Positions 1 to 64,000 of a stretch of DNA of 64,000 bases are shown piece after piece. The notes under the pieces were generated by a model. The model was given only the letters and a program-made list of their open reading frames with translations, had not been told where the DNA came from and did no database searches. Source of the DNA: an uncultured Finegoldia sp. (lineage in GTDB: Bacteria > Bacillota > Clostridia > Tissierellales > Peptoniphilaceae); NCBI RefSeq assembly GCF_947252345.1, contig NZ_CAMXVC010000001.1, positions 39,544 through 103,543 of the forward strand, written 5' to 3'. The translations under genes and the position numbers were made by a program. Numbering within the stretch: the stretch's first letter is position 1; every line of letters begins with the position of its first letter.

Positions 1-147
1 TTTCTGGCAAGTAATCGCTTGGTTTGCTCCTTTGCCCCCGACAGATTTGCTCTTGGACAGAGACGAAATAGTTTCCCCCGGCTTCGGAAAATTTTCCAAA
101 TTGTACGTTGTATCTACGTTGACACTGCCTATAACTAAAATTGACAT
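1..147 (-). CDS. PfkB-family carbohydrate kinase (ribokinase-like), N-terminal part only; the gene runs off the window start
   Basis: Minus-strand ATG at 147 preceded by GAGGAGAG. Translation MSILVIGSVNVDTTYNLENFPKPGETISSLSKSKSVGGKGANQAITCQK carries the ribokinase N-terminal strand and the GG dipeptide motif (GGKGANQA). No stop codon before position 1. Confidence 0.6.
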   Translation of the reverse strand, partial: MSILVIGSVNVDTTYNLENFPKPGETISSLSKSKSVGGKGANQAITCQK

Positions 148-336
148 AAAACTCTCCTCAAGTTCTCAAATTAAATTTCAATTTACTTATCGTCCGTACT
201 AATGACATAAGTTCTCTCTTATTATACAATACAAATCGCAAATTTGTAAAAAGCTTTGCCCAAAAACACAATTTTTGTGAATTAATATTTTTTAAATGGG
301 TATATTATTACTAACAAATATTAATTGGAGGAAATT

Positions 337-1146
337 ATGGACGAAAAGAACAACGATTTTAAATCAAATCTCAAAAGTTACATATCCGATGACAAAATAC
401 AACACGATGGAGTTGTTTCTGAAAATGAATCATCAGATAATTTTGAAAAACCAAAATCGGATAATTTTTTTGAAGATGTAAACGAAAAATACACTTCGAA
501 ACAACGCAAAGAAGACAACGACAACTACGAGAATTACAAGCAAAACGATTCTCCTGATTGGTACTTGAAGGCTGTGAAATTCATCTACAATTATTCGAAA
601 AAAATCTACGATTTTTACGCAGCGACAAAGCACGGAATCATTTATTCATTTTTGACTTCAGGAGTTATAGCGGCCGTTGGCAATATGATATGGGCGAATG
701 CTACAAAATCCGGAACTCTCGGCCAACTGACGAAGGTTTTTAGAGGCTCTTCGATTTCGTTGGTCACTTTGATTACTGTGCCTTTTATCAATTATTTGAT
801 GACTAGATTCATATATTTGTTTACGAAAAAATATATGCGACCAACTCCGCCTCCTTGCACGAGAGATGTCAAGGGCGGCGTGTTCAGTATAATCAATCAA
901 TTGTTTATGTTCGTGCTAACACCGCTCGGATTTATCGGCTCAATTTTGGGTTGCTTCACGGGAATGCTCGCTTATTCTGCAAGTTTTATGGATTTGGTTC
1001 TCGAAAAAGACAGTTTCAAAGTCGGCCTAAAATCATTTTTGGCACAACTTATCATAAGCATCATTGTTTTCTTGATAGGTGCATTTATAGTCGGAATAAT
1101 TGCGTTTATTATGTACAACACGATTTCCAACGGCTTGGCACGTTAA
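337..1146 (+). CDS. hypothetical membrane protein: acidic N-terminal cytoplasmic region plus multiple TM helices, possibly Yip1-like
   Basis: ATG at 337 with GGAGG 5 nt upstream; the track ORF begins at a TTG at 325. Hydrophobic C-terminal half. Confidence 0.45.
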   Translation: MDEKNNDFKSNLKSYISDDKIQHDGVVSENESSDNFEKPKSDNFFEDVNEKYTSKQRKEDNDNYENYKQNDSPDWYLKAVKFIYNYSKKIYDFYAATKHGIIYSFLTSGVIAAVGNMIWANATKSGTLGQLTKVFRGSSISLVTLITVPFINYLMTRFIYLFTKKYMRPTPPPCTRDVKGGVFSIINQLFMFVLTPLGFIGSILGCFTGMLAYSASFMDLVLEKDSFKVGLKSFLAQLIISIIVFLIGAFIVGIIAFIMYNTISNGLAR

Positions 1147-1307
1147 TGGCGATGTAATATTCAAAAAAATTTAGAACAATTTAAAATTATTTTCAAGTGG
1201 ATGCGTTTCGTATTTTGCGAGCGCATTCATTTTTTGTGCTAATTTTATTTTATTGAATCGTTTTGTGCGCTGGGTTATAATTAAAATATAGATTGAAAGG
1301 AGTTTTT

Positions 1308-1856
1308 ATGCAAAGACTTTATTTGAGTGTTTTTTCAAAATTAAAAAATCACATAAAAAAAATTGAAAACAGACCGGGACTGTGGATGTTCACGTTGATT
1401 GTGTCGGGGATTGTGAGCTTGGTTACGTTCATTATTTACAACAGAATAAGCCCGCTCAGTCCATCCAAGGACTTCGAAAATATTTTTATTTCGCTTTTGT
1501 ATTTTTCCAGAACTGTTATGACGCCTTTCTCGTTTGTACTTAGCTTCTGGCTCATTACGGATTTTTTGAAGAAAAAAATGACATCAAAAATTTCCAATCG
1601 TGAGTTTCTATCAAAGGCGAGCGTGTTCGCGTTGATTGGCATTGTGTTTACATCGTTGTTAGTGTGGAAATCCGTGTTGATATCAGTAATCGCACGAGCA
1701 TTTGTGGGTTTTGTGTACAGCTGTGTGATGTACGACAAATTCAACGAAAATTTATTGAACAAGGTGACTTTGATTGCCTTTGTTATCGCAGCGATTGTGG
1801 ATGTTATTGGATACGCGCTCGGATTTACGGTGCTGTTCTTAATCGCGATATTATAA
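1308..1856 (+). CDS. hypothetical polytopic membrane protein
   Basis: ATG at 1308 with AAGGAG RBS at 1296-1301. About 5 predicted TM segments. Confidence 0.45.
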   Translation: MQRLYLSVFSKLKNHIKKIENRPGLWMFTLIVSGIVSLVTFIIYNRISPLSPSKDFENIFISLLYFSRTVMTPFSFVLSFWLITDFLKKKMTSKISNREFLSKASVFALIGIVFTSLLVWKSVLISVIARAFVGFVYSCVMYDKFNENLLNKVTLIAFVIAAIVDVIGYALGFTVLFLIAIL

Positions 1857-1867
1857 AGGAGAGTTTT

Positions 1868-3223
1868 ATGAAAAAATTTATTTCGTTGGCACTTGCGCTA
1901 ACTCTTAGCTTGTCGACTGTATCGTTGGCAGATAACGAGAAGGCAGTCAAGCCATCGGCGAAAGCTGAATCGGTGACAAGCGTCGACAAAAATTCTGACA
2001 AAAAAGTTCAGACAGATAATCACAATAAAAATGATAAAAACGGTAAAAACGATAATTCAAAATCGAGCGATAAAAATGACAAGAAGGACAAAAATCCGAA
2101 CATCGCTACGAATGAAGATGGTATCTTCAAAAATGTAATTCATCAGAGATTTCAAGGTGACAACAGAGCAAAAACAGCTGTTAATGTTCAACGCCACTAT
2201 TTTGCAAACACTGACAAGGTTGTATTGGTCAACGACAACGCCTATCCCGATGCAATCAGTGCGACTAATATGTCGATGGGAAAATATCCACTATTGTACA
2301 CGGGAAAGGGAAAGCTTCCGATAGAAACCAAGTCTGCGCTCGACAAGATGTTCTTGGATGAGATATATTTGCTGGGCGGAGTAAATTCCATCAGCAAAAA
2401 AGTTGAGAACTATCTCAAAAAAGAATTTCCAACTGCAAAAATCACACGAATCCAAGGCAAAAACCGCTACGAAACTTCTTCTGCGTCAGCTAAGTATCGT
2501 GCTCAAGCGAAAAATTTGATATTTGCCGCTGGAACCAACTACGCAGACGCATTATACGCTACAAGCCTCGCAGCTTATCAAAAGGCTCCGATTTTGCTCG
2601 TGAGCAATGACGGCGTTGATAACTCGACTTTGAATTACATCAAATCAATCAAAAACATCGAAAACGTCACGATTGTCGGCGGAAATATTTCCGTGAATGA
2701 AAAAATAAAATCCACGATAGAATCCGCCACGAGAAGACAAGCTGTGAGATTGTCCGGAGTCGACAGATATGAATCGAGCGTTGAGGTGGCGAAAAGAGTC
2801 AACGCTAATCCAGCAGAAGTCATCACGACAAGTGGCGAGGTTTTTGCAGATGCTCTTGTGTCCTCAACAGTTGCGCAAAAAATCCAAGCTCCGATTTTGC
2901 TAGTGAAGAAAGATGTCATTCCAGAAAAAGTGAAGTTGTATTTGAAACACACAAATTCAATCTACAAATTGACTACAATCGGTGGGTTTAACACCGTAAC
3001 CAAGAACAACTACTCGACTCAGGTGATTTTAATATCGGGTCTTGACATCGACAAGCCCTTGGTAGACAGAAATGGAAAGGGAATCATCAAGGCTTTCACG
3101 AAAGATTACAAAAAATACTACATTCTTCCAAACAACAAATACTACAATTCGATAAAACAATACGACAAATTATTTGTGTATTTGCGTGACGCATTGGCAG
3201 AAGACTACAGACCGGTAGAATAA
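1868..3223 (+). CDS. secreted cell-wall-binding protein with three CWB2-type repeats
   Basis: RBS AAGGAGAG, then ATG at 1868. Signal peptide MKKFISLALALTLSLSTVSLA. Repeated NRYETS/DRYESS ... ADALSA ... PILLV modules are typical of cell wall binding repeat 2 (Cwp-like). Confidence 0.65.
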   Translation: MKKFISLALALTLSLSTVSLADNEKAVKPSAKAESVTSVDKNSDKKVQTDNHNKNDKNGKNDNSKSSDKNDKKDKNPNIATNEDGIFKNVIHQRFQGDNRAKTAVNVQRHYFANTDKVVLVNDNAYPDAISATNMSMGKYPLLYTGKGKLPIETKSALDKMFLDEIYLLGGVNSISKKVENYLKKEFPTAKITRIQGKNRYETSSASAKYRAQAKNLIFAAGTNYADALYATSLAAYQKAPILLVSNDGVDNSTLNYIKSIKNIENVTIVGGNISVNEKIKSTIESATRRQAVRLSGVDRYESSVEVAKRVNANPAEVITTSGEVFADALVSSTVAQKIQAPILLVKKDVIPEKVKLYLKHTNSIYKLTTIGGFNTVTKNNYSTQVILISGLDIDKPLVDRNGKGIIKAFTKDYKKYYILPNNKYYNSIKQYDKLFVYLRDALAEDYRPVE

Positions 3224-3284
3224 ATTCAAGGATTGTCATTTTGTTTGTCAGTAGACGACAATATGGCAATTTTTTTGTTGCAAC

Positions 3285-3307
3285 AAAAAAGGCGAACACC
3301 TCGCCTT
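3285..3307 (-). terminator. rho-independent terminator for the 3314..4141 gene
   Basis: Minus-strand hairpin AGGCGAGGTGTTCGCCT followed by TTTTTT. Confidence 0.5.
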
Positions 3308-3313
3308 CATATT

Positions 3314-4141
3314 TTAGAAAAATAAATAATTAATCAAATGCACCGTGACAATCGAGAACAAAAATCCAAGCTCCGACAGTTTTCGGTTGTTGTTTTTGTA
3401 GTAATCCACAGATATCAAAAACGTCGGCCCGATTGCCGTGTACATAATTATTGACTGTATCAATTTTTGATTGTTCGTCACGGCACTCACCACTACAAAT
3501 GTGAACACGGGAATAATCAACAAATTCACCAAAGTCATCATTATGCTCGTCACATTCAAAAGCTTTTTGAAATCTATGCCGCTTATAGAAATAGCAAATG
3601 CTATAATGAAGATGACAGCGCTTGCCGATTGAATCACATTTAGAGGATATAATATGTACGAAATTTTGTAAAATGAACAGACGCAGAAAAAAGCCGTAAA
3701 TCCCAAGGCCATCAAAAAATCAGCCACGTTGTGAGCTCTCACATACAACATATATATAAGATATATCACACAGGCTATTATTATAAGGTTGTTCAAAATA
3801 TTCCTGTCCATAACGCTTTGCAAGAAAGGCTTCATAACGATTACATTCGAGAAAATAAACGCAGGTTCCATCGACTTTGCATCCTTGGGATTGATTTGAA
3901 AAATCATCGACATAATCTTGGACAAAACCCACAAATACACGAAAAACACGACGAGATTGACGTTGAAATTCTTGTAATTGATTTCGCTAAAACTAATCGC
4001 AATATTCACGGGAACTATAACAACGTAGATTAGTTTCGAGAAAAATTCCACTATTTGTTTTTCATTCGATATCGTCCTCGCAAACAAAAATACACACGCG
4101 AACAAAATCAAAACGCTCGACCAATAATTAAAATAATTCAT
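3314..4141 (-). CDS. hypothetical polytopic membrane protein
   Basis: ATG at 4141 (MNYFNYW) with GGAGGATAG RBS; the track starts 4 codons upstream. Highly hydrophobic. Confidence 0.45.
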   Translation of the reverse strand: MNYFNYWSSVLILFACVFLFARTISNEKQIVEFFSKLIYVVIVPVNIAISFSEINYKNFNVNLVVFFVYLWVLSKIMSMIFQINPKDAKSMEPAFIFSNVIVMKPFLQSVMDRNILNNLIIIACVIYLIYMLYVRAHNVADFLMALGFTAFFCVCSFYKISYILYPLNVIQSASAVIFIIAFAISISGIDFKKLLNVTSIMMTLVNLLIIPVFTFVVVSAVTNNQKLIQSIIMYTAIGPTFLISVDYYKNNNRKLSELGFLFSIVTVHLINYLFF

Positions 4142-4284
4142 ACTATCCTCCAATTTTATTATACCATAGCAAATTGAAAATAATACTATAAATCCAGCAC
4201 AAATTTCTCATCAAACACCTCTTTACTTCAAAAATCCAAAAGAGATTTCAGAAAATTTCCCTCAAACGCATAAGCCAACACCAA

Positions 4285-4322
4285 CACAAAAACCCCTCCA
4301 TCCGCAGTTGTGGATTTCGGGG
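4285..4322 (-). terminator. rho-independent terminator downstream of the M20 amidohydrolase gene
   Basis: Minus-strand AAACCCC...GGGGTTTTT hairpin with an internal ATCC/GGAT stem. Confidence 0.45.
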
Positions 4323-4337
4323 TTTGTTTCTGGCTTT

Positions 4338-5519
4338 TTAGTTCAAATAGTCGAGCGCAAATTGTACGCATATTGCAACAGCTTTGTACAATTCTCCTTC
4401 GTCTATGTCAAATTTTGCATTGTGGTTTGGATAAGTTTTGCCATTTTTATCCATTTTCAAATTGCTCAACATAAAATACGCACCTGGAACTTTTTCGAGA
4501 TAATACGACATATCATCCGCCGCCATAGTTTCCGATTCAATGTTGTATATTATATTCTCAGAAAAAATCTTTCTCGTGGATTTTTTGAGCGATTCCACAA
4601 CTGTTTCGTCGTTCGCAAGATGAGGATACTTCCATGCGTAGTCGTAGTTCACTTTGCACCTGTTCGCTATGGAATAATGTTCTGCAATGTCTCCTATCCT
4701 TTTTCTGATGTATTTTCTGATGTCATCATTGAAAGTTCGAACTGTTCCCTCTATTTCTGCTGTGGATGGTATTATATTTTGATTAATTCCAGAATTGACT
4801 TTGCACACAGAAATTACGCACCTTTCCGATGAGCTGATTTCTCTCGATTTTATCCTGTTGATTGCCTGAACAATGTCGACTAAGCAAACAATTGGGTCAA
4901 TGGTACCTTCCGGCATCGAGCCGTGGCCACCGCTTCCCTCGATTTTTATGACAAATTTGTCCATCGAAGCCATTAGGTTTCCACTTTTAAACCCAACGCT
5001 TCCGTGGGGAACTATAGGAAATAATCCTCCAACGTGGTGACCGATAATGCAGTCCACTTTAGGATTTTCCAACGCGCCTTCTTTTATCATAAGCTCCGCT
5101 CCGCCAGGGTATTCCTCTCCCGGTTGAAAAATAAACTTCACGACTCCCGAAAATTTATCTTTCATAGAGTTCAACACCAACAACGTCGTCAAACAATTCG
5201 CCATATGACAGTCGTGTCCGCAAGCGTGCATATATCCATTTTGTGATTTGAAATCCAAATCAGTGTCCTCTTTTATTTCTAGTGCATCCATATCCGCTCT
5301 TATCGCTAGACATTTTCCGGGCTTTCCCGAATCCACTGTCGCTATGATACCTCTCGAGCCCAAAACTTTTTTGTGGGCAATTTTGTTTTCAACCAACACT
5401 TTTTCTATTTCTTCGCAAGTTTTGTAAGTGTCCAATCCAATTTCTGGTAACTGATGAAGAATCCTTCTTTCTTTAATCAAAAATCCTTCATACTCTTTAA
5501 TCTTTTCTATAATATTCAT
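4338..5519 (-). CDS. M20D-family amidohydrolase (N-acyl-L-amino acid amidohydrolase / hippurate hydrolase-like)
   Basis: Motifs MHACGHDCH, IGHHVGG and GSGGHGSMP are typical of peptidase M20D. Confidence 0.8.
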   Translation of the reverse strand: MNIIEKIKEYEGFLIKERRILHQLPEIGLDTYKTCEEIEKVLVENKIAHKKVLGSRGIIATVDSGKPGKCLAIRADMDALEIKEDTDLDFKSQNGYMHACGHDCHMANCLTTLLVLNSMKDKFSGVVKFIFQPGEEYPGGAELMIKEGALENPKVDCIIGHHVGGLFPIVPHGSVGFKSGNLMASMDKFVIKIEGSGGHGSMPEGTIDPIVCLVDIVQAINRIKSREISSSERCVISVCKVNSGINQNIIPSTAEIEGTVRTFNDDIRKYIRKRIGDIAEHYSIANRCKVNYDYAWKYPHLANDETVVESLKKSTRKIFSENIIYNIESETMAADDMSYYLEKVPGAYFMLSNLKMDKNGKTYPNHNAKFDIDEGELYKAVAICVQFALDYLN

Positions 5520-5520
5520 C

Positions 5521-6642
5521 CTAATCTCTCATTAAATATTTTAGTAGCACCTCTGCTGCTGTTTTCATTTCGTCAACTTCCAAATATTCTTCGGTAGTGT
5601 GAACTTTTTGCATTCCAACTCCTATTATTATCGCATTAAAACCTTGTTCAGCGTAGAAGTTTGCATCTGAGCCACCACCGATTATTTGAAGTTCGCTTTC
5701 TACTCCAATTTCTGAATAACATTTTTGGAATTTCTTTGCCAATTTGAGCTCGTCCAAAGACCTCAACAACGGATACGCTTGAATGTGATTGAAATCATAA
5801 GTCGCTTTGTATCTGTCGCACACTTGTTTGCAAATATTGTCGTACGAACTCAAAACACTTTCTATCTTTTCGTAAGAGTGAGACCTCAACTCTCCCGTGC
5901 AAGTTGTCTTGTCGGGAACAACATTTGACGGAAAATCAGAATTGATGTATGAAATATTCGCAGTTGTCAGCTCGTCTATTCTCAAAATATCCATCTTGGA
6001 TATTATTTCAGAAATAACTTTGATGGAGCTTATTCCTTTTTCAGGTTCAATTCCAGCGTGAGCTTTTTTCCCGTGAACAGTTATTTCAAAAGTGTTGCAA
6101 GCAGGAGCTTGGTATGCGATGTATTTTGATTTGCCAGCATTATCCAATACTATTGTATCTTTTGCAGGATTAATATGCTTGTACACCTCATCCCAGTTCA
6201 CATTTCTCGCTCCGAGCATTCCGGCTTCTTCTCCCGGAGTTATCATACAGTAAATATCTTCGTGGTCTATGTTGTTTTTCACTAAATATTCCAACGCGTA
6301 CAATATAACTGCAACTCCAGCCTTGTCATCGCCTCCCAATGTCGTAGTCCCGTCAGTTTTGATAATATTTCCGTCCTCAATTATTTTGACGCCCTTGTTT
6401 GGTTCTACTACGTCGATATGCGCAGAAAGTGTTATCGCTGAGGGTTTGTTTCCCTTTAAAACGGAGAAAATCGTCGGACAATTGCCGCCGTATTTATCTT
6501 GAGATTCGTCGAGATAAATTTCGCAGCCCAAATTTTTTAAGTAATTGACAACATAATCGCACACATCTTTTTCCTTTTTCGATGGAGAGTAAATATTGAC
6601 CAATTCCTTAAATATATTTTTTAGTTTTTCTAAATCTACCAT
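5521..6642 (-). CDS. M20/M42-family metallopeptidase (peptidase T-like)
   Basis: HIDVVEP, GGDDKAGVA and GGGSDA motifs. AGGAG RBS. Tight operon with the 4338..5519 gene. Confidence 0.7.
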   Translation of the reverse strand: MVDLEKLKNIFKELVNIYSPSKKEKDVCDYVVNYLKNLGCEIYLDESQDKYGGNCPTIFSVLKGNKPSAITLSAHIDVVEPNKGVKIIEDGNIIKTDGTTTLGGDDKAGVAVILYALEYLVKNNIDHEDIYCMITPGEEAGMLGARNVNWDEVYKHINPAKDTIVLDNAGKSKYIAYQAPACNTFEITVHGKKAHAGIEPEKGISSIKVISEIISKMDILRIDELTTANISYINSDFPSNVVPDKTTCTGELRSHSYEKIESVLSSYDNICKQVCDRYKATYDFNHIQAYPLLRSLDELKLAKKFQKCYSEIGVESELQIIGGGSDANFYAEQGFNAIIIGVGMQKVHTTEEYLEVDEMKTAAEVLLKYLMRD

Positions 6643-6651
6643 AAAACACTC

Positions 6652-7323
6652 CTAACTATTTTTCTTTATCGTTTCCAATTGAGTTTTAGCAACGGCTATC
6701 GATGAAAATACTGTCGTCAATGTGATTACGAATGACAAATTCTTCAAGTGCAAAAACGCCATCAAATTTATCATAATGAATGAAACAACCAATGCGAAAA
6801 TTCCAGTCTTGAATGATTTGACCGAAAATTGTGCGAAAATTCCACCGTAAAGCGCTGGGATTATCAATGTCAAAACATTTTTGATTGATTCTGGAATGTT
6901 GGAGATGACACCTTGACCCAACACAGTCGCCAAAATAACGAAGAACACAGCAACGTATACCGAAACTGCCACTCCCATTGTTCCCATCAACTGTCCTTCT
7001 TCGGTTCCTGCTTTGTATCCGGAAGCTTCAATCGATGTAGCTGCAGCTGGGATTTTCATATTGACGCTGTTACCCGACAATGTCGACACGTACAATCCTG
7101 TCGAACCCAAAATCGGATAGTAACTTATTGGCTCACTTATATAGAACGCCCCCGAAACGGAAATTTGACTTATAGTTCCCGCAATTATCGCAGCAACTGG
7201 AGGCATAATTCTGAAATAAAACGCCATCATCAATGGTGGAAGCAATACTGCAATCATACCCAAAATCATAGTCATTCTTCCAAATTTTTGAACATCTTTT
7301 GTGTATTTTTCGTAAGTATTCAT
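6652..7323 (-). CDS. hypothetical membrane protein, co-operonic with the peptidases
   Basis: GGAGG RBS. 6-7 TM helices. Function unknown. Confidence 0.45.
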   Translation of the reverse strand: MNTYEKYTKDVQKFGRMTMILGMIAVLLPPLMMAFYFRIMPPVAAIIAGTISQISVSGAFYISEPISYYPILGSTGLYVSTLSGNSVNMKIPAAATSIEASGYKAGTEEGQLMGTMGVAVSVYVAVFFVILATVLGQGVISNIPESIKNVLTLIIPALYGGIFAQFSVKSFKTGIFALVVSFIMINLMAFLHLKNLSFVITLTTVFSSIAVAKTQLETIKKNS

Positions 7324-7333
7324 AATTTACCTC

Positions 7334-8035
7334 CTACATAAAAAAGCTCGCAATAATCGCTCCGCCAAACATTGCAAATGTAAGCGACCATTGTTTAATC
7401 CAATTTACTTTTTTGCCAATATATTGACAAATTACCATAATAACAAAACCCGCTATTGTAGATACAGCAAGTTGTGGTTTGACAGTGATTTTCATTAAAT
7501 TGTCTACATTAAAATACGCAAACGCTCCGAGCATCGCCCCGACGCTTACTGCTGGAAGCAACGCTTCTCTTCCTCCTGTGAGTAAATTATTTATTTTGTC
7601 CATTCTGTGACCAAAAATAAACATAACGATTAGCCAGCCCATTACTCCCATCGCTGGAACCCACAAGCAGTTTGCAAAAACAACTGGATCCATTTTTGTA
7701 GAAAGTTCAGAGCCCAACGCTTTGGCACCGAAATTCGCAGCCATTGTTTCGTAATTTGTTCCACCGATTACGCTCATTCTTAGAGCTGTAACTGGTGCGC
7801 CCAACGATACAATCAACGCCAAAATGCTGCCAACGATTCCCAATGCAGGCCCTACGCTTGAAATAGCACTAGTTGTGATTCCTTTTTTTACTCTTTTGCT
7901 ATCCATTCCCTTTTCCTTAGCGCACTTGATAGTTTTTCTTAAAACCACCGTCGCTTGGAACAAAACCAACAATATTCCCACAGAACAAGCTATGTACATC
8001 AGTGGATGATTTGCATAAAAAAATTGATTTTCCAT
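7334..8035 (-). CDS. hypothetical membrane protein, paired with 6652..7323
   Basis: AGGAAG RBS. Multi-TM. First gene of the membrane-pair/peptidase operon. Confidence 0.45.
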   Translation of the reverse strand: MENQFFYANHPLMYIACSVGILLVLFQATVVLRKTIKCAKEKGMDSKRVKKGITTSAISSVGPALGIVGSILALIVSLGAPVTALRMSVIGGTNYETMAANFGAKALGSELSTKMDPVVFANCLWVPAMGVMGWLIVMFIFGHRMDKINNLLTGGREALLPAVSVGAMLGAFAYFNVDNLMKITVKPQLAVSTIAGFVIMVICQYIGKKVNWIKQWSLTFAMFGGAIIASFFM

Positions 8036-8202
8036 AAAAATACTTCCTTTCTTTTTTTAATTTGTTTTTATGTCTTTTTTATGTCTTTAAGTATATTATT
8101 GTGTCTTTTTATTTTTTTGTCAAGTGTTTTCCCTTTGATTATTTTAAAATCGTATTATTTTGATATAATATAAATGGGAAAAGATTTCTCAGGGAGAAAA
8201 AT

Positions 8203-9444
8203 ATGGTAAAGTTAGCAATTATAGGAACTCGAGAGAGTGTGAATTTAATAAACAAAATTATAGATAAAAATTTTGAGGATATAACTTATTGTAATTTGAT
8301 TTTAGACAAAGTAAAAATAATAAAAGACATCGTAGATAGTATCGCAAAAGATGTCGACGGGATTTTTGTGACAGGAATGGGAGTGTATTTTGAATTGCTG
8401 AAGTACGATTTGAATGTTCCGATTTCTTTTGCAAAACACGGTTCGATTTCTTTGATAAAGTGTTTGGAGCAAATGAGGGCAGACGATTGCCTAACGCAAA
8501 ATGCAAAAATTTCCTTCGATATAATTTCCGACACGACCATCGAGGATATTATTTGCGAGTTTGATTACTCGATAAAAGACTTCTACATTGAAGAATCTTC
8601 GCCCGAAAAAAACGAAGATTATTATATAACAAAGCATTTAAAATTGTTTTACGAAAAGAAAATCGACTATGTCGTCACTTCATTCGGATATATTTACTCG
8701 CTTTTCAAGGGTCTGGAGCTTCCAGTATACAGAATGTTTCCTTCGATTATAGATTTGAAAAACAACATCGCAGATTTGCTGTTGGAAATTGAGATTTCAA
8801 AATTGGACAAGTCAAAAATCCTCGTCTACAGATTTAAACCGATGAATTGTGCAGACGTGTTGGATTACAAATCACCTTTTACGAAATTTTCAAAATCCAT
8901 CGATGCCTTTGTCGATTTTAACGAAGACAACAGCATCACTATTATTTCCACGAAAAATTACTACAACAACAGGTTTAGTATGGCTTTGGTGTCGGATTTT
9001 TTGAAGGAAAACAAGCTTAACTGTTTTAAGGCAGGGATTGGCTCTGACATTTCCGTCAAAAAGGCTTTGAAAAATTCCCAGAAGGCTTTGGATGAGTATG
9101 ACAACAACATCTCGTATTTTGACGGATTGTCTTTTCACCACTATGATGATGGCGAAAAACTGCATCCTTTGAATTTGATTTCAAACGACGACGTTCTGGA
9201 GATTGCGCAGGATACGGGAATCATCCCCAAGAGAATCCATCAGCTGTACGATTCGATGCTGAAATTAAACAAGTACATCTTCTCTAGTTATGAAATTTCA
9301 GAGATACTTGGTCTTAGCGTCAGAAGTGCCAACAGAATAATCAACAGTTTGGTCAAAAACGGCTACGGTGAATTTATCGACAACAACATCCAAAACAACA
9401 TCGGCAGACCAAAAAGATTTGTGAAAATAAATTTCTTCAATTAA
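8203..9444 (+). CDS. putative transcriptional regulator with a C-terminal HTH
   Basis: C-terminal segment YEISEILGLSVRSANRIINSLVKNGY resembles a winged HTH. Divergent from the peptidase operon. Confidence 0.4.
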   Translation: MVKLAIIGTRESVNLINKIIDKNFEDITYCNLILDKVKIIKDIVDSIAKDVDGIFVTGMGVYFELLKYDLNVPISFAKHGSISLIKCLEQMRADDCLTQNAKISFDIISDTTIEDIICEFDYSIKDFYIEESSPEKNEDYYITKHLKLFYEKKIDYVVTSFGYIYSLFKGLELPVYRMFPSIIDLKNNIADLLLEIEISKLDKSKILVYRFKPMNCADVLDYKSPFTKFSKSIDAFVDFNEDNSITIISTKNYYNNRFSMALVSDFLKENKLNCFKAGIGSDISVKKALKNSQKALDEYDNNISYFDGLSFHHYDDGEKLHPLNLISNDDVLEIAQDTGIIPKRIHQLYDSMLKLNKYIFSSYEISEILGLSVRSANRIINSLVKNGYGEFIDNNIQNNIGRPKRFVKINFFN

Positions 9445-9475
9445 TTTTTTTAATTTGATTTTCTAAATTTCCCAA

Positions 9476-9525
9476 TAAAAAAAGACGTATCGAAAGTGAA
9501 GTCAATTCACCAGATACGTCTTTTG
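9476..9525. terminator. bidirectional terminator between the regulator and the P-type ATPase
   Basis: AAAAAGACGTATC ... GATACGTCTTTT palindrome with flanking T/A runs. Confidence 0.5.
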
Positions 9526-9529
9526 TCTT

Positions 9530-12217
9530 TTAATTTTTGCTTTTGATGGATTTGAATATTTCTCCAGCCACAAATGGCAAAAATGCGCATGGCAAGATTA
9601 CTTTGTAGTGTTCGATGTGGAGTGGTATTGTTTCAAATACTTTGTTCACTCCAGGGATGTAGATTACTGCCAACATCATTGCCAACGACAATGACGTTCC
9701 CATCACCAATGCTTTGTTGGAGAATACTCCGATTTGAAATACAGATTTGTTGTCGCTTCTCACCGAGTAGCTTCTCAATAATTCGGACAAAATCAAAGTC
9801 GCAAATGCTACTGTTCGTGCAGATTCGATGTGTCCGTCGAAGTGATTTAGTCCGTAGTGATAAGCGAACAACGTCGCAATCGTAATCGCTATTGATTGCA
9901 CTGCGATGCTAATTCTCATATTCTTGTCGATGATAGGTTCCTTCGGTGAACGAGGATTTCTGTTCATAATGTCGGTTTCTCCCTTTTCAACTCCGAGTGC
10001 CATCGCTGGGAATGAATCTGTCACCAAATTTAGCCACAACAATTGGATTGGGATAAATGGAGTGTCCCATTTGAACATTATCGCCAAGAACACGATTAGA
10101 ATTTCTGCGATGTTGCAGCTCAACAAGAATGATACGAATTTTTTGATATTGGAATAAATTATTCTTCCTTCTTCAACTGCGTGGACAATTGTCGCAAAGT
10201 TGTCGTCCGTCAAGATAACTTCCGAAGTGTTCTTCGCAACGTCAGTTCCTGTGATTCCCATCGCAATTCCAATGTCCGCTTTTTTGATTGCAGGTGCGTC
10301 GTTTACTCCATCTCCTGTCATAGCTGCGATGTGTCCATTTTCCTTCAACGCTTTTACGATTTGAACTTTGTTTTGTGGCGAAACTCTCGCATAGACTCTC
10401 TTGACTTTGACGATTTCACGGATTTCATCGTCTGTCATATCGTTGAGTTCACTTCCCATAATCGCCTGTGAATCGTCCGTACAAATTCCCAAATCCTTTG
10501 CGATTGCAACTGCTGTTTCCAAATAATCCCCCGTTATCATAATCGGCGTTATTCCCGCAGTCTTGCATTCTTTGATGGCATCTTTAACTTCCAATCTCGG
10601 TGGGTCAATCATTCCCGAAAGCCCTACGAATACCATATTTTTTTCTACTGTGTCAGAATTTATCTCGCTTGGCAAATCGTCGTGTTCACGAAAAGCATAC
10701 GCAAGTACCCTCAGCGCTTGTTTTGCGTATTCGCTGTTTTTGTCCAATAATTTTTGTTTTAATTGTTCAGTAAACGGTTTGATTTCGCCGTCGATTAAAA
10801 TGTGGCTACATTTTTCGATTATTATATCCGGTGCGCCTTTTGTGAACGAAACGAGCTTATGATTCGAGAATTTGTCGTGGAATGTTGTCATCATTTTTCT
10901 TTCTGAATCGAAAGGAATTTCTTCCACTCTCGGATATTTTTCATTCGACATTTCTTTTGTTATGCCTTGTTTTCCAGCGGCTGTGTGAAGTGCCCCTTCC
11001 GTAGGGTCCCCAATGATTTTATACAATCCGTCGTCTTCGATTAATTTTGAATCATTTGTAAGGCTCATAATGTTGAGCAAAGTCTTAAGTGATTTCACGT
11101 CATCGTCTTGGATTTTTTTGTCGTCAATCAAATACTCGCCTTCTGGTTTGTATCCAGTTCCCGTGACGTCAATGTCTTTTCCGTCGATGTGTATTTTCTT
11201 CACCGTCATTTCGTTTTGTGTCAACGTTCCAGTCTTGTCCGAGCAAATCACTGTTGTTGTTCCCAGCGTTTCAACTGCCAACAATTTCTTGACGATGGCG
11301 TTTTTGTCTGCCATTCTTCCCATTCCAAGGCTCAAAACAATTGTGACAATTGCTGGAAGTCCTTCCGGAATCGCCGCAACTGCGAGTGATACAGCCGTCA
11401 TCAACATATTCAACGCGTCAAAATCATACAAGAAATATCCGACAGCAAACACGATTGCACACACGACTATTGTGATTATTCCGAGTTGCTTGGACAACTG
11501 TGCGAGCTTTCTTTGAAGAGGAGTTTGTTCGTCTTCGACCTCCGACAAGCTAGTCGCGATTTTCCCGATTTCTGTGTTTTGACCGATTTCTACAACTACG
11601 CCCTTCGCCCTACCGTAGCTGACGATGGAGGAGCTGTACGCCATATTTGTCCTGTCACCGATTGACACATCTGAAGTTATCTCGTCGTTTGCGTTTTTCT
11701 CAACGGAAACAGATTCTCCCGTCAGCGATGATTCGTCGATTTTTAAATTTGTAGATTCTATCAGTCTCAAATCAGCTGGAATAATATCCCCCGTTTCCAA
11801 CTCGACGACATCTCCCGGTAACAAATCTTTGGAATCGATGTGTTGCACCTGTCCGTCTCTGATTACCTTCGCTTTTGGGCTCGCCATTTTCTGCAACGCC
11901 TCGATAGCCTGTTCTGCCTTTCCCTCTTGATAAATAGAAAGCAGTGCATTCACGATGACAATCGCTATGATAATCAAACTATCTGTGATTTCTCCAATTG
12001 CAATCGACAAGATAGATGCGAAAAGCAAAATAATTATCATCGGGTCCAAAAACTGCTCTTTTAATTTGGTTGCCATCGACTTCTTCTTTTTTTCTTTCAG
12101 AGAATTTTTCCCGTATTTTTCCATCAAAGATGCAATCTTGTCATTCGATAGACCTTTTTCAATGTCTGTGTCGAGATTTTCCAGTACATCTTCTCTGTTT
12201 GTTTTATACCAATCCAA
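9530..12217 (-). CDS. P2-type cation-transporting P-type ATPase (Ca2+/Mn2+ efflux type)
   Basis: DKTGTLT phosphorylation motif. TGDGVNDAPAIKKADIGIAMG hinge. 10 TM helices. TTG start at 12217 with AGGAGGG RBS. Confidence 0.85.
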   Translation of the reverse strand: MDWYKTNREDVLENLDTDIEKGLSNDKIASLMEKYGKNSLKEKKKKSMATKLKEQFLDPMIIILLFASILSIAIGEITDSLIIIAIVIVNALLSIYQEGKAEQAIEALQKMASPKAKVIRDGQVQHIDSKDLLPGDVVELETGDIIPADLRLIESTNLKIDESSLTGESVSVEKNANDEITSDVSIGDRTNMAYSSSIVSYGRAKGVVVEIGQNTEIGKIATSLSEVEDEQTPLQRKLAQLSKQLGIITIVVCAIVFAVGYFLYDFDALNMLMTAVSLAVAAIPEGLPAIVTIVLSLGMGRMADKNAIVKKLLAVETLGTTTVICSDKTGTLTQNEMTVKKIHIDGKDIDVTGTGYKPEGEYLIDDKKIQDDDVKSLKTLLNIMSLTNDSKLIEDDGLYKIIGDPTEGALHTAAGKQGITKEMSNEKYPRVEEIPFDSERKMMTTFHDKFSNHKLVSFTKGAPDIIIEKCSHILIDGEIKPFTEQLKQKLLDKNSEYAKQALRVLAYAFREHDDLPSEINSDTVEKNMVFVGLSGMIDPPRLEVKDAIKECKTAGITPIMITGDYLETAVAIAKDLGICTDDSQAIMGSELNDMTDDEIREIVKVKRVYARVSPQNKVQIVKALKENGHIAAMTGDGVNDAPAIKKADIGIAMGITGTDVAKNTSEVILTDDNFATIVHAVEEGRIIYSNIKKFVSFLLSCNIAEILIVFLAIMFKWDTPFIPIQLLWLNLVTDSFPAMALGVEKGETDIMNRNPRSPKEPIIDKNMRISIAVQSIAITIATLFAYHYGLNHFDGHIESARTVAFATLILSELLRSYSVRSDNKSVFQIGVFSNKALVMGTSLSLAMMLAVIYIPGVNKVFETIPLHIEHYKVILPCAFLPFVAGEIFKSIKSKN

Positions 12218-12234
12218 TTTTTCCCTCCTGTTTT

Positions 12235-12348
12235 ATAATAAAAAAGACCTTCACCATAAATGGCAAAAGTCTTGCTAACCAAAGTGGTTTTGTGCCGGGT
12301 TAATACCGTAATGACGACACAATATTTTTAAGCTACTCCCTTTTGTAT
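12235..12348 (-). ncRNA. yybP-ykoY (Mn2+-sensing) riboswitch with terminator expression platform in the ATPase leader
   Basis: Minus-strand leader reads CAAAAGGGAGUAGC...GGUUAGCAAGACUUUUGCC, matching the conserved GGGGAGUAG and UUAGCAAGACC cores. P1 is CAAAAG/CUUUUG. Its 3' strand overlaps a hairpin AAGACUUUUGCCA-UUUA-UGGUGAAGGUCUU plus U6 immediately before the RBS. Confidence 0.55.
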
Positions 12349-12384
12349 AATATATATTCTATCAAAAGCATTTTTGAAATGCAA

Positions 12385-13143
12385 TTATTTTATTATTATC
12401 TGAAAAGTATCGTGTTCTTTTTTCATATTCACAATTTTCGTGTCCTCGTAATCGTGAGTGTCGATGAACTCGTCCACAATCGCCGGATTTTGCGTGAAGT
12501 GCATCGGAAACAAAACTTTCGGATGGCACTTTTCTACAAACTCGTTTACGCCCAAATCGTAGTTTTTTTTCAAACGAGGGTCAACTGGGAAAAATCCGAT
12601 ATCCAAATTGCCGAGCTTGTCGATTTCCTTCGAAAATCTGTCCTGCATACTTTTTCTGTCTTCCTCGGTGTCTTCCTCCCACGCCCAATTGTTGAGGTCA
12701 CCTGCGAAGAAAAACTTCAAGTGATTTGTTTCAAAATACACGCTGATTCCCATATCAGTTGAACCATAAGCTGTAAAATCAACTCCATAGACCGAAACGG
12801 ACTCTCCGACTTCGAGCTTGACTACATTCTTGTCGAAATGCTTCTTCAACAATTCGATGTTGTCCTCACCGAGAAACACGACATTGCCCTTAGTGTCATA
12901 ATCGAAAACATCTTCGTAAACATCTTCACTGACAATGTATGTAACATCACTCGCATTTTCATAATCAAAAATACTTTCGTTGTAGTGGTCGGCATGAGAA
13001 TGCGTCACAACGAATATAACCTTTTTGTCGTTCACATTTTTTGGCAACGTCCCTTGGAAATAATCGAAAATAATAATCTTGTCCTCAAACTCCAACGAAA
13101 ACGAGCTGTGATATATATATCTAATGTTCAAACTATCCTGCAT
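12385..13143 (-). CDS. MBL-fold metallo-hydrolase
   Basis: THSHADH motif (HxHxDH). Confidence 0.65.
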   Translation of the reverse strand: MQDSLNIRYIYHSSFSLEFEDKIIIFDYFQGTLPKNVNDKKVIFVVTHSHADHYNESIFDYENASDVTYIVSEDVYEDVFDYDTKGNVVFLGEDNIELLKKHFDKNVVKLEVGESVSVYGVDFTAYGSTDMGISVYFETNHLKFFFAGDLNNWAWEEDTEEDRKSMQDRFSKEIDKLGNLDIGFFPVDPRLKKNYDLGVNEFVEKCHPKVLFPMHFTQNPAIVDEFIDTHDYEDTKIVNMKKEHDTFQIIIK

Positions 13144-13200
13144 TATTAATCCCCCTACAATATATTAACACACAAAATGATAAATTACGCAAGAAAAGCC

Positions 13201-13992
13201 TCAAAAAACTTTTTTCAAGGCTTTGATGTAATCCAATCTGCTTTTTAAAACCGGAAAATTAATTTCTTTGCCGTCTTCGTCTTCGACCAACAATCCCGTA
13301 TTGAGTTTTTCGAACGAAACTTTTTTGTAGTTGTCAGAAAACAATTCGCAGTCCGTAGCGAAAACCGCTGCAATCAAATCCCAGATTATGATATAGTCCA
13401 ACTTGTAATCTTTTGAGTGAAAATCAAACCAAGCGTAGGCATTTTCTCGCAGATACTCGTATTTTTGAAAAATATCGTCAATTTCATCGAGCGTCACATA
13501 ATAATCGAGGCAATTATTGGCGTTTATTATGCTGATGTCTTTGAAATTTTTGAGCACAACCTCGCTCGACTTGTAATCGACAGAAAAATTCAACTCGTCC
13601 ATCTTCTTGCCATTGATAATCAAATCTTCGGTGATGGAACCCATCGACACAATCCTGCATTTGTCCACAATCGAATTGTCCAGTTCGTAAGCTTTTCTGA
13701 TGTTGTCCAAGCTTCCCAACGTCAACAAAGTGATATTTTCGTTTTCGTGGATTTTATCGACGATTTTTTCTGCCGCATCCTCATTCCCAAACGCCAACTC
13801 GTAGTCTAATTTCAAATCGTCGAACACTTTTTCCGTGGCGCCATTGACTACCTCAATTGTGTCGTTGCCGAAGGTCGTCGTCACCAATTTTATGTCGCAA
13901 TTTTTCTTGATTAGATACATCAGCGCTAAGAAATCGTCCACATCTCTGTGTCTGACCGCCAACGTGTTGTCAAAATCGACCATTATTTTCAT
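13201..13992 (-). CDS. hydrolase of uncertain family (HAD-like DxD N-terminus / nucleoside-hydrolase-like), first gene of the ABC operon
   Basis: N-terminus MVDFDNTLA plus a D..DD segment. Translationally coupled to the ABC ATPase. Confidence 0.35.
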   Translation of the reverse strand: MKIMVDFDNTLAVRHRDVDDFLALMYLIKKNCDIKLVTTTFGNDTIEVVNGATEKVFDDLKLDYELAFGNEDAAEKIVDKIHENENITLLTLGSLDNIRKAYELDNSIVDKCRIVSMGSITEDLIINGKKMDELNFSVDYKSSEVVLKNFKDISIINANNCLDYYVTLDEIDDIFQKYEYLRENAYAWFDFHSKDYKLDYIIIWDLIAAVFATDCELFSDNYKKVSFEKLNTGLLVEDEDGKEINFPVLKSRLDYIKALKKVF

Positions 13993-14612
13993 AATTTCAC
14001 TATCCTATCCGATAAAATTTCCGCATCGTCCCTGTCATGTGTCACCAAAATCGTGGTCATATTGTTGTGCGTGTGAATCTTCTTCAAAATATCTCGCAAT
14101 TTGAAACGAAGCTCATCATCAAGTCCCACGAAAGGTTCATCCAACAGTAAAACTTTCGGATTGAAACTTGCCGCCCTACAAAGGCTCACGCGTTTTTTCT
14201 CGCCACCCGATAATTCTCTGGGCTTTTTATTGTTGTAGCCTTTTAATTCTACAAGCTCTAACAATTCTTCAACTCTGGCTTTAATCTTTTTCTTGTCCAT
14301 ATTCCTTATTTTCATTCCAAATGCGATGTTTTTCTCGACATTCATATGCGGAAACAAGTACGAATCCTGCAACGCCATCGTTATATTTCTTTTGTGAACT
14401 GGGATATTTGTTATGTCCAAATCGTCCAACAGAACCTTCCCCTTTGTCGGAAATTCCAATCCCGCAATTATTTTCAGTATCGTGGATTTGCCCACTCCGG
14501 ATTTTCCAAATAACGTGATAAATTCCCCGTCCTTTACCTTCAAATTAAAATCGTCGAGGATTAATTTGTCGTCGTATTTGAATGTTATATCTCGTAATTC
14601 TAATTTATTCAT
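13989..14612 (-). CDS. ABC transporter ATP-binding protein
   Basis: Walker A GKSGVGKST. Signature LSGGEKKRV. Walker B LLLDEP. Start chosen at MNKLELRDITF with AAGGA RBS. Confidence 0.85.
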   Translation of the reverse strand: MNKLELRDITFKYDDKLILDDFNLKVKDGEFITLFGKSGVGKSTILKIIAGLEFPTKGKVLLDDLDITNIPVHKRNITMALQDSYLFPHMNVEKNIAFGMKIRNMDKKKIKARVEELLELVELKGYNNKKPRELSGGEKKRVSLCRAASFNPKVLLLDEPFVGLDDELRFKLRDILKKIHTHNNMTTILVTHDRDDAEILSDRIVKL

Positions 14613-15381
14613 TATTTTCAACCATCCTTCTCGAAAAATAATTGCTGACAAAATATACCGCAAAACAAATCAACAAAAATACAACTGAGTACACGCTCGA
14701 AACGTGCCTGTCCTTTTCTTTCAGTATAGGGAAAATCACCGTCGAAAAAGTGTTGACCAATCCCCCGCCAATCAAAAAGTTGACGATGTATTGGCTGAAA
14801 CTCACGATGAAACTCATAAAAAATGCCGCCAAGAGTGCTGGCAAATAAAGTGGCAGATTGATGTGAATCAACGTTTGAACATCATTTGCCCCTAAAAGTC
14901 TGGCTTGGTTTTCGTAATTTATCCCAACCGAGCTTATCACAGGCTCGATTATCAAAAAGCAATACGGAATACACTGAAATATATGCACAATCATAACGCC
15001 GGACACTTTGTTTGCAAGTGACAATCTAAGAAAATTCAAGTGCAGCCCTATCGCCAAGCTCATGACCGGAAGAAGTATGGGAATAAAAAGTATGACTCTA
15101 AAAACCGATTTGAATTTGAAATTGTACAACGCTATCGCCTTTGCAGCCGGATATGTAAAAACAATCGACAATATCGCAACTGAACTGCTTATTCCAATGC
15201 TCTTCAAAATTATGGTTAAATTGTCTTTGTTCGTCAACAGCGATTTCCACGCCCTCACTGTAAAAAGTTGTGGCACCATTTTGTTGTACGGCCAGCTTTC
15301 TACAAAAGCCCACATAATCATATAAACTACAGGAACTACGAAAAACACCGTCAGCACAATTCTCGTTATTTTCTTATTCAT
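14605..15381 (-). CDS. ABC transporter permease
   Basis: 6-TM permease. Overlaps both neighbouring genes. Confidence 0.7.
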   Translation of the reverse strand: MNKKITRIVLTVFFVVPVVYMIMWAFVESWPYNKMVPQLFTVRAWKSLLTNKDNLTIILKSIGISSSVAILSIVFTYPAAKAIALYNFKFKSVFRVILFIPILLPVMSLAIGLHLNFLRLSLANKVSGVMIVHIFQCIPYCFLIIEPVISSVGINYENQARLLGANDVQTLIHINLPLYLPALLAAFFMSFIVSFSQYIVNFLIGGGLVNTFSTVIFPILKEKDRHVSSVYSVVFLLICFAVYFVSNYFSRRMVENNE

Positions 15382-16252
15382 AGTTGGCCTCCTCTGATAT
15401 CATCTTGTTGTAACTGATGCAAAAAATCACAAATCCTATCGCCCCTATCAATAACAAAATATTGTTGATGACCATCGAATACAAATGGTCTTCCATTTCA
15501 GCAGAAGTGTAGTAAATCATCGAAATTTCCGACAAAGTCTTGGGATAACTCGGCCCCAAAATAACCGGAAGTTCATACGATGAAAATGTGTATGTGAATA
15601 TCACGACGAAACAATACACAATGTTTGAAAAAATCATCGGCAATGTGACTTTAAAAAAAGTCTGAACTTTATTCGCTCCCAAAAGATAAGCCTGACTTTT
15701 GTATTCATCAGAAATTCTCATCAAAACGGAGCTCATCGTGTAGCCTACAAATGCCATCTCTTTGAATACAAATGCAATCACAATTCCAATAGAATTTTTG
15801 TCGTAAACGAAGGATGGAAATTGTTCAAAATTTTTGATAATTCCAACATCGTACATAATCCTCGAAATCAATCCCGTTTGACCGAGCATTTGATAAATCA
15901 AAACCCCGACAATCATATGCGGAAGTATTATTCCAAGTTGAATCATATCCATAACGTATTTGTCTTTTTTTGCCTTCAAATAGAACGCCAACACAGTTCC
16001 CAAAAATATAGATATCACAGACGAGGATATCGAATAGCCAAACGTGAATTTCAAAGAGTCGATAAATTCCTTTGATTTTAGAATTTCACGGTAGTATTTT
16101 GTTGTGAATTTGGTCAAACCTATTTGCTCGTAAATGCCAAAACTCTGTTTTAGCGATTGACCCATTGACAAAAAAGTAATCGCTAAAACAAATACAACTA
16201 TTGGCATTACATAAATGTAAGGTTTTATTTTTGTAAAATTTCTTTTTCCCAT
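15374..16252 (-). CDS. ABC transporter permease
   Basis: Multi-TM permease with an EAA-like loop. Confidence 0.7.
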   Translation of the reverse strand: MGKRNFTKIKPYIYVMPIVVFVLAITFLSMGQSLKQSFGIYEQIGLTKFTTKYYREILKSKEFIDSLKFTFGYSISSSVISIFLGTVLAFYLKAKKDKYVMDMIQLGIILPHMIVGVLIYQMLGQTGLISRIMYDVGIIKNFEQFPSFVYDKNSIGIVIAFVFKEMAFVGYTMSSVLMRISDEYKSQAYLLGANKVQTFFKVTLPMIFSNIVYCFVVIFTYTFSSYELPVILGPSYPKTLSEISMIYYTSAEMEDHLYSMVINNILLLIGAIGFVIFCISYNKMISEEANYE

Positions 16253-17484
16253 ATCTTTTCAAATTGTGGCACAAGTTTCGCTGGCATTTCAGGGATTCTC
16301 TTTTCTTGCAATTCTTTTAGTGGAAGCGTTGCGATTCCCAAATCCATTTTATCGAGTTTTTGTTTTTCATCAGCTGATAATTTGTTGATGTCAAAAACAG
16401 GCATATCTCCCAACACTTTTGGTTGTGCTTTTTCCAATTGCATTTCAAAAGAAAGCATAGCATCTATCATACACATTGCCCCTTCTTTGTTTTGAGAGCC
16501 TTCTGCAATCGCCAAGAAGTGAGTGTTTCCAATCATACCCTTGTCCAAAAGGAATGTCCTCGTAGTTTTTGGATAATTTCCCTTTGCAATTTCCGCATCT
16601 GCCGCCGATGGATTGTAACTCATCGTCATATAAACTTCGCCGTCACGATACATATTGTTGAGCGTTCCTTGGTCTTTAGGATATACTTTCCCTTCCTTCC
16701 ACAAGTATGGTTTTATTTCTTTCAAATAATCCAACGCCGGTTTTATTTTTCCTGTGAGTTCTTCTTCGGAGAAATTTTTGCTTGTGTCCATAAATTGTTT
16801 GTAACCTACGGTGTTGCTGATGATATTTCTCACGAATGCAGAAGATGTGAAATCAGGCATTTGTGCGTAAGTGAACTTGCCCGGATTTTTCTTAATCCAC
16901 TCTTTTAACTCGTCGAGATTTTTAGGTGGATTTGGAACTTTTGCAGTGTCGTAAATCAAAACCAATTGAGCCTTTCCATAAGGAGCTTCGTAGCCATCTG
17001 TCGGATTTGCAAAATCGTATTTTACATCAGAAGATTCTTTGTCGATGTATTTGTTGAAGTTTGGAAGCTTGTCGGTGAATGGACCGAACAACAACCCCTG
17101 TTTTTTGTTGGAGTAGAAGTTTTCCCCATTAATCCACACAACATCTACGTTACTCGGTTTGTTGGCTTGCTTTTCGTTCATCAACAAATTGTTGATTGCG
17201 TCGATGTCCATTGGAACTCTTTTAACTTTGATTCCGTAAGTTTTTTCTGCGTATGGAATGAATGTCTTGTCGATAAAATCATTTCTGAGAATATCTCCGC
17301 CATATCCATAAAAATTCACAGTTTTCCCCTTTGCCTTGGCCTTGATTTCGTCAAAGCTCATATCACTGATTTTCTTTTCACTTTTTGACTCCTGTTTGTT
17401 ATCAGTTTTTTGATTGTTAGAACAAGCTGTGATAACAATTAACATAAGAACAAGAAAAATTTTAAAAATGTTTTTCTTTCTCAT
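16225..17484 (-). CDS. ABC transporter substrate-binding lipoprotein (family 1 SBP, substrate unknown)
   Basis: Lipobox LIVITAC. GGAGGG RBS. Large periplasmic-binding-protein-like sequence. Confidence 0.7.
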   Translation of the reverse strand: MRKKNIFKIFLVLMLIVITACSNNQKTDNKQESKSEKKISDMSFDEIKAKAKGKTVNFYGYGGDILRNDFIDKTFIPYAEKTYGIKVKRVPMDIDAINNLLMNEKQANKPSNVDVVWINGENFYSNKKQGLLFGPFTDKLPNFNKYIDKESSDVKYDFANPTDGYEAPYGKAQLVLIYDTAKVPNPPKNLDELKEWIKKNPGKFTYAQMPDFTSSAFVRNIISNTVGYKQFMDTSKNFSEEELTGKIKPALDYLKEIKPYLWKEGKVYPKDQGTLNNMYRDGEVYMTMSYNPSAADAEIAKGNYPKTTRTFLLDKGMIGNTHFLAIAEGSQNKEGAMCMIDAMLSFEMQLEKAQPKVLGDMPVFDINKLSADEKQKLDKMDLGIATLPLKELQEKRIPEMPAKLVPQFEKIWEKEILQK

Positions 17485-17630
17485 ATTTCCCTCCTTTTAT
17501 TTATATTTTTAGTATAACATTTTATATAATTTTCTCGCAAAATTTTTTAATATTCTCCAATCATCAGAAATCGTCAATAAACCACAAATATTTTTGTTGT
17601 AGTATAATATTAATAACGAAAGGATGTTTT

Positions 17631-18101
17631 ATGAAAAAGACAAATGCAATGAGAATACTCGACAGAGAAAAAATTGGGTATAAATTTATAGAATACTCCG
17701 TAGGAGATGATGTCAGCGGCGAAAATGTCGCCAAGAAATTGAACGAGGATGAATCTTTCGTTTTCAAAACGCTTGTAACCGTTTCGAATACCAACGAGCA
17801 TTTTGTGTTCGTCGTAGCTGTGAAAGACGAGTTGGATTTGAAAAAGTGTGCGAAAGCCTGTGGAGTGAAAAAACTCGAAATGATTCACGTCAAGGATTTG
17901 CTCAAAACAACCGGCTACATCAGAGGCGGTTGCTCTCCTATCGGAATGAAGACGAAGTTTAGGACTTTTATTGACGAGAGTTGCGAAGACAAAGAGTATA
18001 TTTATGTGTCAGGGGGTAAAATTGGCACGCAAATTAAAATCAATCCCGTGGATTTGATAAAAATTTGTGATATTACTGTGAAAGATATTAAGAAGGGGTA
18101 G
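17631..18101 (+). CDS. ybaK: Cys-tRNA(Pro)/Cys-tRNA(Cys) deacylase YbaK
   Basis: 156 aa. Segment IRGGCSPIGMK. YbaK-like length and pattern. Confidence 0.75.
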   Translation: MKKTNAMRILDREKIGYKFIEYSVGDDVSGENVAKKLNEDESFVFKTLVTVSNTNEHFVFVVAVKDELDLKKCAKACGVKKLEMIHVKDLLKTTGYIRGGCSPIGMKTKFRTFIDESCEDKEYIYVSGGKIGTQIKINPVDLIKICDITVKDIKKG

Positions 18102-18103
18102 AT

Positions 18104-19408
18104 ATGGATTACGAAAAACAGCTCGAGGCTGTGGTTGACTTCATCAAAAGCGGTGAGAAAAGCGAAGAAGATTTTACGATTGGAATGGAGATGGAGCATT
18201 TCATAATAGACAAGGACAGTTTGAAAACTGTGTCGTATTTCGGAAAAAACGGAATCGGTGAGAGTTTGAAGGAGCTTCATAGAAATGGATTTGTCGCCTA
18301 CAAAGAGGGAGATTACATTCTCGGACTTGAAAACGATGATTTGGCTGTGTCGACAGAGCCTGGCAGTCAATTCGAGGTCGCTTTATCATCAAAGTTAAAA
18401 ATTGATGAGTTGAAGGATATCTACTTAAAAAATATGAGAAATTTGGTTAAATTTTTCGATTCGAAAAACCAAAAGATTGTAACGTTGGGCTATCATCCGG
18501 TGACAAAAATCGACGAGATTACAATCCTTCCCAAAAAAAGATACGATTTTATGTACAAGTATTTCAACACAAAAGGCACGATGGCGCACAATATGATGAA
18601 GGGAACTTGTTCGTTGCAATGCAGCATCGACTACTCATCAGAAGAAGATTTTGTCAAAAAATACAAAGTCACAAACTGTTTGTCGCCCGTTTTGTACGCC
18701 TTGTTTGACAATGCCTACATTTTTGAGGGAGAGCCTGCGAAAAGTCGCAATATGAGAGAAATCATCTGGGAGAACACCGACAAGGACAGGTCTGGAATTT
18801 ATCCATTTAGCTTCGACGGCGATTTGAGCTACAAAAAATACGCCGAACACATTTTGAACACGCCGTTGATTTTCTCTTTTGACGACAATCGCAACCCCGT
18901 CTACGTCGGAGAAAAAAAATTCAAGGACGTGTTCGACGATGTCAAGGATGTGGATATGATTTTTCACGCGTTGTCGATAGTCTTTCCCGATGTCCGAGTG
19001 AAAAAATACATCGAGATACGAATGATGGATGAAATCAAATACCCTCTCAATTTCGCTGCGATAGCCTTGATTAAAGGGTTGTTCTACGACAAAAACAATT
19101 TGGACAAATTGTCGGAGATTTTCAAAGACACTACCTACGATATGTGTATGAAGGCAAAAATAGATTCCAGACAAAAAGGACTTAACGCCGAATTTTTGGG
19201 CACAACTATGTTGGATTTTTCGAAAAATTTGGTTAAAATGGCAAAAGATGCCCTCGTTGATGGCGAAAAGAAATATCTCGTCGCGCTGGAAAATATGCTA
19301 GAAACGGGAATGAATCCACGAGATAAATTTGAACAAACTTACAAAAAAGAAGGATTGCGACAAGCTGTCATAGAACAAGAACTCAATTTGGAGGATTTAG
19401 ATGTATAA
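18104..19408 (+). CDS. gshA: glutamate--cysteine ligase (GshA-type)
   Basis: 434 aa. N-terminal GMEMEHF block resembles the GshA G-x-E-R-E core. Followed by an overlapping partner gene. Confidence 0.6.
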   Translation: MDYEKQLEAVVDFIKSGEKSEEDFTIGMEMEHFIIDKDSLKTVSYFGKNGIGESLKELHRNGFVAYKEGDYILGLENDDLAVSTEPGSQFEVALSSKLKIDELKDIYLKNMRNLVKFFDSKNQKIVTLGYHPVTKIDEITILPKKRYDFMYKYFNTKGTMAHNMMKGTCSLQCSIDYSSEEDFVKKYKVTNCLSPVLYALFDNAYIFEGEPAKSRNMREIIWENTDKDRSGIYPFSFDGDLSYKKYAEHILNTPLIFSFDDNRNPVYVGEKKFKDVFDDVKDVDMIFHALSIVFPDVRVKKYIEIRMMDEIKYPLNFAAIALIKGLFYDKNNLDKLSEIFKDTTYDMCMKAKIDSRQKGLNAEFLGTTMLDFSKNLVKMAKDALVDGEKKYLVALENMLETGMNPRDKFEQTYKKEGLRQAVIEQELNLEDLDV

Positions 19409-26567: not shown

Positions 26568-29500
26568 ATGGATAAAATAAAAAAACTTCTCGTGGCAAAC
26601 CGTGGCGAGATTGCTATTAGAATTTTCAGAGCTTGTAGTGAGCTGGGAATAAGAAGCGTCGCTATATACAGCGAGGAGGACAAGACTTCGCTGTTTAGAA
26701 CAAAGGCAGACGAATCTTATTTGATAAAGGATGCGGCGTCTCCTCTGTCGAGCTACTTAGATATCGAAAAAATCATTGCGATTGCAAAATTCAAACACTG
26801 TGATGCGATTCATCCTGGTTATGGGTTTTTGAGCGAAAATGCAGAATTTGCTAGACGTTGCAAGGAAAATGGAATTATTTTCGTGGGCCCTGACGAATTT
26901 GTTCTACATAGCTTGGGCGACAAGGTTCAATCGAAGTTAGTTGCCAAGAGAGCCGGTGTGCAAACAATCGAAGGCGTGGAAACTCCTATCAGGAACAAAA
27001 ACGAGGCGTTGGAAATCGCAAACCAAATCGGCTATCCAGTTATGGTGAAGGCCTGTGCCGGTGGTGGCGGACGTGGTATGAGAATTGTCGAAAAAGAATC
27101 CGATTTGATGAGTTCTTTTGTCAGTGCGCAAAACGAATCTAAGAAGGCTTTCGGCTCGGATGATATGTTCATCGAAAAATACATCCGCAATCCGAAACAC
27201 ATCGAGGTGCAAATCATAGCTGACAACCACGGAAACATTCTTCATTTGTACGAGAGGGATTGTTCCATTCAAAGGCGTCACCAAAAAGTTGTGGAATTTG
27301 CTCCTGCATTTTCGATTTCCGAAAAGACGAAGAATGAGCTTCACAACGACGCCATCAAAATCTGCAGGGAAGTCGGCTACACAAACGCCGGTACTGTGGA
27401 GTTTTTGGTGGATGAGGAGGAAAACCACTATTTCATCGAGGTCAATCCGAGAGTTCAAGTTGAGCACACAGTCAGTGAGCTCATCACCGGAATTGATATC
27501 GTTCAGACGCAGATTTTGATTGCAGACGGCAAGAGCTTTGACGATGATGCGATTGGAATTTACTCACAAGATGACATCCACACGAATGGTTACGCAATCC
27601 AATGTCGTATCACGACGGAAGACCCTTCTAATAATTTTATGCCGGACACAGGAAAGATTGATTTGTATCGTACGAGCTCCGGATTTGGAATAAGACTTGA
27701 CGGTGGAAATGGATTCACAGGTTCCGTCATCACTCCGTACTACGATTCGCTTTTGGTTAAAATCACCGCATTTTCAAGAACTTTCAACGACGCCATAAGC
27801 AAGGCAATTCGTGCGTTGCGTGAGACTAAAATCAGCGGTGTCAAGACGAACATCGGATTTATAATCAACGTTTTGAACACAGAAGAATTTCACAAGGGAA
27901 CGTGCGACACGGGATTTATCTCGAAAAACCCGAAACTTTTCGACATCAAACCTTCGACGGATAAAGAATTAAAAGTGTTGAACTTTCTAAGCGAACGCTC
28001 CATCAAAGGTGACAAAAAAGAATACAACACTCCGCAAATTCCCGAATTTACCAAGACAAATTCTACAGGAACCAAAGATATTTTCGAAGAAAAAGGTGCG
28101 AAGGGACTCAGCGATTGGATTTTGAACCAACAAAAACTTCTAATAACTGACACTACACTAAGAGATGCTCACCAATCATTGATGGCGACACGAATGAGAA
28201 CGAGAGATATGGTTCCAATCGCACAAGCTACCAATGAATTGATGAAGGACTTGTTCAGTTTGGAAATGTGGGGCGGTGCGACATTTGACGTCAGCTACAG
28301 ATTTTTGAAGGAAGACCCATGGGTTAGACTACAAGAACTCCGCAAAAGAATCCCGAACATTTTATTCCAAATGTTACTTCGTGGAAACAACACCGTAGGA
28401 TACAAAAATTATCCCGACAACGTCGTGGTGAAATTCGTACAAAAAGCCGCAGAAAACGGAATCGACGTGTTCAGAGTGTTCGACTCGCTCAACTACATCG
28501 ACGGAATGAGGCTTGCCTGTGACAGCGTACTTGAACAAGGAAAAATCTTGGAAGCAACACTTTGCTACACAGGAGACATCTTGGACGAAACAAGAGACAA
28601 ATACTCACTAGAATATTACGTGAAAAAAGCGAAGGAGCTGGAATCCATCGGAGCGAATATCATCGCAATCAAAGATATGAGCGCGTTGTTAAAACCGTAC
28701 GCCGCAACGAAACTAATCTCAGCATTGAAAAACGAAGTCTCTGTTCCAATTCATTTGCACACACACGACACGACGGGAAACGGAGTCGCTACGATAATCA
28801 ACGCCTGCGAATCGGGAGTCGACATCGTGGACACTTGCTTCAACTCGATGAGTTCACTCACAAGCCAACCTGCGCTTAACTCCGTCGTGGCAGCGCTCGA
28901 AAACACTCCACGTCAAACGGGAATAAGCCTTTCAAATTGCGACAAAATAAGCTCCTACTACAGGGACGTTCGCTCCTACTACTCACAATTCGAGAGCGAT
29001 TTGAAAAGCGGTACAACAGAAATTTATCGCTACGAAATTCCTGGAGGACAATATTCCAACCTCAAACCACAAGTAGAATCGTTCGGGCTTGGAGAAAAAT
29101 TCGACGAAGTCAAATTAATGTACAAAAAAGTCAACGATATGCTCGGCGACATTATCAAAGTTACACCTTCGTCAAAAATGGTCGGAGATATGGCGATATT
29201 TATGGTGTCAAACGGACTCACTCCGGAAAACATCTACGAAAAAGGCAAAAGCCTCGACTATCCCGATTCCGTAATTTCATTCTTCAAAGGAATGATGGGA
29301 CAACCTGAAGGTGGATTCAACGAAAAATTACAAAAAATCGTATTAAAAGGTGAAAAGCCAATCACAAAGAGAGCTGGGCTTTACCTCGACCCATTTGATT
29401 TTGACAAAGACAAAAAAGATTTACAAGACAAATACAAAATGGAATTTGACGAAAAAGACATCATCTCACACGCACTTTATCCGAAAGTATTCGAAGATTA

Positions 29501-29987
29501 CATCGACTACAGAAAGGCAAAAGGCAACTTCACTTATATGGACACTCCGACATTCTTCGAAGGAATAAACGAAAAAGAAACAGTCGAAGTTCCGATAGAA
29601 GAAGGCAAAATCCTCATCATCAAACTAATCGAAAAAGGAAGATTGGAAAAAGACGGCTACCGAAACTTCACCTACGAAGTCAACGGCAACCGACGTGAGG
29701 TCAGAGTGTTCGATGAGTCTGCAAAAATCACCGAACGTGAAGAAGACAACAAATCCATCGCAGACCCTAACAACGACAAAGAAATCGGGGCATCAATTCC
29801 AGGAAGAGTCGTGAAAGTTCTAGTCAAAGAAAACGACAAAGTATCAGTCAACGACCCATTGGTAGTAGTTGAAGCTATGAAAATGGAAACAAACATACTA
29901 TCCAAATCAGAGGGAATTGTAAAATCAATCCTGATAAAAGAAAATGACACCATCGACACAGACCAACTTCTCATAGTTTTGGAATAA
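26568..29987 (+). CDS. pyc: pyruvate carboxylase
   Basis: 1139 aa. Biotin carboxylase N-domain, carboxyltransferase TIM-barrel domain, and C-terminal biotinyl motif EAMKMET. Confidence 0.9.
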   Translation: MDKIKKLLVANRGEIAIRIFRACSELGIRSVAIYSEEDKTSLFRTKADESYLIKDAASPLSSYLDIEKIIAIAKFKHCDAIHPGYGFLSENAEFARRCKENGIIFVGPDEFVLHSLGDKVQSKLVAKRAGVQTIEGVETPIRNKNEALEIANQIGYPVMVKACAGGGGRGMRIVEKESDLMSSFVSAQNESKKAFGSDDMFIEKYIRNPKHIEVQIIADNHGNILHLYERDCSIQRRHQKVVEFAPAFSISEKTKNELHNDAIKICREVGYTNAGTVEFLVDEEENHYFIEVNPRVQVEHTVSELITGIDIVQTQILIADGKSFDDDAIGIYSQDDIHTNGYAIQCRITTEDPSNNFMPDTGKIDLYRTSSGFGIRLDGGNGFTGSVITPYYDSLLVKITAFSRTFNDAISKAIRALRETKISGVKTNIGFIINVLNTEEFHKGTCDTGFISKNPKLFDIKPSTDKELKVLNFLSERSIKGDKKEYNTPQIPEFTKTNSTGTKDIFEEKGAKGLSDWILNQQKLLITDTTLRDAHQSLMATRMRTRDMVPIAQATNELMKDLFSLEMWGGATFDVSYRFLKEDPWVRLQELRKRIPNILFQMLLRGNNTVGYKNYPDNVVVKFVQKAAENGIDVFRVFDSLNYIDGMRLACDSVLEQGKILEATLCYTGDILDETRDKYSLEYYVKKAKELESIGANIIAIKDMSALLKPYAATKLISALKNEVSVPIHLHTHDTTGNGVATIINACESGVDIVDTCFNSMSSLTSQPALNSVVAALENTPRQTGISLSNCDKISSYYRDVRSYYSQFESDLKSGTTEIYRYEIPGGQYSNLKPQVESFGLGEKFDEVKLMYKKVNDMLGDIIKVTPSSKMVGDMAIFMVSNGLTPENIYEKGKSLDYPDSVISFFKGMMGQPEGGFNEKLQKIVLKGEKPITKRAGLYLDPFDFDKDKKDLQDKYKMEFDEKDIISHALYPKVFEDYIDYRKAKGNFTYMDTPTFFEGINEKETVEVPIEEGKILIIKLIEKGRLEKDGYRNFTYEVNGNRREVRVFDESAKITEREEDNKSIADPNNDKEIGASIPGRVVKVLVKENDKVSVNDPLVVVEAMKMETNILSKSEGIVKSILIKENDTIDTDQLLIVLE

Positions 29988-30029
29988 AATAACGGATTGT
30001 AGAGTAAAATCTACAATCCGTTATTATTT

Positions 30030-30743
30030 TTATTTTTCTATAAAAGATTTAATGATGAATTTGTGGTCTTTAAATTCAAGTATAAGAGTTGAATATGAGT
30101 TTTCTAATATCAAATTATTTCCTTTGATTTCTCCTTCAGTTGGATAAAAAGTGCCAATAGATACATCGCTTACAAATGTATAATAACTATTAGTTTCCTT
30201 CAAATACAAACATTTATCCTTATATATCATATCATCTGAAACAATATCTGCATATTTCTGCAATGTTGCATCAACTAGATTCTTATCGATTTTTACCAAT
30301 GGCATAAGTTTACTCGAAGATTCAAACTCAGAAAAATTATCCAGCTTTTCTAATTTTTTTATAGTAGTTTTAAACTCATTTGTATTTTCTTCTAAATTTT
30401 TGTTAGGAAAATATGAAATAAATGCTTCTAAATTCATTTCTTTAGGATTATTATAGTTACCCGCTTCGAAAAAATTAGAAGTTATATTTTTAATTTCATA
30501 GTATTTAGATGAAGGCAGTTTTTCAACAAAAACTTTTGTAATTTGTTTAATTTCATTATCTGTCAGTTTTCTGTCTTTTCCTACCTCAATACCCTTAAAA
30601 GCCCTATCAAAATAGTTTCCAACACATATTTTCTGTTCATTTGTTAGTTTGACTTCTTTTTTAGAACCACACGCTGTCGATATAACAGCTATAAAAATTA
30701 GGGTTAATAAACCTCTAAAAAATTTTTTATTTGTAATATCCAT
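30030..30743 (-). CDS. hypothetical lipoprotein
   Basis: Signal peptide with lipobox-like ISTAC. Confidence 0.45.
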   Translation of the reverse strand: MDITNKKFFRGLLTLIFIAVISTACGSKKEVKLTNEQKICVGNYFDRAFKGIEVGKDRKLTDNEIKQITKVFVEKLPSSKYYEIKNITSNFFEAGNYNNPKEMNLEAFISYFPNKNLEENTNEFKTTIKKLEKLDNFSEFESSSKLMPLVKIDKNLVDATLQKYADIVSDDMIYKDKCLYLKETNSYYTFVSDVSIGTFYPTEGEIKGNNLILENSYSTLILEFKDHKFIIKSFIEK

Positions 30744-31129
30744 CTATTGACATCCCCATTATTTTTCCTATTCTAAAAAATACCTAGATTATATCTTAAA
30801 TAATTATATAATCCATCAGCATAATACCACGAATACATCAGATTAGTGCGTTTCTTTGATTCTGGATTGCGACGTTTATTCCACTTTAATTGTTTTCATA
30901 AACTATTTTTCCTAAAAATATTTTCAGTTATTAAACTTATTGTATATTTACCCTGTTTTTTAATAAAATAAGCAACTTTAAGTAAAAATATAACCTTATT
31001 TGTGAAAATATTCCCAAAAAATACTTTGAATTTTTTTCTTTAATTTTTTCTTAATATTTAGGAAATTACATTCAGAAATTTTTAAAAAAGTATATATTAG
31101 ATATTAATAATTTAGCTTTTGGAGGAATT

Positions 31130-31372
31130 ATGAAAACCAAATTATCTAAGTGTGGAGATTCTCATGTGTTGCAAATTCCAAGGTTGATTTTGGATGTTTT
31201 GAATTGGAAAGACGATGATATTTTAGATTTAAAAATTGAGTACAACAAACTAATAATCGAAAATTCGTCTGATGATGAAATGAAGATTGAAGATTTGTTT
31301 GAAGATTTTAATGGGCAATATGAAAAAGAAGATATTGATTGGGGAAAAGTTACAGGAAAAGAAGTTTGGTAA
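31130..31372 (+). CDS. mazE: MazE/PemI-type (AbrB/SpoVT-fold) antitoxin; no mazF adjacent
   Basis: Swapped-hairpin N-domain (GDSHVLQIPRLILDVLNW) and a C-terminal IDWGKVTGKEVW, very similar to the MazE C-terminus (IDWGEPKDKEVW). Confidence 0.55.
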   Translation: MKTKLSKCGDSHVLQIPRLILDVLNWKDDDILDLKIEYNKLIIENSSDDEMKIEDLFEDFNGQYEKEDIDWGKVTGKEVW

Positions 31373-31391
31373 CAATCCTAATAAATACAAC

Positions 31392-31430
31392 AAGCCATAA
31401 CTAACGTTATGGCTTTGACTTATTTTTTAT
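31392..31430. terminator. bidirectional terminator between mazE and the thioredoxin-like gene
   Basis: AAGCCATAAC-TAAC-GTTATGGCTT followed by a T run. Confidence 0.6.
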
Positions 31431-31926
31431 CAAAAAAGCTTTGTAGTTCTTCTGATGTAGTTCCCACTTTGTCGTCGATGTTCATTCTGTCGGTGATTTT
31501 GCCGTCTTTAACCCTGAACACCGCTGGTACTGTTTTGAGGTCGTTGTTGGTTCTGAATTTCTTCAAATCTTCTGGAGATTTTTTGATTCCAGCGACGCTA
31601 TCTATGTAGTAGATTTCGTATTTCGACACGAACGGCTTGAATATTTTTGAAAACTTCTGGCAATCTGGGCAATTTTTTCTTCCAAGATACACCGTGATTT
31701 CTTTTCCGGCACTCACTTTGGAAAGCTCTGCAACTTTGATTTCCTTGACGCCTTTGATGTTTTGTTCGTACTCTGCGATGGCTTTTTGTTTGTCTTCTTC
31801 TGTGGTTACGTTTTTGGATTCAACTCCTGTGGCTTTTTTTGTAGGCTCATCTTGTCTTTGGTTGCAACTTGCAAATAATACCAAAATAAAGCTCACGCAA
31901 ACGATTAATTTGAATTTGTTTTTCAT
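31420..31926 (-). CDS. thioredoxin-fold lipoprotein (bacteriocin-transport-accessory-like), CPDC active site
   Basis: Lipobox LFASC. CPDC motif at the expected position of a TlpA/thioredoxin fold. Confidence 0.6.
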   Translation of the reverse strand: MKNKFKLIVCVSFILVLFASCNQRQDEPTKKATGVESKNVTTEEDKQKAIAEYEQNIKGVKEIKVAELSKVSAGKEITVYLGRKNCPDCQKFSKIFKPFVSKYEIYYIDSVAGIKKSPEDLKKFRTNNDLKTVPAVFRVKDGKITDRMNIDDKVGTTSEELQSFFDKK

Positions 31927-32035
31927 ACGTTCCCTCCTGTTTTAATTCATTTTATAATATTTACTGGCAATAATCAATCTGTACAATTGTAGACAAAGAC
32001 CACCAACTATTGTTGGTGGTCTTGTTTTAGTAATT

Positions 32036-32371
32036 TTATTTTGTTTGTTCTTTACGTTGTTTTAAGATATTTCTAATGGTTATTATTGCGCTAATACCCA
32101 TCAATAATAGTGCAAAGATATTTCCGTATAAGCAGAATTTCACGAGCATTGTGTCATTTGCGCCCATTCCATCGTGTAGCAACGTGATTGTGAAGTTCAT
32201 ATTCCACATTCCAAACACCAACGCAACTTGTACGATTGCTACCACTACGTTGAGAATCACGTTTGATTTTTGTTTCAATGTGATGTAAAAATTAAAAATG
32301 TTGACGAGCAGGAATACCGCTGTGACTACGGCATAATTTCTCGTAATTTCGTAAATTTCTTGTTCTGACAT
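32036..32371 (-). CDS. small hypothetical membrane protein
   Basis: ATG at 32371 with GAGGA RBS; the track begins at an upstream TTG. 3 TM helices. Confidence 0.35.
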   Translation of the reverse strand: MSEQEIYEITRNYAVVTAVFLLVNIFNFYITLKQKSNVILNVVVAIVQVALVFGMWNMNFTITLLHDGMGANDTMLVKFCLYGNIFALLLMGISAIITIRNILKQRKEQTK

Positions 32372-32416
32372 AAATTTTCCTCGCAATTTTCGTTGATTTA
32401 TATTCCCAAAATCAAA

Positions 32417-33367
32417 CTAAAATCTATTATCGTAGTTGTTCATTTGAACCATTGCTAGTCTGTAGATTGTTTCATTGACTGGTGCTTCTAGTCCAAGTTT
32501 CTTCGCTTGTCTTACGATTGCTCCATTCAAGAATTCTGCTTCTGTTTTTCTGTGTTTTTGTGTATCTTGTGCTGCAGATGGCAATATGTCTCCGTATTCT
32601 TCGAATGCATCTGTGACGTATTTTCTGAAAAGTTTGTCGCCGTCGAAATTGTAGCCCAATTTGTCAGTAACGGCTATGAACTCGTCTGAGATTTTCTTCA
32701 AAATCGCTACGGAGTTTTCGTCAGTTCTAGTGTATTTTGTGGACAAGTGCATAACTGCGCAAGGTAGGTTGTATATGGCGTTGATGTATAATTTTCTCCA
32801 CATTATTCTGTCCACGTCTGGATTTAATTCTGTGATTATTTCATTCTTGTTGAAAGCTTTTTCGATGTCTTTGAATACTTTGTCGTCGTGCTTGTCGCTG
32901 ACAGCTCCGAAAATAATATTGGTTTTGTCGCTGTCATATCCTGCGCTGATGACGCCCGGCTCTTCGATTGACGCGGAGATGAACATTATTCCCTGTGCGA
33001 TGTTTTCCTCTTTGATGTCAACATTTCTGATAATGTCGACATTTCCGATTCCATTTTGCAAAGTCATGACGATCGTCTTGTCGCCTACCAAATTCATATT
33101 TTCTCTCAAAATCTTTTCTGTGTCGTATCCTTTTACGAGGATTACAACGACATCTTGAATGTCCAAATCCTTCGAGTCAGTCTTAGCGTAATCGACTTTG
33201 ACAACGCATTCGCCACCGGCTCTGTTGATGATTTTGATTCCATCTTTTTCGATTTTTTTCATGTGAGCTTCGTATGGATCGACTAAGTTCACTTCATTTT
33301 CAGGAGATTGAGCTGCTTTTGCAAGCATACAACCCATTGCTCCTGCCCCTAAAATTGCAATTTTCAA
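32417..33367 (-). CDS. panE: 2-dehydropantoate 2-reductase (ketopantoate reductase)
   Basis: N-terminal Rossmann motif ILGAGAMG. ApbA/PanE-like length. TTG start with GGGAGAG RBS. Confidence 0.75.
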   Translation of the reverse strand: MKIAILGAGAMGCMLAKAAQSPENEVNLVDPYEAHMKKIEKDGIKIINRAGGECVVKVDYAKTDSKDLDIQDVVVILVKGYDTEKILRENMNLVGDKTIVMTLQNGIGNVDIIRNVDIKEENIAQGIMFISASIEEPGVISAGYDSDKTNIIFGAVSDKHDDKVFKDIEKAFNKNEIITELNPDVDRIMWRKLYINAIYNLPCAVMHLSTKYTRTDENSVAILKKISDEFIAVTDKLGYNFDGDKLFRKYVTDAFEEYGDILPSAAQDTQKHRKTEAEFLNGAIVRQAKKLGLEAPVNETIYRLAMVQMNNYDNRF

Positions 33368-33386
33368 ATTATCTCTCCCTTTCGAA

Positions 33387-35036
33387 TTAATTCTCTTGAA
33401 TATATTTTATCACAGCTTGGTTAAGTTTTGGTATCATTTGTTTCTTTCTCGAAAGAAGCCCCTTAGCCAAGAATGAATTGTCGTGTATCTTCGAATCAAA
33501 AGCCTGTGCTAATTGCTCTTGGAACATTCCCGAAACCAAAACCTCACTTTCTTCTCTGAAGATGTCGGTTAGAATTAGTACAAATGTAGATTCTTTTTTG
33601 TCGTTTCTGATTTTGTTCATCTCTTCGAGCAAACTATTTTTGATTTTTTCGAGATTGTCCAAATCCATCGAGAAGATTTGTGCAACTCGACAATCAAATG
33701 ACTCTATCTTAAACGCCTTGACGTCAGTGTTTAACAAATCTGCTGGTGATTTTCCTTCTAATGATGTTCCCGCTTTGAACATTTCCATCGCAAATTTTTC
33801 GGGATTTATGTTGGCGATTTTCGCCATTCTATCGAGAATCATCTTGTCGGTTTCTGTCGCTGTCGGAGACCTGAACAACAACGTGTCGGAAATAATCGCC
33901 GAACACAACAAGCCCGCAGTTTGTCTTGTCGGAACTATGCCCTTTTCCAAAAACATCTTCGAAATAATCGTACAAGTTGAACCCAACGGCTCATTTCTGA
34001 AATAAACAGGATTTTGCGTAGAAATATTCGCAACCCTGTGGTGGTCGATGATTTCCTTAATGTCGCAGCACTCCATATCGTCAACGGACTGATTTCTCTC
34101 GTTGTGGTCAACCAAGATAAGCTTCTTCTTTTCCTCGTTTATCACGTGATATCTAGCAATATTTCCCACAACCTTGTTTTGATTGTCGACAACAGGATAC
34201 AATCTGTATCTCGTCTTGGACATCGTATTTTTCACATCATCGACAGTGTCATTCAACGAAAAACTTACAACATCATCCTTCGTCATAACGTAATTAACCG
34301 GCACAGATTGTGGAAGAAGACGAGCTGCCATATAAGTCTGAAGCTCCGTTGAAATGACGATAATGTCCTTTTTTCTCGCCTTTTCTAGCAACTCATCATT
34401 CAACTTGTTGCCACCCGTCAAGATAATCATAGACACATTCTTATCTATCGCAACTAATTGAGAATCCTCCCTACTTGCGAGGATTACAACATCTCCCTCT
34501 TCCAAAAACCTCGACATCTGCTCTGGATTCATAGCGCCAACGACAATCTTTCCCGGCAAATCCCTGTCTTGCTCTGGAATGTTCAACACACTTGCGCTCA
34601 ACACATCTATGATATTCTCAACGGGAGTTTTTGAATGAGAAAGAATCTGGTCATCCCACACATCCATATAGCATTTTGTAATATCAGAAAGTGACACCAC
34701 TCCCAAAAGTCTCTCCTCAATATCAATAACCGGCAAACTTGACACATTTTTTTCCTGCATAATATTAGTCGCCTTGTACAAGCTCGCATTTTGCGACACG
34801 CACATAGCCACATCAAAACTCAAATCCTTGACTTGTGACTTCATCGAATCCTTGAAAGTAGGAGCATCCACTCCAAAATAATCCAACACAAATTGAGTTT
34901 CCCTGTTGACATCACCAAGCCTAATCGCCTCGACATTCTCCTCACCAGTTCTACTCTTAAACTCCTGGTAAGCCAACGCAGCACAGATAGAATCAGTATC
35001 GGGGTTCTTGTGGCCTGTTATATAAACTTTTTCCAT
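33387..35036 (-). CDS. CBS-domain-containing family II (DHH-DHHA2) inorganic pyrophosphatase
   Basis: N-terminus MEKVYITGHKNPDTDS is the family II PPase motif. Internal CBS pair and C-terminal DHHA2. Start reassigned to 35036 (GGAGA RBS). Confidence 0.7.
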   Translation of the reverse strand: MEKVYITGHKNPDTDSICAALAYQEFKSRTGEENVEAIRLGDVNRETQFVLDYFGVDAPTFKDSMKSQVKDLSFDVAMCVSQNASLYKATNIMQEKNVSSLPVIDIEERLLGVVSLSDITKCYMDVWDDQILSHSKTPVENIIDVLSASVLNIPEQDRDLPGKIVVGAMNPEQMSRFLEEGDVVILASREDSQLVAIDKNVSMIILTGGNKLNDELLEKARKKDIIVISTELQTYMAARLLPQSVPVNYVMTKDDVVSFSLNDTVDDVKNTMSKTRYRLYPVVDNQNKVVGNIARYHVINEEKKKLILVDHNERNQSVDDMECCDIKEIIDHHRVANISTQNPVYFRNEPLGSTCTIISKMFLEKGIVPTRQTAGLLCSAIISDTLLFRSPTATETDKMILDRMAKIANINPEKFAMEMFKAGTSLEGKSPADLLNTDVKAFKIESFDCRVAQIFSMDLDNLEKIKNSLLEEMNKIRNDKKESTFVLILTDIFREESEVLVSGMFQEQLAQAFDSKIHDNSFLAKGLLSRKKQMIPKLNQAVIKYIQEN

Positions 35037-35199
35037 ATTTTCTCCTTCATAAAAAACAATCAAACAACAAAATTCTGCCGATTGATTGCTCAAAATAATT
35101 TTCCTAACCTTATGATTATATACCAATTTTGTGATATTTCAAACACTTATTGTAAAAATTTTTCCATTTGCGATATAATAACTTAAAGGAGAGATACAA

Positions 35200-35721
35200 A
35201 TGAGAAAACTTTTAATAGTTGTAGATTTTCAAAATGATTTCGTTGACGGAGCTTTGGGCTTCGACGGAGCAAACAAACTTGAAGACAAAATCTGTGACAG
35301 AATCAAAAAAGCAAGAGAAGACAACGAAGAAATAATCTTCACATTTGACACACACCAAGACAATTACTTGAACACACAAGAAGGCAAATTTCTTCCAGTC
35401 AAACACTGCATCAAAGGAACAGACGGACACAAACTATACGGAAAAATAGCACAATTAGTCGAAGAAAAAGACATACTAATCGAAAAGCCAACATTCGGCA
35501 GCATCGAACTTTGCGATTACTTACGAGAAAATAAATTTTCACAGATAGAATTGTGCGGACTCGTATCCAACATCTGCGTGCTTTCCAACGCAGTCCTCGC
35601 CAAAACATTCAACCCAGAAGCAACAGTCACAGTCGACAAGAACTTAACTGACAGCTTCGATAAAAAACTAAACCAAGAAACATTAGACATACTCAAAGGA
35701 ATACAAGTAGTCGTAAAATAA
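35200..35721 (+). CDS. isochorismatase-family cysteine hydrolase (nicotinamidase-like)
   Basis: LIVVDFQNDF N-terminus and CGLVSNICV catalytic-Cys region. Confidence 0.75.
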   Translation: MRKLLIVVDFQNDFVDGALGFDGANKLEDKICDRIKKAREDNEEIIFTFDTHQDNYLNTQEGKFLPVKHCIKGTDGHKLYGKIAQLVEEKDILIEKPTFGSIELCDYLRENKFSQIELCGLVSNICVLSNAVLAKTFNPEATVTVDKNLTDSFDKKLNQETLDILKGIQVVVK

Positions 35722-35723
35722 TG
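35681..35723 (+). repeat. copy A of a duplicated gene 3' end (encodes LDILKGIQVVVK-stop)
   Basis: About 85% identical to 36400..36443. Confidence 0.7.
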
Positions 35724-35772
35724 TATTAGAAAACATATATTTTTATCAAAATTTTTCACAAAGGAAATAATT

Positions 35773-36399
35773 ATGCACGACATTTACATTATTTTAGGAT
35801 TATTTTTAGCTTTTTGTGTGATTGCCAAGCTCTTGCTACCACGTCTAAAGGGAGCTATGGGTGAATCAGCTGTAAAAATCAAACTAAATAGTCTTGATAA
35901 AGAAAAATACAGAATTATAAACAACCTTGTTTTAGAAAACAAAAAAGGTAATACAAAAACTACACAAATTGATCACCTAGTAGTTTCAAGATATGGTATA
36001 TTTTCAGTCGAAACCAAAAATTATAAAGGTTGGATTTATGGATCAGAACACGCAAAAAAGTGGACGCAAAATATTTATGGAAATAAAACAAACTTCATGA
36101 ATCCTATTTTGCAAAACTACGCCCACATTAAAGCAGTTGAATCCATTATAAAAGATTCTTATCCTTATATGAGATATTTTTCAATAGTAGCTTTTTCACC
36201 AGAAGCTGAAATCAAATTTGAAGTAAAAAATTCTGTAGTTTGCAAAATATCAAAAGTAGCTAAAAATATTGAAGAACTTTCATCAACAGAAATAATAAAC
36301 GAAACAGATATTGATAATATATTGAAGTTAATCGAAGAAAACAAACTAAATATTAGTAATAGAGAGCATGTCAAAAATTTAAAAGAAATAAAAAAATAA
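35773..36399 (+). CDS. NERD (nuclease-related domain) protein with an N-terminal TM helix
   Basis: Core TQIDHLVVSRYGIFSVETKNYKGWIYG is typical of NERD domains. Confidence 0.65.
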   Translation: MHDIYIILGLFLAFCVIAKLLLPRLKGAMGESAVKIKLNSLDKEKYRIINNLVLENKKGNTKTTQIDHLVVSRYGIFSVETKNYKGWIYGSEHAKKWTQNIYGNKTNFMNPILQNYAHIKAVESIIKDSYPYMRYFSIVAFSPEAEIKFEVKNSVVCKISKVAKNIEELSSTEIINETDIDNILKLIEENKLNISNREHVKNLKEIKK

Positions 36400-36443
36400 C
36401 ATTCGACATACTTAAAGGAGTACAAGTCGTAGTAAAGTAAAAT
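36400..36443 (+). repeat. copy B of the duplicated gene 3' end (encodes FDILKGVQVVVK-stop), followed by a terminator
   Basis: The differences from copy A are mostly synonymous. Terminator AGCAGCCATGAGCTGCT with a T run follows at 36445..36470. Confidence 0.7.
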
Positions 36444-36476
36444 AGCAGCCATGAGCTGCTATTTTTGTTTTCTATT

Positions 36477-36929
36477 TTATATTGTCAGTATCATACAATA
36501 ACCTATATTGGCATTTTTATCATACAAATATAATTTTTTTGTTCCATCTTTTTCAATATACTTATAAAGTATATGCTTTGAATTTTTTAATTTCTCAATA
36601 TCTGCTTTTAATTCTTGTATTTGATTGTTTTTTTCTTGTTCAGATAGCATCATAGTCTCAAAATTGTTATCAAAAATCTGATCGAGTTCGTCATTCTTTT
36701 GCTTAAAATCTTTGAGATTATCCTGACTCTTCAATGAAAAAGAATAGATGTCAAGCCTATCATTTCCGAAACCTCTATCGCTTTCAAATCTTACTTTATA
36801 AGTTTTAATTGATGTGTTAATTTCTGATAAATCACTAATATTCTTATTTGATTTTGCAACATATACTATAGATAACACTACAGAAATAAAAGCAAGCATT
36901 ATCATTAAAATTATTTTTCTTGTTTTCAT
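36477..36929 (-). CDS. hypothetical protein with an N-terminal membrane anchor
   Basis: Single TM near the N-terminus. Third gene of a small minus-strand operon. Confidence 0.35.
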   Translation of the reverse strand: MKTRKIILMIMLAFISVVLSIVYVAKSNKNISDLSEINTSIKTYKVRFESDRGFGNDRLDIYSFSLKSQDNLKDFKQKNDELDQIFDNNFETMMLSEQEKNNQIQELKADIEKLKNSKHILYKYIEKDGTKKLYLYDKNANIGYCMILTI

Positions 36930-36964
36930 AGTAGATTTTAATTATATACTTAACTGCTAATTGT

Positions 36965-37294
36965 CTATTTTATATTGTCATCTGAATAACCGATTGATAT
37001 GTTTTCATTGAGGACGTATTCTTTGGCTGCTTTGTAGTCTTTGTTTTTGTTGAATTCCAACAGCTTATTTTCGTGTTGTTTGGTTACGTCTTTGCCATTT
37101 TGAGTCAATACCAAATGTTTTTCGTCCTTGGCAAACTTTTCTAATGTAGCTTTAATTAAAGTATCGTCTTCTTTTTCAGGATTTTCCTTAACGTATCTTT
37201 CAATTATTCTATGAGTGTCAGCATCGTCAGCCTTTGTCATATTCGTTAGAAAATACGCATTGCACACAAGTGATATAGCAAAAAGTATTGCCAC
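36965..37294 (-). CDS. small secreted or anchored hypothetical protein. The annotated GTG start may be wrong: a 1-nt shift in an A4 run would allow an upstream ATG (37320) with a good RBS.
   Basis: In-frame N-terminus ...KKLTIVAILFAISLVCNA resembles a signal peptide. ATG at 37320 is out of frame by 1 nt. Confidence 0.35.
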   Translation of the reverse strand: MAILFAISLVCNAYFLTNMTKADDADTHRIIERYVKENPEKEDDTLIKATLEKFAKDEKHLVLTQNGKDVTKQHENKLLEFNKNKDYKAAKEYVLNENISIGYSDDNIK

Positions 37295-37380
37295 AATTGT
37301 AAGTTTTTTATCATTTTCATGATACTCCGCCTTTTGTGTAAAGCTTTTTATTAAACTTAAACAACTATTCCAAAATATTT

Positions 37381-37803
37381 TTACAATTTGTTGTATTCCT
37401 TTGTTAGACTGTCTCTCAACATTTCGATATTTTCCAAGTACTCATTCGTCGAGTCGTACACTTGGTTGATTTCTTTTCTGATTCTCCAATCGGTAAATGG
37501 GTTGTCGAACACAATGTCTAGCATGAACTCCTTCATCGAATACAAATCTCCGAAGTCTTCCAGCTCCACGTGAATGTCCGACAATTCTTTTTGTAGTTTT
37601 TGTGAGAGTTGTTTGATTAGTTGGAGTTTGCTTTGTGCTTTTTCCATTTTGCTTCTCTTGAAAAACCCAATCATACCATCTCCGAACAAAAGGTCTGCCA
37701 ACGCCCAGTTTTTTGCTGATTTCAAATCTTTTAGTACATCTTCTAGTTTTATCACCAAATCATCGCATACATCAATGGCTTCTTTTATTTCTTGTTTTTC
37801 CAT
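37381..37803 (-). CDS. hypothetical cytoplasmic alpha-helical protein
   Basis: ATG at 37803 just downstream of GGAGGAG. Coiled-coil-rich sequence. Confidence 0.35.
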   Translation of the reverse strand: MEKQEIKEAIDVCDDLVIKLEDVLKDLKSAKNWALADLLFGDGMIGFFKRSKMEKAQSKLQLIKQLSQKLQKELSDIHVELEDFGDLYSMKEFMLDIVFDNPFTDWRIRKEINQVYDSTNEYLENIEMLRDSLTKEYNKL

Positions 37804-37921
37804 AGTCTCCTCCATTTTTGCTTTTATTAATTATACCACAAATATCGTCAATTTATTCACTATTTGACGTTTTGTAGCAATTGGAAAAAATCCACCAGAT
37901 TTTTCAACCTAGTGGACTGTT

Positions 37922-40103
<2,182 letters not shown>

Positions 40104-40227
40104 AATCTAACCTCTCTTATATGCTATTATACTATATTTTCCAGCCAAAAAAATCAACCTCACAAGCTTTTGCAAACAAAAACCCCAATGCAAATTTTAG
40201 CATCGGGGATAGACTATAAGTTCAAAT

Positions 40228-41106
40228 TCATTCTGCGATTTCCTCGCAATTTGAGTGTCGGATTTTCCAGTCGTTCTTGAAATCCTTCAAGAAGACAAAC
40301 ATCAATATCGTACACGCAAAAATCACAATCGAAAAAACAACCGCATATTTTGCAAGCAACTTTTCGTTGAAGGAAACGAGCAAACTCAGAGAATTGTTAA
40401 TCGTATGAAGAAGAATTGATGCGTAAATGGACTCCGTGTAGAAGTAGACCGCACAAATCACAATCCCTCCGATTAGTGCATACACTCCTTGGAACAAATT
40501 AAAGTGGAACACTCCGAACACAATCCCGTTCAGGACAATCGCCCATTTATAAGGAAGAAGTCGTTCGTTTTCTGTGAACAAAGTCCCACGCAACATCAAC
40601 TCCTCGGAAATCGGAGCGAAAATAGTAATAGCAAGAACCGACAACATCATATTGCCCTTCATCAATTCTTCAGATGCCTTGTTGTACACATCACGGCTTG
40701 CCACAATTTGTGGGAAAAATTTGCCCAAATACATCATCAAAAAAACAGTAATATTGATAAGACCAATAAGACCAATTCCCACCACGAAAAGCTTCACGAT
40801 TTCAGAAAAAGAAATCTTTCTTTTCTTTAAGTAATCCCTGTTGTATTTCGTTTGAAAAATCTTCGTTCTAAATTTAATGATTAAAAGGAAAATAATAATC
40901 CTCAAGATTTGTCCACAAAGAAGAAAAGCCGCCCCATTTTTCACATAAAAATCTTGGAAATTACCATCAAATCCTATAAACTTGGCAACAACTCCTCCAA
41001 TCACTCCAACAACAAGCTCTGGAATCACGAACAAAAGTAAAAGGATAACTCCTTGTAAAATCGCAATCAAAAGATTGGAAAATTTTAGTTTTCTCGTACT
41101 CTCCAT
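40228..41106 (-). CDS. CPBP-family intramembrane glutamic endopeptidase (CAAX protease-like)
   Basis: Motifs SEELMLRG, FGVFHF and HTINN. Confidence 0.7.
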   Translation of the reverse strand: MESTRKLKFSNLLIAILQGVILLLLFVIPELVVGVIGGVVAKFIGFDGNFQDFYVKNGAAFLLCGQILRIIIFLLIIKFRTKIFQTKYNRDYLKKRKISFSEIVKLFVVGIGLIGLINITVFLMMYLGKFFPQIVASRDVYNKASEELMKGNMMLSVLAITIFAPISEELMLRGTLFTENERLLPYKWAIVLNGIVFGVFHFNLFQGVYALIGGIVICAVYFYTESIYASILLHTINNSLSLLVSFNEKLLAKYAVVFSIVIFACTILMFVFLKDFKNDWKIRHSNCEEIAE

Positions 41107-41179
41107 AAAAACCTCCAGTTAATTATATATACCCAAATTTTTCTTTCAATAAAAAAATCAAGCACTAGGCTTGATTGTT

Positions 41180-41833
41180 TTAAGCTTTTGATATGGCTTG
41201 ATTTGCCATTTTTATTTCTGGATTTGGTAGTTTCACTTCGAATTGTCCTATCAAGAACGATGATATTACAGTTGTCAAAAGTGAGAACATAATTCTGTCG
41301 ATTGGAATGTACATAAGTGACAATGCCAACACTGTGACGTCCGAGAACAAATACGCCAATGATATTTTGAGTCCCGATTTTGTGGATATCGTCATCGCCA
41401 AGGCGTCGTCGCCTCCTGCTGCTCCACCTTCGCTCACTACAAGTCCGCATCCTATTCCGATGCAGATTCCTCCGACAATACTTGCTAACAATGGCACATC
41501 GTACATACTTGGCAACACCGGTCCGATGATGTTGAAGATTTTCGCAAATACTGCAAATGACATTGTGGCTACGAAGGCTTTCTTCACAAAATCAAATCCC
41601 ATTATCGAAAATCCAAGAACGTAGCAGCTCACATCCAATACTACGGATGTTATTGATTGGTCAAATCCGAAGACTTTGTTCAAAAACAACATCATTCCGA
41701 GCACTCCGCCCTCTGTTACTCCTGATTGTTTATGTACGTTCACTACTGCGAACGCCATGATAGCACATCCTAGAATTATTTTTATTAATCCTTTTTTAGT
41801 TAATCCGAAAAATTTTAGCATTCTACTAAGCAT
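41180..41833 (-). CDS. YitT/YczE-like membrane protein (DUF161-type)
   Basis: Multi-TM with Gly-rich segments. Preceded by a leader of about 380 nt. Confidence 0.4.
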   Translation of the reverse strand: MLSRMLKFFGLTKKGLIKIILGCAIMAFAVVNVHKQSGVTEGGVLGMMLFLNKVFGFDQSITSVVLDVSCYVLGFSIMGFDFVKKAFVATMSFAVFAKIFNIIGPVLPSMYDVPLLASIVGGICIGIGCGLVVSEGGAAGGDDALAMTISTKSGLKISLAYLFSDVTVLALSLMYIPIDRIMFSLLTTVISSFLIGQFEVKLPNPEIKMANQAISKA

Positions 41834-42218
41834 TTTATCTTCTCCCGTTTAGAAATTTAGGAAGTTAAAATTGACCACGAAAAAAAGACTGCGGTTCAAG
41901 TTTAACTTGCCTTTGCAATCTCTGGTTTTGATGCTTTTTTGTTTGCTGATTTTTTCTTGTAAAAACTCTGAACCTTATTGTTCTTTTTAGCCTATAAGAG
42001 CATCACATCAGATGCTTTCCAGGCTCTTTATCGAGCAATAGTCATCAGATAAAAACTACCAAAATATTTATTTGGTACCCATAGATAATTATTTACAAAG
42101 AGATTATATACTATTTTTAGCCAGTTGTCAACTTTTTTTGTAAATTAGAGGAGATTTTGCTGGTTTTTTGTTTACATTATCGCTTTAATATTAATAATCT
42201 AAAGCGATTTTTTCAAAT

Positions 42219-42251
42219 AAAAAACCCCAAAAGTCATAAAACTTTTGGGGC
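42219..42251 (-). terminator. rho-independent terminator of rubrerythrin
   Basis: Minus-strand GCCCCAAAAGT-TTTATG-ACTTTTGGGG plus TTTTTT. Confidence 0.7.
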
Positions 42252-42265
42252 TTGATTGTATAATT

Positions 42266-42850
42266 TTAATAAGTTTCTCTGAAGATTTCGAAGAATGATT
42301 GTGGATGAGCACATGCTGGGCATTTTTTAGGTGCTGTTTTGCCTTCGTGGATGTAGCCGCAGTTGTTGCATTTCCATAGGTAAACTTCGTCTCTTTCGAA
42401 TACTTTGTTTTCTTCGATGTTTGCCAATAATTTTCTGTATCTTCTTTCGTGAGCTTCTTCTACTTCTCCGATTTCAGTGAATACACGTGCGATTTCTTTG
42501 AATCCTTCTTCTTCAGCTATTTTGGCAAATTCCGGATACATACTTGAACATTCAAAGTGTTCTCCTTCTGCTGCTGATTTGAGGTTACTCTTAGTGTCTC
42601 CTAAGTGAACTGGAAATCCTGCTTCGATTTGTATTTCAGCATCTTGTAGGTCTTCGCTCAAAAAGTTCATAAATCTTTTTGCGTGAGCCATTTCGTTTCT
42701 TGCAGTTTCTTCAAAAATCATAGATATTTGAACGTATCCTTCTTTTTTTGCAGTTTTTGCAAAGTAAGTGTAGCGCATATTTGCTTGGCTTTCCCCTGCA
42801 AATGAAGCCATCAAATTAGTCGCTGTTTTTGTTCCTTTTAAACTTGTCAT
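42266..42850 (-). CDS. rbr: rubrerythrin (ferritin-like diiron domain plus C-terminal rubredoxin-like CxxC...CxxC)
   Basis: N-terminus MTSLKGTKTATNLMASFAGESQANMRYTYFA. CNNCGY...CPAC tail. Start at 42850 with AGGGGGA RBS; the track begins at an upstream TTG. Confidence 0.85.
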   Translation of the reverse strand: MTSLKGTKTATNLMASFAGESQANMRYTYFAKTAKKEGYVQISMIFEETARNEMAHAKRFMNFLSEDLQDAEIQIEAGFPVHLGDTKSNLKSAAEGEHFECSSMYPEFAKIAEEEGFKEIARVFTEIGEVEEAHERRYRKLLANIEENKVFERDEVYLWKCNNCGYIHEGKTAPKKCPACAHPQSFFEIFRETY

Positions 42851-42937
42851 TTTATTTTCCCCCTTGTAAATTTCAAATGAATCCCCCAACTCATTTGTCT
42901 ACATTATACTATATCATACTTTTCAAAATTATTCACA

Positions 42938-43198
42938 TTATTTGTCAGATTTTTGATTTTTAAAGTCATCAACTATTCCCTTTGTTCCGATTTTTACGAT
43001 TCTATCCTCTCCCACTTCGATTATTTCTTCTTTTTTTATTGTGGGCTGGCCGTTTATATCTTCGTAGTGTATTTTTTTGATTGTGGGCTTTCCCGGATTT
43101 ATGATTTGAGTTTCGTTTTGTCGCAGGTTGTTGTCGTAGATTTTTCTAACTTTTGGTTCTTGTTCTGCGATTGCGAAGTCTTCTCCGTATTTTTTCAC
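42938..43198 (-). CDS. small G5-domain-like protein
   Basis: Pattern ...GKPTIKK...GQPT...IVKIGTKG resembles a G5 domain. No signal peptide. Confidence 0.35.
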   Translation of the reverse strand: MKKYGEDFAIAEQEPKVRKIYDNNLRQNETQIINPGKPTIKKIHYEDINGQPTIKKEEIIEVGEDRIVKIGTKGIVDDFKNQKSDK

Positions 43199-43529
43199 AC
43201 AAAATCACCTCTTTTTTATTTATACCCATTATTTTAATTTATTTGTCAGGCTTATAAATAGCGTGTTATTTATAAGATATTCCAATAAATAAACACAAAA
43301 ATCTATGATAGAATATATATATAATATCAATTGGAAAACAAAATGATTTTTACAATGATAGTTAATTAAATTTTTTACAATCAGAGGTATTTATGTTTTA
43401 TTACTATAATATCGTACAAATTAGCTAACTAACCATTTCATTTAAAATTCTCTATTCAAGAAGGTGGGCATTTGTGCCTGCCTTTTTGATTTTTCCCACT
43501 AAAAAACGCCCACTCTCGTGGACGTCTGT

Positions 43530-44147
43530 TTATAGGTTAATCATTCCGCTTTTTTCTACGTAGTTGACTATTATGTTGTAGAGCAACAATCTTACAAATC
43601 TCAATCCGATATACAATGACACGAATGATACTATTACGTAGTTGACTTTTTTTAGTAGTAGGAAGTTGTAGTTCATCGCCAAGAAAAACAACAGCATTAT
43701 GAATGCTTCGAGTATTACAATGTAGACTCCGAATGGATAAAACGCCATTGAGAATGCCGATTGCAACATCACCAAGAAAAGTACGCTGTATTTTTCGTCT
43801 ATTTTCCACTTGTCACTGAAGAAGAATATGTTGGCGACTCTGTAGATTATTTTGAATTTTATTATAGCCAAGACGAATATGAACAACGACCTTATTGCGA
43901 AATATATAGTTCCAACTTTTTCGTTTCCCGATATGTATCGGCTGATGTCAAAGCTGGAGTAGTAGTCCAAAAACACGCTTATTATGAAGGCTACGATTGT
44001 CATCGACAGCAATCCGTTTTTCATATTCTTGAATTTATTTATGGGAAGTTCCAGTGTTTCTCCCATAAATTCTATGATTTCAAAAAAATCATCGCGATAT
44101 TTGGAACGTTTGCTCTTCATATCGTCGTATTTATTAAATTTTGTCAT
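43530..44147 (-). CDS. hypothetical membrane protein
   Basis: Start at 44147 with AGGGAGGG RBS. 4-5 TM helices. Confidence 0.4.
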   Translation of the reverse strand: MTKFNKYDDMKSKRSKYRDDFFEIIEFMGETLELPINKFKNMKNGLLSMTIVAFIISVFLDYYSSFDISRYISGNEKVGTIYFAIRSLFIFVLAIIKFKIIYRVANIFFFSDKWKIDEKYSVLFLVMLQSAFSMAFYPFGVYIVILEAFIMLLFFLAMNYNFLLLKKVNYVIVSFVSLYIGLRFVRLLLYNIIVNYVEKSGMINL

Positions 44148-44220
44148 ATAAGCAAACCCTCCCTTTTTACTTATCAAATATATTATACAACAAGTACACA
44201 TAGTTGTTCAAATGTATTGT

Positions 44221-45159
44221 CTAGTTGAAATAGCTGCAAACAAATTCGTATTTGTTGGTTTTAAATTTGCTGTCATCTTCTGTGAATTTGATTGTCGCAG
44301 GCTCGATTGACAGATATTCGCCTTTTACTGTGTAGTTTACAGCCGTCTGTGTTTTAAGTAGCAAAAGTCCATCCACCTCTATTTTTAAGTTGTCACCGGT
44401 GGTTTTTGCGTAGAAAATATTGTTTTTGTCGACAAAAATCCCCGACACTTTGATGTCGTTGTAGATGTAGATTTTGTTTGAATCGACGATTATGTTGTCT
44501 GCCTTTTCGGAAAAGACAACCAGGCTTTTGAGAAATTCATCGTCAATTTTCCCTTGCTCGGACGTTTCGCCCTGAGTGGGTTGTTCGTCTTGTTTTTTGT
44601 CGGATGATTTCTCCTCAATTTCTCTTAGTTTTTCATCTACTTTCTTTTTGTCGCAGACAAACGTCGAGTTGTCTACGCTGTACAAAAAGCACTCCTCGAA
44701 GTCAATTTTCTTGTAATTGCCTTTAAATTCGTCATAAACTTCATCTATTTTTTTGTCGGATACGACCCTGTCTTTGAAAAAATCCGCCCTCTTGTATTTC
44801 ATCGTCGTGTTCACATACGAGCCTTTGTTGTTTGGAAAATACGTCAAGAAGCTGAATTTTTTGATTTTACCGTCATCTTCGTTGTAGATGTCGCCTTGGA
44901 AGATGTAGTTGAGCTCGTCGATTTTCAGACTGTAATATCCGCTGTAATTTTGTTTTAATTTGTCATCTAAAAGCTTTCTTGCGTTTATGATTTGAACGGC
45001 AGAGTACGCCCTCGCTTTGGCGTTCAAATAATTGTACTTGTATGCGTTCGTCTTTCTTATGTTTGTCACTTGAATCAAAACGAACGATATCACGACAACA
45101 ACGACGAAAATCATAAGCATTGCGTACACGCTTATGAATGCTCTGGATTTTTTGTTCAT
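44221..45159 (-). CDS. ComGG-like degenerate pseudopilin; last gene of the pilin operon
   Basis: N-terminal TM (KSRAFISVYAMLMIF) without a canonical cleavage motif. Overlaps the upstream gene by 4 nt. Confidence 0.4.
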   Translation of the reverse strand: MNKKSRAFISVYAMLMIFVVVVVISFVLIQVTNIRKTNAYKYNYLNAKARAYSAVQIINARKLLDDKLKQNYSGYYSLKIDELNYIFQGDIYNEDDGKIKKFSFLTYFPNNKGSYVNTTMKYKRADFFKDRVVSDKKIDEVYDEFKGNYKKIDFEECFLYSVDNSTFVCDKKKVDEKLREIEEKSSDKKQDEQPTQGETSEQGKIDDEFLKSLVVFSEKADNIIVDSNKIYIYNDIKVSGIFVDKNNIFYAKTTGDNLKIEVDGLLLLKTQTAVNYTVKGEYLSIEPATIKFTEDDSKFKTNKYEFVCSYFN

Positions 45160-45701
45160 TTTAATTTTTCTCCGATGTAGACTACAAATTTCTCATTGTC
45201 TTCTGTGATGTAAATATTCTTGTCATCATGTGTTGCGCTGAAATTGGCGACGTTTTGTCTCAATAAGTTCTTCGAGATTCGAGATGGCGATTCGCTGTTT
45301 TTTATTTTGTCGAAACTTCTTTTATCGGTGAATGTGTATCTGTAAATATCGCCGTCTTTTAGTGCGTAGTACACGTAGGTGTAGGCTTGTTGCTTGTAAA
45401 TCTTGTCGTCTTTTACGAGCACAAATCCGAGCGATTTGTCACTATCTCGCCATTTAAAATCATCGAAGTAGACACAAGAAGACTGTTCTATTTCTCTTTT
45501 TATGTAGTAGGCTGTGTGACTTGTATCATCGAGCCTGTCCTTGGATTCAAAGCTTTGGCTCATTATTTTGAAATTCGCCCTGAACGACAGGAAAATCACC
45601 GCCAAAATGATGGAGAAGATGAACAAACTCACCATAACCTCCAACAACGTAAACGCCTTATTTTTGTTTGTAAAACGACACATTTCTCGTAACATCTCCA
45701 T
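45156..45701 (-). CDS. type IV pilin-like / competence pseudopilin with a prepilin-type N-terminus
   Basis: NKAFTLLEVMVSLFIF class III signal. The true start may be an internal Met at 45683. Confidence 0.55.
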   Translation of the reverse strand: MEMLREMCRFTNKNKAFTLLEVMVSLFIFSIILAVIFLSFRANFKIMSQSFESKDRLDDTSHTAYYIKREIEQSSCVYFDDFKWRDSDKSLGFVLVKDDKIYKQQAYTYVYYALKDGDIYRYTFTDKRSFDKIKNSESPSRISKNLLRQNVANFSATHDDKNIYITEDNEKFVVYIGEKLK

Positions 45702-45981
45702 TTGTCACCGATACATCTACCTCGATTAGACCGTTATGATTGGTCTTTTTGACATTGACCGTGGAATTTTCGCTCAAAATAGATTTGTCCACATCGTCAC
45801 TCGATTTCAAGCTCTCGATGGCGTTGTCCAAATCGTGCAGAACGATTCTTTCGGTGTTTGCCTTTTTCTGCAAAACAAGCGCATTCTTCAACTGTGGATA
45901 GTAGACTACGACGCACAGGCTCACCAATAAAAGCGCGAACAAAACCTCGAGCAGAGTGAATCCTTTACTTTTTTTCTTCAT
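45658..45981 (-). CDS. major pseudopilin-like protein (ComGC/PulG-type)
   Basis: Canonical MKKKSKGFTLLEVLFALLLVSL. 107 aa. Confidence 0.6.
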   Translation of the reverse strand: MKKKSKGFTLLEVLFALLLVSLCVVVYYPQLKNALVLQKKANTERIVLHDLDNAIESLKSSDDVDKSILSENSTVNVKKTNHNGLIEVDVSVTNGDVTRNVSFYKQK

Positions 45982-46420
45982 ATTTTCTCACACTTCCTGT
46001 TGCAATATTGTAAGTGATGTGTATTTTAGATTTGTGGTTTTCGTAGGTGATTTTTGGAAATCCGGACGGTGCCGAAGAATCCGCAATAAAAACACGAGTT
46101 TTCGAATACTTGCCGTCTGTGTAGTACAATTTTCCGTACTTGATACTCCTCTTTGTGAAAACCTCAGAATTGTTCTTGTCAGAAATCTCGTAGGTGCCAT
46201 CATTTAACTTAAATTCCAGACTTTTTCCGGAGTTCATCGCAACGCTCCTCGCCGTTTTCAAATCGCTTAGAAGAGTGTTGATTTCGTTTCTGCAATTAAT
46301 ATCTGATTTGAAGTCGTATTTTATCACACAAACCATAATCACGACCGAAATAATGAACAGCCCTGCCAACACTTCCAGCAAAGTAAACGCATTTCTCTTT
46401 GTCCTACAAATTAAAAACAT
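45965..46420 (-). CDS. type IV pilin-like / pseudopilin
   Basis: KRNAFTLLEVLAGLFIISV N-terminus. Confidence 0.55.
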   Translation of the reverse strand: MFLICRTKRNAFTLLEVLAGLFIISVVIMVCVIKYDFKSDINCRNEINTLLSDLKTARSVAMNSGKSLEFKLNDGTYEISDKNNSEVFTKRSIKYGKLYYTDGKYSKTRVFIADSSAPSGFPKITYENHKSKIHITYNIATGSVRKYEEKK

Positions 46421-46973
46421 TTCCCATCACCACATACAACAAAAAAGAAGACCAAATCACGGGAACAAATGCAATCTCCTCGTTCGCTTCTTTTCTTATA
46501 ATAAACATCAACGCCCTGATTCCACTTATAATTCCAAGATAAAAAATGAAATTTACTAAGTCTGTAAGATTTTTACTCATACCAAGCCCCAGAATAATAA
46601 GAGAATCGACGCTGCCCATAAATCTGTCCTTCGTCACGAAATTGAAAATCGCAGGAATTAATAAAATCAGAAAACTCGTAACATAAAATCTCGAAAATAT
46701 AGAAACTACAATACTACACAGAATGAAAAATATACAATTAATCCAGTACACCTCGTTAGCTTTGAAATCATCAACCATCATATCAATAGACCCAAGTAGC
46801 AGTGCAAAGTTGTAGTTTGATTTTGTATCCGTTATGCGGAAAATCGCACACAAAAAAACCGAAATCAACACAAACACGCCAATGTTTTTGATGGATAATC
46901 TTTTCAAATAGAAATCCATCAAGCACTTAGCTATCAACATAACAACTATTATGGTTTCCATACTTTCCTCCAT
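46404..46973 (-). CDS. putative A24-family prepilin peptidase (short form, no methyltransferase domain)
   Basis: Polytopic. FMGSVDSLIILGLG resembles the GGGDVKL region. IAFVPVIW resembles the PFGPFLA tail. First gene of the operon. Confidence 0.4.
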   Translation of the reverse strand: MEESMETIIVVMLIAKCLMDFYLKRLSIKNIGVFVLISVFLCAIFRITDTKSNYNFALLLGSIDMMVDDFKANEVYWINCIFFILCSIVVSIFSRFYVTSFLILLIPAIFNFVTKDRFMGSVDSLIILGLGMSKNLTDLVNFIFYLGIISGIRALMFIIRKEANEEIAFVPVIWSSFLLYVVMGNVFNL

Positions 46974-47035
46974 AACAATATTATAGTATAATTTTAGCTA
47001 AAAAACATTTTGTTTTGTTAATTTCGATAGATAAA

Positions 47036-47695
47036 TTAGTCAATTATTTTGAGTAAATAATCCCTGTTTAAGACGTGAATTTCCATCGCTTCAATGTAAA
47101 TTGCCTTGTCATCGGCAAACTTCTTCAATTCCTGGTTCAAGCTCGGCCTGTTTACACGAAGGATATCTGCTAGCATAGTCTGAGATGTCGGAAGCTTCAA
47201 ATAATCCACCTCGTCTAAGTGAAGAATCCAATACGCAAGTCTCTGCGACACCTTCGAATACTGTGTCGCTCTTATGACGAGTTTGTTGAAACAAGTGTAT
47301 TCCGCTACAAATTTCAAGATGTTTTTCGTGAGTACAATGTCCGTGTCCATAATCTTCTCGAACTCTTTGAAAGGCAAGAAATACACCTTCGTCTTCTTGG
47401 TTGCGTAAACATCGTAGGGAAACTCACGAGTATGCCCAAAATACAAATAAAAGGGAAAAGCGTCCCCCGTAAGATAATATGAGGACACTATTTCCTTTCC
47501 GTTTATTGTGTATTCGCAGGCTTTCAAACAACCTTTTTCGATAAACATTGCATAATTTAACTCTTCCTCTTTGCTAAGAACCATTTCGCCTGATTCATAG
47601 TTTTTAGAAAAAAAATCTAATTTAAGTAATTCATTCTTTGTTCTCTCAGATATATTATCAAATAGTTTAAAATCTAATATTCTAGCCATTTCCAC
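47036..47695 (-). CDS. Crp/Fnr-family transcriptional regulator
   Basis: cNMP-binding-like N-domain. C-terminal HTH (SQTMLADILRVNRPSLNQELKKF). Confidence 0.7.
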   Translation of the reverse strand: MEMARILDFKLFDNISERTKNELLKLDFFSKNYESGEMVLSKEEELNYAMFIEKGCLKACEYTINGKEIVSSYYLTGDAFPFYLYFGHTREFPYDVYATKKTKVYFLPFKEFEKIMDTDIVLTKNILKFVAEYTCFNKLVIRATQYSKVSQRLAYWILHLDEVDYLKLPTSQTMLADILRVNRPSLNQELKKFADDKAIYIEAMEIHVLNRDYLLKIID

Positions 47696-47715
47696 ACTTC
47701 CTAGGTAATATGTTT

Positions 47716-48798
47716 TTATTTTTTCATTATAGCTCTTATCACCATAATAAACAATAAAATTATGCCCAAATAACCATTTAGTACATATACATATTTTACC
47801 AAAATATCGAACTTAAGTAAAAGGCCAATTACCATTCCCAAAACTCCGATAATAAGTGTTGCCATTCTGAATTTCTTAGTATTTTCTTCAAAGAATCTTG
47901 CAATTACAGTCCATAGTAGTGGTACTGCTGTAGTGTAAATTCCCAAAATTATAAAAATCGAGAAAATGTTTGCAAACAACGGATTAATATCACTTGCTAG
48001 TATTAATGAAGGTATTTGTGAACTATGAACTTCATTTATAGATAATAATATAGCAAATGCCATTATAATAGTTGCTAGCGAAAAACCTGCTGCGCCTAGA
48101 ATTTGTCCGTACTTAGTTTCTTTTAAATTCGATGAATTTTTCCCAACTGTTGCACAAAATGCAGCTAACCACAACATACAAAAACCTACATATGACAATG
48201 CTGAAGCCACAAATCCAAAATTTGATGCTTGATTAATCTGTTTTTTCTCCACAAAAATTTTCAACGCTTCTAGTGAAGAACCTAAGCTTGAAATATTTTT
48301 AGCTATTGAAATTAATCCTACTAATATAGCCAATATAACTATCACAGGTCCTATTTTCCCAATAACATCTACAATTCTGTTTAGCCCACACATAACCGTT
48401 ATTATTGCCAATGCACCTAGTACAATTCCACCTACAAATGGTGGAGCGTTGTAATGTTGAACTGCTGTTGCCTGAGCTCCAGATATCATTACTGTAAATG
48501 ATAAGAATATGAAAAATATTGAGAAATAATCGTAGAATGTTCCCAAACCTTTTCCACAAATATGTTTGTATATGTCGTTAGGATTGTCGAATTTTTCTTC
48601 AAAGCCGTATTTTACAAATTGTACTCCTACAAAAGCTAAAGCTAAAAAGCAAATACACACTCCAATTAATCCAACAAGCCCATAGGATGAGAAGAATTGC
48701 ATTAACTCTTGACCTGTTGCGAATCCAGAACCTATTAGCAAAGCTATGAAGGCTCCTGCATAATTGACTACTTTTGAGATTTTTATTTTTTCATTCAT
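47716..48798 (-). CDS. YkvI-family membrane transporter (amino-acid-transporter-like)
   Basis: N-terminal GFATGQELMQFF motif typical of YkvI. About 11 TM helices. Directly downstream of the grd genes. Confidence 0.55.
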   Translation of the reverse strand: MNEKIKISKVVNYAGAFIALLIGSGFATGQELMQFFSSYGLVGLIGVCICFLALAFVGVQFVKYGFEEKFDNPNDIYKHICGKGLGTFYDYFSIFFIFLSFTVMISGAQATAVQHYNAPPFVGGIVLGALAIITVMCGLNRIVDVIGKIGPVIVILAILVGLISIAKNISSLGSSLEALKIFVEKKQINQASNFGFVASALSYVGFCMLWLAAFCATVGKNSSNLKETKYGQILGAAGFSLATIIMAFAILLSINEVHSSQIPSLILASDINPLFANIFSIFIILGIYTTAVPLLWTVIARFFEENTKKFRMATLIIGVLGMVIGLLLKFDILVKYVYVLNGYLGIILLFIMVIRAIMKK

Positions 48799-48846
48799 AG
48801 CAATTCCTTTCTTTTTAAAATCTTAATAAAAGCTAAAAAGCTTTTA

Positions 48847-50136
48847 TTAAGATTTAAATATTGTAGGTTTGTCGACCTTAGTTTCTAAAGCTTTAATTGC
48901 ACGTTCTACTAATTCTTCTCTCAATCCATCTTCACGAGATTGTAATTCAGGATTACCAACTGGATATGGAATTGCGACTGTAGGTATAATTCTGTTTGCT
49001 CCTACTGATTGTGAAATTGTAGTTATAGTAGCCATATGAACTATAGGGATACCATATCTTTCGATTTCTTTTACCATCGTTGCACCGCAACGTGTACAAG
49101 TACCTCAGGTACTAGTCATTATAACGCCGTCAACGTGGGCATCCTTCAATTCTTTTCCGATTTCCTTACCAAATCTCTTGGCGTTTGCTACAGATGTTCC
49201 AGTTCCTGTTGTAGTGTAGAAATATTTGAACACATTTCCGATAACGCCTTCTTTTTTAAGTCTTGTAAGTTGGTCTAATGGAGCAACTCTGTCTGCCTTT
49301 GCGTTACAGTATACAGGGTCAAATCCTCCGTGGATTGTGACAAATTTGCCCTTCAATTCGTCCAAATCACTGACATCGTATTTCGCCCATTTTTGTGCTG
49401 ATGCCGATTGAACTTTGTCAGGGTTTCCTTCAGGAACAACACCACCAGTTGTGATAAGTGCGATTGTAGCTTTGCTCATATCAGCGATTGGTGCTGCTGG
49501 TTCAACTTCGTCAAATTCTGGCATTGGAAGTTCTGTTTCAAATTCTTCGTTGTTGAATCTCTTGAGAAGCATTTCAACTGCACGTCTAGCTCCGATTTTG
49601 TCAGAAAATTCTGTCAAACGTCTTCCTTGTGCAAGATATCCGTCTTCTTTTGGAGAAAGCTTTTTGCCTTCGATTATTTTATTAGTCAATGCTGCCATTT
49701 CTTTGATGGCTTGTTTCATTTTTGCTGCTGAATCAGCTGTCAAGATGATGTAGCTGTTAAGTCTACACATATCAACTGCTGGGTTTTCGTTGTACATTCC
49801 TGTTACCATTGGAACGTCTTTGTCTTTTAATAGATTGATAACTCCCGAACAAGCCATACCGTATCTACCAGCGTTGAATGCAGGTCCTGCTACGACTATG
49901 TCTGGTTTTACTTTTTCAAATACATCTAGTATGAATTTGTCTGATACTTCTTTGTGTTCGTTGTAGTAGTTGTCACCACAGACGATTGTTCCTACAACTT
50001 GTCCGTCTACCAAAGCCTTGTCGAAGGCTTGTGCACAACCTACAGGTTTTTCTTCAAAATGAGGTTCATAATCAGCTTTGTCTTCTCCACCTATTTGTCC
50101 AAAAAACTGATTTACATAGTATAATATTCTCTTCAT
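48847..50136 (-). CDS. grdB: glycine/sarcosine/betaine reductase protein B selenoprotein subunit (GrdB-like); in-frame UGA (Sec) at 49105-49107
   Basis: The track shows 49105..50136 ending ...IMTST-TGA, then 48847..49077 in the same frame. Read-through gives TST-U-GTCTRCGATMVKEIERYGIP..., 429 aa in total, GrdB-sized. Confidence 0.7.
49078..49092 (-). promoter_or_regulatory. candidate bacterial SECIS hairpin 12 nt 3' of the UGA
   Basis: mRNA reads UGA GGUACUUGUACA CGUUGC-GGU-GCAACG: a perfect 6-bp stem with a GGU loop. Confidence 0.45.
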
Positions 50137-50145
50137 AATAACCTC

Positions 50146-51432
50146 CTAGTAAAGCTTAACTGTAAGATTGTGGAATCCTATTTCAGATGTAGAACCAGTA
50201 ACTGCGTTGAGTTCGCATACTATTGTTCCTTTTTCTTCATCCAAACATCCATCCCATCCACCAGCTAAGTTCTTGATAGCTTCAACACTACCGATAATCT
50301 TGTCTGGTTTATCCAAGTGAACAAGGTGTGATACGTTTCCAGTAGATACAACTGCACATGCTTCTTTCTTAGCATCTGCCAATGGTTGAGAATCTCCTGC
50401 CCAACCAGCACATTCGTCAGTGATTAGAACTGATTTGATACCAGCTTTTTCCAATCCCGATGAAATCATAACCAAGTCTGAGTCTGGATTTCCGTATCCT
50501 TCTTCTGATATAACAACTCCGTCTGCCGCTAACATCTTGCAAAGTTTTACAGTGTAATCGCAAGTTCTGAATTTACCATCCAAAGTAGTAAGCTCTGGAA
50601 CCATAATTTCTCCGACAAAGTTGATAGTCTTGCCGTGTTCCTTGTATAATTCTTTTATAACTGAATTGTTTTGGTGTTGGTAAGTTGTAATCTTATCGCA
50701 AGCAGCTACGCAGTTACCACTTACAACAGCTCCGTCTAATTCTTCGTTAGGATGAAGAACTGTAGGAAGAATCTTCTTAACATCTACTCCGTAAATGTAA
50801 ACATCGTGAAGTAGACCTTGCGCTATCATCATTTGTGCATAGACAACTCTTGGCAAATCTTTAAGTCTTTCTGATTCTGTCTTTATGTCTTTTATTTCGA
50901 ATACTTCGCTGTTGTCAGCTTTTACATTTTCCAAAGCGTATCCCAAATACTCAGCCGATTTCAAACCAACAAGTCTTGCGCAAGTTTCGTGTTCGTGTGG
51001 TTCGATGCCTTTTTCAACTTTTATATCGACAACAACGTTTAATGTCTTAGAAAATGGAGTATAATCAGCTCCTTCTCCCCACATATCGATGATACCTTCT
51101 TGGAAACCAACTACATCACCGACAGTTACTACAGCGACATTTTTCATAATCTTAGTGATACCTTCACCAAGTTGTTCGATTTCTCCTGTAACGCCTGGTG
51201 TTTTGTTAGTTCTGCCAACTCTAAATCTAGGCTCGATACAATCTTTAACTGGAATGATTCTTGTCTTTTCGCCCGGTTTTGCAATGTCTATATCGATTTC
51301 CGTTACAAAATCAACGTCTTTCAAAAAATCAATCATCTCATCTTTGTTGATAAAAAGTGTTTTGTTTTCAACTTTAGTCACATCTGAAAACTTAACATCT
51401 TCTATCAAACAATTTTGATATTCTAATTTCAT
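50146..51432 (-). CDS. grdE: glycine-reductase-complex protein B proprotein (GrdE-like)
   Basis: 428 aa. N-terminus MKLEYQNCLIEDVKF. Position and size match grdE immediately upstream of grdB. Confidence 0.65.
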   Translation of the reverse strand: MKLEYQNCLIEDVKFSDVTKVENKTLFINKDEMIDFLKDVDFVTEIDIDIAKPGEKTRIIPVKDCIEPRFRVGRTNKTPGVTGEIEQLGEGITKIMKNVAVVTVGDVVGFQEGIIDMWGEGADYTPFSKTLNVVVDIKVEKGIEPHEHETCARLVGLKSAEYLGYALENVKADNSEVFEIKDIKTESERLKDLPRVVYAQMMIAQGLLHDVYIYGVDVKKILPTVLHPNEELDGAVVSGNCVAACDKITTYQHQNNSVIKELYKEHGKTINFVGEIMVPELTTLDGKFRTCDYTVKLCKMLAADGVVISEEGYGNPDSDLVMISSGLEKAGIKSVLITDECAGWAGDSQPLADAKKEACAVVSTGNVSHLVHLDKPDKIIGSVEAIKNLAGGWDGCLDEEKGTIVCELNAVTGSTSEIGFHNLTVKLY

Positions 51433-51446
51433 AACCTACTCCTTCT

Positions 51447-51797
51447 CTAATTCTCTATACCTTCTTTAAGTAAGACCGCATCCAACACGCAATAATCGTC
51501 ATTATTTCGGTAGTCTGGTTTTCTTTCTCCCATTGTGTTTTGATAAGTTGTGATGGAGTTTTCGATAATCTCGATGGATTTTTCCGAAAATCCCTTCTTC
51601 AACACAACGCTTCTAACCGGAGAATAAAACATCCTGATGGATGCAGCTAGAGGATGCGTCACCAAAGAATATCCCAAATGTGTGAGATCTCTTACTTTAT
51701 ATAACACATCCAAATATTCCCCTTTGACTTCAATACTGTTTTGATATTTGTTAATTACACTACTATTATTACTAACAATCAAAATATCTTTTTCCAT
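51447..51797 (-). CDS. grdX: GrdX-like small protein
   Basis: Start at 51797 with AGGAGGG RBS. MEKDILIVSNN...VRDLTHLGYSLVTHPL resembles GrdX (IVTNN ... VRDLVH.GY.LL.HPL). Confidence 0.5.
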   Translation of the reverse strand: MEKDILIVSNNSSVINKYQNSIEVKGEYLDVLYKVRDLTHLGYSLVTHPLAASIRMFYSPVRSVVLKKGFSEKSIEIIENSITTYQNTMGERKPDYRNNDDYCVLDAVLLKEGIEN

Positions 51798-51847
51798 AAG
51801 CACCCTCCTTATACTATTATTAAACCATATATCTTGATAAAAAAAAG

Positions 51848-51890
51848 TTAGCGCACTAACACATATTAAAGTTTTTGTTGGCGTACTAAC
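51848..51890. promoter_or_regulatory. two copies of an inverted-repeat motif (GTTAGCGCACTAAC / GTTGGCGTACTAAC) upstream of grdX
   Basis: Arms GTTAG/CTAAC around a 4-bp core, about 29 bp apart, in the grd promoter region. Confidence 0.3.
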
Positions 51891-52069
51891 AAATATGCAA
51901 AATTTACTAGTATTTTTATTTTCAATTTTCATTCGTATTATGTTTTTTTAAGAGGAAATGTTTCATTTTTTTTAAAATTTACGATTTTATTTGTAAATTT
52001 TTGTAAATATATTGCCAATTTTTTCGATTTATAGTATGATACATTGTATTCAACAAAAAGGGGGAATTT

Positions 52070-52801
52070 ATGGATTTAAACAAAAGATTTGAGAACGAAA
52101 AGCTAAAAAAAATTCAAATATTTGACGCAGCACAGTTAAAATACATTGCATTTTTGTCGATGCTGATAGACCACGTGAACAACTCCATCGTCACGCATTT
52201 TCTGACAGGTAAGGGATGGCTACTTTATGTATCGAACTTTTTATCTATATTGGGAAGAATTGCATTTCCTATATTTATATTTTTCATTGTCGAGGGGTTT
52301 TTCAAGACGCACGATAGGTTGAAATATCTTCGCAACTTGCTTGTATTCGCAATTATTTCGGAAGTGCCTTTCGATATGTTCACCTCGAAGGTGTTTTTCG
52401 ACCCGTACTGGAACAATATGATGTTCACTTTGGCGTTGTGTTTGGTGACAATTTGGCTGATTGATTATCTGAAATCAAAAATCACCAACAAGATTTTCTG
52501 GTATTTCGTGTCGATTGTAATTGTAATCGCCTTCGGATTTTTGGCGATGCTTTTAAGTCTCGACTACGACTACAACGCGATTGTACTTGCGTATTTGTTC
52601 TATATTTTCTACGACAAGCCTGTAATCTCGGCTGGACTTGGATATTTGTCGATTATCAAAGAAGTGTACTCGTGCTTGGGATTTTTTATGACGGTTTGCT
52701 ACAACGGGAAAAAGGGCAGACAGCACAAATTGGTAAACTATCTATTCTATCCGGTTCACTTGTTTTTATTGGCGCTGGTTAGATATTATTTTAAATTTTA
52801 A
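52070..52801 (+). CDS. traX: TraX-family membrane protein
   Basis: KYIAFLSMLIDHV N-terminal region typical of TraX. Polytopic. AAAGGGGGAA RBS. Confidence 0.65.
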   Translation: MDLNKRFENEKLKKIQIFDAAQLKYIAFLSMLIDHVNNSIVTHFLTGKGWLLYVSNFLSILGRIAFPIFIFFIVEGFFKTHDRLKYLRNLLVFAIISEVPFDMFTSKVFFDPYWNNMMFTLALCLVTIWLIDYLKSKITNKIFWYFVSIVIVIAFGFLAMLLSLDYDYNAIVLAYLFYIFYDKPVISAGLGYLSIIKEVYSCLGFFMTVCYNGKKGRQHKLVNYLFYPVHLFLLALVRYYFKF

Positions 52802-52926
52802 TTCATTGCAAATGGATGCTATCTATATTTTGTAGGTGGCATCTTTTTTTAATCTATTGCAACAAAAAAAGTCAGGGTTTGCACCCCAACTCACTTTTTA
52901 CAATGACTAGAACAATTTTCCTAAAT

Positions 52927-53127
52927 CTACTTTTTATTTTCATACACTACGGCGAAAAACAGAATAGATATAGCCACTGACACTATTGACAAAGGTAGCG
53001 CCTTGGCTGTTATGTACTCTGCGATGTAATCACTAAAGACGCATATTTTTAATACACATATAGCGATAAATGCGAAAATTATTCCCAAACACCATTTGCA
53101 AATATTAGAAGTATTTTTCATAATCAT
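52927..53127 (-). CDS. small hypothetical membrane protein
   Basis: 66 aa with two TM helices. Weak evidence. Confidence 0.3.
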   Translation of the reverse strand: MIMKNTSNICKWCLGIIFAFIAICVLKICVFSDYIAEYITAKALPLSIVSVAISILFFAVVYENKK

Positions 53128-53305
53128 ACCATCTCCTTTTGTTAACTTGATTATACTATAATTTTTTGTCTATGAGTCATATATTTATATTTGTTGCTAC
53201 TTTGTTTGTATTTCTGAGATTGGTCATAGAATATTTCACTGAACTTGTGTCAACATCTTTTCTAATATGCAAAAAAGGTGTATAATTAGTATTTTGGAGG
53301 GTAAT

Positions 53306-54325
53306 ATGTTCGTTTCAAATACATACGAGGAAATTATAAAGCTTGAAAATTTAATATTTGTAGATGTGAGAAGTGAGTACGAATACAATCTTGAAACCAT
53401 CCCTCACGCAATCAATATGCCGATTCTCGACAACGATGAAAGAGTCGAAATCTCGACGATTTACGATATGGGAAACCACGAGAAGGCGAAGGAGCTCGCA
53501 ATTCGATACGCTTCTGTCAAGTTGGAGGATTTTTATGTTAAAATCCGTGACCTGTCGGAAAATCACAACGTGTGTCTTTTTTGCCAACGAGGTTCGATGA
53601 GAAGTAGCGTAATTTTCAACATACTGAAATCTATGGGGCTTTCAATTTACAGGCTAAAAGGCGGCTACAAGGCGTATCGCAAATTCGTAATATCCGCTCT
53701 TGAACGAGAAATCAAATCGCACGAATACGTCAACATCAACGGATTCACGGGCGTCGGAAAGACGGAGATTCTGGATTTTCTCGAAAGAGAAGGACACAAT
53801 GTGCTGAACTTGGAAAAACTCGCAAATCACCGTGGCTCAATCCTCGGCAACGCAGGACTTGGCAAACAGCCTTCGCAAAAAATGTTCGAGAGCCTTCTTT
53901 ATGAAAAGTTCACTGAGTTTGACGGAAAGCTCGTGTTTGTCGAAAGCGAGAGCAGCAAGATTGGCACCATCAACGTCGTCAAAGACCTACGCCAAGCCTA
54001 CAACAATTCCGCCCACCAAGTATTCGTGAATTGTTCGATTGACAAGAGAATCGAAAGAATCAAAAATGACTACCTGCAAAGCGAAAAATCAATCCCCGAC
54101 ATCAAAATCGGCATAGAATACTTGTCCAAATACATCGGCAAGGCCAACTCCGATATTTTGTTGGATAAACTCGAAGAAAAAGACTACGATGACATTATAA
54201 GAACTCTTATAGTGCAATACTACGACAAAAACTACGCCGTCAAGAAAAAGGACTTCGAGTTGAAGGTTGACAACGTGAACTCGAATGTTTGTGCCGACGA
54301 AATAATCAAATACTATGAACAATGA
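53306..54325 (+). CDS. mnmH: tRNA 2-selenouridine synthase MnmH (SelU)
   Basis: Rhodanese domain with catalytic Cys (CQRGSMRS). P-loop GFTGVGKTEIL. Start at 53306 with GGAGGG RBS. Confidence 0.75.
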   Translation: MFVSNTYEEIIKLENLIFVDVRSEYEYNLETIPHAINMPILDNDERVEISTIYDMGNHEKAKELAIRYASVKLEDFYVKIRDLSENHNVCLFCQRGSMRSSVIFNILKSMGLSIYRLKGGYKAYRKFVISALEREIKSHEYVNINGFTGVGKTEILDFLEREGHNVLNLEKLANHRGSILGNAGLGKQPSQKMFESLLYEKFTEFDGKLVFVESESSKIGTINVVKDLRQAYNNSAHQVFVNCSIDKRIERIKNDYLQSEKSIPDIKIGIEYLSKYIGKANSDILLDKLEEKDYDDIIRTLIVQYYDKNYAVKKKDFELKVDNVNSNVCADEIIKYYEQ

Positions 54326-54370
54326 GAATCAAAAAATCTCCACACAATCAACTCGATTGCAGTGGAGATT

Positions 54371-55279
54371 TTATCTTTTGTATGTTATGTTGTTTCTCTT
54401 GGCGATTTTCTCGATATTTTTGTGGTGTCTGTTGATTCGTCTTATTCTTCTGTTGTAGACAGAATCAATTTTGTTGTCGATTTTTTGCAATCTGTCGAGG
54501 TCATCAATCCTATCTTCGACAAATTTTTTGAGTTTTTGCTTAATCTCAGTCTCGCGATTTATCCTGTCATCGAGGATTTTTTTGCTGTTCGATATGAAGG
54601 ATTGTCGGATATTTTTGTTGTCGATTTTTTCTCTGATGGCGCTCTTGATTTCTGAAATACTGCGTTCCAATTCTGTGGAATTTTGCTGAGCTTTTTCCAT
54701 GAGTTCTTTTTGAATTTCCTTCAAATACGAATCGACTTTCTCGTGGTATTGCATCAAAATTCTAAATCCGTACGCTTGTCTTGTAGAAACCACCACATCA
54801 GCAGCAAAAACAGCCGTTAGAACGTAAATCACGAAAGCAAAGTTGCTGTGTTGAATTTGTTTTTGCAAGTTATAAATGAAAATGTTGGTGTGTCTGACCA
54901 TAAGTATCGACATTACTCCGAAAAACATCGACGAACGCAGGCAAATCAAGCCCTTGAAGTTCATAAACCTCTTAGAGTAGTCCCAGTATCTTACTTTGAA
55001 TATTTTTTCAATCGTAGCTCCACTGACGAGTTCGAGAAATGTCGCGATAACAAGACCTGAAGTGAAGATTACGATGAGTGAATCGCTAAATCTGGATATT
55101 GCTTTGTCGACAAAAAGCGTTATGAATACCGCTCCGAAGCCGTATATCGGCAGGATTGGCCCGTACACAAACCCTCTGTTTGTGAGCTTTTTCTCGTTCA
55201 AACTGACCCAGATTACTTCCCACACATATCCAAAAATCGCATAAAAGAAGAACATATACAAGTAATCTACTACTTCCAT
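54371..55279 (-). CDS. membrane protein (putative ABC-transporter-type-IV-like N-domain) with a long C-terminal coiled coil
   Basis: FFFYAIFGYVWE...GPILPIYGFG motif region. Start at 55279 with AAGGGGA RBS. Confidence 0.4.
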   Translation of the reverse strand: MEVVDYLYMFFFYAIFGYVWEVIWVSLNEKKLTNRGFVYGPILPIYGFGAVFITLFVDKAISRFSDSLIVIFTSGLVIATFLELVSGATIEKIFKVRYWDYSKRFMNFKGLICLRSSMFFGVMSILMVRHTNIFIYNLQKQIQHSNFAFVIYVLTAVFAADVVVSTRQAYGFRILMQYHEKVDSYLKEIQKELMEKAQQNSTELERSISEIKSAIREKIDNKNIRQSFISNSKKILDDRINRETEIKQKLKKFVEDRIDDLDRLQKIDNKIDSVYNRRIRRINRHHKNIEKIAKRNNITYKR

Positions 55280-55311
55280 TTTTCCCCTTAAAAACAAAGA
55301 TAGGCACACAC

Positions 55312-55642
55312 CTATCTTTGTTGCTTTGATTTGTTTTTGTATAATAATGTATATGCCAAATGTATAATTATTATAAACATCAGCGGCATATACACTTTTT
55401 TAAGTCCAAATTCCCTGAAGTGTTTTGCGATTGCCGTTGTGGACACAGTGCCACCGGCTATCAATACAACTTCATTCAAAGATGTCACCTTTTCTGCCGA
55501 AAATCATGTCACCACTAACAAGATGCCTCGAAGCAACGAGCATTATTCTCGTGAAATTTTGTCCCCATAGCGTGATTTCAACCAGAAATCCCGAGAATAA
55601 CAAGAATACTATAAAAGTTATTAGTGATAACAGACTATTTTT
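55312..55642 (-). pseudogene. possible frameshifted, start-less remnant of a small membrane protein gene between pta and the downstream gene
   Basis: Two overlapping minus-strand frames: ...FSGFLVEITLWGQNFTRIMLVASRHLVSGDMIFGRKGDIFE-stop, then EVVLIAGGTVSTTAIAKHFREFGLKKVYMPLMFIIIIHL... No ATG or RBS. Confidence 0.25.
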
Positions 55643-55647
55643 TCAAT

Positions 55648-56619
55648 TTACAATGCCTGAGCAGCTGTGATGATGGCTAATTTGTAGACGTCTTCTTCGT
55701 TACATCCACGGGACAAATCATTGACAGGCTTTGCCATTCCCTGCAAGATTGGTCCTATCGCCTCGAATTTGCCCAATCTCTGTGCGATTTTGTAGCCGAT
55801 GTTGCCTGCTTGTAAATCTGGGAAAATAAACACATTTGCATGACCTGCTACTTTCGAATCCGGCGCTTTTTGTTTTCCTACTGATTCCACAATTGATGCG
55901 TCAAACTGCATTTCACCGTCAATTGGTAGTTCCGGTGCCATTTCTTGTGCGATTTTCGTCGCATTTGCAACCTTTTGTGCTAATGGATGATTTGCAGAGC
56001 CTTTTGTCGAGAATGAAAGGAAGGAAACTTTTGGGTCTATGTCGTATAACTTCGCAGTTTCTGCACTTACAACTCCAACTTCCGCCAATTGTTCTTCTGT
56101 CAATTCGATGTTGATTGCAATGTCCGAAAACAAGTATCTCTCACCATTTGGCCCAATCATTATCATAGCACCCGACACCAATTTTGTGCCCGGTTTTGTC
56201 TTGATGATTTGAAGTGCAGGCTTGACAGTGTCACCTGTCGAGTGAACCGCTCCCGATACGAGACCGTCAACTTCGCCATTGTAAAGCATCATCGTTGCGT
56301 AGTAATTCACATCTTTTAACATAGTCTTCGCTTGGTCTTCTGTGTTTTTCCCTTTACGTCTTTCGACAAATTGTTGAACTTTTTCGTCGAAATCACCTGC
56401 GTTTAGTGGATTGACAATCTTGACTTCGTTTATGTTTAACCCTTCTTTTTCTGCTAGCTCTTTTATTTTTGATTCATCACCAAGAACAACTGGAGTTATT
56501 ATCTTTTCTTCGTTCAATCTAGCTACCGCTCTCAAAATTCTTGGTTCTTCTCCTTCAGGAAACACGATTTTTAGATTTTTCCCTGAAATTTTTGATTTTA
56601 ATGATTCAAATATATCCAT
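55648..56619 (-). CDS. pta: phosphate acetyltransferase
   Basis: 323 aa. Pta-like N-terminus (LKIVFPEGEEPRILRAV) and catalytic core. Confidence 0.85.
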   Translation of the reverse strand: MDIFESLKSKISGKNLKIVFPEGEEPRILRAVARLNEEKIITPVVLGDESKIKELAEKEGLNINEVKIVNPLNAGDFDEKVQQFVERRKGKNTEDQAKTMLKDVNYYATMMLYNGEVDGLVSGAVHSTGDTVKPALQIIKTKPGTKLVSGAMIMIGPNGERYLFSDIAINIELTEEQLAEVGVVSAETAKLYDIDPKVSFLSFSTKGSANHPLAQKVANATKIAQEMAPELPIDGEMQFDASIVESVGKQKAPDSKVAGHANVFIFPDLQAGNIGYKIAQRLGKFEAIGPILQGMAKPVNDLSRGCNEEDVYKLAIITAAQAL

Positions 56620-56661
56620 TTTTCCCCTTTTCTCAACTTATTACTTTTATTGCTTTAACTA

Positions 56662-57150
56662 TTAATTCAAAGCCTTTTTCAAGGCTTCATTCTCCTCTTG
56701 ACTCAATTTTTCGCTACACTTTGCGTTTGTTATTATCTTGATGTAATTTGTAGACTGTTCTCTTCCGAAAATCGAAGTTATTATCAAACCATTGTCGTTT
56801 GCATCCAACAGACAAAGAGAATACGACAATTTGTTTGTCAAATATTCAAATGCGTCGTAGTTCACAAGTCCGATTTTTTGAAGCGACATTGATTGCAAAG
56901 TCTCCACAGATTCGACAGTCTTCGTCAATTGTTCAATCTTTTTCTGATTTTCGATGATATCAGTCGAGTTCTGATTTAAAATATCCTCGATGTCCTCGTC
57001 TTGTGCCCTAAAAAGTGCGTCATATCTTCGTTTTACCCTGTTGACTTTCTTGTTGACGATGTTGATTTTGCGAAAATTAATCACAGAAATTAACGCTACT
57101 AGCACCATTAAAATAATCAAGATAGTGTTGACAGCACTAGATTGCCCCAT
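56662..57150 (-). CDS. DUF4446-family protein
   Basis: N-terminal TM plus coiled coil. Typical companion of parB in Firmicutes. Confidence 0.5.
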   Translation of the reverse strand: MGQSSAVNTILIILMVLVALISVINFRKINIVNKKVNRVKRRYDALFRAQDEDIEDILNQNSTDIIENQKKIEQLTKTVESVETLQSMSLQKIGLVNYDAFEYLTNKLSYSLCLLDANDNGLIITSIFGREQSTNYIKIITNAKCSEKLSQEENEALKKALN

Positions 57151-58294
57151 CTTTTTCTCCTCTGTTGATTTCCTTCAACGCTTCGATTGCCTTGTCCACT
57201 TCTTCTTCCGTGTTGAAATGTCCAAACGAAAACCTCACTGCACCGATATCTTGTGTGTGAATGGTCTTGTGAGCAAGAGGTGCGCAGTGAAGACCTGCTC
57301 TCGTTGCAATATCGTACTTGTCATCTAGGATGTATGCCAATTGGCTCGAACCGATTCCCTCGACATTGACAGGCACAACTGGTCCCTGATGCTCATCCAA
57401 GCTTCCGTACATTGTGATTGCCTTTTCGTCCTTCAGGCCATTTATAAATCTATCTTTTAGCTTGTTTTCGTGGTCTCTGATGTTTTCCAAGCCAACTTCT
57501 CTGATGAAGTCAACACCGGCAGAAAGTGCGTAGATTGCAGGACCGTTTATAGTCCCTGCTTCAAGTCTGTCCGGGTATTCTATTGGTTGGTCTAAATCTT
57601 GTGAATGTGACCCCGTTCCACCTTGTTTCAAACTCTTGATATCAATTCCATCATTTATATACATCGCACCTGTTCCCATAGGTCCAAATAACGATTTGTG
57701 GCCAGGAAAGCACAACACATCTATCGGCATATTTTTCATATCGAAATCCAAATATCCCATCGCCTGTGCGGCATCCACGATGTATAAAATATTGTGAGCG
57801 TGCATAATTTCACCGATTTTGCAAAAATCGACAATAGTTCCTGTCAAGTTGCTCATCGCTGTCGTCACACAAACTCTCGTCTTGTCGGTGATAGCATCTT
57901 CAACCTTTTTCACATCTAAAATCCCACGTTCATCGGCATAGACAACTGTCAAGTCGATGAATCCATCTTCCTGCATCTTGTGAAGTGGTCTTAGAACTGA
58001 ATTGTGCTCCAACGATGTCGTTATGACGTGGTCACCCTTTTTCACGAGGCCCTTTATTGCCGTGTTCAAACTGTCTGTGCAGTTCAATGTGAAAATCAAA
58101 TTAAGAGGGTTCGTGCCTCCGACAAATTCAGCTATATTCATCCTAGAGTTGAAAATAGCCCTGTCCATTTTAAGCGACAACTTGTGTCCGCTTCTGCCAG
58201 GATTTGCGGCAAATTCCCTCATTGCTTCATCGAGCTTGTTGTAAACAACCTCCGGTTTTGGAAAGCTCGTCGCAGCATTGTCAAAATAAGTCAT
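57137..58294 (-). CDS. class V aminotransferase-fold PLP enzyme (cysteine desulfurase-like)
   Basis: MTYFDNAATSFP N-terminus. FPGHKSLFGPMGTG PLP-lysine region. Confidence 0.7.
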   Translation of the reverse strand: MTYFDNAATSFPKPEVVYNKLDEAMREFAANPGRSGHKLSLKMDRAIFNSRMNIAEFVGGTNPLNLIFTLNCTDSLNTAIKGLVKKGDHVITTSLEHNSVLRPLHKMQEDGFIDLTVVYADERGILDVKKVEDAITDKTRVCVTTAMSNLTGTIVDFCKIGEIMHAHNILYIVDAAQAMGYLDFDMKNMPIDVLCFPGHKSLFGPMGTGAMYINDGIDIKSLKQGGTGSHSQDLDQPIEYPDRLEAGTINGPAIYALSAGVDFIREVGLENIRDHENKLKDRFINGLKDEKAITMYGSLDEHQGPVVPVNVEGIGSSQLAYILDDKYDIATRAGLHCAPLAHKTIHTQDIGAVRFSFGHFNTEEEVDKAIEALKEINRGEKDGAI

Positions 58295-58929
58295 TATACT
58301 TCTCCGATTTTTTTGTAAGATACTTCCTCAACTTCTCTCAATAGAACTTCTGATTTATCTTCAAGAGTTGCTATTTCTTCGGAAACTTTGCTACTATCAC
58401 CTAATTGCTTCATATTTATCTTCGCATTCAACATAACAGATTTCATACTGGAATGTAATAAATATGCACTTGCCAACAAGTCTGTTATTGCATATTTATC
58501 GATGTATTTAGATATTTGTTTAATCAATTCTAATGCTTCCATCATAACTCTCGCTGAGGACATTGGCGATTCTGTCGCGATGATGTAACCATCAGCAATC
58601 ATTTTCTTTCTGTAAGCTTTTTCTTCTTCTGTTTCTTTTGGCAATTTGTAAGCTTGAAGAACTGCATCGAAGCTTTTAGTGTCTTCAACCATTTTACCCT
58701 TCAATTCCTCGATGATTTCAGTGAGTCTAGCTACATGACCTTTGATTTTTTGTTGAGTTTCTTCGTCCAATGCTTTGAAAGACTTCTTGTCTTCAGTTAA
58801 GTAGAAACTCATATTACCAATTCCAACACCTAAAAGTGCAGTCAACGCACTGATAGAACCTCCACCTGGCAGTTCCTTTGAGTTAACATTGTCAATAAAT
58901 TGTTCTAATGTTTGATCCATAAACATCAT
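58294..58929 (-). CDS. cyclodeaminase/cyclohydrolase-family protein (FtcD C-domain-like)
   Basis: GGGSISALTALLG motif. Confidence 0.6.
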   Translation of the reverse strand: MMFMDQTLEQFIDNVNSKELPGGGSISALTALLGVGIGNMSFYLTEDKKSFKALDEETQQKIKGHVARLTEIIEELKGKMVEDTKSFDAVLQAYKLPKETEEEKAYRKKMIADGYIIATESPMSSARVMMEALELIKQISKYIDKYAITDLLASAYLLHSSMKSVMLNAKINMKQLGDSSKVSEEIATLEDKSEVLLREVEEVSYKKIGEV

Positions 58930-59735
58930 AGCTCTAATACCTCCATAATCCTTTCTAAATCATCATTCGATAGATATTCTATTTCTATCTTTCCACCTTT
59001 TCTCATCGGCTTGATTTTGACCTTTGTTGAGAATTTTTCTACAAATCTATTTTGTAAATCCATCAAAAATGGGTCTTCGCTTTTCGAAACTTTTTCGATT
59101 TCTCTGACGTTGGTTTTCTTTGTCAACAGTTTGTTGAGAAGACTTCTTCTCTTTTTCGTGTCGTCAATCGCAAGCAAACTCCTCGCCTGAGAAGATGTAA
59201 TCTCTTTGTTTTTGAGATGTTCTAGCGATGTGTCGTCCAGGTTTAACAATCTCAATGTGTTTGCCACATACGACCTTGACTTCGATAATTTGTCCGCCAA
59301 CTCCTTCTGAGTTAACTCATAGCTCTCCATCAAACTCTTGTAAGCTTCGGCTTCTTCGACTGCGTTCAAATCCTCACGTTGAATGTTCTCAATGAGTGAG
59401 ACTTCCCTGACTTCTTTGTCCTCCATATCCTTGACAATTACGGGAATGTCGGTCAAACCAGCTTGCGTACTCGCCAAAAATCTTCTCTCACCGGCGATTA
59501 TCTCGTATTTGTCGCCCTTTTTCCTGACAATAATCGGCGAAATAACCCCGTATTCCTTGATTGAGTTCGCTAGTTCATTAATCTTGTCTTTTTCAAAATA
59601 AGTTCTCGGTTGGTCTTTTCTCCTGATTATTTTGGATAGTTCGATTTTGACAATCGAATCTGAACTTGTCGTATCTATAATATTTTGTGGAATAAGGGCA
59701 TCAAGCCCTCTGCCCAATCCTTTTTTCTTAACCAT
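58926..59735 (-). CDS. parB: chromosome partitioning protein ParB (Spo0J)
   Basis: GLGRGLDAL N-terminus. GERRFLAS. Overlaps parA. Confidence 0.85.
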   Translation of the reverse strand: MVKKKGLGRGLDALIPQNIIDTTSSDSIVKIELSKIIRRKDQPRTYFEKDKINELANSIKEYGVISPIIVRKKGDKYEIIAGERRFLASTQAGLTDIPVIVKDMEDKEVREVSLIENIQREDLNAVEEAEAYKSLMESYELTQKELADKLSKSRSYVANTLRLLNLDDTSLEHLKNKEITSSQARSLLAIDDTKKRRSLLNKLLTKKTNVREIEKVSKSEDPFLMDLQNRFVEKFSTKVKIKPMRKGGKIEIEYLSNDDLERIMEVLEL

Positions 59736-60499
59736 TATACAAATTCCTCCGCTAATCTCTTGTAAGCAATGGCTCCTTTGGAGTTTTTGTCGTAACGAAT
59801 GACGCTCATTCCATAGCTTGGGGCTTCTGCTAATCTAATATTGCGAGGTATCATCGTCGTAAACACCTTGTCTTTGAAGTATTTTTTAACTTCTTCAACC
59901 ACTTCCAAGCTTAGATTGTTCCTACCATCAAACATACTCATCAAGATGCCTTCTATTTCAAGGTTTTCGTTAAGCGAACTTCTCACCAAGTTGATAGTGT
60001 TCATAAGCTGGCTGACCCCTTCAAGTGCGTAAAACTCACATTGGATAGGGATTAAAACCGAATCCGCCGCCACTAGAGCGTTTATGGACAACGTGCCCAA
60101 TGATGGAGGACAATCTACAAAGCAGTAATCATATCCTTTTACATTAGAAAGTATATCCTTCAACACCTTTTCCTTGTTATTTGAATTTATAAGCTCGACC
60201 TCAACGCCTGACAAATCCGATGTCGCTGGGATTATATCGACATTTTCTTCATCCGTGTTCAATATAAAATCCTCGTCAAATTCATCGTGAACCATCAAAT
60301 CGTAGACGCTTTTTGACAATTCAAACTTGTTAACTCCAAATCCAGAAGTCGTGTTTCCCTGTGGGTCCAAGTCAACAACGAGTATTTTTTTGCCTTTCAA
60401 GCCAAGAGCTGCTGACAAATTAACAACAGTAGTCGTTTTTCCAACTCCACCTTTTTGATTAAATACACATATTGTTTTCAAATTTACAGCTCCTTCCAT
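59735..60499 (-). CDS. parA: chromosome partitioning ATPase ParA (Soj)
   Basis: Deviant Walker A KGGVGKTT. Confidence 0.85.
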   Translation of the reverse strand: MEGAVNLKTICVFNQKGGVGKTTTVVNLSAALGLKGKKILVVDLDPQGNTTSGFGVNKFELSKSVYDLMVHDEFDEDFILNTDEENVDIIPATSDLSGVEVELINSNNKEKVLKDILSNVKGYDYCFVDCPPSLGTLSINALVAADSVLIPIQCEFYALEGVSQLMNTINLVRSSLNENLEIEGILMSMFDGRNNLSLEVVEEVKKYFKDKVFTTMIPRNIRLAEAPSYGMSVIRYDKNSKGAIAYKRLAEEFV

Positions 60500-60523
60500 A
60501 AATATTATAGCACAAATAATATG

Positions 60524-61756
60524 CTAAAATGTTTCACGTGAAACATTTTTCAAAATCATAAGGCGAAGCTCGCTGATTGCTCTGTTAGAAACCCTGTTTC
60601 TTATTTTATTTCTCTCTCCGTAAAGCTGTAATTTTAGCGTTTTTATTTCGTTTTTGTATCCTAAACCGATGTAGACAAGACCGGCATTTTCTCCTGAAGC
60701 GTAGCCCGTGGTAGATATCGCGCAATCCACTTGGAATTTGTCGAACATTCTCTGAACCATTTCCGCTGCAACATTTTCGCTCACGACGCCGCAAGTGTCT
60801 ATCGTCTGTTTTTTTACTCCCAGCAAGTCAATCTTTGCCTCATTTGAGTAGACAACCAAAGACCTTTTCAAGTAATCGCTTATACCAGCAACGTTAACGA
60901 GCTTGCTTGCAATCATTCCTCCAGTTATGGACTCGGAAGTCATTATAGTCAAGTCGTTTTCCTTTAAAACTTTGTACAGTGACTGTTCAATCGTTTCGTC
61001 GTTTTCACCAAATACATACACGCCAAGCCTTTCTCGTAGTGTTTTCTTCTTTTCATCTATCATACGAATTGCTGTTTGTTTATCCACTGCCTTCGCTGTA
61101 ATCTTCAATATTCTCTTGTTCTTCTTGAAATAAGGGGCGACCGTAGGATTTGTTGACGATTGGATAATGTCCTTGACCCTTTCATTCATATCCCACTCAC
61201 CCAAGATTGAAATGTTCAACGTCTCCGATAAAATGCAGTCACTCGCGTATTTTTTCAAAACATCTTCAACCTGATTTTCGTATAAAGCCTTCATCTCGCT
61301 TGGTGGACCCGGCATAAAAAGTATCATTTTGCCGTTGTTTTCTATCAACGCACAATCCGATGTGCCATTTCTGTTTTCAAATACAATCGCATCTTCGGGA
61401 AACATACACTGGCTGATGTTTGTTTCAATCGCATTTTCATCCTCGTTGAAGTATTTGCGGAGACGAAGGTAGCTTTCCTCGTTAATCACCATTTCCTTGC
61501 CCAGACAATCACAGCAGCATTTCTTGGTGATATCGTCCTCCGTTGGTCCGAGACCTCCTGTGGTTATAATGAGGTCATTGTTTTGCAAAGCCTCTGTTAT
61601 TTCTCTGTGCAATCTTTCGTAATTATCTCCGACCACCACTCTTTTATACAAATCGAATCCGAGCTCTTTCATTTTGATGGAAAGGTAGTTGGAATTGGTG
61701 TCCAAAGTGTCTCCCAAGAGTAATTCCGTCCCTACGGCTATTATTTGAACTTTCAT
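60524..61756 (-). CDS. cinA: competence/damage-inducible protein CinA
   Basis: 410 aa. MocF/CinA N-domain (IIAVGTELLLG) plus C-terminal CinA domain. Confidence 0.8.
   Translation of the reverse strand: MKVQIIAVGTELLLGDTLDTNSNYLSIKMKELGFDLYKRVVVGDNYERLHREITEALQNNDLIITTGGLGPTEDDITKKCCCDCLGKEMVINEESYLRLRKYFNEDENAIETNISQCMFPEDAIVFENRNGTSDCALIENNGKMILFMPGPPSEMKALYENQVEDVLKKYASDCILSETLNISILGEWDMNERVKDIIQSSTNPTVAPYFKKNKRILKITAKAVDKQTAIRMIDEKKKTLRERLGVYVFGENDETIEQSLYKVLKENDLTIMTSESITGGMIASKLVNVAGISDYLKRSLVVYSNEAKIDLLGVKKQTIDTCGVVSENVAAEMVQRMFDKFQVDCAISTTGYASGENAGLVYIGLGYKNEIKTLKLQLYGERNKIRNRVSNRAISELRLMILKNVSRETF
60530..60545. promoter_or_regulatory. parS site (perfect consensus TGTTTCACGTGAAACA)
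   Basis: Exact 16-bp palindrome, embedded in a 24-bp perfect palindrome, between parA and cinA. Confidence 0.8.
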
Positions 61757-61865
61757 ATTTCCTCCATATCATAATACCTTTTTTTGATTTTACCCCTCTT
61801 AAATCGCCTCTCAGAGAGTTGTTTTTTCTCAATTAAATTATATCACTTAATTCGTCCGAGAAAAA

Positions 61866-61881
61866 AGTTTCACGTGAAACA
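61866..61881. promoter_or_regulatory. parS site (AGTTTCACGTGAAACA, 15/16 match)
   Basis: Between cinA and rsmG. Confidence 0.7.
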
Positions 61882-61892
61882 TTTTATAAAAG

Positions 61893-61920
61893 AAAAAAGA
61901 GTGCATCTTAAATGCACTCT
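61893..61920 (-). terminator. rho-independent terminator of rsmG
   Basis: Minus-strand AGAGTGCAT-TTAA-GATGCACTCT plus TTTTTT. Confidence 0.6.
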
Positions 61921-61935
61921 AGTTAATTTTCAAAA

Positions 61936-62628
61936 TCAAAGAGGATTCTTTTTTGGTTTGCCAGCTCCTCTTGGATATTTTTTTGGAGTTTCTTTTATTT
62001 TTTTAATCACGACTAGACTTCTGTCTTCGCCGTCAATCTTGTAATCAATTGTCTTTTCGATTTTTCCTCCGAGAATTTTGATGGCGTTAGTTCCCACATC
62101 TGTTTCGTCGGATTTGCCCTTCATAGCAATCATATATCCTCCGACTTTTACAAATGGAAGACAATACTCGGACAATGTGTCGAGTTTCGAAACTGCACGG
62201 GAAATACAGTAGTCGTAAGCCTCCCTGTACTGTTTTGTTCTCGTGCATTCCTCTGCCCTTTCGTGAACGGCGTTGATATTAGTGAGTTTCAGTTCATTTA
62301 TTACATCTTTTAAGAAATCAACTCTTTTTCTCAGGCTGTCGAGCAACGTGAAGTCCAAATCGTTCCTCGCTATTTTTAATGGTATCGCTGGAAATCCGGC
62401 ACCCGTTCCTACGTCGATAATTGTTTTGTTTTTTTCAAATTCAAACAGATTTAAAACGTACAACGAATCGACAAAATGTTTCACGTGAAACATTTCTTCA
62501 TCGGTTATGGCGGTCAAGTTCATCACCTTGTTTTTTTCGAGAACTAAGCTCATATAAGTGTTGAGTTGTTGTATTTGATTGTCGTCAAGTTCGATGTCGT
62601 ATTTCAAAAGCGTTTCTTTTAGTGGCAT
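61936..62628 (-). CDS. rsmG: 16S rRNA (guanine527-N7)-methyltransferase RsmG
   Basis: GidB-like length. SAM-binding DVGTGAGFP. Confidence 0.85.
62477..62492. promoter_or_regulatory. parS site (perfect consensus) inside the rsmG coding sequence
   Basis: TGTTTCACGTGAAACA flanked by AAA/TTT. Confidence 0.75.
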
Positions 62629-64000
62629 TATTTCTTCCTCGTTTCCATATAAATCAACAACACGTTGATGTCTGACGGGCTGACTCCGCTTATTCTGCTG
62701 GCTTGTCCGAGAGATTCCGGCTTAATGTCGTTGAGCTTTTGCACAGCTTCGTTGGAAAGTCCCGTGACTTCGTGGTAGTCGCTAATCACATCGAGTTTTC
62801 TGTTTTCAAGCTTTTTAAACTGTTTTATCTGGCTCATTTGCTTAGCGATATAGCCTTCGTATTTGATGTGAGTTTCCACTTGTAACCTCAAATACCTCGG
62901 CAATTCAGGTCTTTCTGAGTCAAATTCTTCTGTCTTATCGTAAGTCAATTCCGGTCTTTTTATCAAATCCAACAAAGTGATTCCCGTTTTTAGCTCCGAT
63001 GAATCCAAAGCTCTGAGTTTTTCGTTTGTTTCTTCTGTCGGAGTGACCATCACGTTCGACAACCTCTCAATTTCGTCCTCGATTGTCTTTTTCTTTTGAA
63101 GCATTTTCTCGTATCGTTCGTCACTTGCAAGACCTATTTCGTGCGCTCTTTCCGTCAATCTCAAATCGGCGTTGTCCTGTCTCAATGTCAATCTGTATTC
63201 GCACCTGCTCGTCATCATCCTGTAAGGCTCGTTTGTGCCTTTGGTTACCAAATCGTCTATCAACACACCGATGTAGGCATCCGACCTGTCCAGTACAAAA
63301 GGCTCTTTGCCGAGCAAATTCATACCAGCGTTGATTCCTGCGATTATTCCCTGACCGGCAGCTTCTTCATATCCGCTTGAACCGTTGATTTGTCCTGCGA
63401 AGAATAAATTATTTATCTCCAAATGCTCCAATGTCCTCTTTAATATCGTAGGATCTATGCAATCGTACTCGATTCCGTAGGCGCTGCGCATAAATTTCAC
63501 GTTTTCAAAGCCGATTATGGTCTTATACATCTCTTTTTGTACTTCTTCCGGTAGAGTCGATGACACACCTTGAACGTACATTTCCTTTGTGCTCAATCCT
63601 TCTGGCTCGACAAAAACTTGATGCTCGTCCCTTTCCGAAAATCTCACGATTTTGTCCTCGATTGAAGGACAATAGCGAGGGCCAACGCCCTTGACAATTC
63701 CAGCATACATCGGCGACCTTTGCAAATTATCCTCGATTATTTGCTTTGTTTTAAGCGTAGTATATGTCAAGTAACAGTTTTCTTGTTTTTTAGAAATATC
63801 CTTGCCATCATTCAAAAACGAAAATGGAATTACCTCGTTGTCTCCCGGTTGAACTACCATTTTGTCATAATCTAAGCTGTCGCGGTGAACTCTCGCAGGT
63901 GTTCCCGTCTTGAACCTTCTGAGATTGATTCCCAACTTCTTCAATGACTCCGACAATTTCTTCGATGATTTCATCCCGTGAGGCCCTGACTCGTAAGTAT
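62628..64000 (-). CDS. mnmG: tRNA uridine 5-carboxymethylaminomethyl modification enzyme MnmG (GidA), C-terminal two thirds; the 5' end lies beyond the window
   Basis: [18 protein letters not shown] and the C-terminal [14 protein letters not shown]. The open frame continues past position 64000. Confidence 0.85.

Follow-up and report, generated by a model that had tools for sequence, protein, structure and literature searches.

The window, by which we mean the whole 64-kb stretch of DNA that was analysed, carries on its minus strand a gene for a P2A-type cation ATPase, with a leader directly upstream in which we recognise a candidate riboswitch and an intrinsic terminator (Table 1). The pump shares 87% amino acid identity with that of F. 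magna, and the organism is close to Finegoldia. The 131 nt immediately 5' of the TTG start codon at 12217 on the minus strand (AUACAAAAGGGAGUAGCUUAAAAAUAUUGUGUCGUCAUUACGGUAUUAACCCGGCACAAAACCACUUUGGUUAGCAAGACUUUUGCCAUUUAUGGUGAAGGUCUUUUUUAUUAUAAAACAGGAGGGAAAAA) include two core sequences, GGAGUAGC and AGCAAGAC, placed just inside a CAAAAG/CUUUUG helix. In the form GGAGTAGC-N40-70-AGCAAGAC this pair of cores occurs once in the 64 kb, and none of 100 shuffles contains a match. The original prediction had placed both yybP-ykoY cores in the minus-strand leader of the 895-aa ATPase, and both are found there; of the second core as it was then drawn, however, the "GGUU" part is the 3' strand of P4 and not conserved core.

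Table 1. Features of the pump gene and its leader. Positions are those of the window.
Feature	Position	Strand	Basis or detail
895-aa P2A-type (SERCA/PMR1/LMCA1-like) cation ATPase gene	9530..12217	-	TIGR01116 719 bits (above cutoff), TIGR01522 735 bits
Predicted sigma-A promoter	12356..12384	-	-35 TTGCAT 12384..12379, 17-nt spacer, extended -10 TGATAGAAT 12364..12356; read from sequence
Putative aptamer, three-way-junction yybP-ykoY/Mn2+ type	12263..12346	-	covariance model R1, 98.3 bits; covariation on 42 relatives
P1.1 5' strand CAAAAG, switch helix	12340..12345	-	pairs with CUUUUG 12269..12264
L1 5' strand GGAGUA (12339..12334) and P1.2 5' strand GCU (12333..12331)	12331..12339	-	GGAGUAGC invariant in alignment A1
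L2 linker UAAAAAUA, in place of helix P2	12323..12330	-	unfolded, 8-nt A/U
P3 arm	12290..12322	-	P3.1 = 12322..12315 with 12297..12290, 8 bp
L3 UCAUUAC	12314..12308	-	7 nt, within P3 arm
P3.2 GG/CC, loop UAUUAA	within 12290..12322	-	part of P3 arm
P4 hairpin AACCA-CUU-UGGUU	12277..12289	-	hairpin predicted at P4 position in 36/37 relatives
P1.2 3' strand AGC, L1 3' strand AAGA (12273..12270), P1.1 3' strand CUUUUG	12264..12276	-	sequence
Intrinsic terminator	12238..12273	-	13-bp stem 12273..12244, U6 12245..12240; terminator scan
RBS AGGAGGG (12229..12223) and TTG start codon (12217..12215)	12215..12229	-	5 nt between RBS and TTG

The predicted promoter lies 5' of P1.1 and 3' of the stop codon that ends the upstream gene (ORF 12385..13143), and its position implies a transcription start near 12349, just 5' of P1.1. 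A consensus promoter scan gave a weaker, different -35/-10 pair. The Finegoldia orthologues keep the promoter arrangement, as TTGATT-17-TGGTAAAAT, and they also keep the start TTG GAT TGG TAC.

Within the leader, the canonical L1 is present, with its 5' side GGGAGUAG at 12340..12333, its 3' side (A)AGA at 12273..12270, and P1.1 closing it. The hairpin made up of P3.1, an asymmetric 7-nt L3 with the conserved adenosine, and P3.2 is present as well. The canonical four-way junction, with both P2 and P4, is absent: P4 is there, and in place of P2 there is an unfolded 8-nt linker, a departure from the four-way form that the original prediction overlooked. The missing P2 does not disqualify the element, because the validated alx aptamer, which lacks P2, and the validated mgtA aptamer, which lacks P4, are three-way junctions too.

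Our search with the pump protein retrieved 29 genome loci. The same leader layout is found in Finegoldia (seven loci), Miniphocaeibacter (two), a Tissierellia MAG, Parvimonas and Paratissierella, ahead of pumps that are 58-87% identical in amino acid sequence to that of the window. On the 5' side this layout comprises GGGAGUAGC, a short A/U linker, a helix, UCAnUAC, a small hairpin and the return strand; on the 3' side it comprises a short hairpin, AGCAAGAC, and a P1 3' strand that doubles as the 5' arm of a terminator. The element is in each of these orthologues directly upstream of the pump gene and on the same strand. Among the loci retrieved, it is absent from more distant pump relatives (Sedimentibacter, spirochaetes and others), and a diverged version is found in Peptoniphilus faecalis and Acetobacterium bakii. 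The leader of A. bakii (L024, about 2780-2900; pump 46% identical) has GAGGGAGUAA, a P2-like hairpin, an mntP-type L3 (CAACAUACA) and GUGAGAC; it seemingly lacks P4 and may be another architectural variant. Two Peptoniphilus pump orthologues, 63-65% identical, have leaders without the Mn motif (L010, about 2860-3000; L014, about 660-796), in which a long imperfect palindrome, TTACTTAAAATAAGAT ... ATCTTAAATTAAGGTAA, is followed by a terminator-like hairpin. A T-box leader (RF00230, 100.1 bits; L012, 1299-1461, plus strand) also lies some 1.5 kb before the P. faecalis pump gene. Our literature search found no paper linking Finegoldia with a yybP-ykoY riboswitch.

We widened the comparison with a pattern scan of metagenome sequences, which required both cores and a UCANUAC L3 and left P2 optional, and which returned at least 120 loci. 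Because the pattern itself required the cores and L3, their conservation in this set is circular, and only the helices are informative. Among the matches listed, GGAGUARC and L3 are separated by either 14-17 nt (28 sequences) or 21-38 nt (all others), a bimodal spread; the shorter distance leaves no room for P2. Sequences of the short class precede P-type ATPase genes and also TerC-family genes, some of them in GC-rich organisms, again among the matches listed. In 36 of the 37 P2-less relatives the segment between GUAGC and P3.1, which is 4-13 nt long, has no predicted fold. This L2 segment varies between genera (UAUAAAA, AAGUAAA and UAAUUU, for example). The A-rich L2 might in principle pair with the U-tract and so provide one more regulatory contact, an idea that we gave up because the L2 sequence is not conserved from one genus to another.

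To describe the shared structure we used a covariance model, R1, that was built from 15 Tissierellia leaders only, with a hand-assigned three-way-junction structure. A search of the window with R1 found the element and no second copy, the next best match scoring 14 bits (E 0.26). The R1 alignment holds 42 sequences from 58 sources; it is fitted to the model, and many of its sequences are close relatives. It took the place, together with per-sequence parsing, of a MAFFT alignment of the aptamers that misaligned P4 and the third P1.2 pair. Across the 42 sequences, 90.3% of pair cells hold standard pairs, as against 27-51% when the partners are slid by 1-3 columns; compensatory changes, affecting both sides, occur in 17 of the 23 pairs; and none of 500 shuffles reaches any of the observed measures. 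The CAAAAG/CUUUUG helix (12345..12340 with 12269..12264), which had been predicted as P1 and which we call P1.1, is supported by this alignment, being 94.6% paired with compensatory changes in five of its six pairs. P3.1 is 93-98% paired, and five of its pairs have compensatory changes. At the third position of P1.2, 32 of 36 sequences have a U-A pair, and single switches to A-U and to G-C occur. P4 is length-variable and aligns poorly, with 64% of its cells paired in the model alignment. Judged by pairing and covariation, the P1.1 and P3.1 helices are strongly supported.

A significant match to the Rfam family RF00080 had been proposed as the check on this element, and the lack of one as its refutation. 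None was found, either in a gathering-threshold scan of the whole window or in searches at E<=10 of 301 nt around the element and of the bare 96-nt element. Our controls invalidate the match as a criterion with the Rfam copy used: the validated E. coli mntP aptamer reaches 41.6 bits, where the gathering score is 45 (E. coli K-12, L150:462-558), and the validated E. coli alx aptamer (L151:575-700) is not reported at E<=10. RF00080 likewise gave no match in 11 loci with orthologous leaders or in 17 metagenome loci with the motif, some of which have P2, and it missed two candidate leaders with all four helices; in all, 28 of the 28 other candidate loci scanned were missed, those with four helices among them. 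According to its printed consensus, the model in the Rfam 15 copy that we used has 177 positions, an mntP-type L3, an obligatory P2, and lacks the 3' L1/P1.1 strand. Given these controls and this consensus, the lack of an RF00080 match with this Rfam copy is uninformative for elements of the present type. Weak Rfam matches to PyrR, GibS and narK were dismissed as driven by the terminator or low in score. Elsewhere in the window, at 49067-49104 on the minus strand, there is a full-length match to SECIS_4 (RF01990; 64.8 bits, E 3e-13), and a selenoprotein gene is therefore implied in the window.

An alternative is that the resemblance is due to chance, or that the leader is a decayed relic that no longer senses anything, with the hairpin serving as the terminator of the upstream gene. 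Such a reading could appeal to the lack of an RF00080 match and to the folding energy of the leader alone, which is ordinary (z = -1.2); because the minimum free energy (MFE) structure of the leader is the OFF state, folding of the leader alone cannot by itself show an aptamer. Against this reading stand the single occurrence of the core pair and its absence from the shuffles, conservation across genera with compensatory changes, and the conserved promoter, which separates the stop codon of the upstream gene from P1.1. We regard this explanation as extremely improbable.

The best foreign match of R1 is the E. coli alx aptamer, which scores 17.6 bits (E 0.024, filters off), or 22.5 bits over the full aptamer (E 0.008 in a 527-kb search); the match is moderately significant, the E-values of R1 are rough, and no proteobacterial sequence went into building the model. 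A weak match to the E. coli mntP aptamer (11.1 bits) is also in the correct position. The alx aptamer has no P2; its junction is three-way, and L2 forms a capping loop (PMC12153347, PMC13594968). In its structure (PDB 9JGM) a short single-stranded L2 replaces P2, as it does in the window element. The L3 of alx is UCAUUAC, a sequence present in only 3% of Rfam members (PMC13594968), and the L3 of the window element is the identical 7-mer; in the sequence comparison, A12312 aligns with A37 of alx, which coordinates Mn2+. The two features of the alx-type subclass that the window element shares are thus the replacement of P2 by L2 and the UCAUUAC L3. By contrast, the cAUUg capping triloop, its closing C-G pair and a protonation partner of the A114 type are all absent from the window element, whose L2 is UAAAAAUA, and alx differs further in having a long P4 with a terminator inside it. 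The alx switch is translational and coupled to pH, and it lies ahead of a gene for a TerC-family exporter in a proteobacterium, whereas the window element, in an anaerobic Firmicute, has a terminator as its platform and precedes a P-type ATPase gene. Among Rfam members, the alx L3 has been described as restricted to Bacillales, and its combination with a three-way junction as found in organisms that grow at alkaline pH (PMC13594968). The Tissierellia clade does not fit this picture, probably because Rfam does not detect the clade.

Tissierellia are amino-acid fermenters that release ammonia, which offers a speculative link to a dual input like that of alx, in which Mn2+ sensing would depend on pH and the pump would be induced mainly when the cytoplasm becomes alkaline. 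The window element does have both features that are tied to alkaline activation, the three-way junction and the UCAUUAC L3 (PMC13594968). Moreover, in a set of 94 unique aptamers (the window, L001-L018 and L030-L149), UCAUUAC is the L3 of 17 of the 37 without P2 and of five of the 57 with P2, among the matches listed; this count ignores relatedness and is inflated by closely related sequences, eight of the 17 P2-less carriers being of the Finegoldia type. Nonetheless, the window element lacks the L2 features that have been proposed to give alx its pH response, namely the C19.A114+ wobble and the cAUUg triloop with its closing pair C19-G23, and the L2 sequence is not kept from one genus to the next. 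The L3 of sister genera is UCAAUAC or UCAGUAC rather than UCAUUAC, and the expression platform is a terminator and not a translational switch. Overall, coupling to pH seems to us quite improbable.

A second close parallel is the mgtA riboswitch of S. pneumoniae (PMC6649816), which comes from a Gram-positive host and shares with the window element a three-way junction, the L1 cores, a CGUCAnUACGG P3/L3 segment, an overlap between terminator and P1.1, and control of a PII-type Ca2+/Mn2+ ATPase. Mn2+ has been shown to activate read-through of the S. pneumoniae mgtA RNA (PMC6649816). The two junctions differ in which helix they lack: mgtA has P2 but no P4, and the window element has P4 but no P2. 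In streptococcal mgtA-type elements an invariant UNAAA takes the place of P4; the window element has the P4 hairpin there.

The same streptococcal RNA may explain a further Rfam match, to RF02617 (SSRC10, "Streptococcus sRNA 10"), at 12239-12351 on the minus strand of the window (21.2 bits, E 0.064). Taken at face value, this match would suggest that the leader is an independent small RNA instead of a cis-acting element, and the expected terminated transcript, of about 105-110 nt, would indeed resemble an sRNA in RNA-seq. The score, however, is far below the gathering score of 56, and the element always lies directly upstream of the pump gene on the same strand. Furthermore, the SSRC10 consensus reads GGGAGUAGC, P2, CGUCAAUACGG, UGAAA, GCGAGAC and a terminator; with its Mn-riboswitch cores, its UGAAA and its terminator it corresponds to the mgtA riboswitch (PMC6649816), and SSRC10 appears to be the streptococcal mgtA Mn2+ riboswitch without P4, catalogued as an sRNA. 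An independent sRNA at this position is therefore highly unlikely.

ATPase-linked leaders occur in all three architectures in our sample: P2-less in Tissierellia, with pumps 58-87% identical to the window pump; P4-less with UGAAA, with pumps 39-45% identical; and full four-way junctions, with pumps 44-48% identical. We take the L1 and L3 of the window element to be near-identical to those of L. lactis yoaB (4Y1I sequence). The C. difficile CD2503 leader and L. lactis yoaB, whose crystal structure is the archetype of the canonical four-way form, likewise precede genes for cation P-type ATPases in Firmicutes (PMC11477304). Both are four-way junctions with P2, unlike the window element, and the terminator-type ON switch is common to all three. 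P-type ATPases under Mn2+ riboswitch control thus include S. pneumoniae MgtA, L. lactis YoaB and C. difficile CD2503 (PMC6649816, PMC11477304).

Turning to the expression platform, the terminator scan found one site against 0.3 expected, and this is the sole terminator-like site in the 600-nt neighbourhood. The stem, AAGACUUUUGCCA-UUUA-UGGUGAAGGUCUU (12273..12244, loop UUUA), contains in its 5' arm the whole P1.1 3' strand and the L1 3' AAGA, and P1.1 and the terminator are therefore mutually exclusive. This agrees with the earlier description of the P1 3' strand as the 5' arm of a hairpin of 13 bp, followed by U6 and placed ahead of the AGGAGGG RBS. The terminator is part of the MFE structure when the leader is folded. 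A hairpin that covers the P1.1 3' strand is formed in 18 of the 18 leaders folded, as the MFE structure downstream of L1; in most of them it begins within the conserved L1 3' AAGAC. A U run lies 3' of the hairpin, and the distal stem sequences differ. For the window leader we calculated -28.0 kcal/mol for the OFF (terminator) state and -15.7 kcal/mol for the ON (aptamer) state. The default would therefore be OFF, and read-through would need docking stabilised by the ligand, as has been described for the switches of L. lactis and S. pneumoniae.

The leader thus combines a platform that competes for the P1.1 3' strand with a position ahead of a metal-efflux-type (P2A ATPase) gene. From its sequence, and because conservation, covariation, likeness to the validated alx aptamer and the conserved terminator overlap all support membership, with literature precedent in agreement, we consider it very probable that the leader is a functional transcriptional ON switch of the yybP-ykoY (Mn2+) family, built as a three-way junction without P2. 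The original prediction of an Mn2+-type ON switch ahead of a P2-type ATPase is supported by the same evidence. We infer that Mn2+ is the ligand and that metal binding promotes read-through. Transcription would begin just 5' of P1.1. Without metal, the P1.1 3' strand and the L1 3' AAGA would pair with downstream sequence as the 13-bp terminator, and most transcripts would stop before the pump gene. As cytoplasmic Mn2+ rises, an ion would presumably be held between L1 and L3, the two helical legs would dock and P1.1 would be stabilised; the terminator 5' arm would then be sequestered, RNA polymerase would read into the P2A-type ATPase gene, and the pump would clear the surplus cation from the cytoplasm. 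Each part of this proposal has precedent: an Mn2+ riboswitch ahead of a P-type ATPase gene, an ON switch that acts through a terminator, and three-way junctions that lack P2 or P4. The combination of an alx-type L3, a P2-less junction, a terminator and a P-type pump, in host-associated anaerobic Firmicutes, is mildly new.

The nearest solved relatives of the pump are the Listeria Ca2+ exporter LMCA1 (718 bits), the human Ca2+/Mn2+ pump SPCA1 (602 bits) and SERCA (about 570 bits). In the alignment, the window pump retains all the SERCA-type residues of ion sites I and II: E285 (PEGL), N702 and E705 (M5), N730, T733 and D734 (M6), and E812 (M8). This assignment follows what we take to be the SERCA numbering. 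In LMCA1 and SPCA1, site-I residues are replaced. Going by these residues, the window pump may carry two ions per cycle; its specificity cannot be read from them. Pumps of the P2A type carry ions out of the cytoplasm. The suggestion in the original prediction that this pump exports Mn2+ rather than importing Ca2+ therefore set up a false contrast, as export is from the cytoplasm with either ion. Among pumps of this kind, L. lactis YoaB protects against Mn2+ (PMC11477304), and Mn stress induces S. pneumoniae MgtA, which works as an Mn2+/Ca2+ pump (PMC6649816). By analogy with these precedents, we infer that the window pump exports Mn2+, possibly together with Ca2+.

The same fold could instead respond to Ca2+, or to Ca2+ and Mn2+ together, in which case the leader would be the feedback sensor of a Ca2+ exporter and not a switch for Mn2+ detoxification. 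The closeness of the pump to LMCA1 and its complete set of residues for both Ca2+ sites are in line with this, and in vitro the mgtA aptamer of S. pneumoniae has a higher affinity for Ca2+ than for Mn2+ (PMC6649816). However, read-through of the S. pneumoniae RNA in vitro is activated far more by Mn2+ than by Ca2+ (PMC6649816), and S. pneumoniae MgtA protein increases under Mn stress and not under Ca stress. In addition, the window element has kept the residues of L1 and L3 from which the Mn2+ site is built, including the L3 adenosine that provides an N7 ligand. A Ca2+ effector is, in our judgement, distinctly unlikely, and we retain Mn2+ as the preferred ligand. We also considered whether the Tissierellia leaders could form a distinct sub-class, defined by an alx-type metal loop, a P2-less junction, a terminator and a pump with two SERCA-type sites in host-associated anaerobes that are not alkaliphilic; this idea is tentative, and we think it rather unlikely to hold.

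Should the metal or pH response in Tissierellia prove different from that of canonical Mn2+ riboswitches, for instance tuned to Ca2+ or gated by pH, this would break the proposed link of the alx L3 and three-way junction to Bacillales or alkaline habitats. In that case, loss of P2 or of P4 would also emerge as a recurrent route by which the yybP-ykoY aptamer is retuned. A natural P2-less aptamer that has the alx L3 and lacks the alx capping loop would in any case be a useful comparison for asking which element confers coupling to pH.

For the family as a whole, our results indicate that a clade of Mn2+-type riboswitches, in Finegoldia, Parvimonas, Miniphocaeibacter, Paratissierella and many metagenome relatives, goes undetected by the RF00080 model of Rfam 15, and that the family is undercounted in riboswitch censuses that use this model. 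Statements based on Rfam membership, such as the limitation of the alx-type L3 to Bacillales, may reflect this blind spot. Gram-positive anaerobic cocci are opportunistic pathogens that face both metal restriction and metal intoxication in the host. Our analysis suggests that these organisms defend themselves against manganese, and possibly calcium, with a P2A pump under riboswitch control.

Follow-up and report, generated by a model that had tools for sequence, protein, structure and literature searches.

The end of a bacterial gene that recurs, complete with its stop codon, behind the next gene raises the question of how the intervening gene arrived and which of the two ends is the original. 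Such an arrangement is found in the 64-kb stretch of DNA from an uncultured Finegoldia sp. that was analysed here (the window), in which an isochorismatase-family gene is followed by a NERD-domain gene and then by a diverged duplicate of its own 3′ end. An earlier note, made from the letters of this DNA, had interpreted the arrangement as an element that integrated into the gene and brought a replacement 3′ end with it, as integrase-mediated islands do. Comparison with related loci bears out the insertion and leads to a different account of the two copies.

Anatomy of the locus and its occupancy in Finegoldia

The last 13 codons plus stop of the isochorismatase gene (35680-35721) recur, stop codon included, at 36399-36440, which confirms the observation from which the earlier note set out; the repeat that it described is real, although the end given for the second copy, 36443, lies 3 nt beyond the stop codon and already within the terminator stem. 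The elements of the locus are as follows.

35150..35179, +, promoter-like site 5′ of the isochorismatase gene, TTGTAA-18-TATAAT, 10/12 (consensus scan alone)
35200..35721, +, intact isochorismatase-family (cysteine hydrolase) gene, 173 aa (Pfam PF00857, 1.1e-21; orthologs in all Finegoldia loci)
35680..35721, +, repeat copy 1, the isochorismatase gene's own terminal 13 codons with their stop, resident-lineage type (1/42 off the L168/L179 ends, 5/42 off the F. magna end)
35722..35772, +, cassette leader with RBS AAAGGA, its initial ~9 nt hypervariable among carriers (left-junction alignment, 10 carriers)
35773..36399, +, NERD-domain gene, 208 aa (Pfam PF08378, 2.6e-32)
36399..36440, +, repeat copy 2, non-coding duplicate of the gene end, F. 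magna-type (1/42 off the F. magna end, 5/42 off the resident end)
36439..36465, +, intrinsic terminator, also serving the convergent downstream genes (terminator prediction; identical to the one directly after the gene in empty-site loci L004-L006)
36477..37294, −, two small membrane/secreted-protein genes, 150 aa and 109 aa, outside the NERD unit (presence/absence across loci, paralogy)

The two copies share 36 of 42 bases without gaps, stay in the old reading frame and have TAA as their stop; read in the isochorismatase frame (T L D I L K G I Q V V V K stop), their six differences comprise four synonymous and two conservative changes (L/F, I/V), in agreement with the roughly 85% identity and the mostly synonymous or conservative pattern noted before. 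The opening base of copy 2 doubles as the final base of the NERD stop codon. Within the 64-kb window the 42-nt repeat is unique (chance expectation 0 matches), and none of 200 Markov simulations of a 4-kb region produced a pair matching at 36/42 or better. The repeat could be drawn out to 61 nt at 77% identity, but the added part was rejected as A-rich chance similarity. Directly after copy 2 follows the terminator (11-bp stem, −22.7 kcal/mol, z −4.7), and the terminator scan detected none in the interval from the isochorismatase stop codon to the start of the NERD gene; transcription of the NERD gene would probably be read-through from the isochorismatase promoter, ending at the original terminator.

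For comparison, 28 Finegoldia loci with a visible gene end were assembled, the window included: seven from species-representative genomes (L002-L008), 14 from metagenomes (L082-L093, L095, L109) and six from the window's own lineage (L001, L168, L169, L179, L180, L181), the last obtained by exact or near-exact protein look-ups. This lineage is distinct from F. magna, to which its flanking genes show 82-91% nucleotide identity. Ten of the 28 loci are empty (L004-6, L082, L085, L086, L090, L092, L109, L181): a single gene end is followed at once by the terminator, in near-perfect match to copy 2 plus terminator of the window. Ten loci carry the NERD gene (the window, L001, L007, L087-89, L091, L093, L095, L180), all of them with two copies of the gene end, which lie 714-720 nt apart in every complete carrier. 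The insert measures about 0.68-0.72 kb and consists of a 51-nt leader and the NERD ORF, its sole gene; the repeat spans 42 nt, or 50 nt in L089 and L091, which represent one F. magna subtype and in which it reaches the left arm of the terminator. The F. magna carriers have copies that each depart from the empty-site sequence by 0-2 nt. The more distant Finegoldia sp. L008 holds a different gene at the NERD position, and an exact-protein look-up returned no record of an identical NERD protein. The NERD gene is therefore a genuine insertion at the 3′ end of the isochorismatase gene, as the uninterrupted, NERD-less relatives demonstrate.

Two lineages in one locus

The divergence of the two copies is peculiar to the window. 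In each of the nine other complete carriers they differ at 0-3 of 42 positions (seven F. magna carriers, 0-3; L180, 3), compared to six in the window, and on the plasmid pFMC, which is described below, they differ at none of the shared 35 nt except in the stop codon. Moreover, in the other carriers both copies match the lineage of their own genome. In the window, copy 1 is 1/42 away from the single-copy ends of the NERD-less loci L168 and L179 of the same lineage and 5/42 from the F. magna end, whereas copy 2 has one mismatch in 42 to the single-copy end of F. magna and five to that of the resident lineage. The six differences thus arise because the strain is a mosaic of two Finegoldia lineages, and with copies only 0-3 nt apart elsewhere, the 15% divergence characterizes this recombinant strain and not the element as such. 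Because the copy next to the gene is of the resident type and the far one of the foreign type, the isochorismatase gene has kept its own end, and the idea of an element-borne replacement end has to be given up. The suggestion that both copies evolved as coding sequence survives in a modified sense, since the pattern does reflect two coding histories: the synonymous and conservative changes are ordinary ortholog divergence between two lineages.

The position of the change from one lineage to the other can be narrowed down within the cassette, which shares lineage-specific states with L180 at 35725-6, 35824-6 and 36225, and is of F. magna type at 36420, 36437 and through the terminator. The simplest reading is that the window strain is an inter-lineage recombinant with a junction between 36225 and 36420, a call that draws on few informative sites and on L180 as the single same-lineage comparator. 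The resident non-magna lineage would then be the source of the isochorismatase gene, of copy 1 and of the cassette's left part, and the sequence to the right would be F. magna-type, the highly similar NERD gene having supplied the homology for the crossover. Alternatively, the window might retain an original copy 2 of F. magna type, and copy 2 of L180 might have been converted by copy 1 of L180. A single import of 1.5 kb from F. magna, from the NERD gene through the 109-aa gene, was considered and rejected, because the NERD-less locus L169 of the same lineage is equally F. magna-like there; the 150-aa gene of the window is closest to the L169 version.

Recombination at this gene end is also seen in other genomes. 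L181 combines resident-type flanks with an F. magna-like gene end, the trace of another inter-lineage crossover inside the gene 3′ end, and in L093 a longer isochorismatase-like tract extends into the 3′ end of the NERD gene, which we read as conversion between the copies. As a rule, the two copies within one genome remain near-identical. Identity between the lineages amounts to 95-98% for the NERD cassette and to 82-88% for the DHH and isochorismatase genes beside it, which shows that the cassette moved horizontally and crossed between lineages after their divergence.

Origin and spread of the insertion

A copy of the unit outside the chromosome is found on the megaplasmid pFMC of F. magna ATCC 29328 and on a second, near-identical plasmid, with copy 1 (35 nt), leader, NERD gene and copy 2 (42 nt) at 93-95% identity to the chromosomal units. 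No isochorismatase gene is present anywhere on the plasmid, and the presence of both repeats there implies that they travel with the NERD gene. The unit interrupts the ORF of a repeat protein in the middle of a repeat, and this ORF now runs through copy 1 in another frame, which marks the plasmid copy as secondary. On the other side, copy 2 is adjoined by an IS3-family element, whose end was placed by its inverted repeat and which occurs as a single copy on pFMC; the original right flank of the unit has accordingly been lost. The plasmid has a conjugation module, inside which lies a NERD paralog of 61-67% identity, it was typed as mobilizable by MOB-suite, and its further genes include one for a tyrosine recombinase and many of IS/TnpB type. 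pFMC offers a vehicle for the spread of the NERD unit.

The NERD gene is not the only cargo of this slot. In L002 and L083, the slot contains an opposite-strand gene for a SHOCT-domain protein together with a duplication of ~55 nt, which comprises the last 18 nt of the isochorismatase gene and the whole terminator, while L003 and L084 contain a 5′-truncated toxin-like ORF, a 112-aa ORF and a terminator of their own, bracketed by a duplication of 27-34 nt. The repeats of the three cargos share an 18-nt overlap (CAAGTNGTNGTAAAGTAA) and differ in their outer boundaries (27, 42-50 and ~55 nt). The right-hand repeat starts identically, with CAAGT, for the unrelated cargos of L002 and L003, a hint of a preferred break point. 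Within the window's lineage, the slot of L168 is occupied by an ApaLI-type restriction-modification system and that of L179 by a restriction-modification-like set (HTH, methyltransferase and 365-aa genes), each followed by a giant adhesin gene. The larger islands that the earlier note had proposed to look for at this site thus exist in the form of these two bigger inserts, but an integrase-bearing one does not occur among the 28 loci: no gene for an integrase or other recombinase was found in or beside the slot, the inserts of L168 and L179 being visible over 6-7 kb. The isochorismatase 3′ slot is a gene-exchange hot spot in Finegoldia.

Some features of the locus bear on how such inserts might be joined to it. 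Copy 1 of one NERD subtype extends across TAAAATAGCAG and enters the left arm of the terminator; the other subtype lacks 5 nt at that point and has a hypervariable hexamer. As copy 1 of the former reaches the terminator arm, the original duplication may have included the terminator, which would later have been crippled and thereby have allowed read-through into the NERD gene. L169 contains a large tandem duplication joined at an 8-nt microhomology, with a 3′ fragment of mnmA fused to the isochorismatase gene at nt ~60, and its tandem copies are 9-12% diverged and hold different cargo. Together, these features are more compatible with illegitimate joining plus recombination, by a single crossover or unequal, than with a fixed att site. 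On the other hand, cassette-type sequence starts exactly at the stop codon in both lineages, a left boundary sharper than simple homologous recombination predicts, so that a site-specific crossover would fit as well. One subtype has a dif/Xer-like motif in its leader, which was dropped from consideration because the other subtype does not conserve it.

The explanation that we regard as probable is an insertion with long target duplication that takes place without a recombinase of its own and spreads by homologous recombination, the window being an inter-lineage mosaic. A single-gene cassette of 0.72 kb would have lodged between the isochorismatase stop codon and the terminator, bracketed by the 42-nt duplication of the gene end; it would have spread through homology offered by the repeats and by the cassette itself, and the unit would have been copied with both repeats onto pFMC. 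An unlikely variant gives the repeats an active part: they might be the portable homology arms of a recombinase-free "homing cassette", which inserts by host recombination beside the isochorismatase gene of any Finegoldia, the arms being delivered by the transferable (MOB-typed) megaplasmid or by a circle or multimer formed through recombination between the repeats. Each insertion would then yield a duplicated end whose copies are mosaics of donor and recipient, and the nuclease might promote the process by DNA breakage, as has been proposed for restriction-modification genes.

The integrase-mediated island favoured by the earlier note could have persisted as an att-flanked remnant without its integrase. 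Direct repeats of a gene 3′ end that flank the insert, a single copy at the empty site and several cargos at one site with an 18-nt overlap of their repeats are what such a remnant would display. However, the replacement end would then be copy 1 and the displaced original copy 2, and the allelic origins of the copies in the window are the opposite of this prediction; the absence of an integrase from all 28 loci, repeat lengths and boundaries that vary with the cargo, and a plasmid unit with both repeats at a site without the target gene make this origin very improbable. Mobilization in trans explains some of the same features differently. A site-specific or hairpin-directed enzyme, such as a recombinase of plasmid, phage or host origin or a transposase that targets terminators, might cut near the stop codon or the terminator stem and generate long target duplications, which would account for the sharp left junction, for repeats that match the local allele in each genome as a fresh target duplication would, and for junctions that cluster at the left arm of the terminator and, for unrelated cargos, at CAAGT. 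Furuta et al. (2010, PMC2853133) cite an element of the IS30 type by which terminator-like inverted repeats are duplicated, and the tyrosine recombinase and the IS/TnpB genes of pFMC would be compatible with such an enzyme. Yet no such enzyme is linked to the unit and the boundaries are inconstant; the plasmid unit carries isochorismatase-derived repeats instead of duplicated plasmid sequence, so that at least the move to the plasmid was not a fresh target duplication, and the mixed copies of the window require recombination in any case. We therefore consider a mobilizing enzyme improbable. The last alternative dispenses with horizontal spread: the NERD gene and its repeats would be ancestral in Finegoldia, and the empty sites would have arisen by repeated precise deletion between the copies. 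Direct repeats of 42-50 nt permit such precise loss, and carriers are scattered among F. magna strains in all combinations of the neighbouring variable genes; the higher identity of the cassette relative to its flanks and the different gene at the site in L008 speak against ancestry, which appears quite improbable as a general account, while deletion may be the source of some empty sites.

Several known systems resemble the favoured insertion with long target duplication in part. Site-specific recombinases insert SCCmec at rlmH/orfX, and ICESt1 with its integrase-less CIME relatives at fda, in each case at a gene 3′ end; the repeats of these elements are fixed att cores, and related elements possess a dedicated recombinase. 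The Finegoldia slot shares with them repeats that include the last codons, a preserved frame, varied cargo at one site and a resemblance to integrase-less derivatives, and it differs in the lack of a recombinase, in its variable boundaries and in a gene-proximal copy that is the host's own. Of the features that define the CIME type, the recombinase is missing and the displacement of the original end is reversed. Minimal mobile elements (MMEs) of Neisseria and core-genome hot spots consist of alternative cassettes of one or a few genes between conserved flanks; MMEs assort freely and spread by homologous recombination, and a duplicated target is not part of their definition, whereas each of three cargos in Finegoldia is bracketed by a duplicated gene end or terminator.

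The closest known counterpart, and the kind to which the NERD insertion belongs, goes by the name "insertion with long target duplication"; it was described by Nobusato et al. (2000), whom Furuta, Abe and Kobayashi (2010, PMC2853133) cite. According to the latter study, the class comprises small inserts without mobility genes, flanked by direct repeats of 30-500 bp that are single at the empty site; the repeats vary in length, the cargo consists of restriction-modification and nuclease genes, and the mechanism is unsolved (PMC2853133). A case from H. influenzae has 46-bp repeats that overlap 15 bp of the 3′ end of HI0105 (PMC2853133). The Finegoldia unit is likewise a small insert with nuclease-type cargo whose repeats overlap a gene 3′ end and are single at the empty site; it is absent from aligned relatives, its repeats exceed 30 bp, it contains no mobility genes and it is far smaller than 20 kb. 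In place of the R + M gene pair that the study used as a criterion, it carries a single gene with a nuclease fold; as single-gene mcrA (HNH) and orphan M cases are also reported there (PMC2853133), this criterion was a screening choice of the study. Features that set it apart from the described cases are the NERD cargo, the movement of the unit to a plasmid and across lineages, the lineage mosaic of its repeats and the host, a Gram-positive anaerobe.

Long target duplication has been catalogued since 2000 with no mechanism demonstrated, and the Finegoldia example is unusually compact, with a single gene between 42-nt repeats and with clean empty sites, and it is common in a human commensal. 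Its NERD unit is seen in three states: two lineages have it in the chromosome, the window shows it as a mosaic produced by recombination, and a megaplasmid carries it together with the two repeats. This opens excision, circle formation and re-insertion to direct testing. For annotation, the lesson is that a diverged duplicated gene end need not mean an integrase element.

The NERD protein and the genes around the slot

The inserted gene encodes a membrane-anchored protein with the fold of PD-(D/E)xK nucleases and is a predicted nuclease, consistent with its earlier description as a membrane-anchored, NERD nuclease-like protein. The match to PF08378 scores 112 bits (cut-off 22.1) and covers the full profile (positions 1-111 of 111). 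An N-terminal helix, which contains the hydrophobic residues 4-22, extends over residues 2-38 of the AlphaFold model (pLDDT 89.9) and is followed by a compact alpha/beta core; D67, E80 and K82 are invariant in 43 aligned sequences. All Foldseek matches were PD-(D/E)xK nucleases (Bax1 as the best, Can2, Hjc, McrC and R2 endonuclease), and a sequence search of solved structures with the NERD protein gave no matches. Most NERD relatives have 250-300 aa and a C-terminal Top1-type zinc ribbon. The domain and the PD-(D/E)xK signature are common to the archaeal endonuclease Bax1, to the N-terminal domains of PglW (BREX type 2) and of MADS6, and to ZwsA; the Finegoldia protein differs in being a domain on its own, 208 aa long and with a membrane helix at the N-terminus, and in lacking the zinc ribbon.

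The most likely activity of the protein is action against foreign nucleic acid, and a role in defence is plausible. Matches in PADLOC and NCBIfam were sub-threshold and at domain level (PglW, 29-31 bits against a cut-off of 990; MADS6, 31 against 460), with none to a system-defining anti-phage model, and a phage collection yielded only distant NERD homologs of <41% identity. The NERD domain of ZwsA, a phage-defence protein of different architecture, is the RNA-cleaving effector (bioRxiv 10.64898/2026.04.06.716636), and our literature search found no tested function for a member of the stand-alone membrane-helix architecture. Defence-type neighbours are present in the form of the restriction-modification systems in the same slot (L168, L179) and of a YoeB/RelB module nearby in relatives. 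The alternation with restriction-modification systems at one locus lends contextual support to a defence-type role and makes the stand-alone, membrane-anchored NERD protein a candidate defence gene.

Beyond the terminator, the 150-aa gene, a 212-aa gene and the YoeB/RelB module assort in all combinations across loci. The indels of the 150-aa and 212-aa genes were considered as further foreign cassettes with target duplications and rejected, as these genes are tandem paralogs of the 109-aa gene, and the YoeB/RelB indel at 37885 is without a long repeat; none of the three exemplifies the process seen at the NERD slot. Elsewhere in the window, a second pair of duplicated terminators (20716 / 21734) had no empty site in three same-lineage contigs. 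The 212-aa relative (L169, L086; absent from the window) matches the 109-aa protein with E 3e-16, and the 150-aa protein matches it with E 0.044. The 150-aa and 109-aa genes belong to a tandem paralog family with copy-number variation, and the 20-nt repeat at 36468-36487 and 36961-36980 represents their common 3′ ends.

Variation between the isochorismatase-family gene and mnmA

Within the leader that separates copy 1, the 42-nt end of the isochorismatase-family gene, from the NERD gene, the 6-9 nt directly 3' of the copy 1 stop codon (window 35722-35730) differ in nearly every carrier (CAGGCT, TAGGCT, CGAGCT, TGTGCT, TGTACT, TGTATT, TAGACT), and the next 40 nt are almost invariant. This comparison covers the window, the NERD carrier L007, the metagenome loci L087-L095, L180 of the window's own lineage, and L170.

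Further downstream, two kinds of gene content vary among relatives:

Window 36477-37294; L169 6390-7891; L086 2340-2990: genes for small membrane/secreted proteins of 109, 150 and 212 aa
Window 37885 (empty); L002, a species-representative genome, 8748-9343 (filled): YoeB/RelB slot

The small proteins form one tandem paralog family, the copy number of which differs from strain to strain, and the 20-nt "repeat" at 36468-36487 and 36961-36980 represents their common 3' ends. Relatives also differ in the interval that separates the 144-aa gene from mnmA: some have a YoeB/RelB toxin-antitoxin pair there, or just the antitoxin, and others have neither; no long repeat was found flanking this indel.

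In L169 (4765-6354), a locus of the window's lineage that shares a 225-kb contig with L168, the entire variable region is duplicated in tandem. The 109-aa and 144-aa genes recur at the junction and, with ~70 nt from the 3' end of mnmA, are joined to approximately nt 60 of the isochorismatase-family gene; the fusion point is a microhomology, CTTCG(C/A)CG. Because the duplicate copies diverge by 9-12% and differ in cargo, the duplication looks like a merodiploid made from foreign DNA.

A duplicated terminator-like hairpin

A terminator-like hairpin, AAGCCACATTGYGTGGCTTTTTTTGTGTG, occurs twice in the window, with the copies 1018 nt apart and 97% identical:

20716-20744: first copy
21734-21762: second copy

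Since the pair brackets two ORFs, one of the DUF6290 type and one resembling a HicB-type antitoxin, immediately 3' of a 436-aa gene, these ORFs may represent another insertion in which a terminator was duplicated. The arrangement is present in each of three same-lineage contigs, among which an empty site was not found.

Palindromes, surface-protein repeats and the pFMC array

Next to a ParA/Soj-like gene at 59735-60499 and to genes resembling rsmG and mnmG, a palindrome, TGTTTCACGTGAAACA, is present in three copies:

60526-60555: palindrome
61862-61891: palindrome
62473-62502: palindrome

They look like parS sites, judged against the parS consensus; if this is right, the window would lie near the replication origin.

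The gene for a 1196-aa surface protein is internally repetitive:

22971-23234 and 24909-25583: repeats, comprising ~20 tandem 12-nt units that encode a tract rich in Ser and Thr, plus a domain repeat of 300 nt (97% identity)

On pFMC, the megaplasmid of F. magna ATCC 29328 (L171 9156-45400), a long array of small hypothetical genes lies on one strand at regular spacings of ~110-170 nt, intermixed with ssb, JAB-domain, zincin-like peptidase and DpnD/PcfM genes. The array is similar to the leading region of a plasmid, where anti-defence genes abound.

Follow-up and report, generated by a model that had tools for sequence, protein, structure and literature searches.

Does the TGA codon that parts two open reading frames (ORFs) on the minus strand of a 64,000-nucleotide stretch of DNA from an uncultured Finegoldia sp., here called the window, mark the end of a gene, or is it read as selenocysteine (Sec)? 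The upstream ORF (50136..49105) comprises 343 codons, opens with an ATG that has an AGGAGG site 7 nt ahead of it and carries the TGA (49107..49105) at its end. The 27 nt that follow (49104..49078) encode GTCTRCGAT and lead to an ATG at 49077, the start of a second listed ORF, which lies in frame with the first and ends at a TAA (48849..48847). The initial annotation had described this arrangement, a same-frame pair parted by a TGA and nine sense codons, and its coordinates are exact to the base. When the TGA is read through, the fused product has 429 residues (343 + Sec + 85), with the context MTST-U-GTCTRCGATM. The region is almost certainly a single gene of the Finegoldia genome, encoding the Sec-containing B subunit of a glycine-reductase-type Stickland reductase, and its features are listed together with its neighbours in Table 1.

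Table 1. Features of the grdB-like locus and adjoining genes, in window positions
Feature	Position	Strand	Basis or remark
grdB-like gene, reductase selenoprotein B	48847..50136	-	UGA read-through; 429 residues, Sec at residue 344, motif MTST-U-GTC-TR-C
In-frame TGA, predicted selenocysteine codon	49105..49107	-	Invariant in homologues
Bacterial SECIS, Rfam RF01990 SECIS_4	49067..49104	-	cmscan 64.8 bits; core hairpin 49092..49078
grdE-like proprotein, protein B partner subunit	50146..51432	-	PF09338, 620 bits, full length
Predicted self-cleavage, pyruvoyl-forming site of grdE-like protein	Asn240-Cys241, Cys codon 50712..50710	-	Motif alignment
grdX (GrdX family protein)	51447..51797	-	NCBIfam NF038093, 114.7 bits, residues 51-160 of long ORF
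YkvI-family membrane protein, 360 aa, putative substrate importer	47716..48798	-	UniRef name
Crp/Fnr-type transcription regulator	47036..47695	-	PF00027 and PF13545

The translation agrees with the expectation that read-through would give a 429-residue protein of the GrdB type with the Sec context TST-U-GTCTRCG. The fused product matches the reductase selenoprotein B family over its full length, scoring 599.1 bits on TIGR01918 (cut-off 65.45; profile positions 1-431 of 431) and 508.5 bits on PF07355, and it is the last 85 residues, those after Sec, that complete the TIGR01918 profile. The UGA is located in the ST-U-G...CxxC motif of the family and shares an alignment column with the TGA of a canonical grdB gene (locus L081, 2603-3913; 800 bits on TIGR01917), which places the predicted Sec on the family selenocysteine, as the initial annotation had proposed. 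A sequence search of the PDB with both subunits, the grdB-like and the grdE-like, returned no match, and no protein B structure was found.

A Cys codon or a genuine stop at this position in homologues had been named as the outcome that would speak against selenocysteine, and neither occurred. All 84 homologous sites, from many genera, carry TGA and read on in frame, and TGA is kept in each of the 80 distinct homologous sequences, with a Cys codon or another stop in none. At codons +1 to +9 after the TGA the amino acids are invariant, with synonymous variation at six of the nine, and the ATG at +10 is replaced by Ile or Leu in 21 of the 80 sequences. Comparison of these 80 sequences supports the predicted read-through of the UGA. 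Within the window, a regular-expression scan for other selenoprotein candidates of the CxxU/UxxC type and for other split ORFs found none among real genes besides the grdB-like gene.

The mRNA downstream of the UGA carries the element expected of a bacterial selenoprotein gene. A stem-loop 12 nt past the UGA (GGUACUUGUACA) consists of CGUUGC (49092..49087), a GGU loop (49086..49084) and GCAACG (49083..49078), forming a perfect 6-bp stem; it had been put forward as a bacterial SECIS, is present as described and equals the curated SECIS_4 element of the family. The RF01990 match exceeds its threshold of 38 bits (E = 3e-13 for the 64-kb window), covers model positions 1-38 of 38 and spans the 38 nt immediately following the UGA. 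Compared with the Rfam consensus, GGuACcUGUACUCGUUGCGGUGCAACGAUgGUuAAAGA, the window element differs at 4 of 38 positions, each either variable or unpaired in the model, so that there is no substantial difference between the two, and SECIS_4 is also found downstream of the TGA in curated-type GrdB and GrdH-type genes. Part of this match reflects coding conservation, because the model consensus itself encodes GTCTRCGATMVK. At the stem codons, CGT is present in 80/80 sequences, TGC in 79/80 (the single TGT retains a G-U pair) and GCA in 80/80, and their third-position entropy is about 0, against 1.3-1.9 at adjacent fourfold codons, which vary freely. The five inner stem pairs are formed in 100% of 57 distinct 38-mers and the outermost C-G pair in 72%. 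In a covariation check, none of the six inner stem pairs showed a compensatory double change, and at the outer pair 6-30 the combinations C-G, U-G and U-A are seen at rates no higher than base frequencies predict. The folding energy of a 51-nt stretch (-9.8 kcal/mol against -9.2 +/- 2.5 in shuffles, z = -0.24) shows no stability beyond that of shuffled sequence; this measure is uninformative for a 15-nt hairpin, and the Rfam model and the synonymous-site analysis were used in its place. By the family model and the comparative data, not by folding energy alone, the putative SECIS hairpin clearly exceeds chance.

Two explanations dispense with selenocysteine. The TGA could be a true stop that closes a truncated or decaying 343-residue grdB, with an independent 76-residue ORF starting at the ATG 49077, and the locus does appear in this form in the output of standard gene callers and in a GenBank record: metagenome gene calls give genes of 343 and 76 residues, the mis-annotation into a truncated gene and a small ORF that the initial annotation had predicted, and the F. 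magna record EFK93198.1 ends at ...MTST. The lack of Sec machinery in the window points the same way, as neither the 64 kb nor about 10 kb past either end contains selA, selB, selC or selD (ARAGORN, Rfam, NCBIfam, Pfam), and ARAGORN and Rfam detect no tRNA-Sec in the window. The reading is nevertheless extremely unlikely. The TGA is fixed in 80 distinct sequences of many genera though the flanks diverge to 59% identity, which speaks against decay, since the stop of a pseudogene would not stay fixed under such divergence; the nine codons between TGA and ATG show in-frame constraint at the protein level, the ATG of the supposed small ORF is not conserved, and both the completion of TIGR01918 by the 85 C-terminal residues and the curated SECIS after the TGA argue against a stop. 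That TGA has instead been reassigned to Trp or Gly (code 4 or 25), so that the residue is not selenocysteine, is hardly conceivable. Database homologues either stop at the TGA or read W, with Cys in none, and the several W readings at the Sec position would fit reassignment; they stem, however, not from evidence but from contigs of metagenomes in which genes were called under a different code, and the W at this site indicates that the gene calls were made with code 4. TGA is the stop codon of 7 of the 60 window ORFs, including mnmH, parB and rsmG, whose called lengths agree with their Pfam families, and the TGA of the grdB-like gene is the sole in-frame TGA among the 60. Housekeeping genes of the window have no in-frame TGA where Trp or Gly is conserved, and in an alternative-code screen the one codon flagged for Finegoldia is CGG rather than UGA (10.1101/2021.06.18.448887).

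The predicted selenoprotein gene belongs to a conserved module, whose order in the window is grdX, grdE-like, grdB-like, YkvI-type transporter and Crp regulator. The grdE-like gene (51432..50146) stops 9 nt short of the grdB-like start, and its product is an exact match to WP_297809905.1 from an uncultured Finegoldia sp. The listed grdX ORF reaches 51932; its start with a ribosome-binding site is the ATG at 51797, preceded by AAGGAGG, and gene callers give 116 aa. The YkvI-type protein has no match in Pfam or NCBIfam. The module recurs in 80 loci, from at least 80 species, with regulators of the Crp or GntR type and transporters of the YkvI or NSS type: in 37 of the 80 loci the gene immediately after the grdB-like one is of the YkvI type, in 26 an NSS sodium symporter stands there instead, and a homologue of the Crp/Fnr-type regulator adjoins the module in 23. 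Other Finegoldia strains, too, have an NSS protein in place of the YkvI-type one. A scan for an operon promoter and terminator yielded nothing above chance.

The family-specific profiles place the protein less simply than the general one. On the GrdB equivalog TIGR01917 it scores 543.1 bits, below the cut-off of 602.2, and six other members of its clade score 522-590, against 800 for the canonical GrdB of L081. Its highest family-specific score, 554.5 bits on the GrdF model NF040794, is below the cut-off of 800, its lowest, 525.3 bits on the GrdH model NF040795, is below 775, and the grdE-like partner reaches 476.8 bits on the GrdG model NF040793, below 780. By these scores, the window protein is placed in a sister clade apart from curated GrdB, GrdF and GrdH, a clade that carries a name only at family level. 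GrdB (TIGR01917), known from biochemical work on Eubacterium acidaminophilum and Clostridium sticklandii, is resembled in length, PF07355 domain, ST-U-G...CxxC motif, Sec column and SECIS_4 hairpin, as well as in a GrdE-type proprotein partner with an Asn-Cys cleavage site and in the upstream grdX. Identity to canonical GrdB is about 51-55%, and the operon differs, since the window has no grdA between grdE and grdB and no grdC or grdD after them, a transporter and a Crp regulator standing there instead. With GrdF and GrdG the locus shares a grdG-grdF-like order without an intervening grdA and a partner with a pyruvoyl-forming site; it is set apart by the low scores on both models, and the curated GrdF model is nearer to canonical GrdB than to the clade of the window protein. 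With GrdH and GrdI it shares the family, the Sec position and the SECIS_4 element, whereas identity to GrdH is about 45-46% and GrdI lacks the Asn-Cys site that the window partner has. More distant systems align only in part and far below cut-off: D-proline reductase PrdB with the C-terminal half of the window protein (87 bits), and FarE of the fluoroacetate reductase FarB/FarE with the partner (161 bits). FarB is reported to have no CxxC and FarE no cleavage cysteines (PMC10838667), whereas the window proteins have both.

The partner subunit also bears on the substrate. Its motif SGN|CVAAC aligns with SGN|CVSAC of canonical GrdE, so that Asn240-Cys241 and a second conserved Cys245 are retained, unlike in GrdI-type partners, which read SGSFMPC; of 77 aligned partners, 75 have the Asn-Cys site, and the two without it are those of the GrdI type. 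GrdI has been reported without the pyruvoyl-forming cysteines (PMC10838667). Because the partner keeps the Asn-Cys site that the betaine-type GrdI lacks, the substrate is likely to be glycine or sarcosine, and the encoded protein B probably acts on glycine.

Betaine is almost certainly not its substrate, and it is very unlikely that the gene is the Finegoldia betaine reductase GrdH behind the reported betaine use and trimethylamine formation. Betaine does serve F. magna as an electron acceptor, and a putative betaine reductase is said to be encoded (bioRxiv 10.64898/2026.09.07.749807); GrdH peptides in vaginal metaproteomes have been attributed to F. magna and Parvimonas micra (PMC12208373). 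The GrdH score is nevertheless the window protein's lowest (525 against 775), a true GrdH-type Parvimonas paralogue scores 773 and is 46% identical to the window protein, and the partner has both pyruvoyl-site cysteines, which GrdI-type partners do not (PMC10838667). The Parvimonas grdI-grdH pair adjoins a BCCT-type betaine transporter; the window gene has none next to it. Specificity for sarcosine (N-methylglycine), with the glycine reductase protein B of Finegoldia encoded elsewhere, is a possibility to be taken seriously, if a doubtful one. The top family-specific scores are those on GrdF (554 bits) and, for the partner, GrdG (477 bits), and 11-15 of 80 related loci have genes for a D-hydantoinase and an isochorismatase-like amidase next to the module; such enzyme types belong to the route from creatinine through 1-methylhydantoin and N-carbamoylsarcosine to sarcosine (PMC5364220). 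Moreover, in genomes such as L081 the module coexists with a canonical grdE-grdA-grdB-grdC-grdD operon. Both scores are, however, far under their cut-offs, and canonical GrdB outscores every clade member on the GrdF model (755), which puts curated GrdF within the canonical group, not the window clade. The presence of grdX, described as a marker of glycine reductase operons (PMC4536689), and the absence of a hydantoinase or amidase near the module in the window also count against sarcosine, as does the physiology of F. magna, which ferments glycine, sarcosine use not being reported (bioRxiv 10.64898/2026.09.07.749807). When a GrdH-type or canonical GrdB paralogue of Finegoldia was sought by a further homology search and by cluster look-ups, no hit bore a Finegoldia name. 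It is rather unlikely that the clade represents a fourth class of protein B with a substrate other than glycine, sarcosine or betaine; another host-derived small N-substituted glycine or amine would fit such a class. The clade is distinct from the three curated classes and is predicted to use pyruvoyl (Schiff-base) chemistry.

With glycine as the probable substrate, the expression and action of the enzyme can be outlined from the general bacterial recoding mechanism and from what is established about catalysis by glycine reductase (Andreesen 2004; Wagner 1999; Bednarski 2001, summarised in PMC10838667, PMC9908766). We infer that in the source organism the UGA (49107..49105) would be decoded as selenocysteine during translation, the SECIS_4 hairpin 12 nt downstream bringing SelB and Sec-tRNA(Sec) to the ribosome, which would yield a 429-residue protein with Sec344 within ST-U-GTC-TR-C. 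The co-transcribed GrdE-like proprotein would cut itself at Asn240|Cys241, leaving an N-terminal pyruvoyl group to which the amine substrate would be bound as a Schiff base. Attack of Sec344 on the alpha-carbon would then release ammonia (or methylamine) and hand the carboxymethyl group to selenoprotein A, from which GrdC and GrdD would release acetyl phosphate for ATP. Profile searches that took in all sizeable ORFs of the window located no grdA, grdC or grdD there or within about 10 kb past either end (NCBIfam, Pfam), so that GrdA, GrdC and GrdD, together with thioredoxin and the Sec machinery, must, by prediction, be encoded elsewhere in the Finegoldia genome. F. magna physiology implies GrdA, GrdC, GrdD and thioredoxin, which are therefore presumed to be present in the genome. 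A mnmH/selU gene is located 3 kb from the grdB-like gene, and selB and tRNA-Sec are found near the module in related loci. Together with the selenium requirement of F. magna, these observations argue indirectly against the second adverse outcome named in the initial annotation, a genome devoid of Sec-insertion machinery.

The reductase selenoprotein B family is already known, as are its Sec codon and SECIS, and the gene is an ordinary, catalogued selenocysteine gene; its practical lesson is one of annotation, not of biology. Because gene callers split such genes, truncate them or read W, erroneous copies run into the hundreds in public collections; 546 members are found in just the 90% cluster of the truncated form. 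The clade of protein B concerned is widespread and is named at family level only. F. magna requires selenium for growth, above all on glycine, and ferments glycine as a sole carbon source (bioRxiv 10.64898/2026.09.07.749807). For Finegoldia, an anaerobe of skin and wounds in which the gene probably belongs to a selenium-dependent reductive branch that gains ATP from glycine-type substrates, the finding fits this recent picture of its physiology.

The grdB-like coding region is a single gene: its in-frame UGA is conserved, and both the hairpin 12 nt beyond it and the C-terminal part in the same frame are under constraint. The initial annotation had described same-frame ORFs parted by a TGA and nine sense codons, a 429-aa read-through product with selenocysteine (Sec) in the context TST-U-GTCTRCG, and a perfect 6-bp hairpin with a GGU loop, and all of its sequence statements are correct: the fused translation is 429 residues long, and the UGA is its codon 344, in the context MTST-U-GTCTRCGATM. 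The proposed GrdB-family identity of this product also holds, as it matches the whole profile of NCBIfam TIGR01918 (glycine/betaine/sarcosine/D-proline family reductase selenoprotein B) with 599 bits and Pfam PF07355 with 508 bits.

Features of the grdB-like locus, its surroundings and related loci in other genomes (L-numbers)
Feature	Position	Strand	Remarks
grdB-like ORF, first part	ATG 50136 to TGA 49107..49105	-	343 codons; AGGAGG site 7 nt before ATG
Open stretch between TGA and ATG 49077	nine codons	-	GGT ACT TGT ACA CGT TGC GGT GCA ACG = GTCTRCGAT
Hairpin	49092..49078	-	CGUUGC, GGU, GCAACG; perfect 6-bp stem, 3-nt loop, 12 nucleotides 3' of UGA
End of read-through frame	TAA 48849..48847	-	past ATG 49077, no frame change
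Partner subunit gene, GrdE/GrdG/GrdI type	51432..50146	-	full-length PF09338; immediately upstream of grdB-like gene
grdX (GrdX family protein)	51447..51932 as listed	-	ORF 161 aa; precedes partner gene
Membrane protein, 360 aa	47716..48798	-	downstream of grdB-like gene; YkvI family per UniRef
Crp/Fnr-type regulator	downstream, after membrane protein gene	-	
mnmH/selU, tRNA 2-selenouridine synthase	53267..54325	+	324 bits on NF008750; 3 kb from grdB-like gene
Origin-proximal genes parB, parA, rsmG, mnmG	58926..63974	-	inside window
D-hydantoinase/amidase neighbour loci	L039 4554-6799; also L018, L019, L021, L023, L027, L029, L032, L044, L050, L085		D-hydantoinase 493 bits on TIGR02033

Scanning one genome per species yielded 80 loci with relatives over query residues 1-429, in genera including Finegoldia, Anaerococcus, Peptoniphilus, Parvimonas, Tissierella, Peptostreptococcus, Olsenella and Sporomusa. 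The codon at the Sec site is TGA at all 84 homologous sites (paralogues included), and neither a Cys codon, which the initial annotation had named as a refuting observation, nor a different stop occurs among them. Were the UGA a genuine stop followed by an independent small ORF, the latter would require the ATG at +10, which is replaced by Ile or Leu in 21/80 sequences, so that a separate start is not conserved. Codon by codon across 80 distinct sequences, the nine codons past the TGA have invariant amino acids and synonymous variation at six positions (GGT/GGC/GGA/GGG and ACC/ACT/ACA/ACG, for example), which shows that the stretch is translated in the grdB-like frame; together with the invariant TGA, these observations exclude the two-ORF reading. 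Reassignment of TGA is likewise rejected, since TGA is the ordinary stop of 7 of the 60 window ORFs, among them mnmH, parB and rsmG, and the grdB-like gene alone carries one in frame; a published screen for alternative codes flagged CGG alone in Finegoldia, and not UGA (10.1101/2021.06.18.448887). Nor does the TGA stem from an assembly error, as the partner protein recurs exactly on nine contigs, with the 343-aa downstream call wherever the contig reaches; the 90% cluster of this truncated product has 546 members. CGG is itself nearly missing from the 60 ORFs: among about 19,000 codons it occurs twice, each time in a doubtful N-terminal extension. This agrees with a published note that ascribes to Finegoldia a tRNA-CCG bearing tryptophan identity features and an unassigned CGG codon.

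The SECIS-like nature of the hairpin, also claimed at the outset, is upheld by Rfam and by synonymous sites. SECIS_4 (RF01990) matches at 49104..49067 (-) over all 38 model positions with 64.8 bits, against a gathering score of 38 (E = 3e-13 for the whole window), and is the sole Rfam match in 64 kb. It also matches directly past the TGA in a canonical GrdB gene, in a GrdH-type gene and in other members of the window protein's clade, which identifies it as the SECIS of the reductase selenoprotein B family. The consensus encodes GTCTRCGATMVK, so the score comes partly from coding conservation, and synonymous sites therefore served as an independent test. The stem codons CGT and GCA are each found in 80/80 sequences, though Arg has six codons and Ala four, and TGC in 79/80, the single TGT retaining a G-U pair. 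Third positions of the stem codons have an entropy of 0 to 0.1 bit, against 1.3 to 1.9 bits in fourfold codons a few positions off; that of the loop GGN codon is 0.94 bit. Among 57 distinct 38-mers, the five inner pairs are formed in all and the outermost C-G pair in 72%, and compensatory covariation in the stem is absent; the support is thus constraint, not covariation. Folding energy alone (-9.8 kcal/mol vs -9.2 +/- 2.5 for shuffles) says nothing on the hairpin. Its loop, which begins 19 nt past the UGA and contains a G, would fit the features of bacterial SECIS elements in general as described by Zhang and Gladyshev 2005.

The predicted mis-annotation by gene finders is widespread: most database relatives stop at the Sec position (341-349 aa), and the full-length ones read W there, which marks contigs whose genes were called under genetic code 4. 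GenBank already lists the F. magna orthologue as selenoprotein B, in a record truncated at the UGA. Family, Sec codon and SECIS are already curated in NCBIfam, Pfam and Rfam, and the case is nothing new in kind, being a known recoding event and a known annotation pitfall, correctly recognised. A PDB sequence search with both subunits returned no solved structure of any protein B.

The window protein has 94% identity to its counterpart in F. magna 12T272, and its partner matches WP_297809905.1 (uncultured Finegoldia sp.) exactly. Judged by curated thresholds, the selenoprotein is none of GrdB, GrdF and GrdH (543 vs 602, 554 vs 800 and 525 vs 775, respectively), and six more clade members likewise fall below these cut-offs; for comparison, the GrdB model gives 800 to a grdE-grdA-grdB-grdC-grdD operon product, and the GrdH model 773 to a second Parvimonas paralogue. 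When 92 sequences were clustered by average linkage, three groups emerged: the clade of the window protein (81 sequences; mean identity 67.5%), a canonical GrdB group (9) and the GrdH type (2), the clade being 54.6% identical to canonical GrdB and 45.6% to the GrdH type. The cleavage motif of the partner is intact: SGN|CVAAC, with Asn240-Cys241 and Cys245, resembles SGN|CVSAC of canonical GrdE, unlike SGSFMPC of GrdI-type partners. According to the literature (PMC10838667, PMC9908766), cleavage of GrdE at a cysteine creates the pyruvoyl group to which glycine or sarcosine is bound in a Schiff base, and GrdI of the betaine type is no proprotein. From the motif of its partner subunit, the window enzyme is therefore predicted to use a pyruvoyl group and not to be a betaine reductase. 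Both kinds of protein B coexist side by side in Parvimonas, where a GrdI/GrdH-type pair (L046 631-4924 (-); 773 bits, GrdH model), accompanied by a BCCT-like transporter, is only ~5 kb away from the grdX / grdE-like / grdB-like module.

No selA, selB, selC, selD, grdA, grdC, grdD or thioredoxin genes occur in the window or ~10 kb past its ends. The mnmH/selU gene is a second selenium-utilisation trait near the selenoprotein gene; its product requires selenophosphate made by SelD, so its presence implies selD in the genome. Glycine can serve F. magna as its sole carbon source; the species needs selenium, more severely on glycine, and uses betaine as electron acceptor (bioRxiv 10.64898/2026.09.07.749807). 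Given this selenium need and the nearby mnmH/selU, Sec machinery encoded in the genome is strongly implied. As in the bacterial Sec pathway, SelB with Sec-tRNA(Sec) would bind the hairpin, and the UGA would be decoded. By analogy with glycine reductase (Andreesen 2004; PMC10838667, PMC9908766), the pyruvoyl group carried by the cleaved GrdE-like subunit would bind the substrate as a Schiff base, Sec344 would attack the alpha-carbon with release of the amine, the carboxymethyl group would pass to selenoprotein A, and GrdC and GrdD would release acetyl phosphate, GrdA being re-reduced by thioredoxin. The CxxC beside Sec, here Cys347 and Cys350, is said to protect the selenol (PMC10838667).

Several other features of the window were observed. 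It adjoins the replication-origin gene set, with mnmE, jag, yidC, rnpA and rpmH just past its right end (L088 1-10000). A glutamate-cysteine ligase-like gene (18104..19408 (+); a sub-threshold 256 bits on TIGR01436) has an 8-nt overlap with a gene for a 436-aa protein (19401..20711 (+)) with weak circularly permuted ATP-grasp matches; as a pair, the two may serve gamma-glutamyl-thiol synthesis in an obligate anaerobe. Surface proteins are encoded at 22062..25652 (+) (1196 aa, internalin-like leucine-rich repeats and SlpA-like cell-wall-binding repeats) and 1664..3223 (+) (519 aa, SlpA-like). Directly past the Crp regulator gene, ComG-type pseudopilin genes (44221..46973 (-)) have prepilin N-terminal methylation motifs and weak ComGD, ComGE and ComGF matches, in an order common to F. 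magna 12T272 (L008 13575-16372). Between the grdB-like stop and the YkvI-type gene lies a perfect, AT-rich palindrome (48827..48846 (-); TAAAAGCU-UUUU-AGCUUUUA), with too few G-C pairs to qualify in a terminator scan. In the listed grdX ORF, the family match is confined to residues 51-160, and ATG 51797 has a strong AAGGAGG site before it, so GrdX probably starts there and has 116 aa; public gene calls differ between 116 and 161 aa.

The grdX / grdE-like / grdB-like module is kept in 80/80 loci. Next comes a YkvI-type protein in 37/80 (that of the window has no match in Pfam or NCBIfam) and an NSS sodium symporter in 26/80, the two closest Finegoldia genomes among them. The transporter differs even between closely related Finegoldia genomes, F. 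magna 12T272 (L008 11522-12712) and Finegoldia bin-70 (L009 11302-12645) having the NSS type, and the swap appears to be a non-orthologous replacement with unchanged substrate. Crp regulators are found nearby in 23/80 and GntR regulators upstream in 29/80. In Sporomusa, corrinoid-dependent MttB-type methyltransferase genes follow the module; S. silvacetica has a corrinoid protein and two MttB-family genes there and, after another 8 kb or so, tRNA-Sec (74.8 bits) and selB (L087 11377-15007 and 19254-21295). In 11-15 of 80 loci, the module is adjoined by genes for a D-hydantoinase and an isochorismatase-like amidase, which suggests a supply of sarcosine, or glycine, from hydantoins (cf. PMC5364220). 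These contexts fit glycine and sarcosine alike. Since grdX is described as a marker of glycine reductase operons (PMC4536689) and Finegoldia ferments glycine, glycine is, with modest confidence, the probable substrate, and sarcosine a rather unlikely one; in the loci with D-hydantoinase and amidase, there are hints that a hydantoin or 1-methylhydantoin route may feed the reductase.
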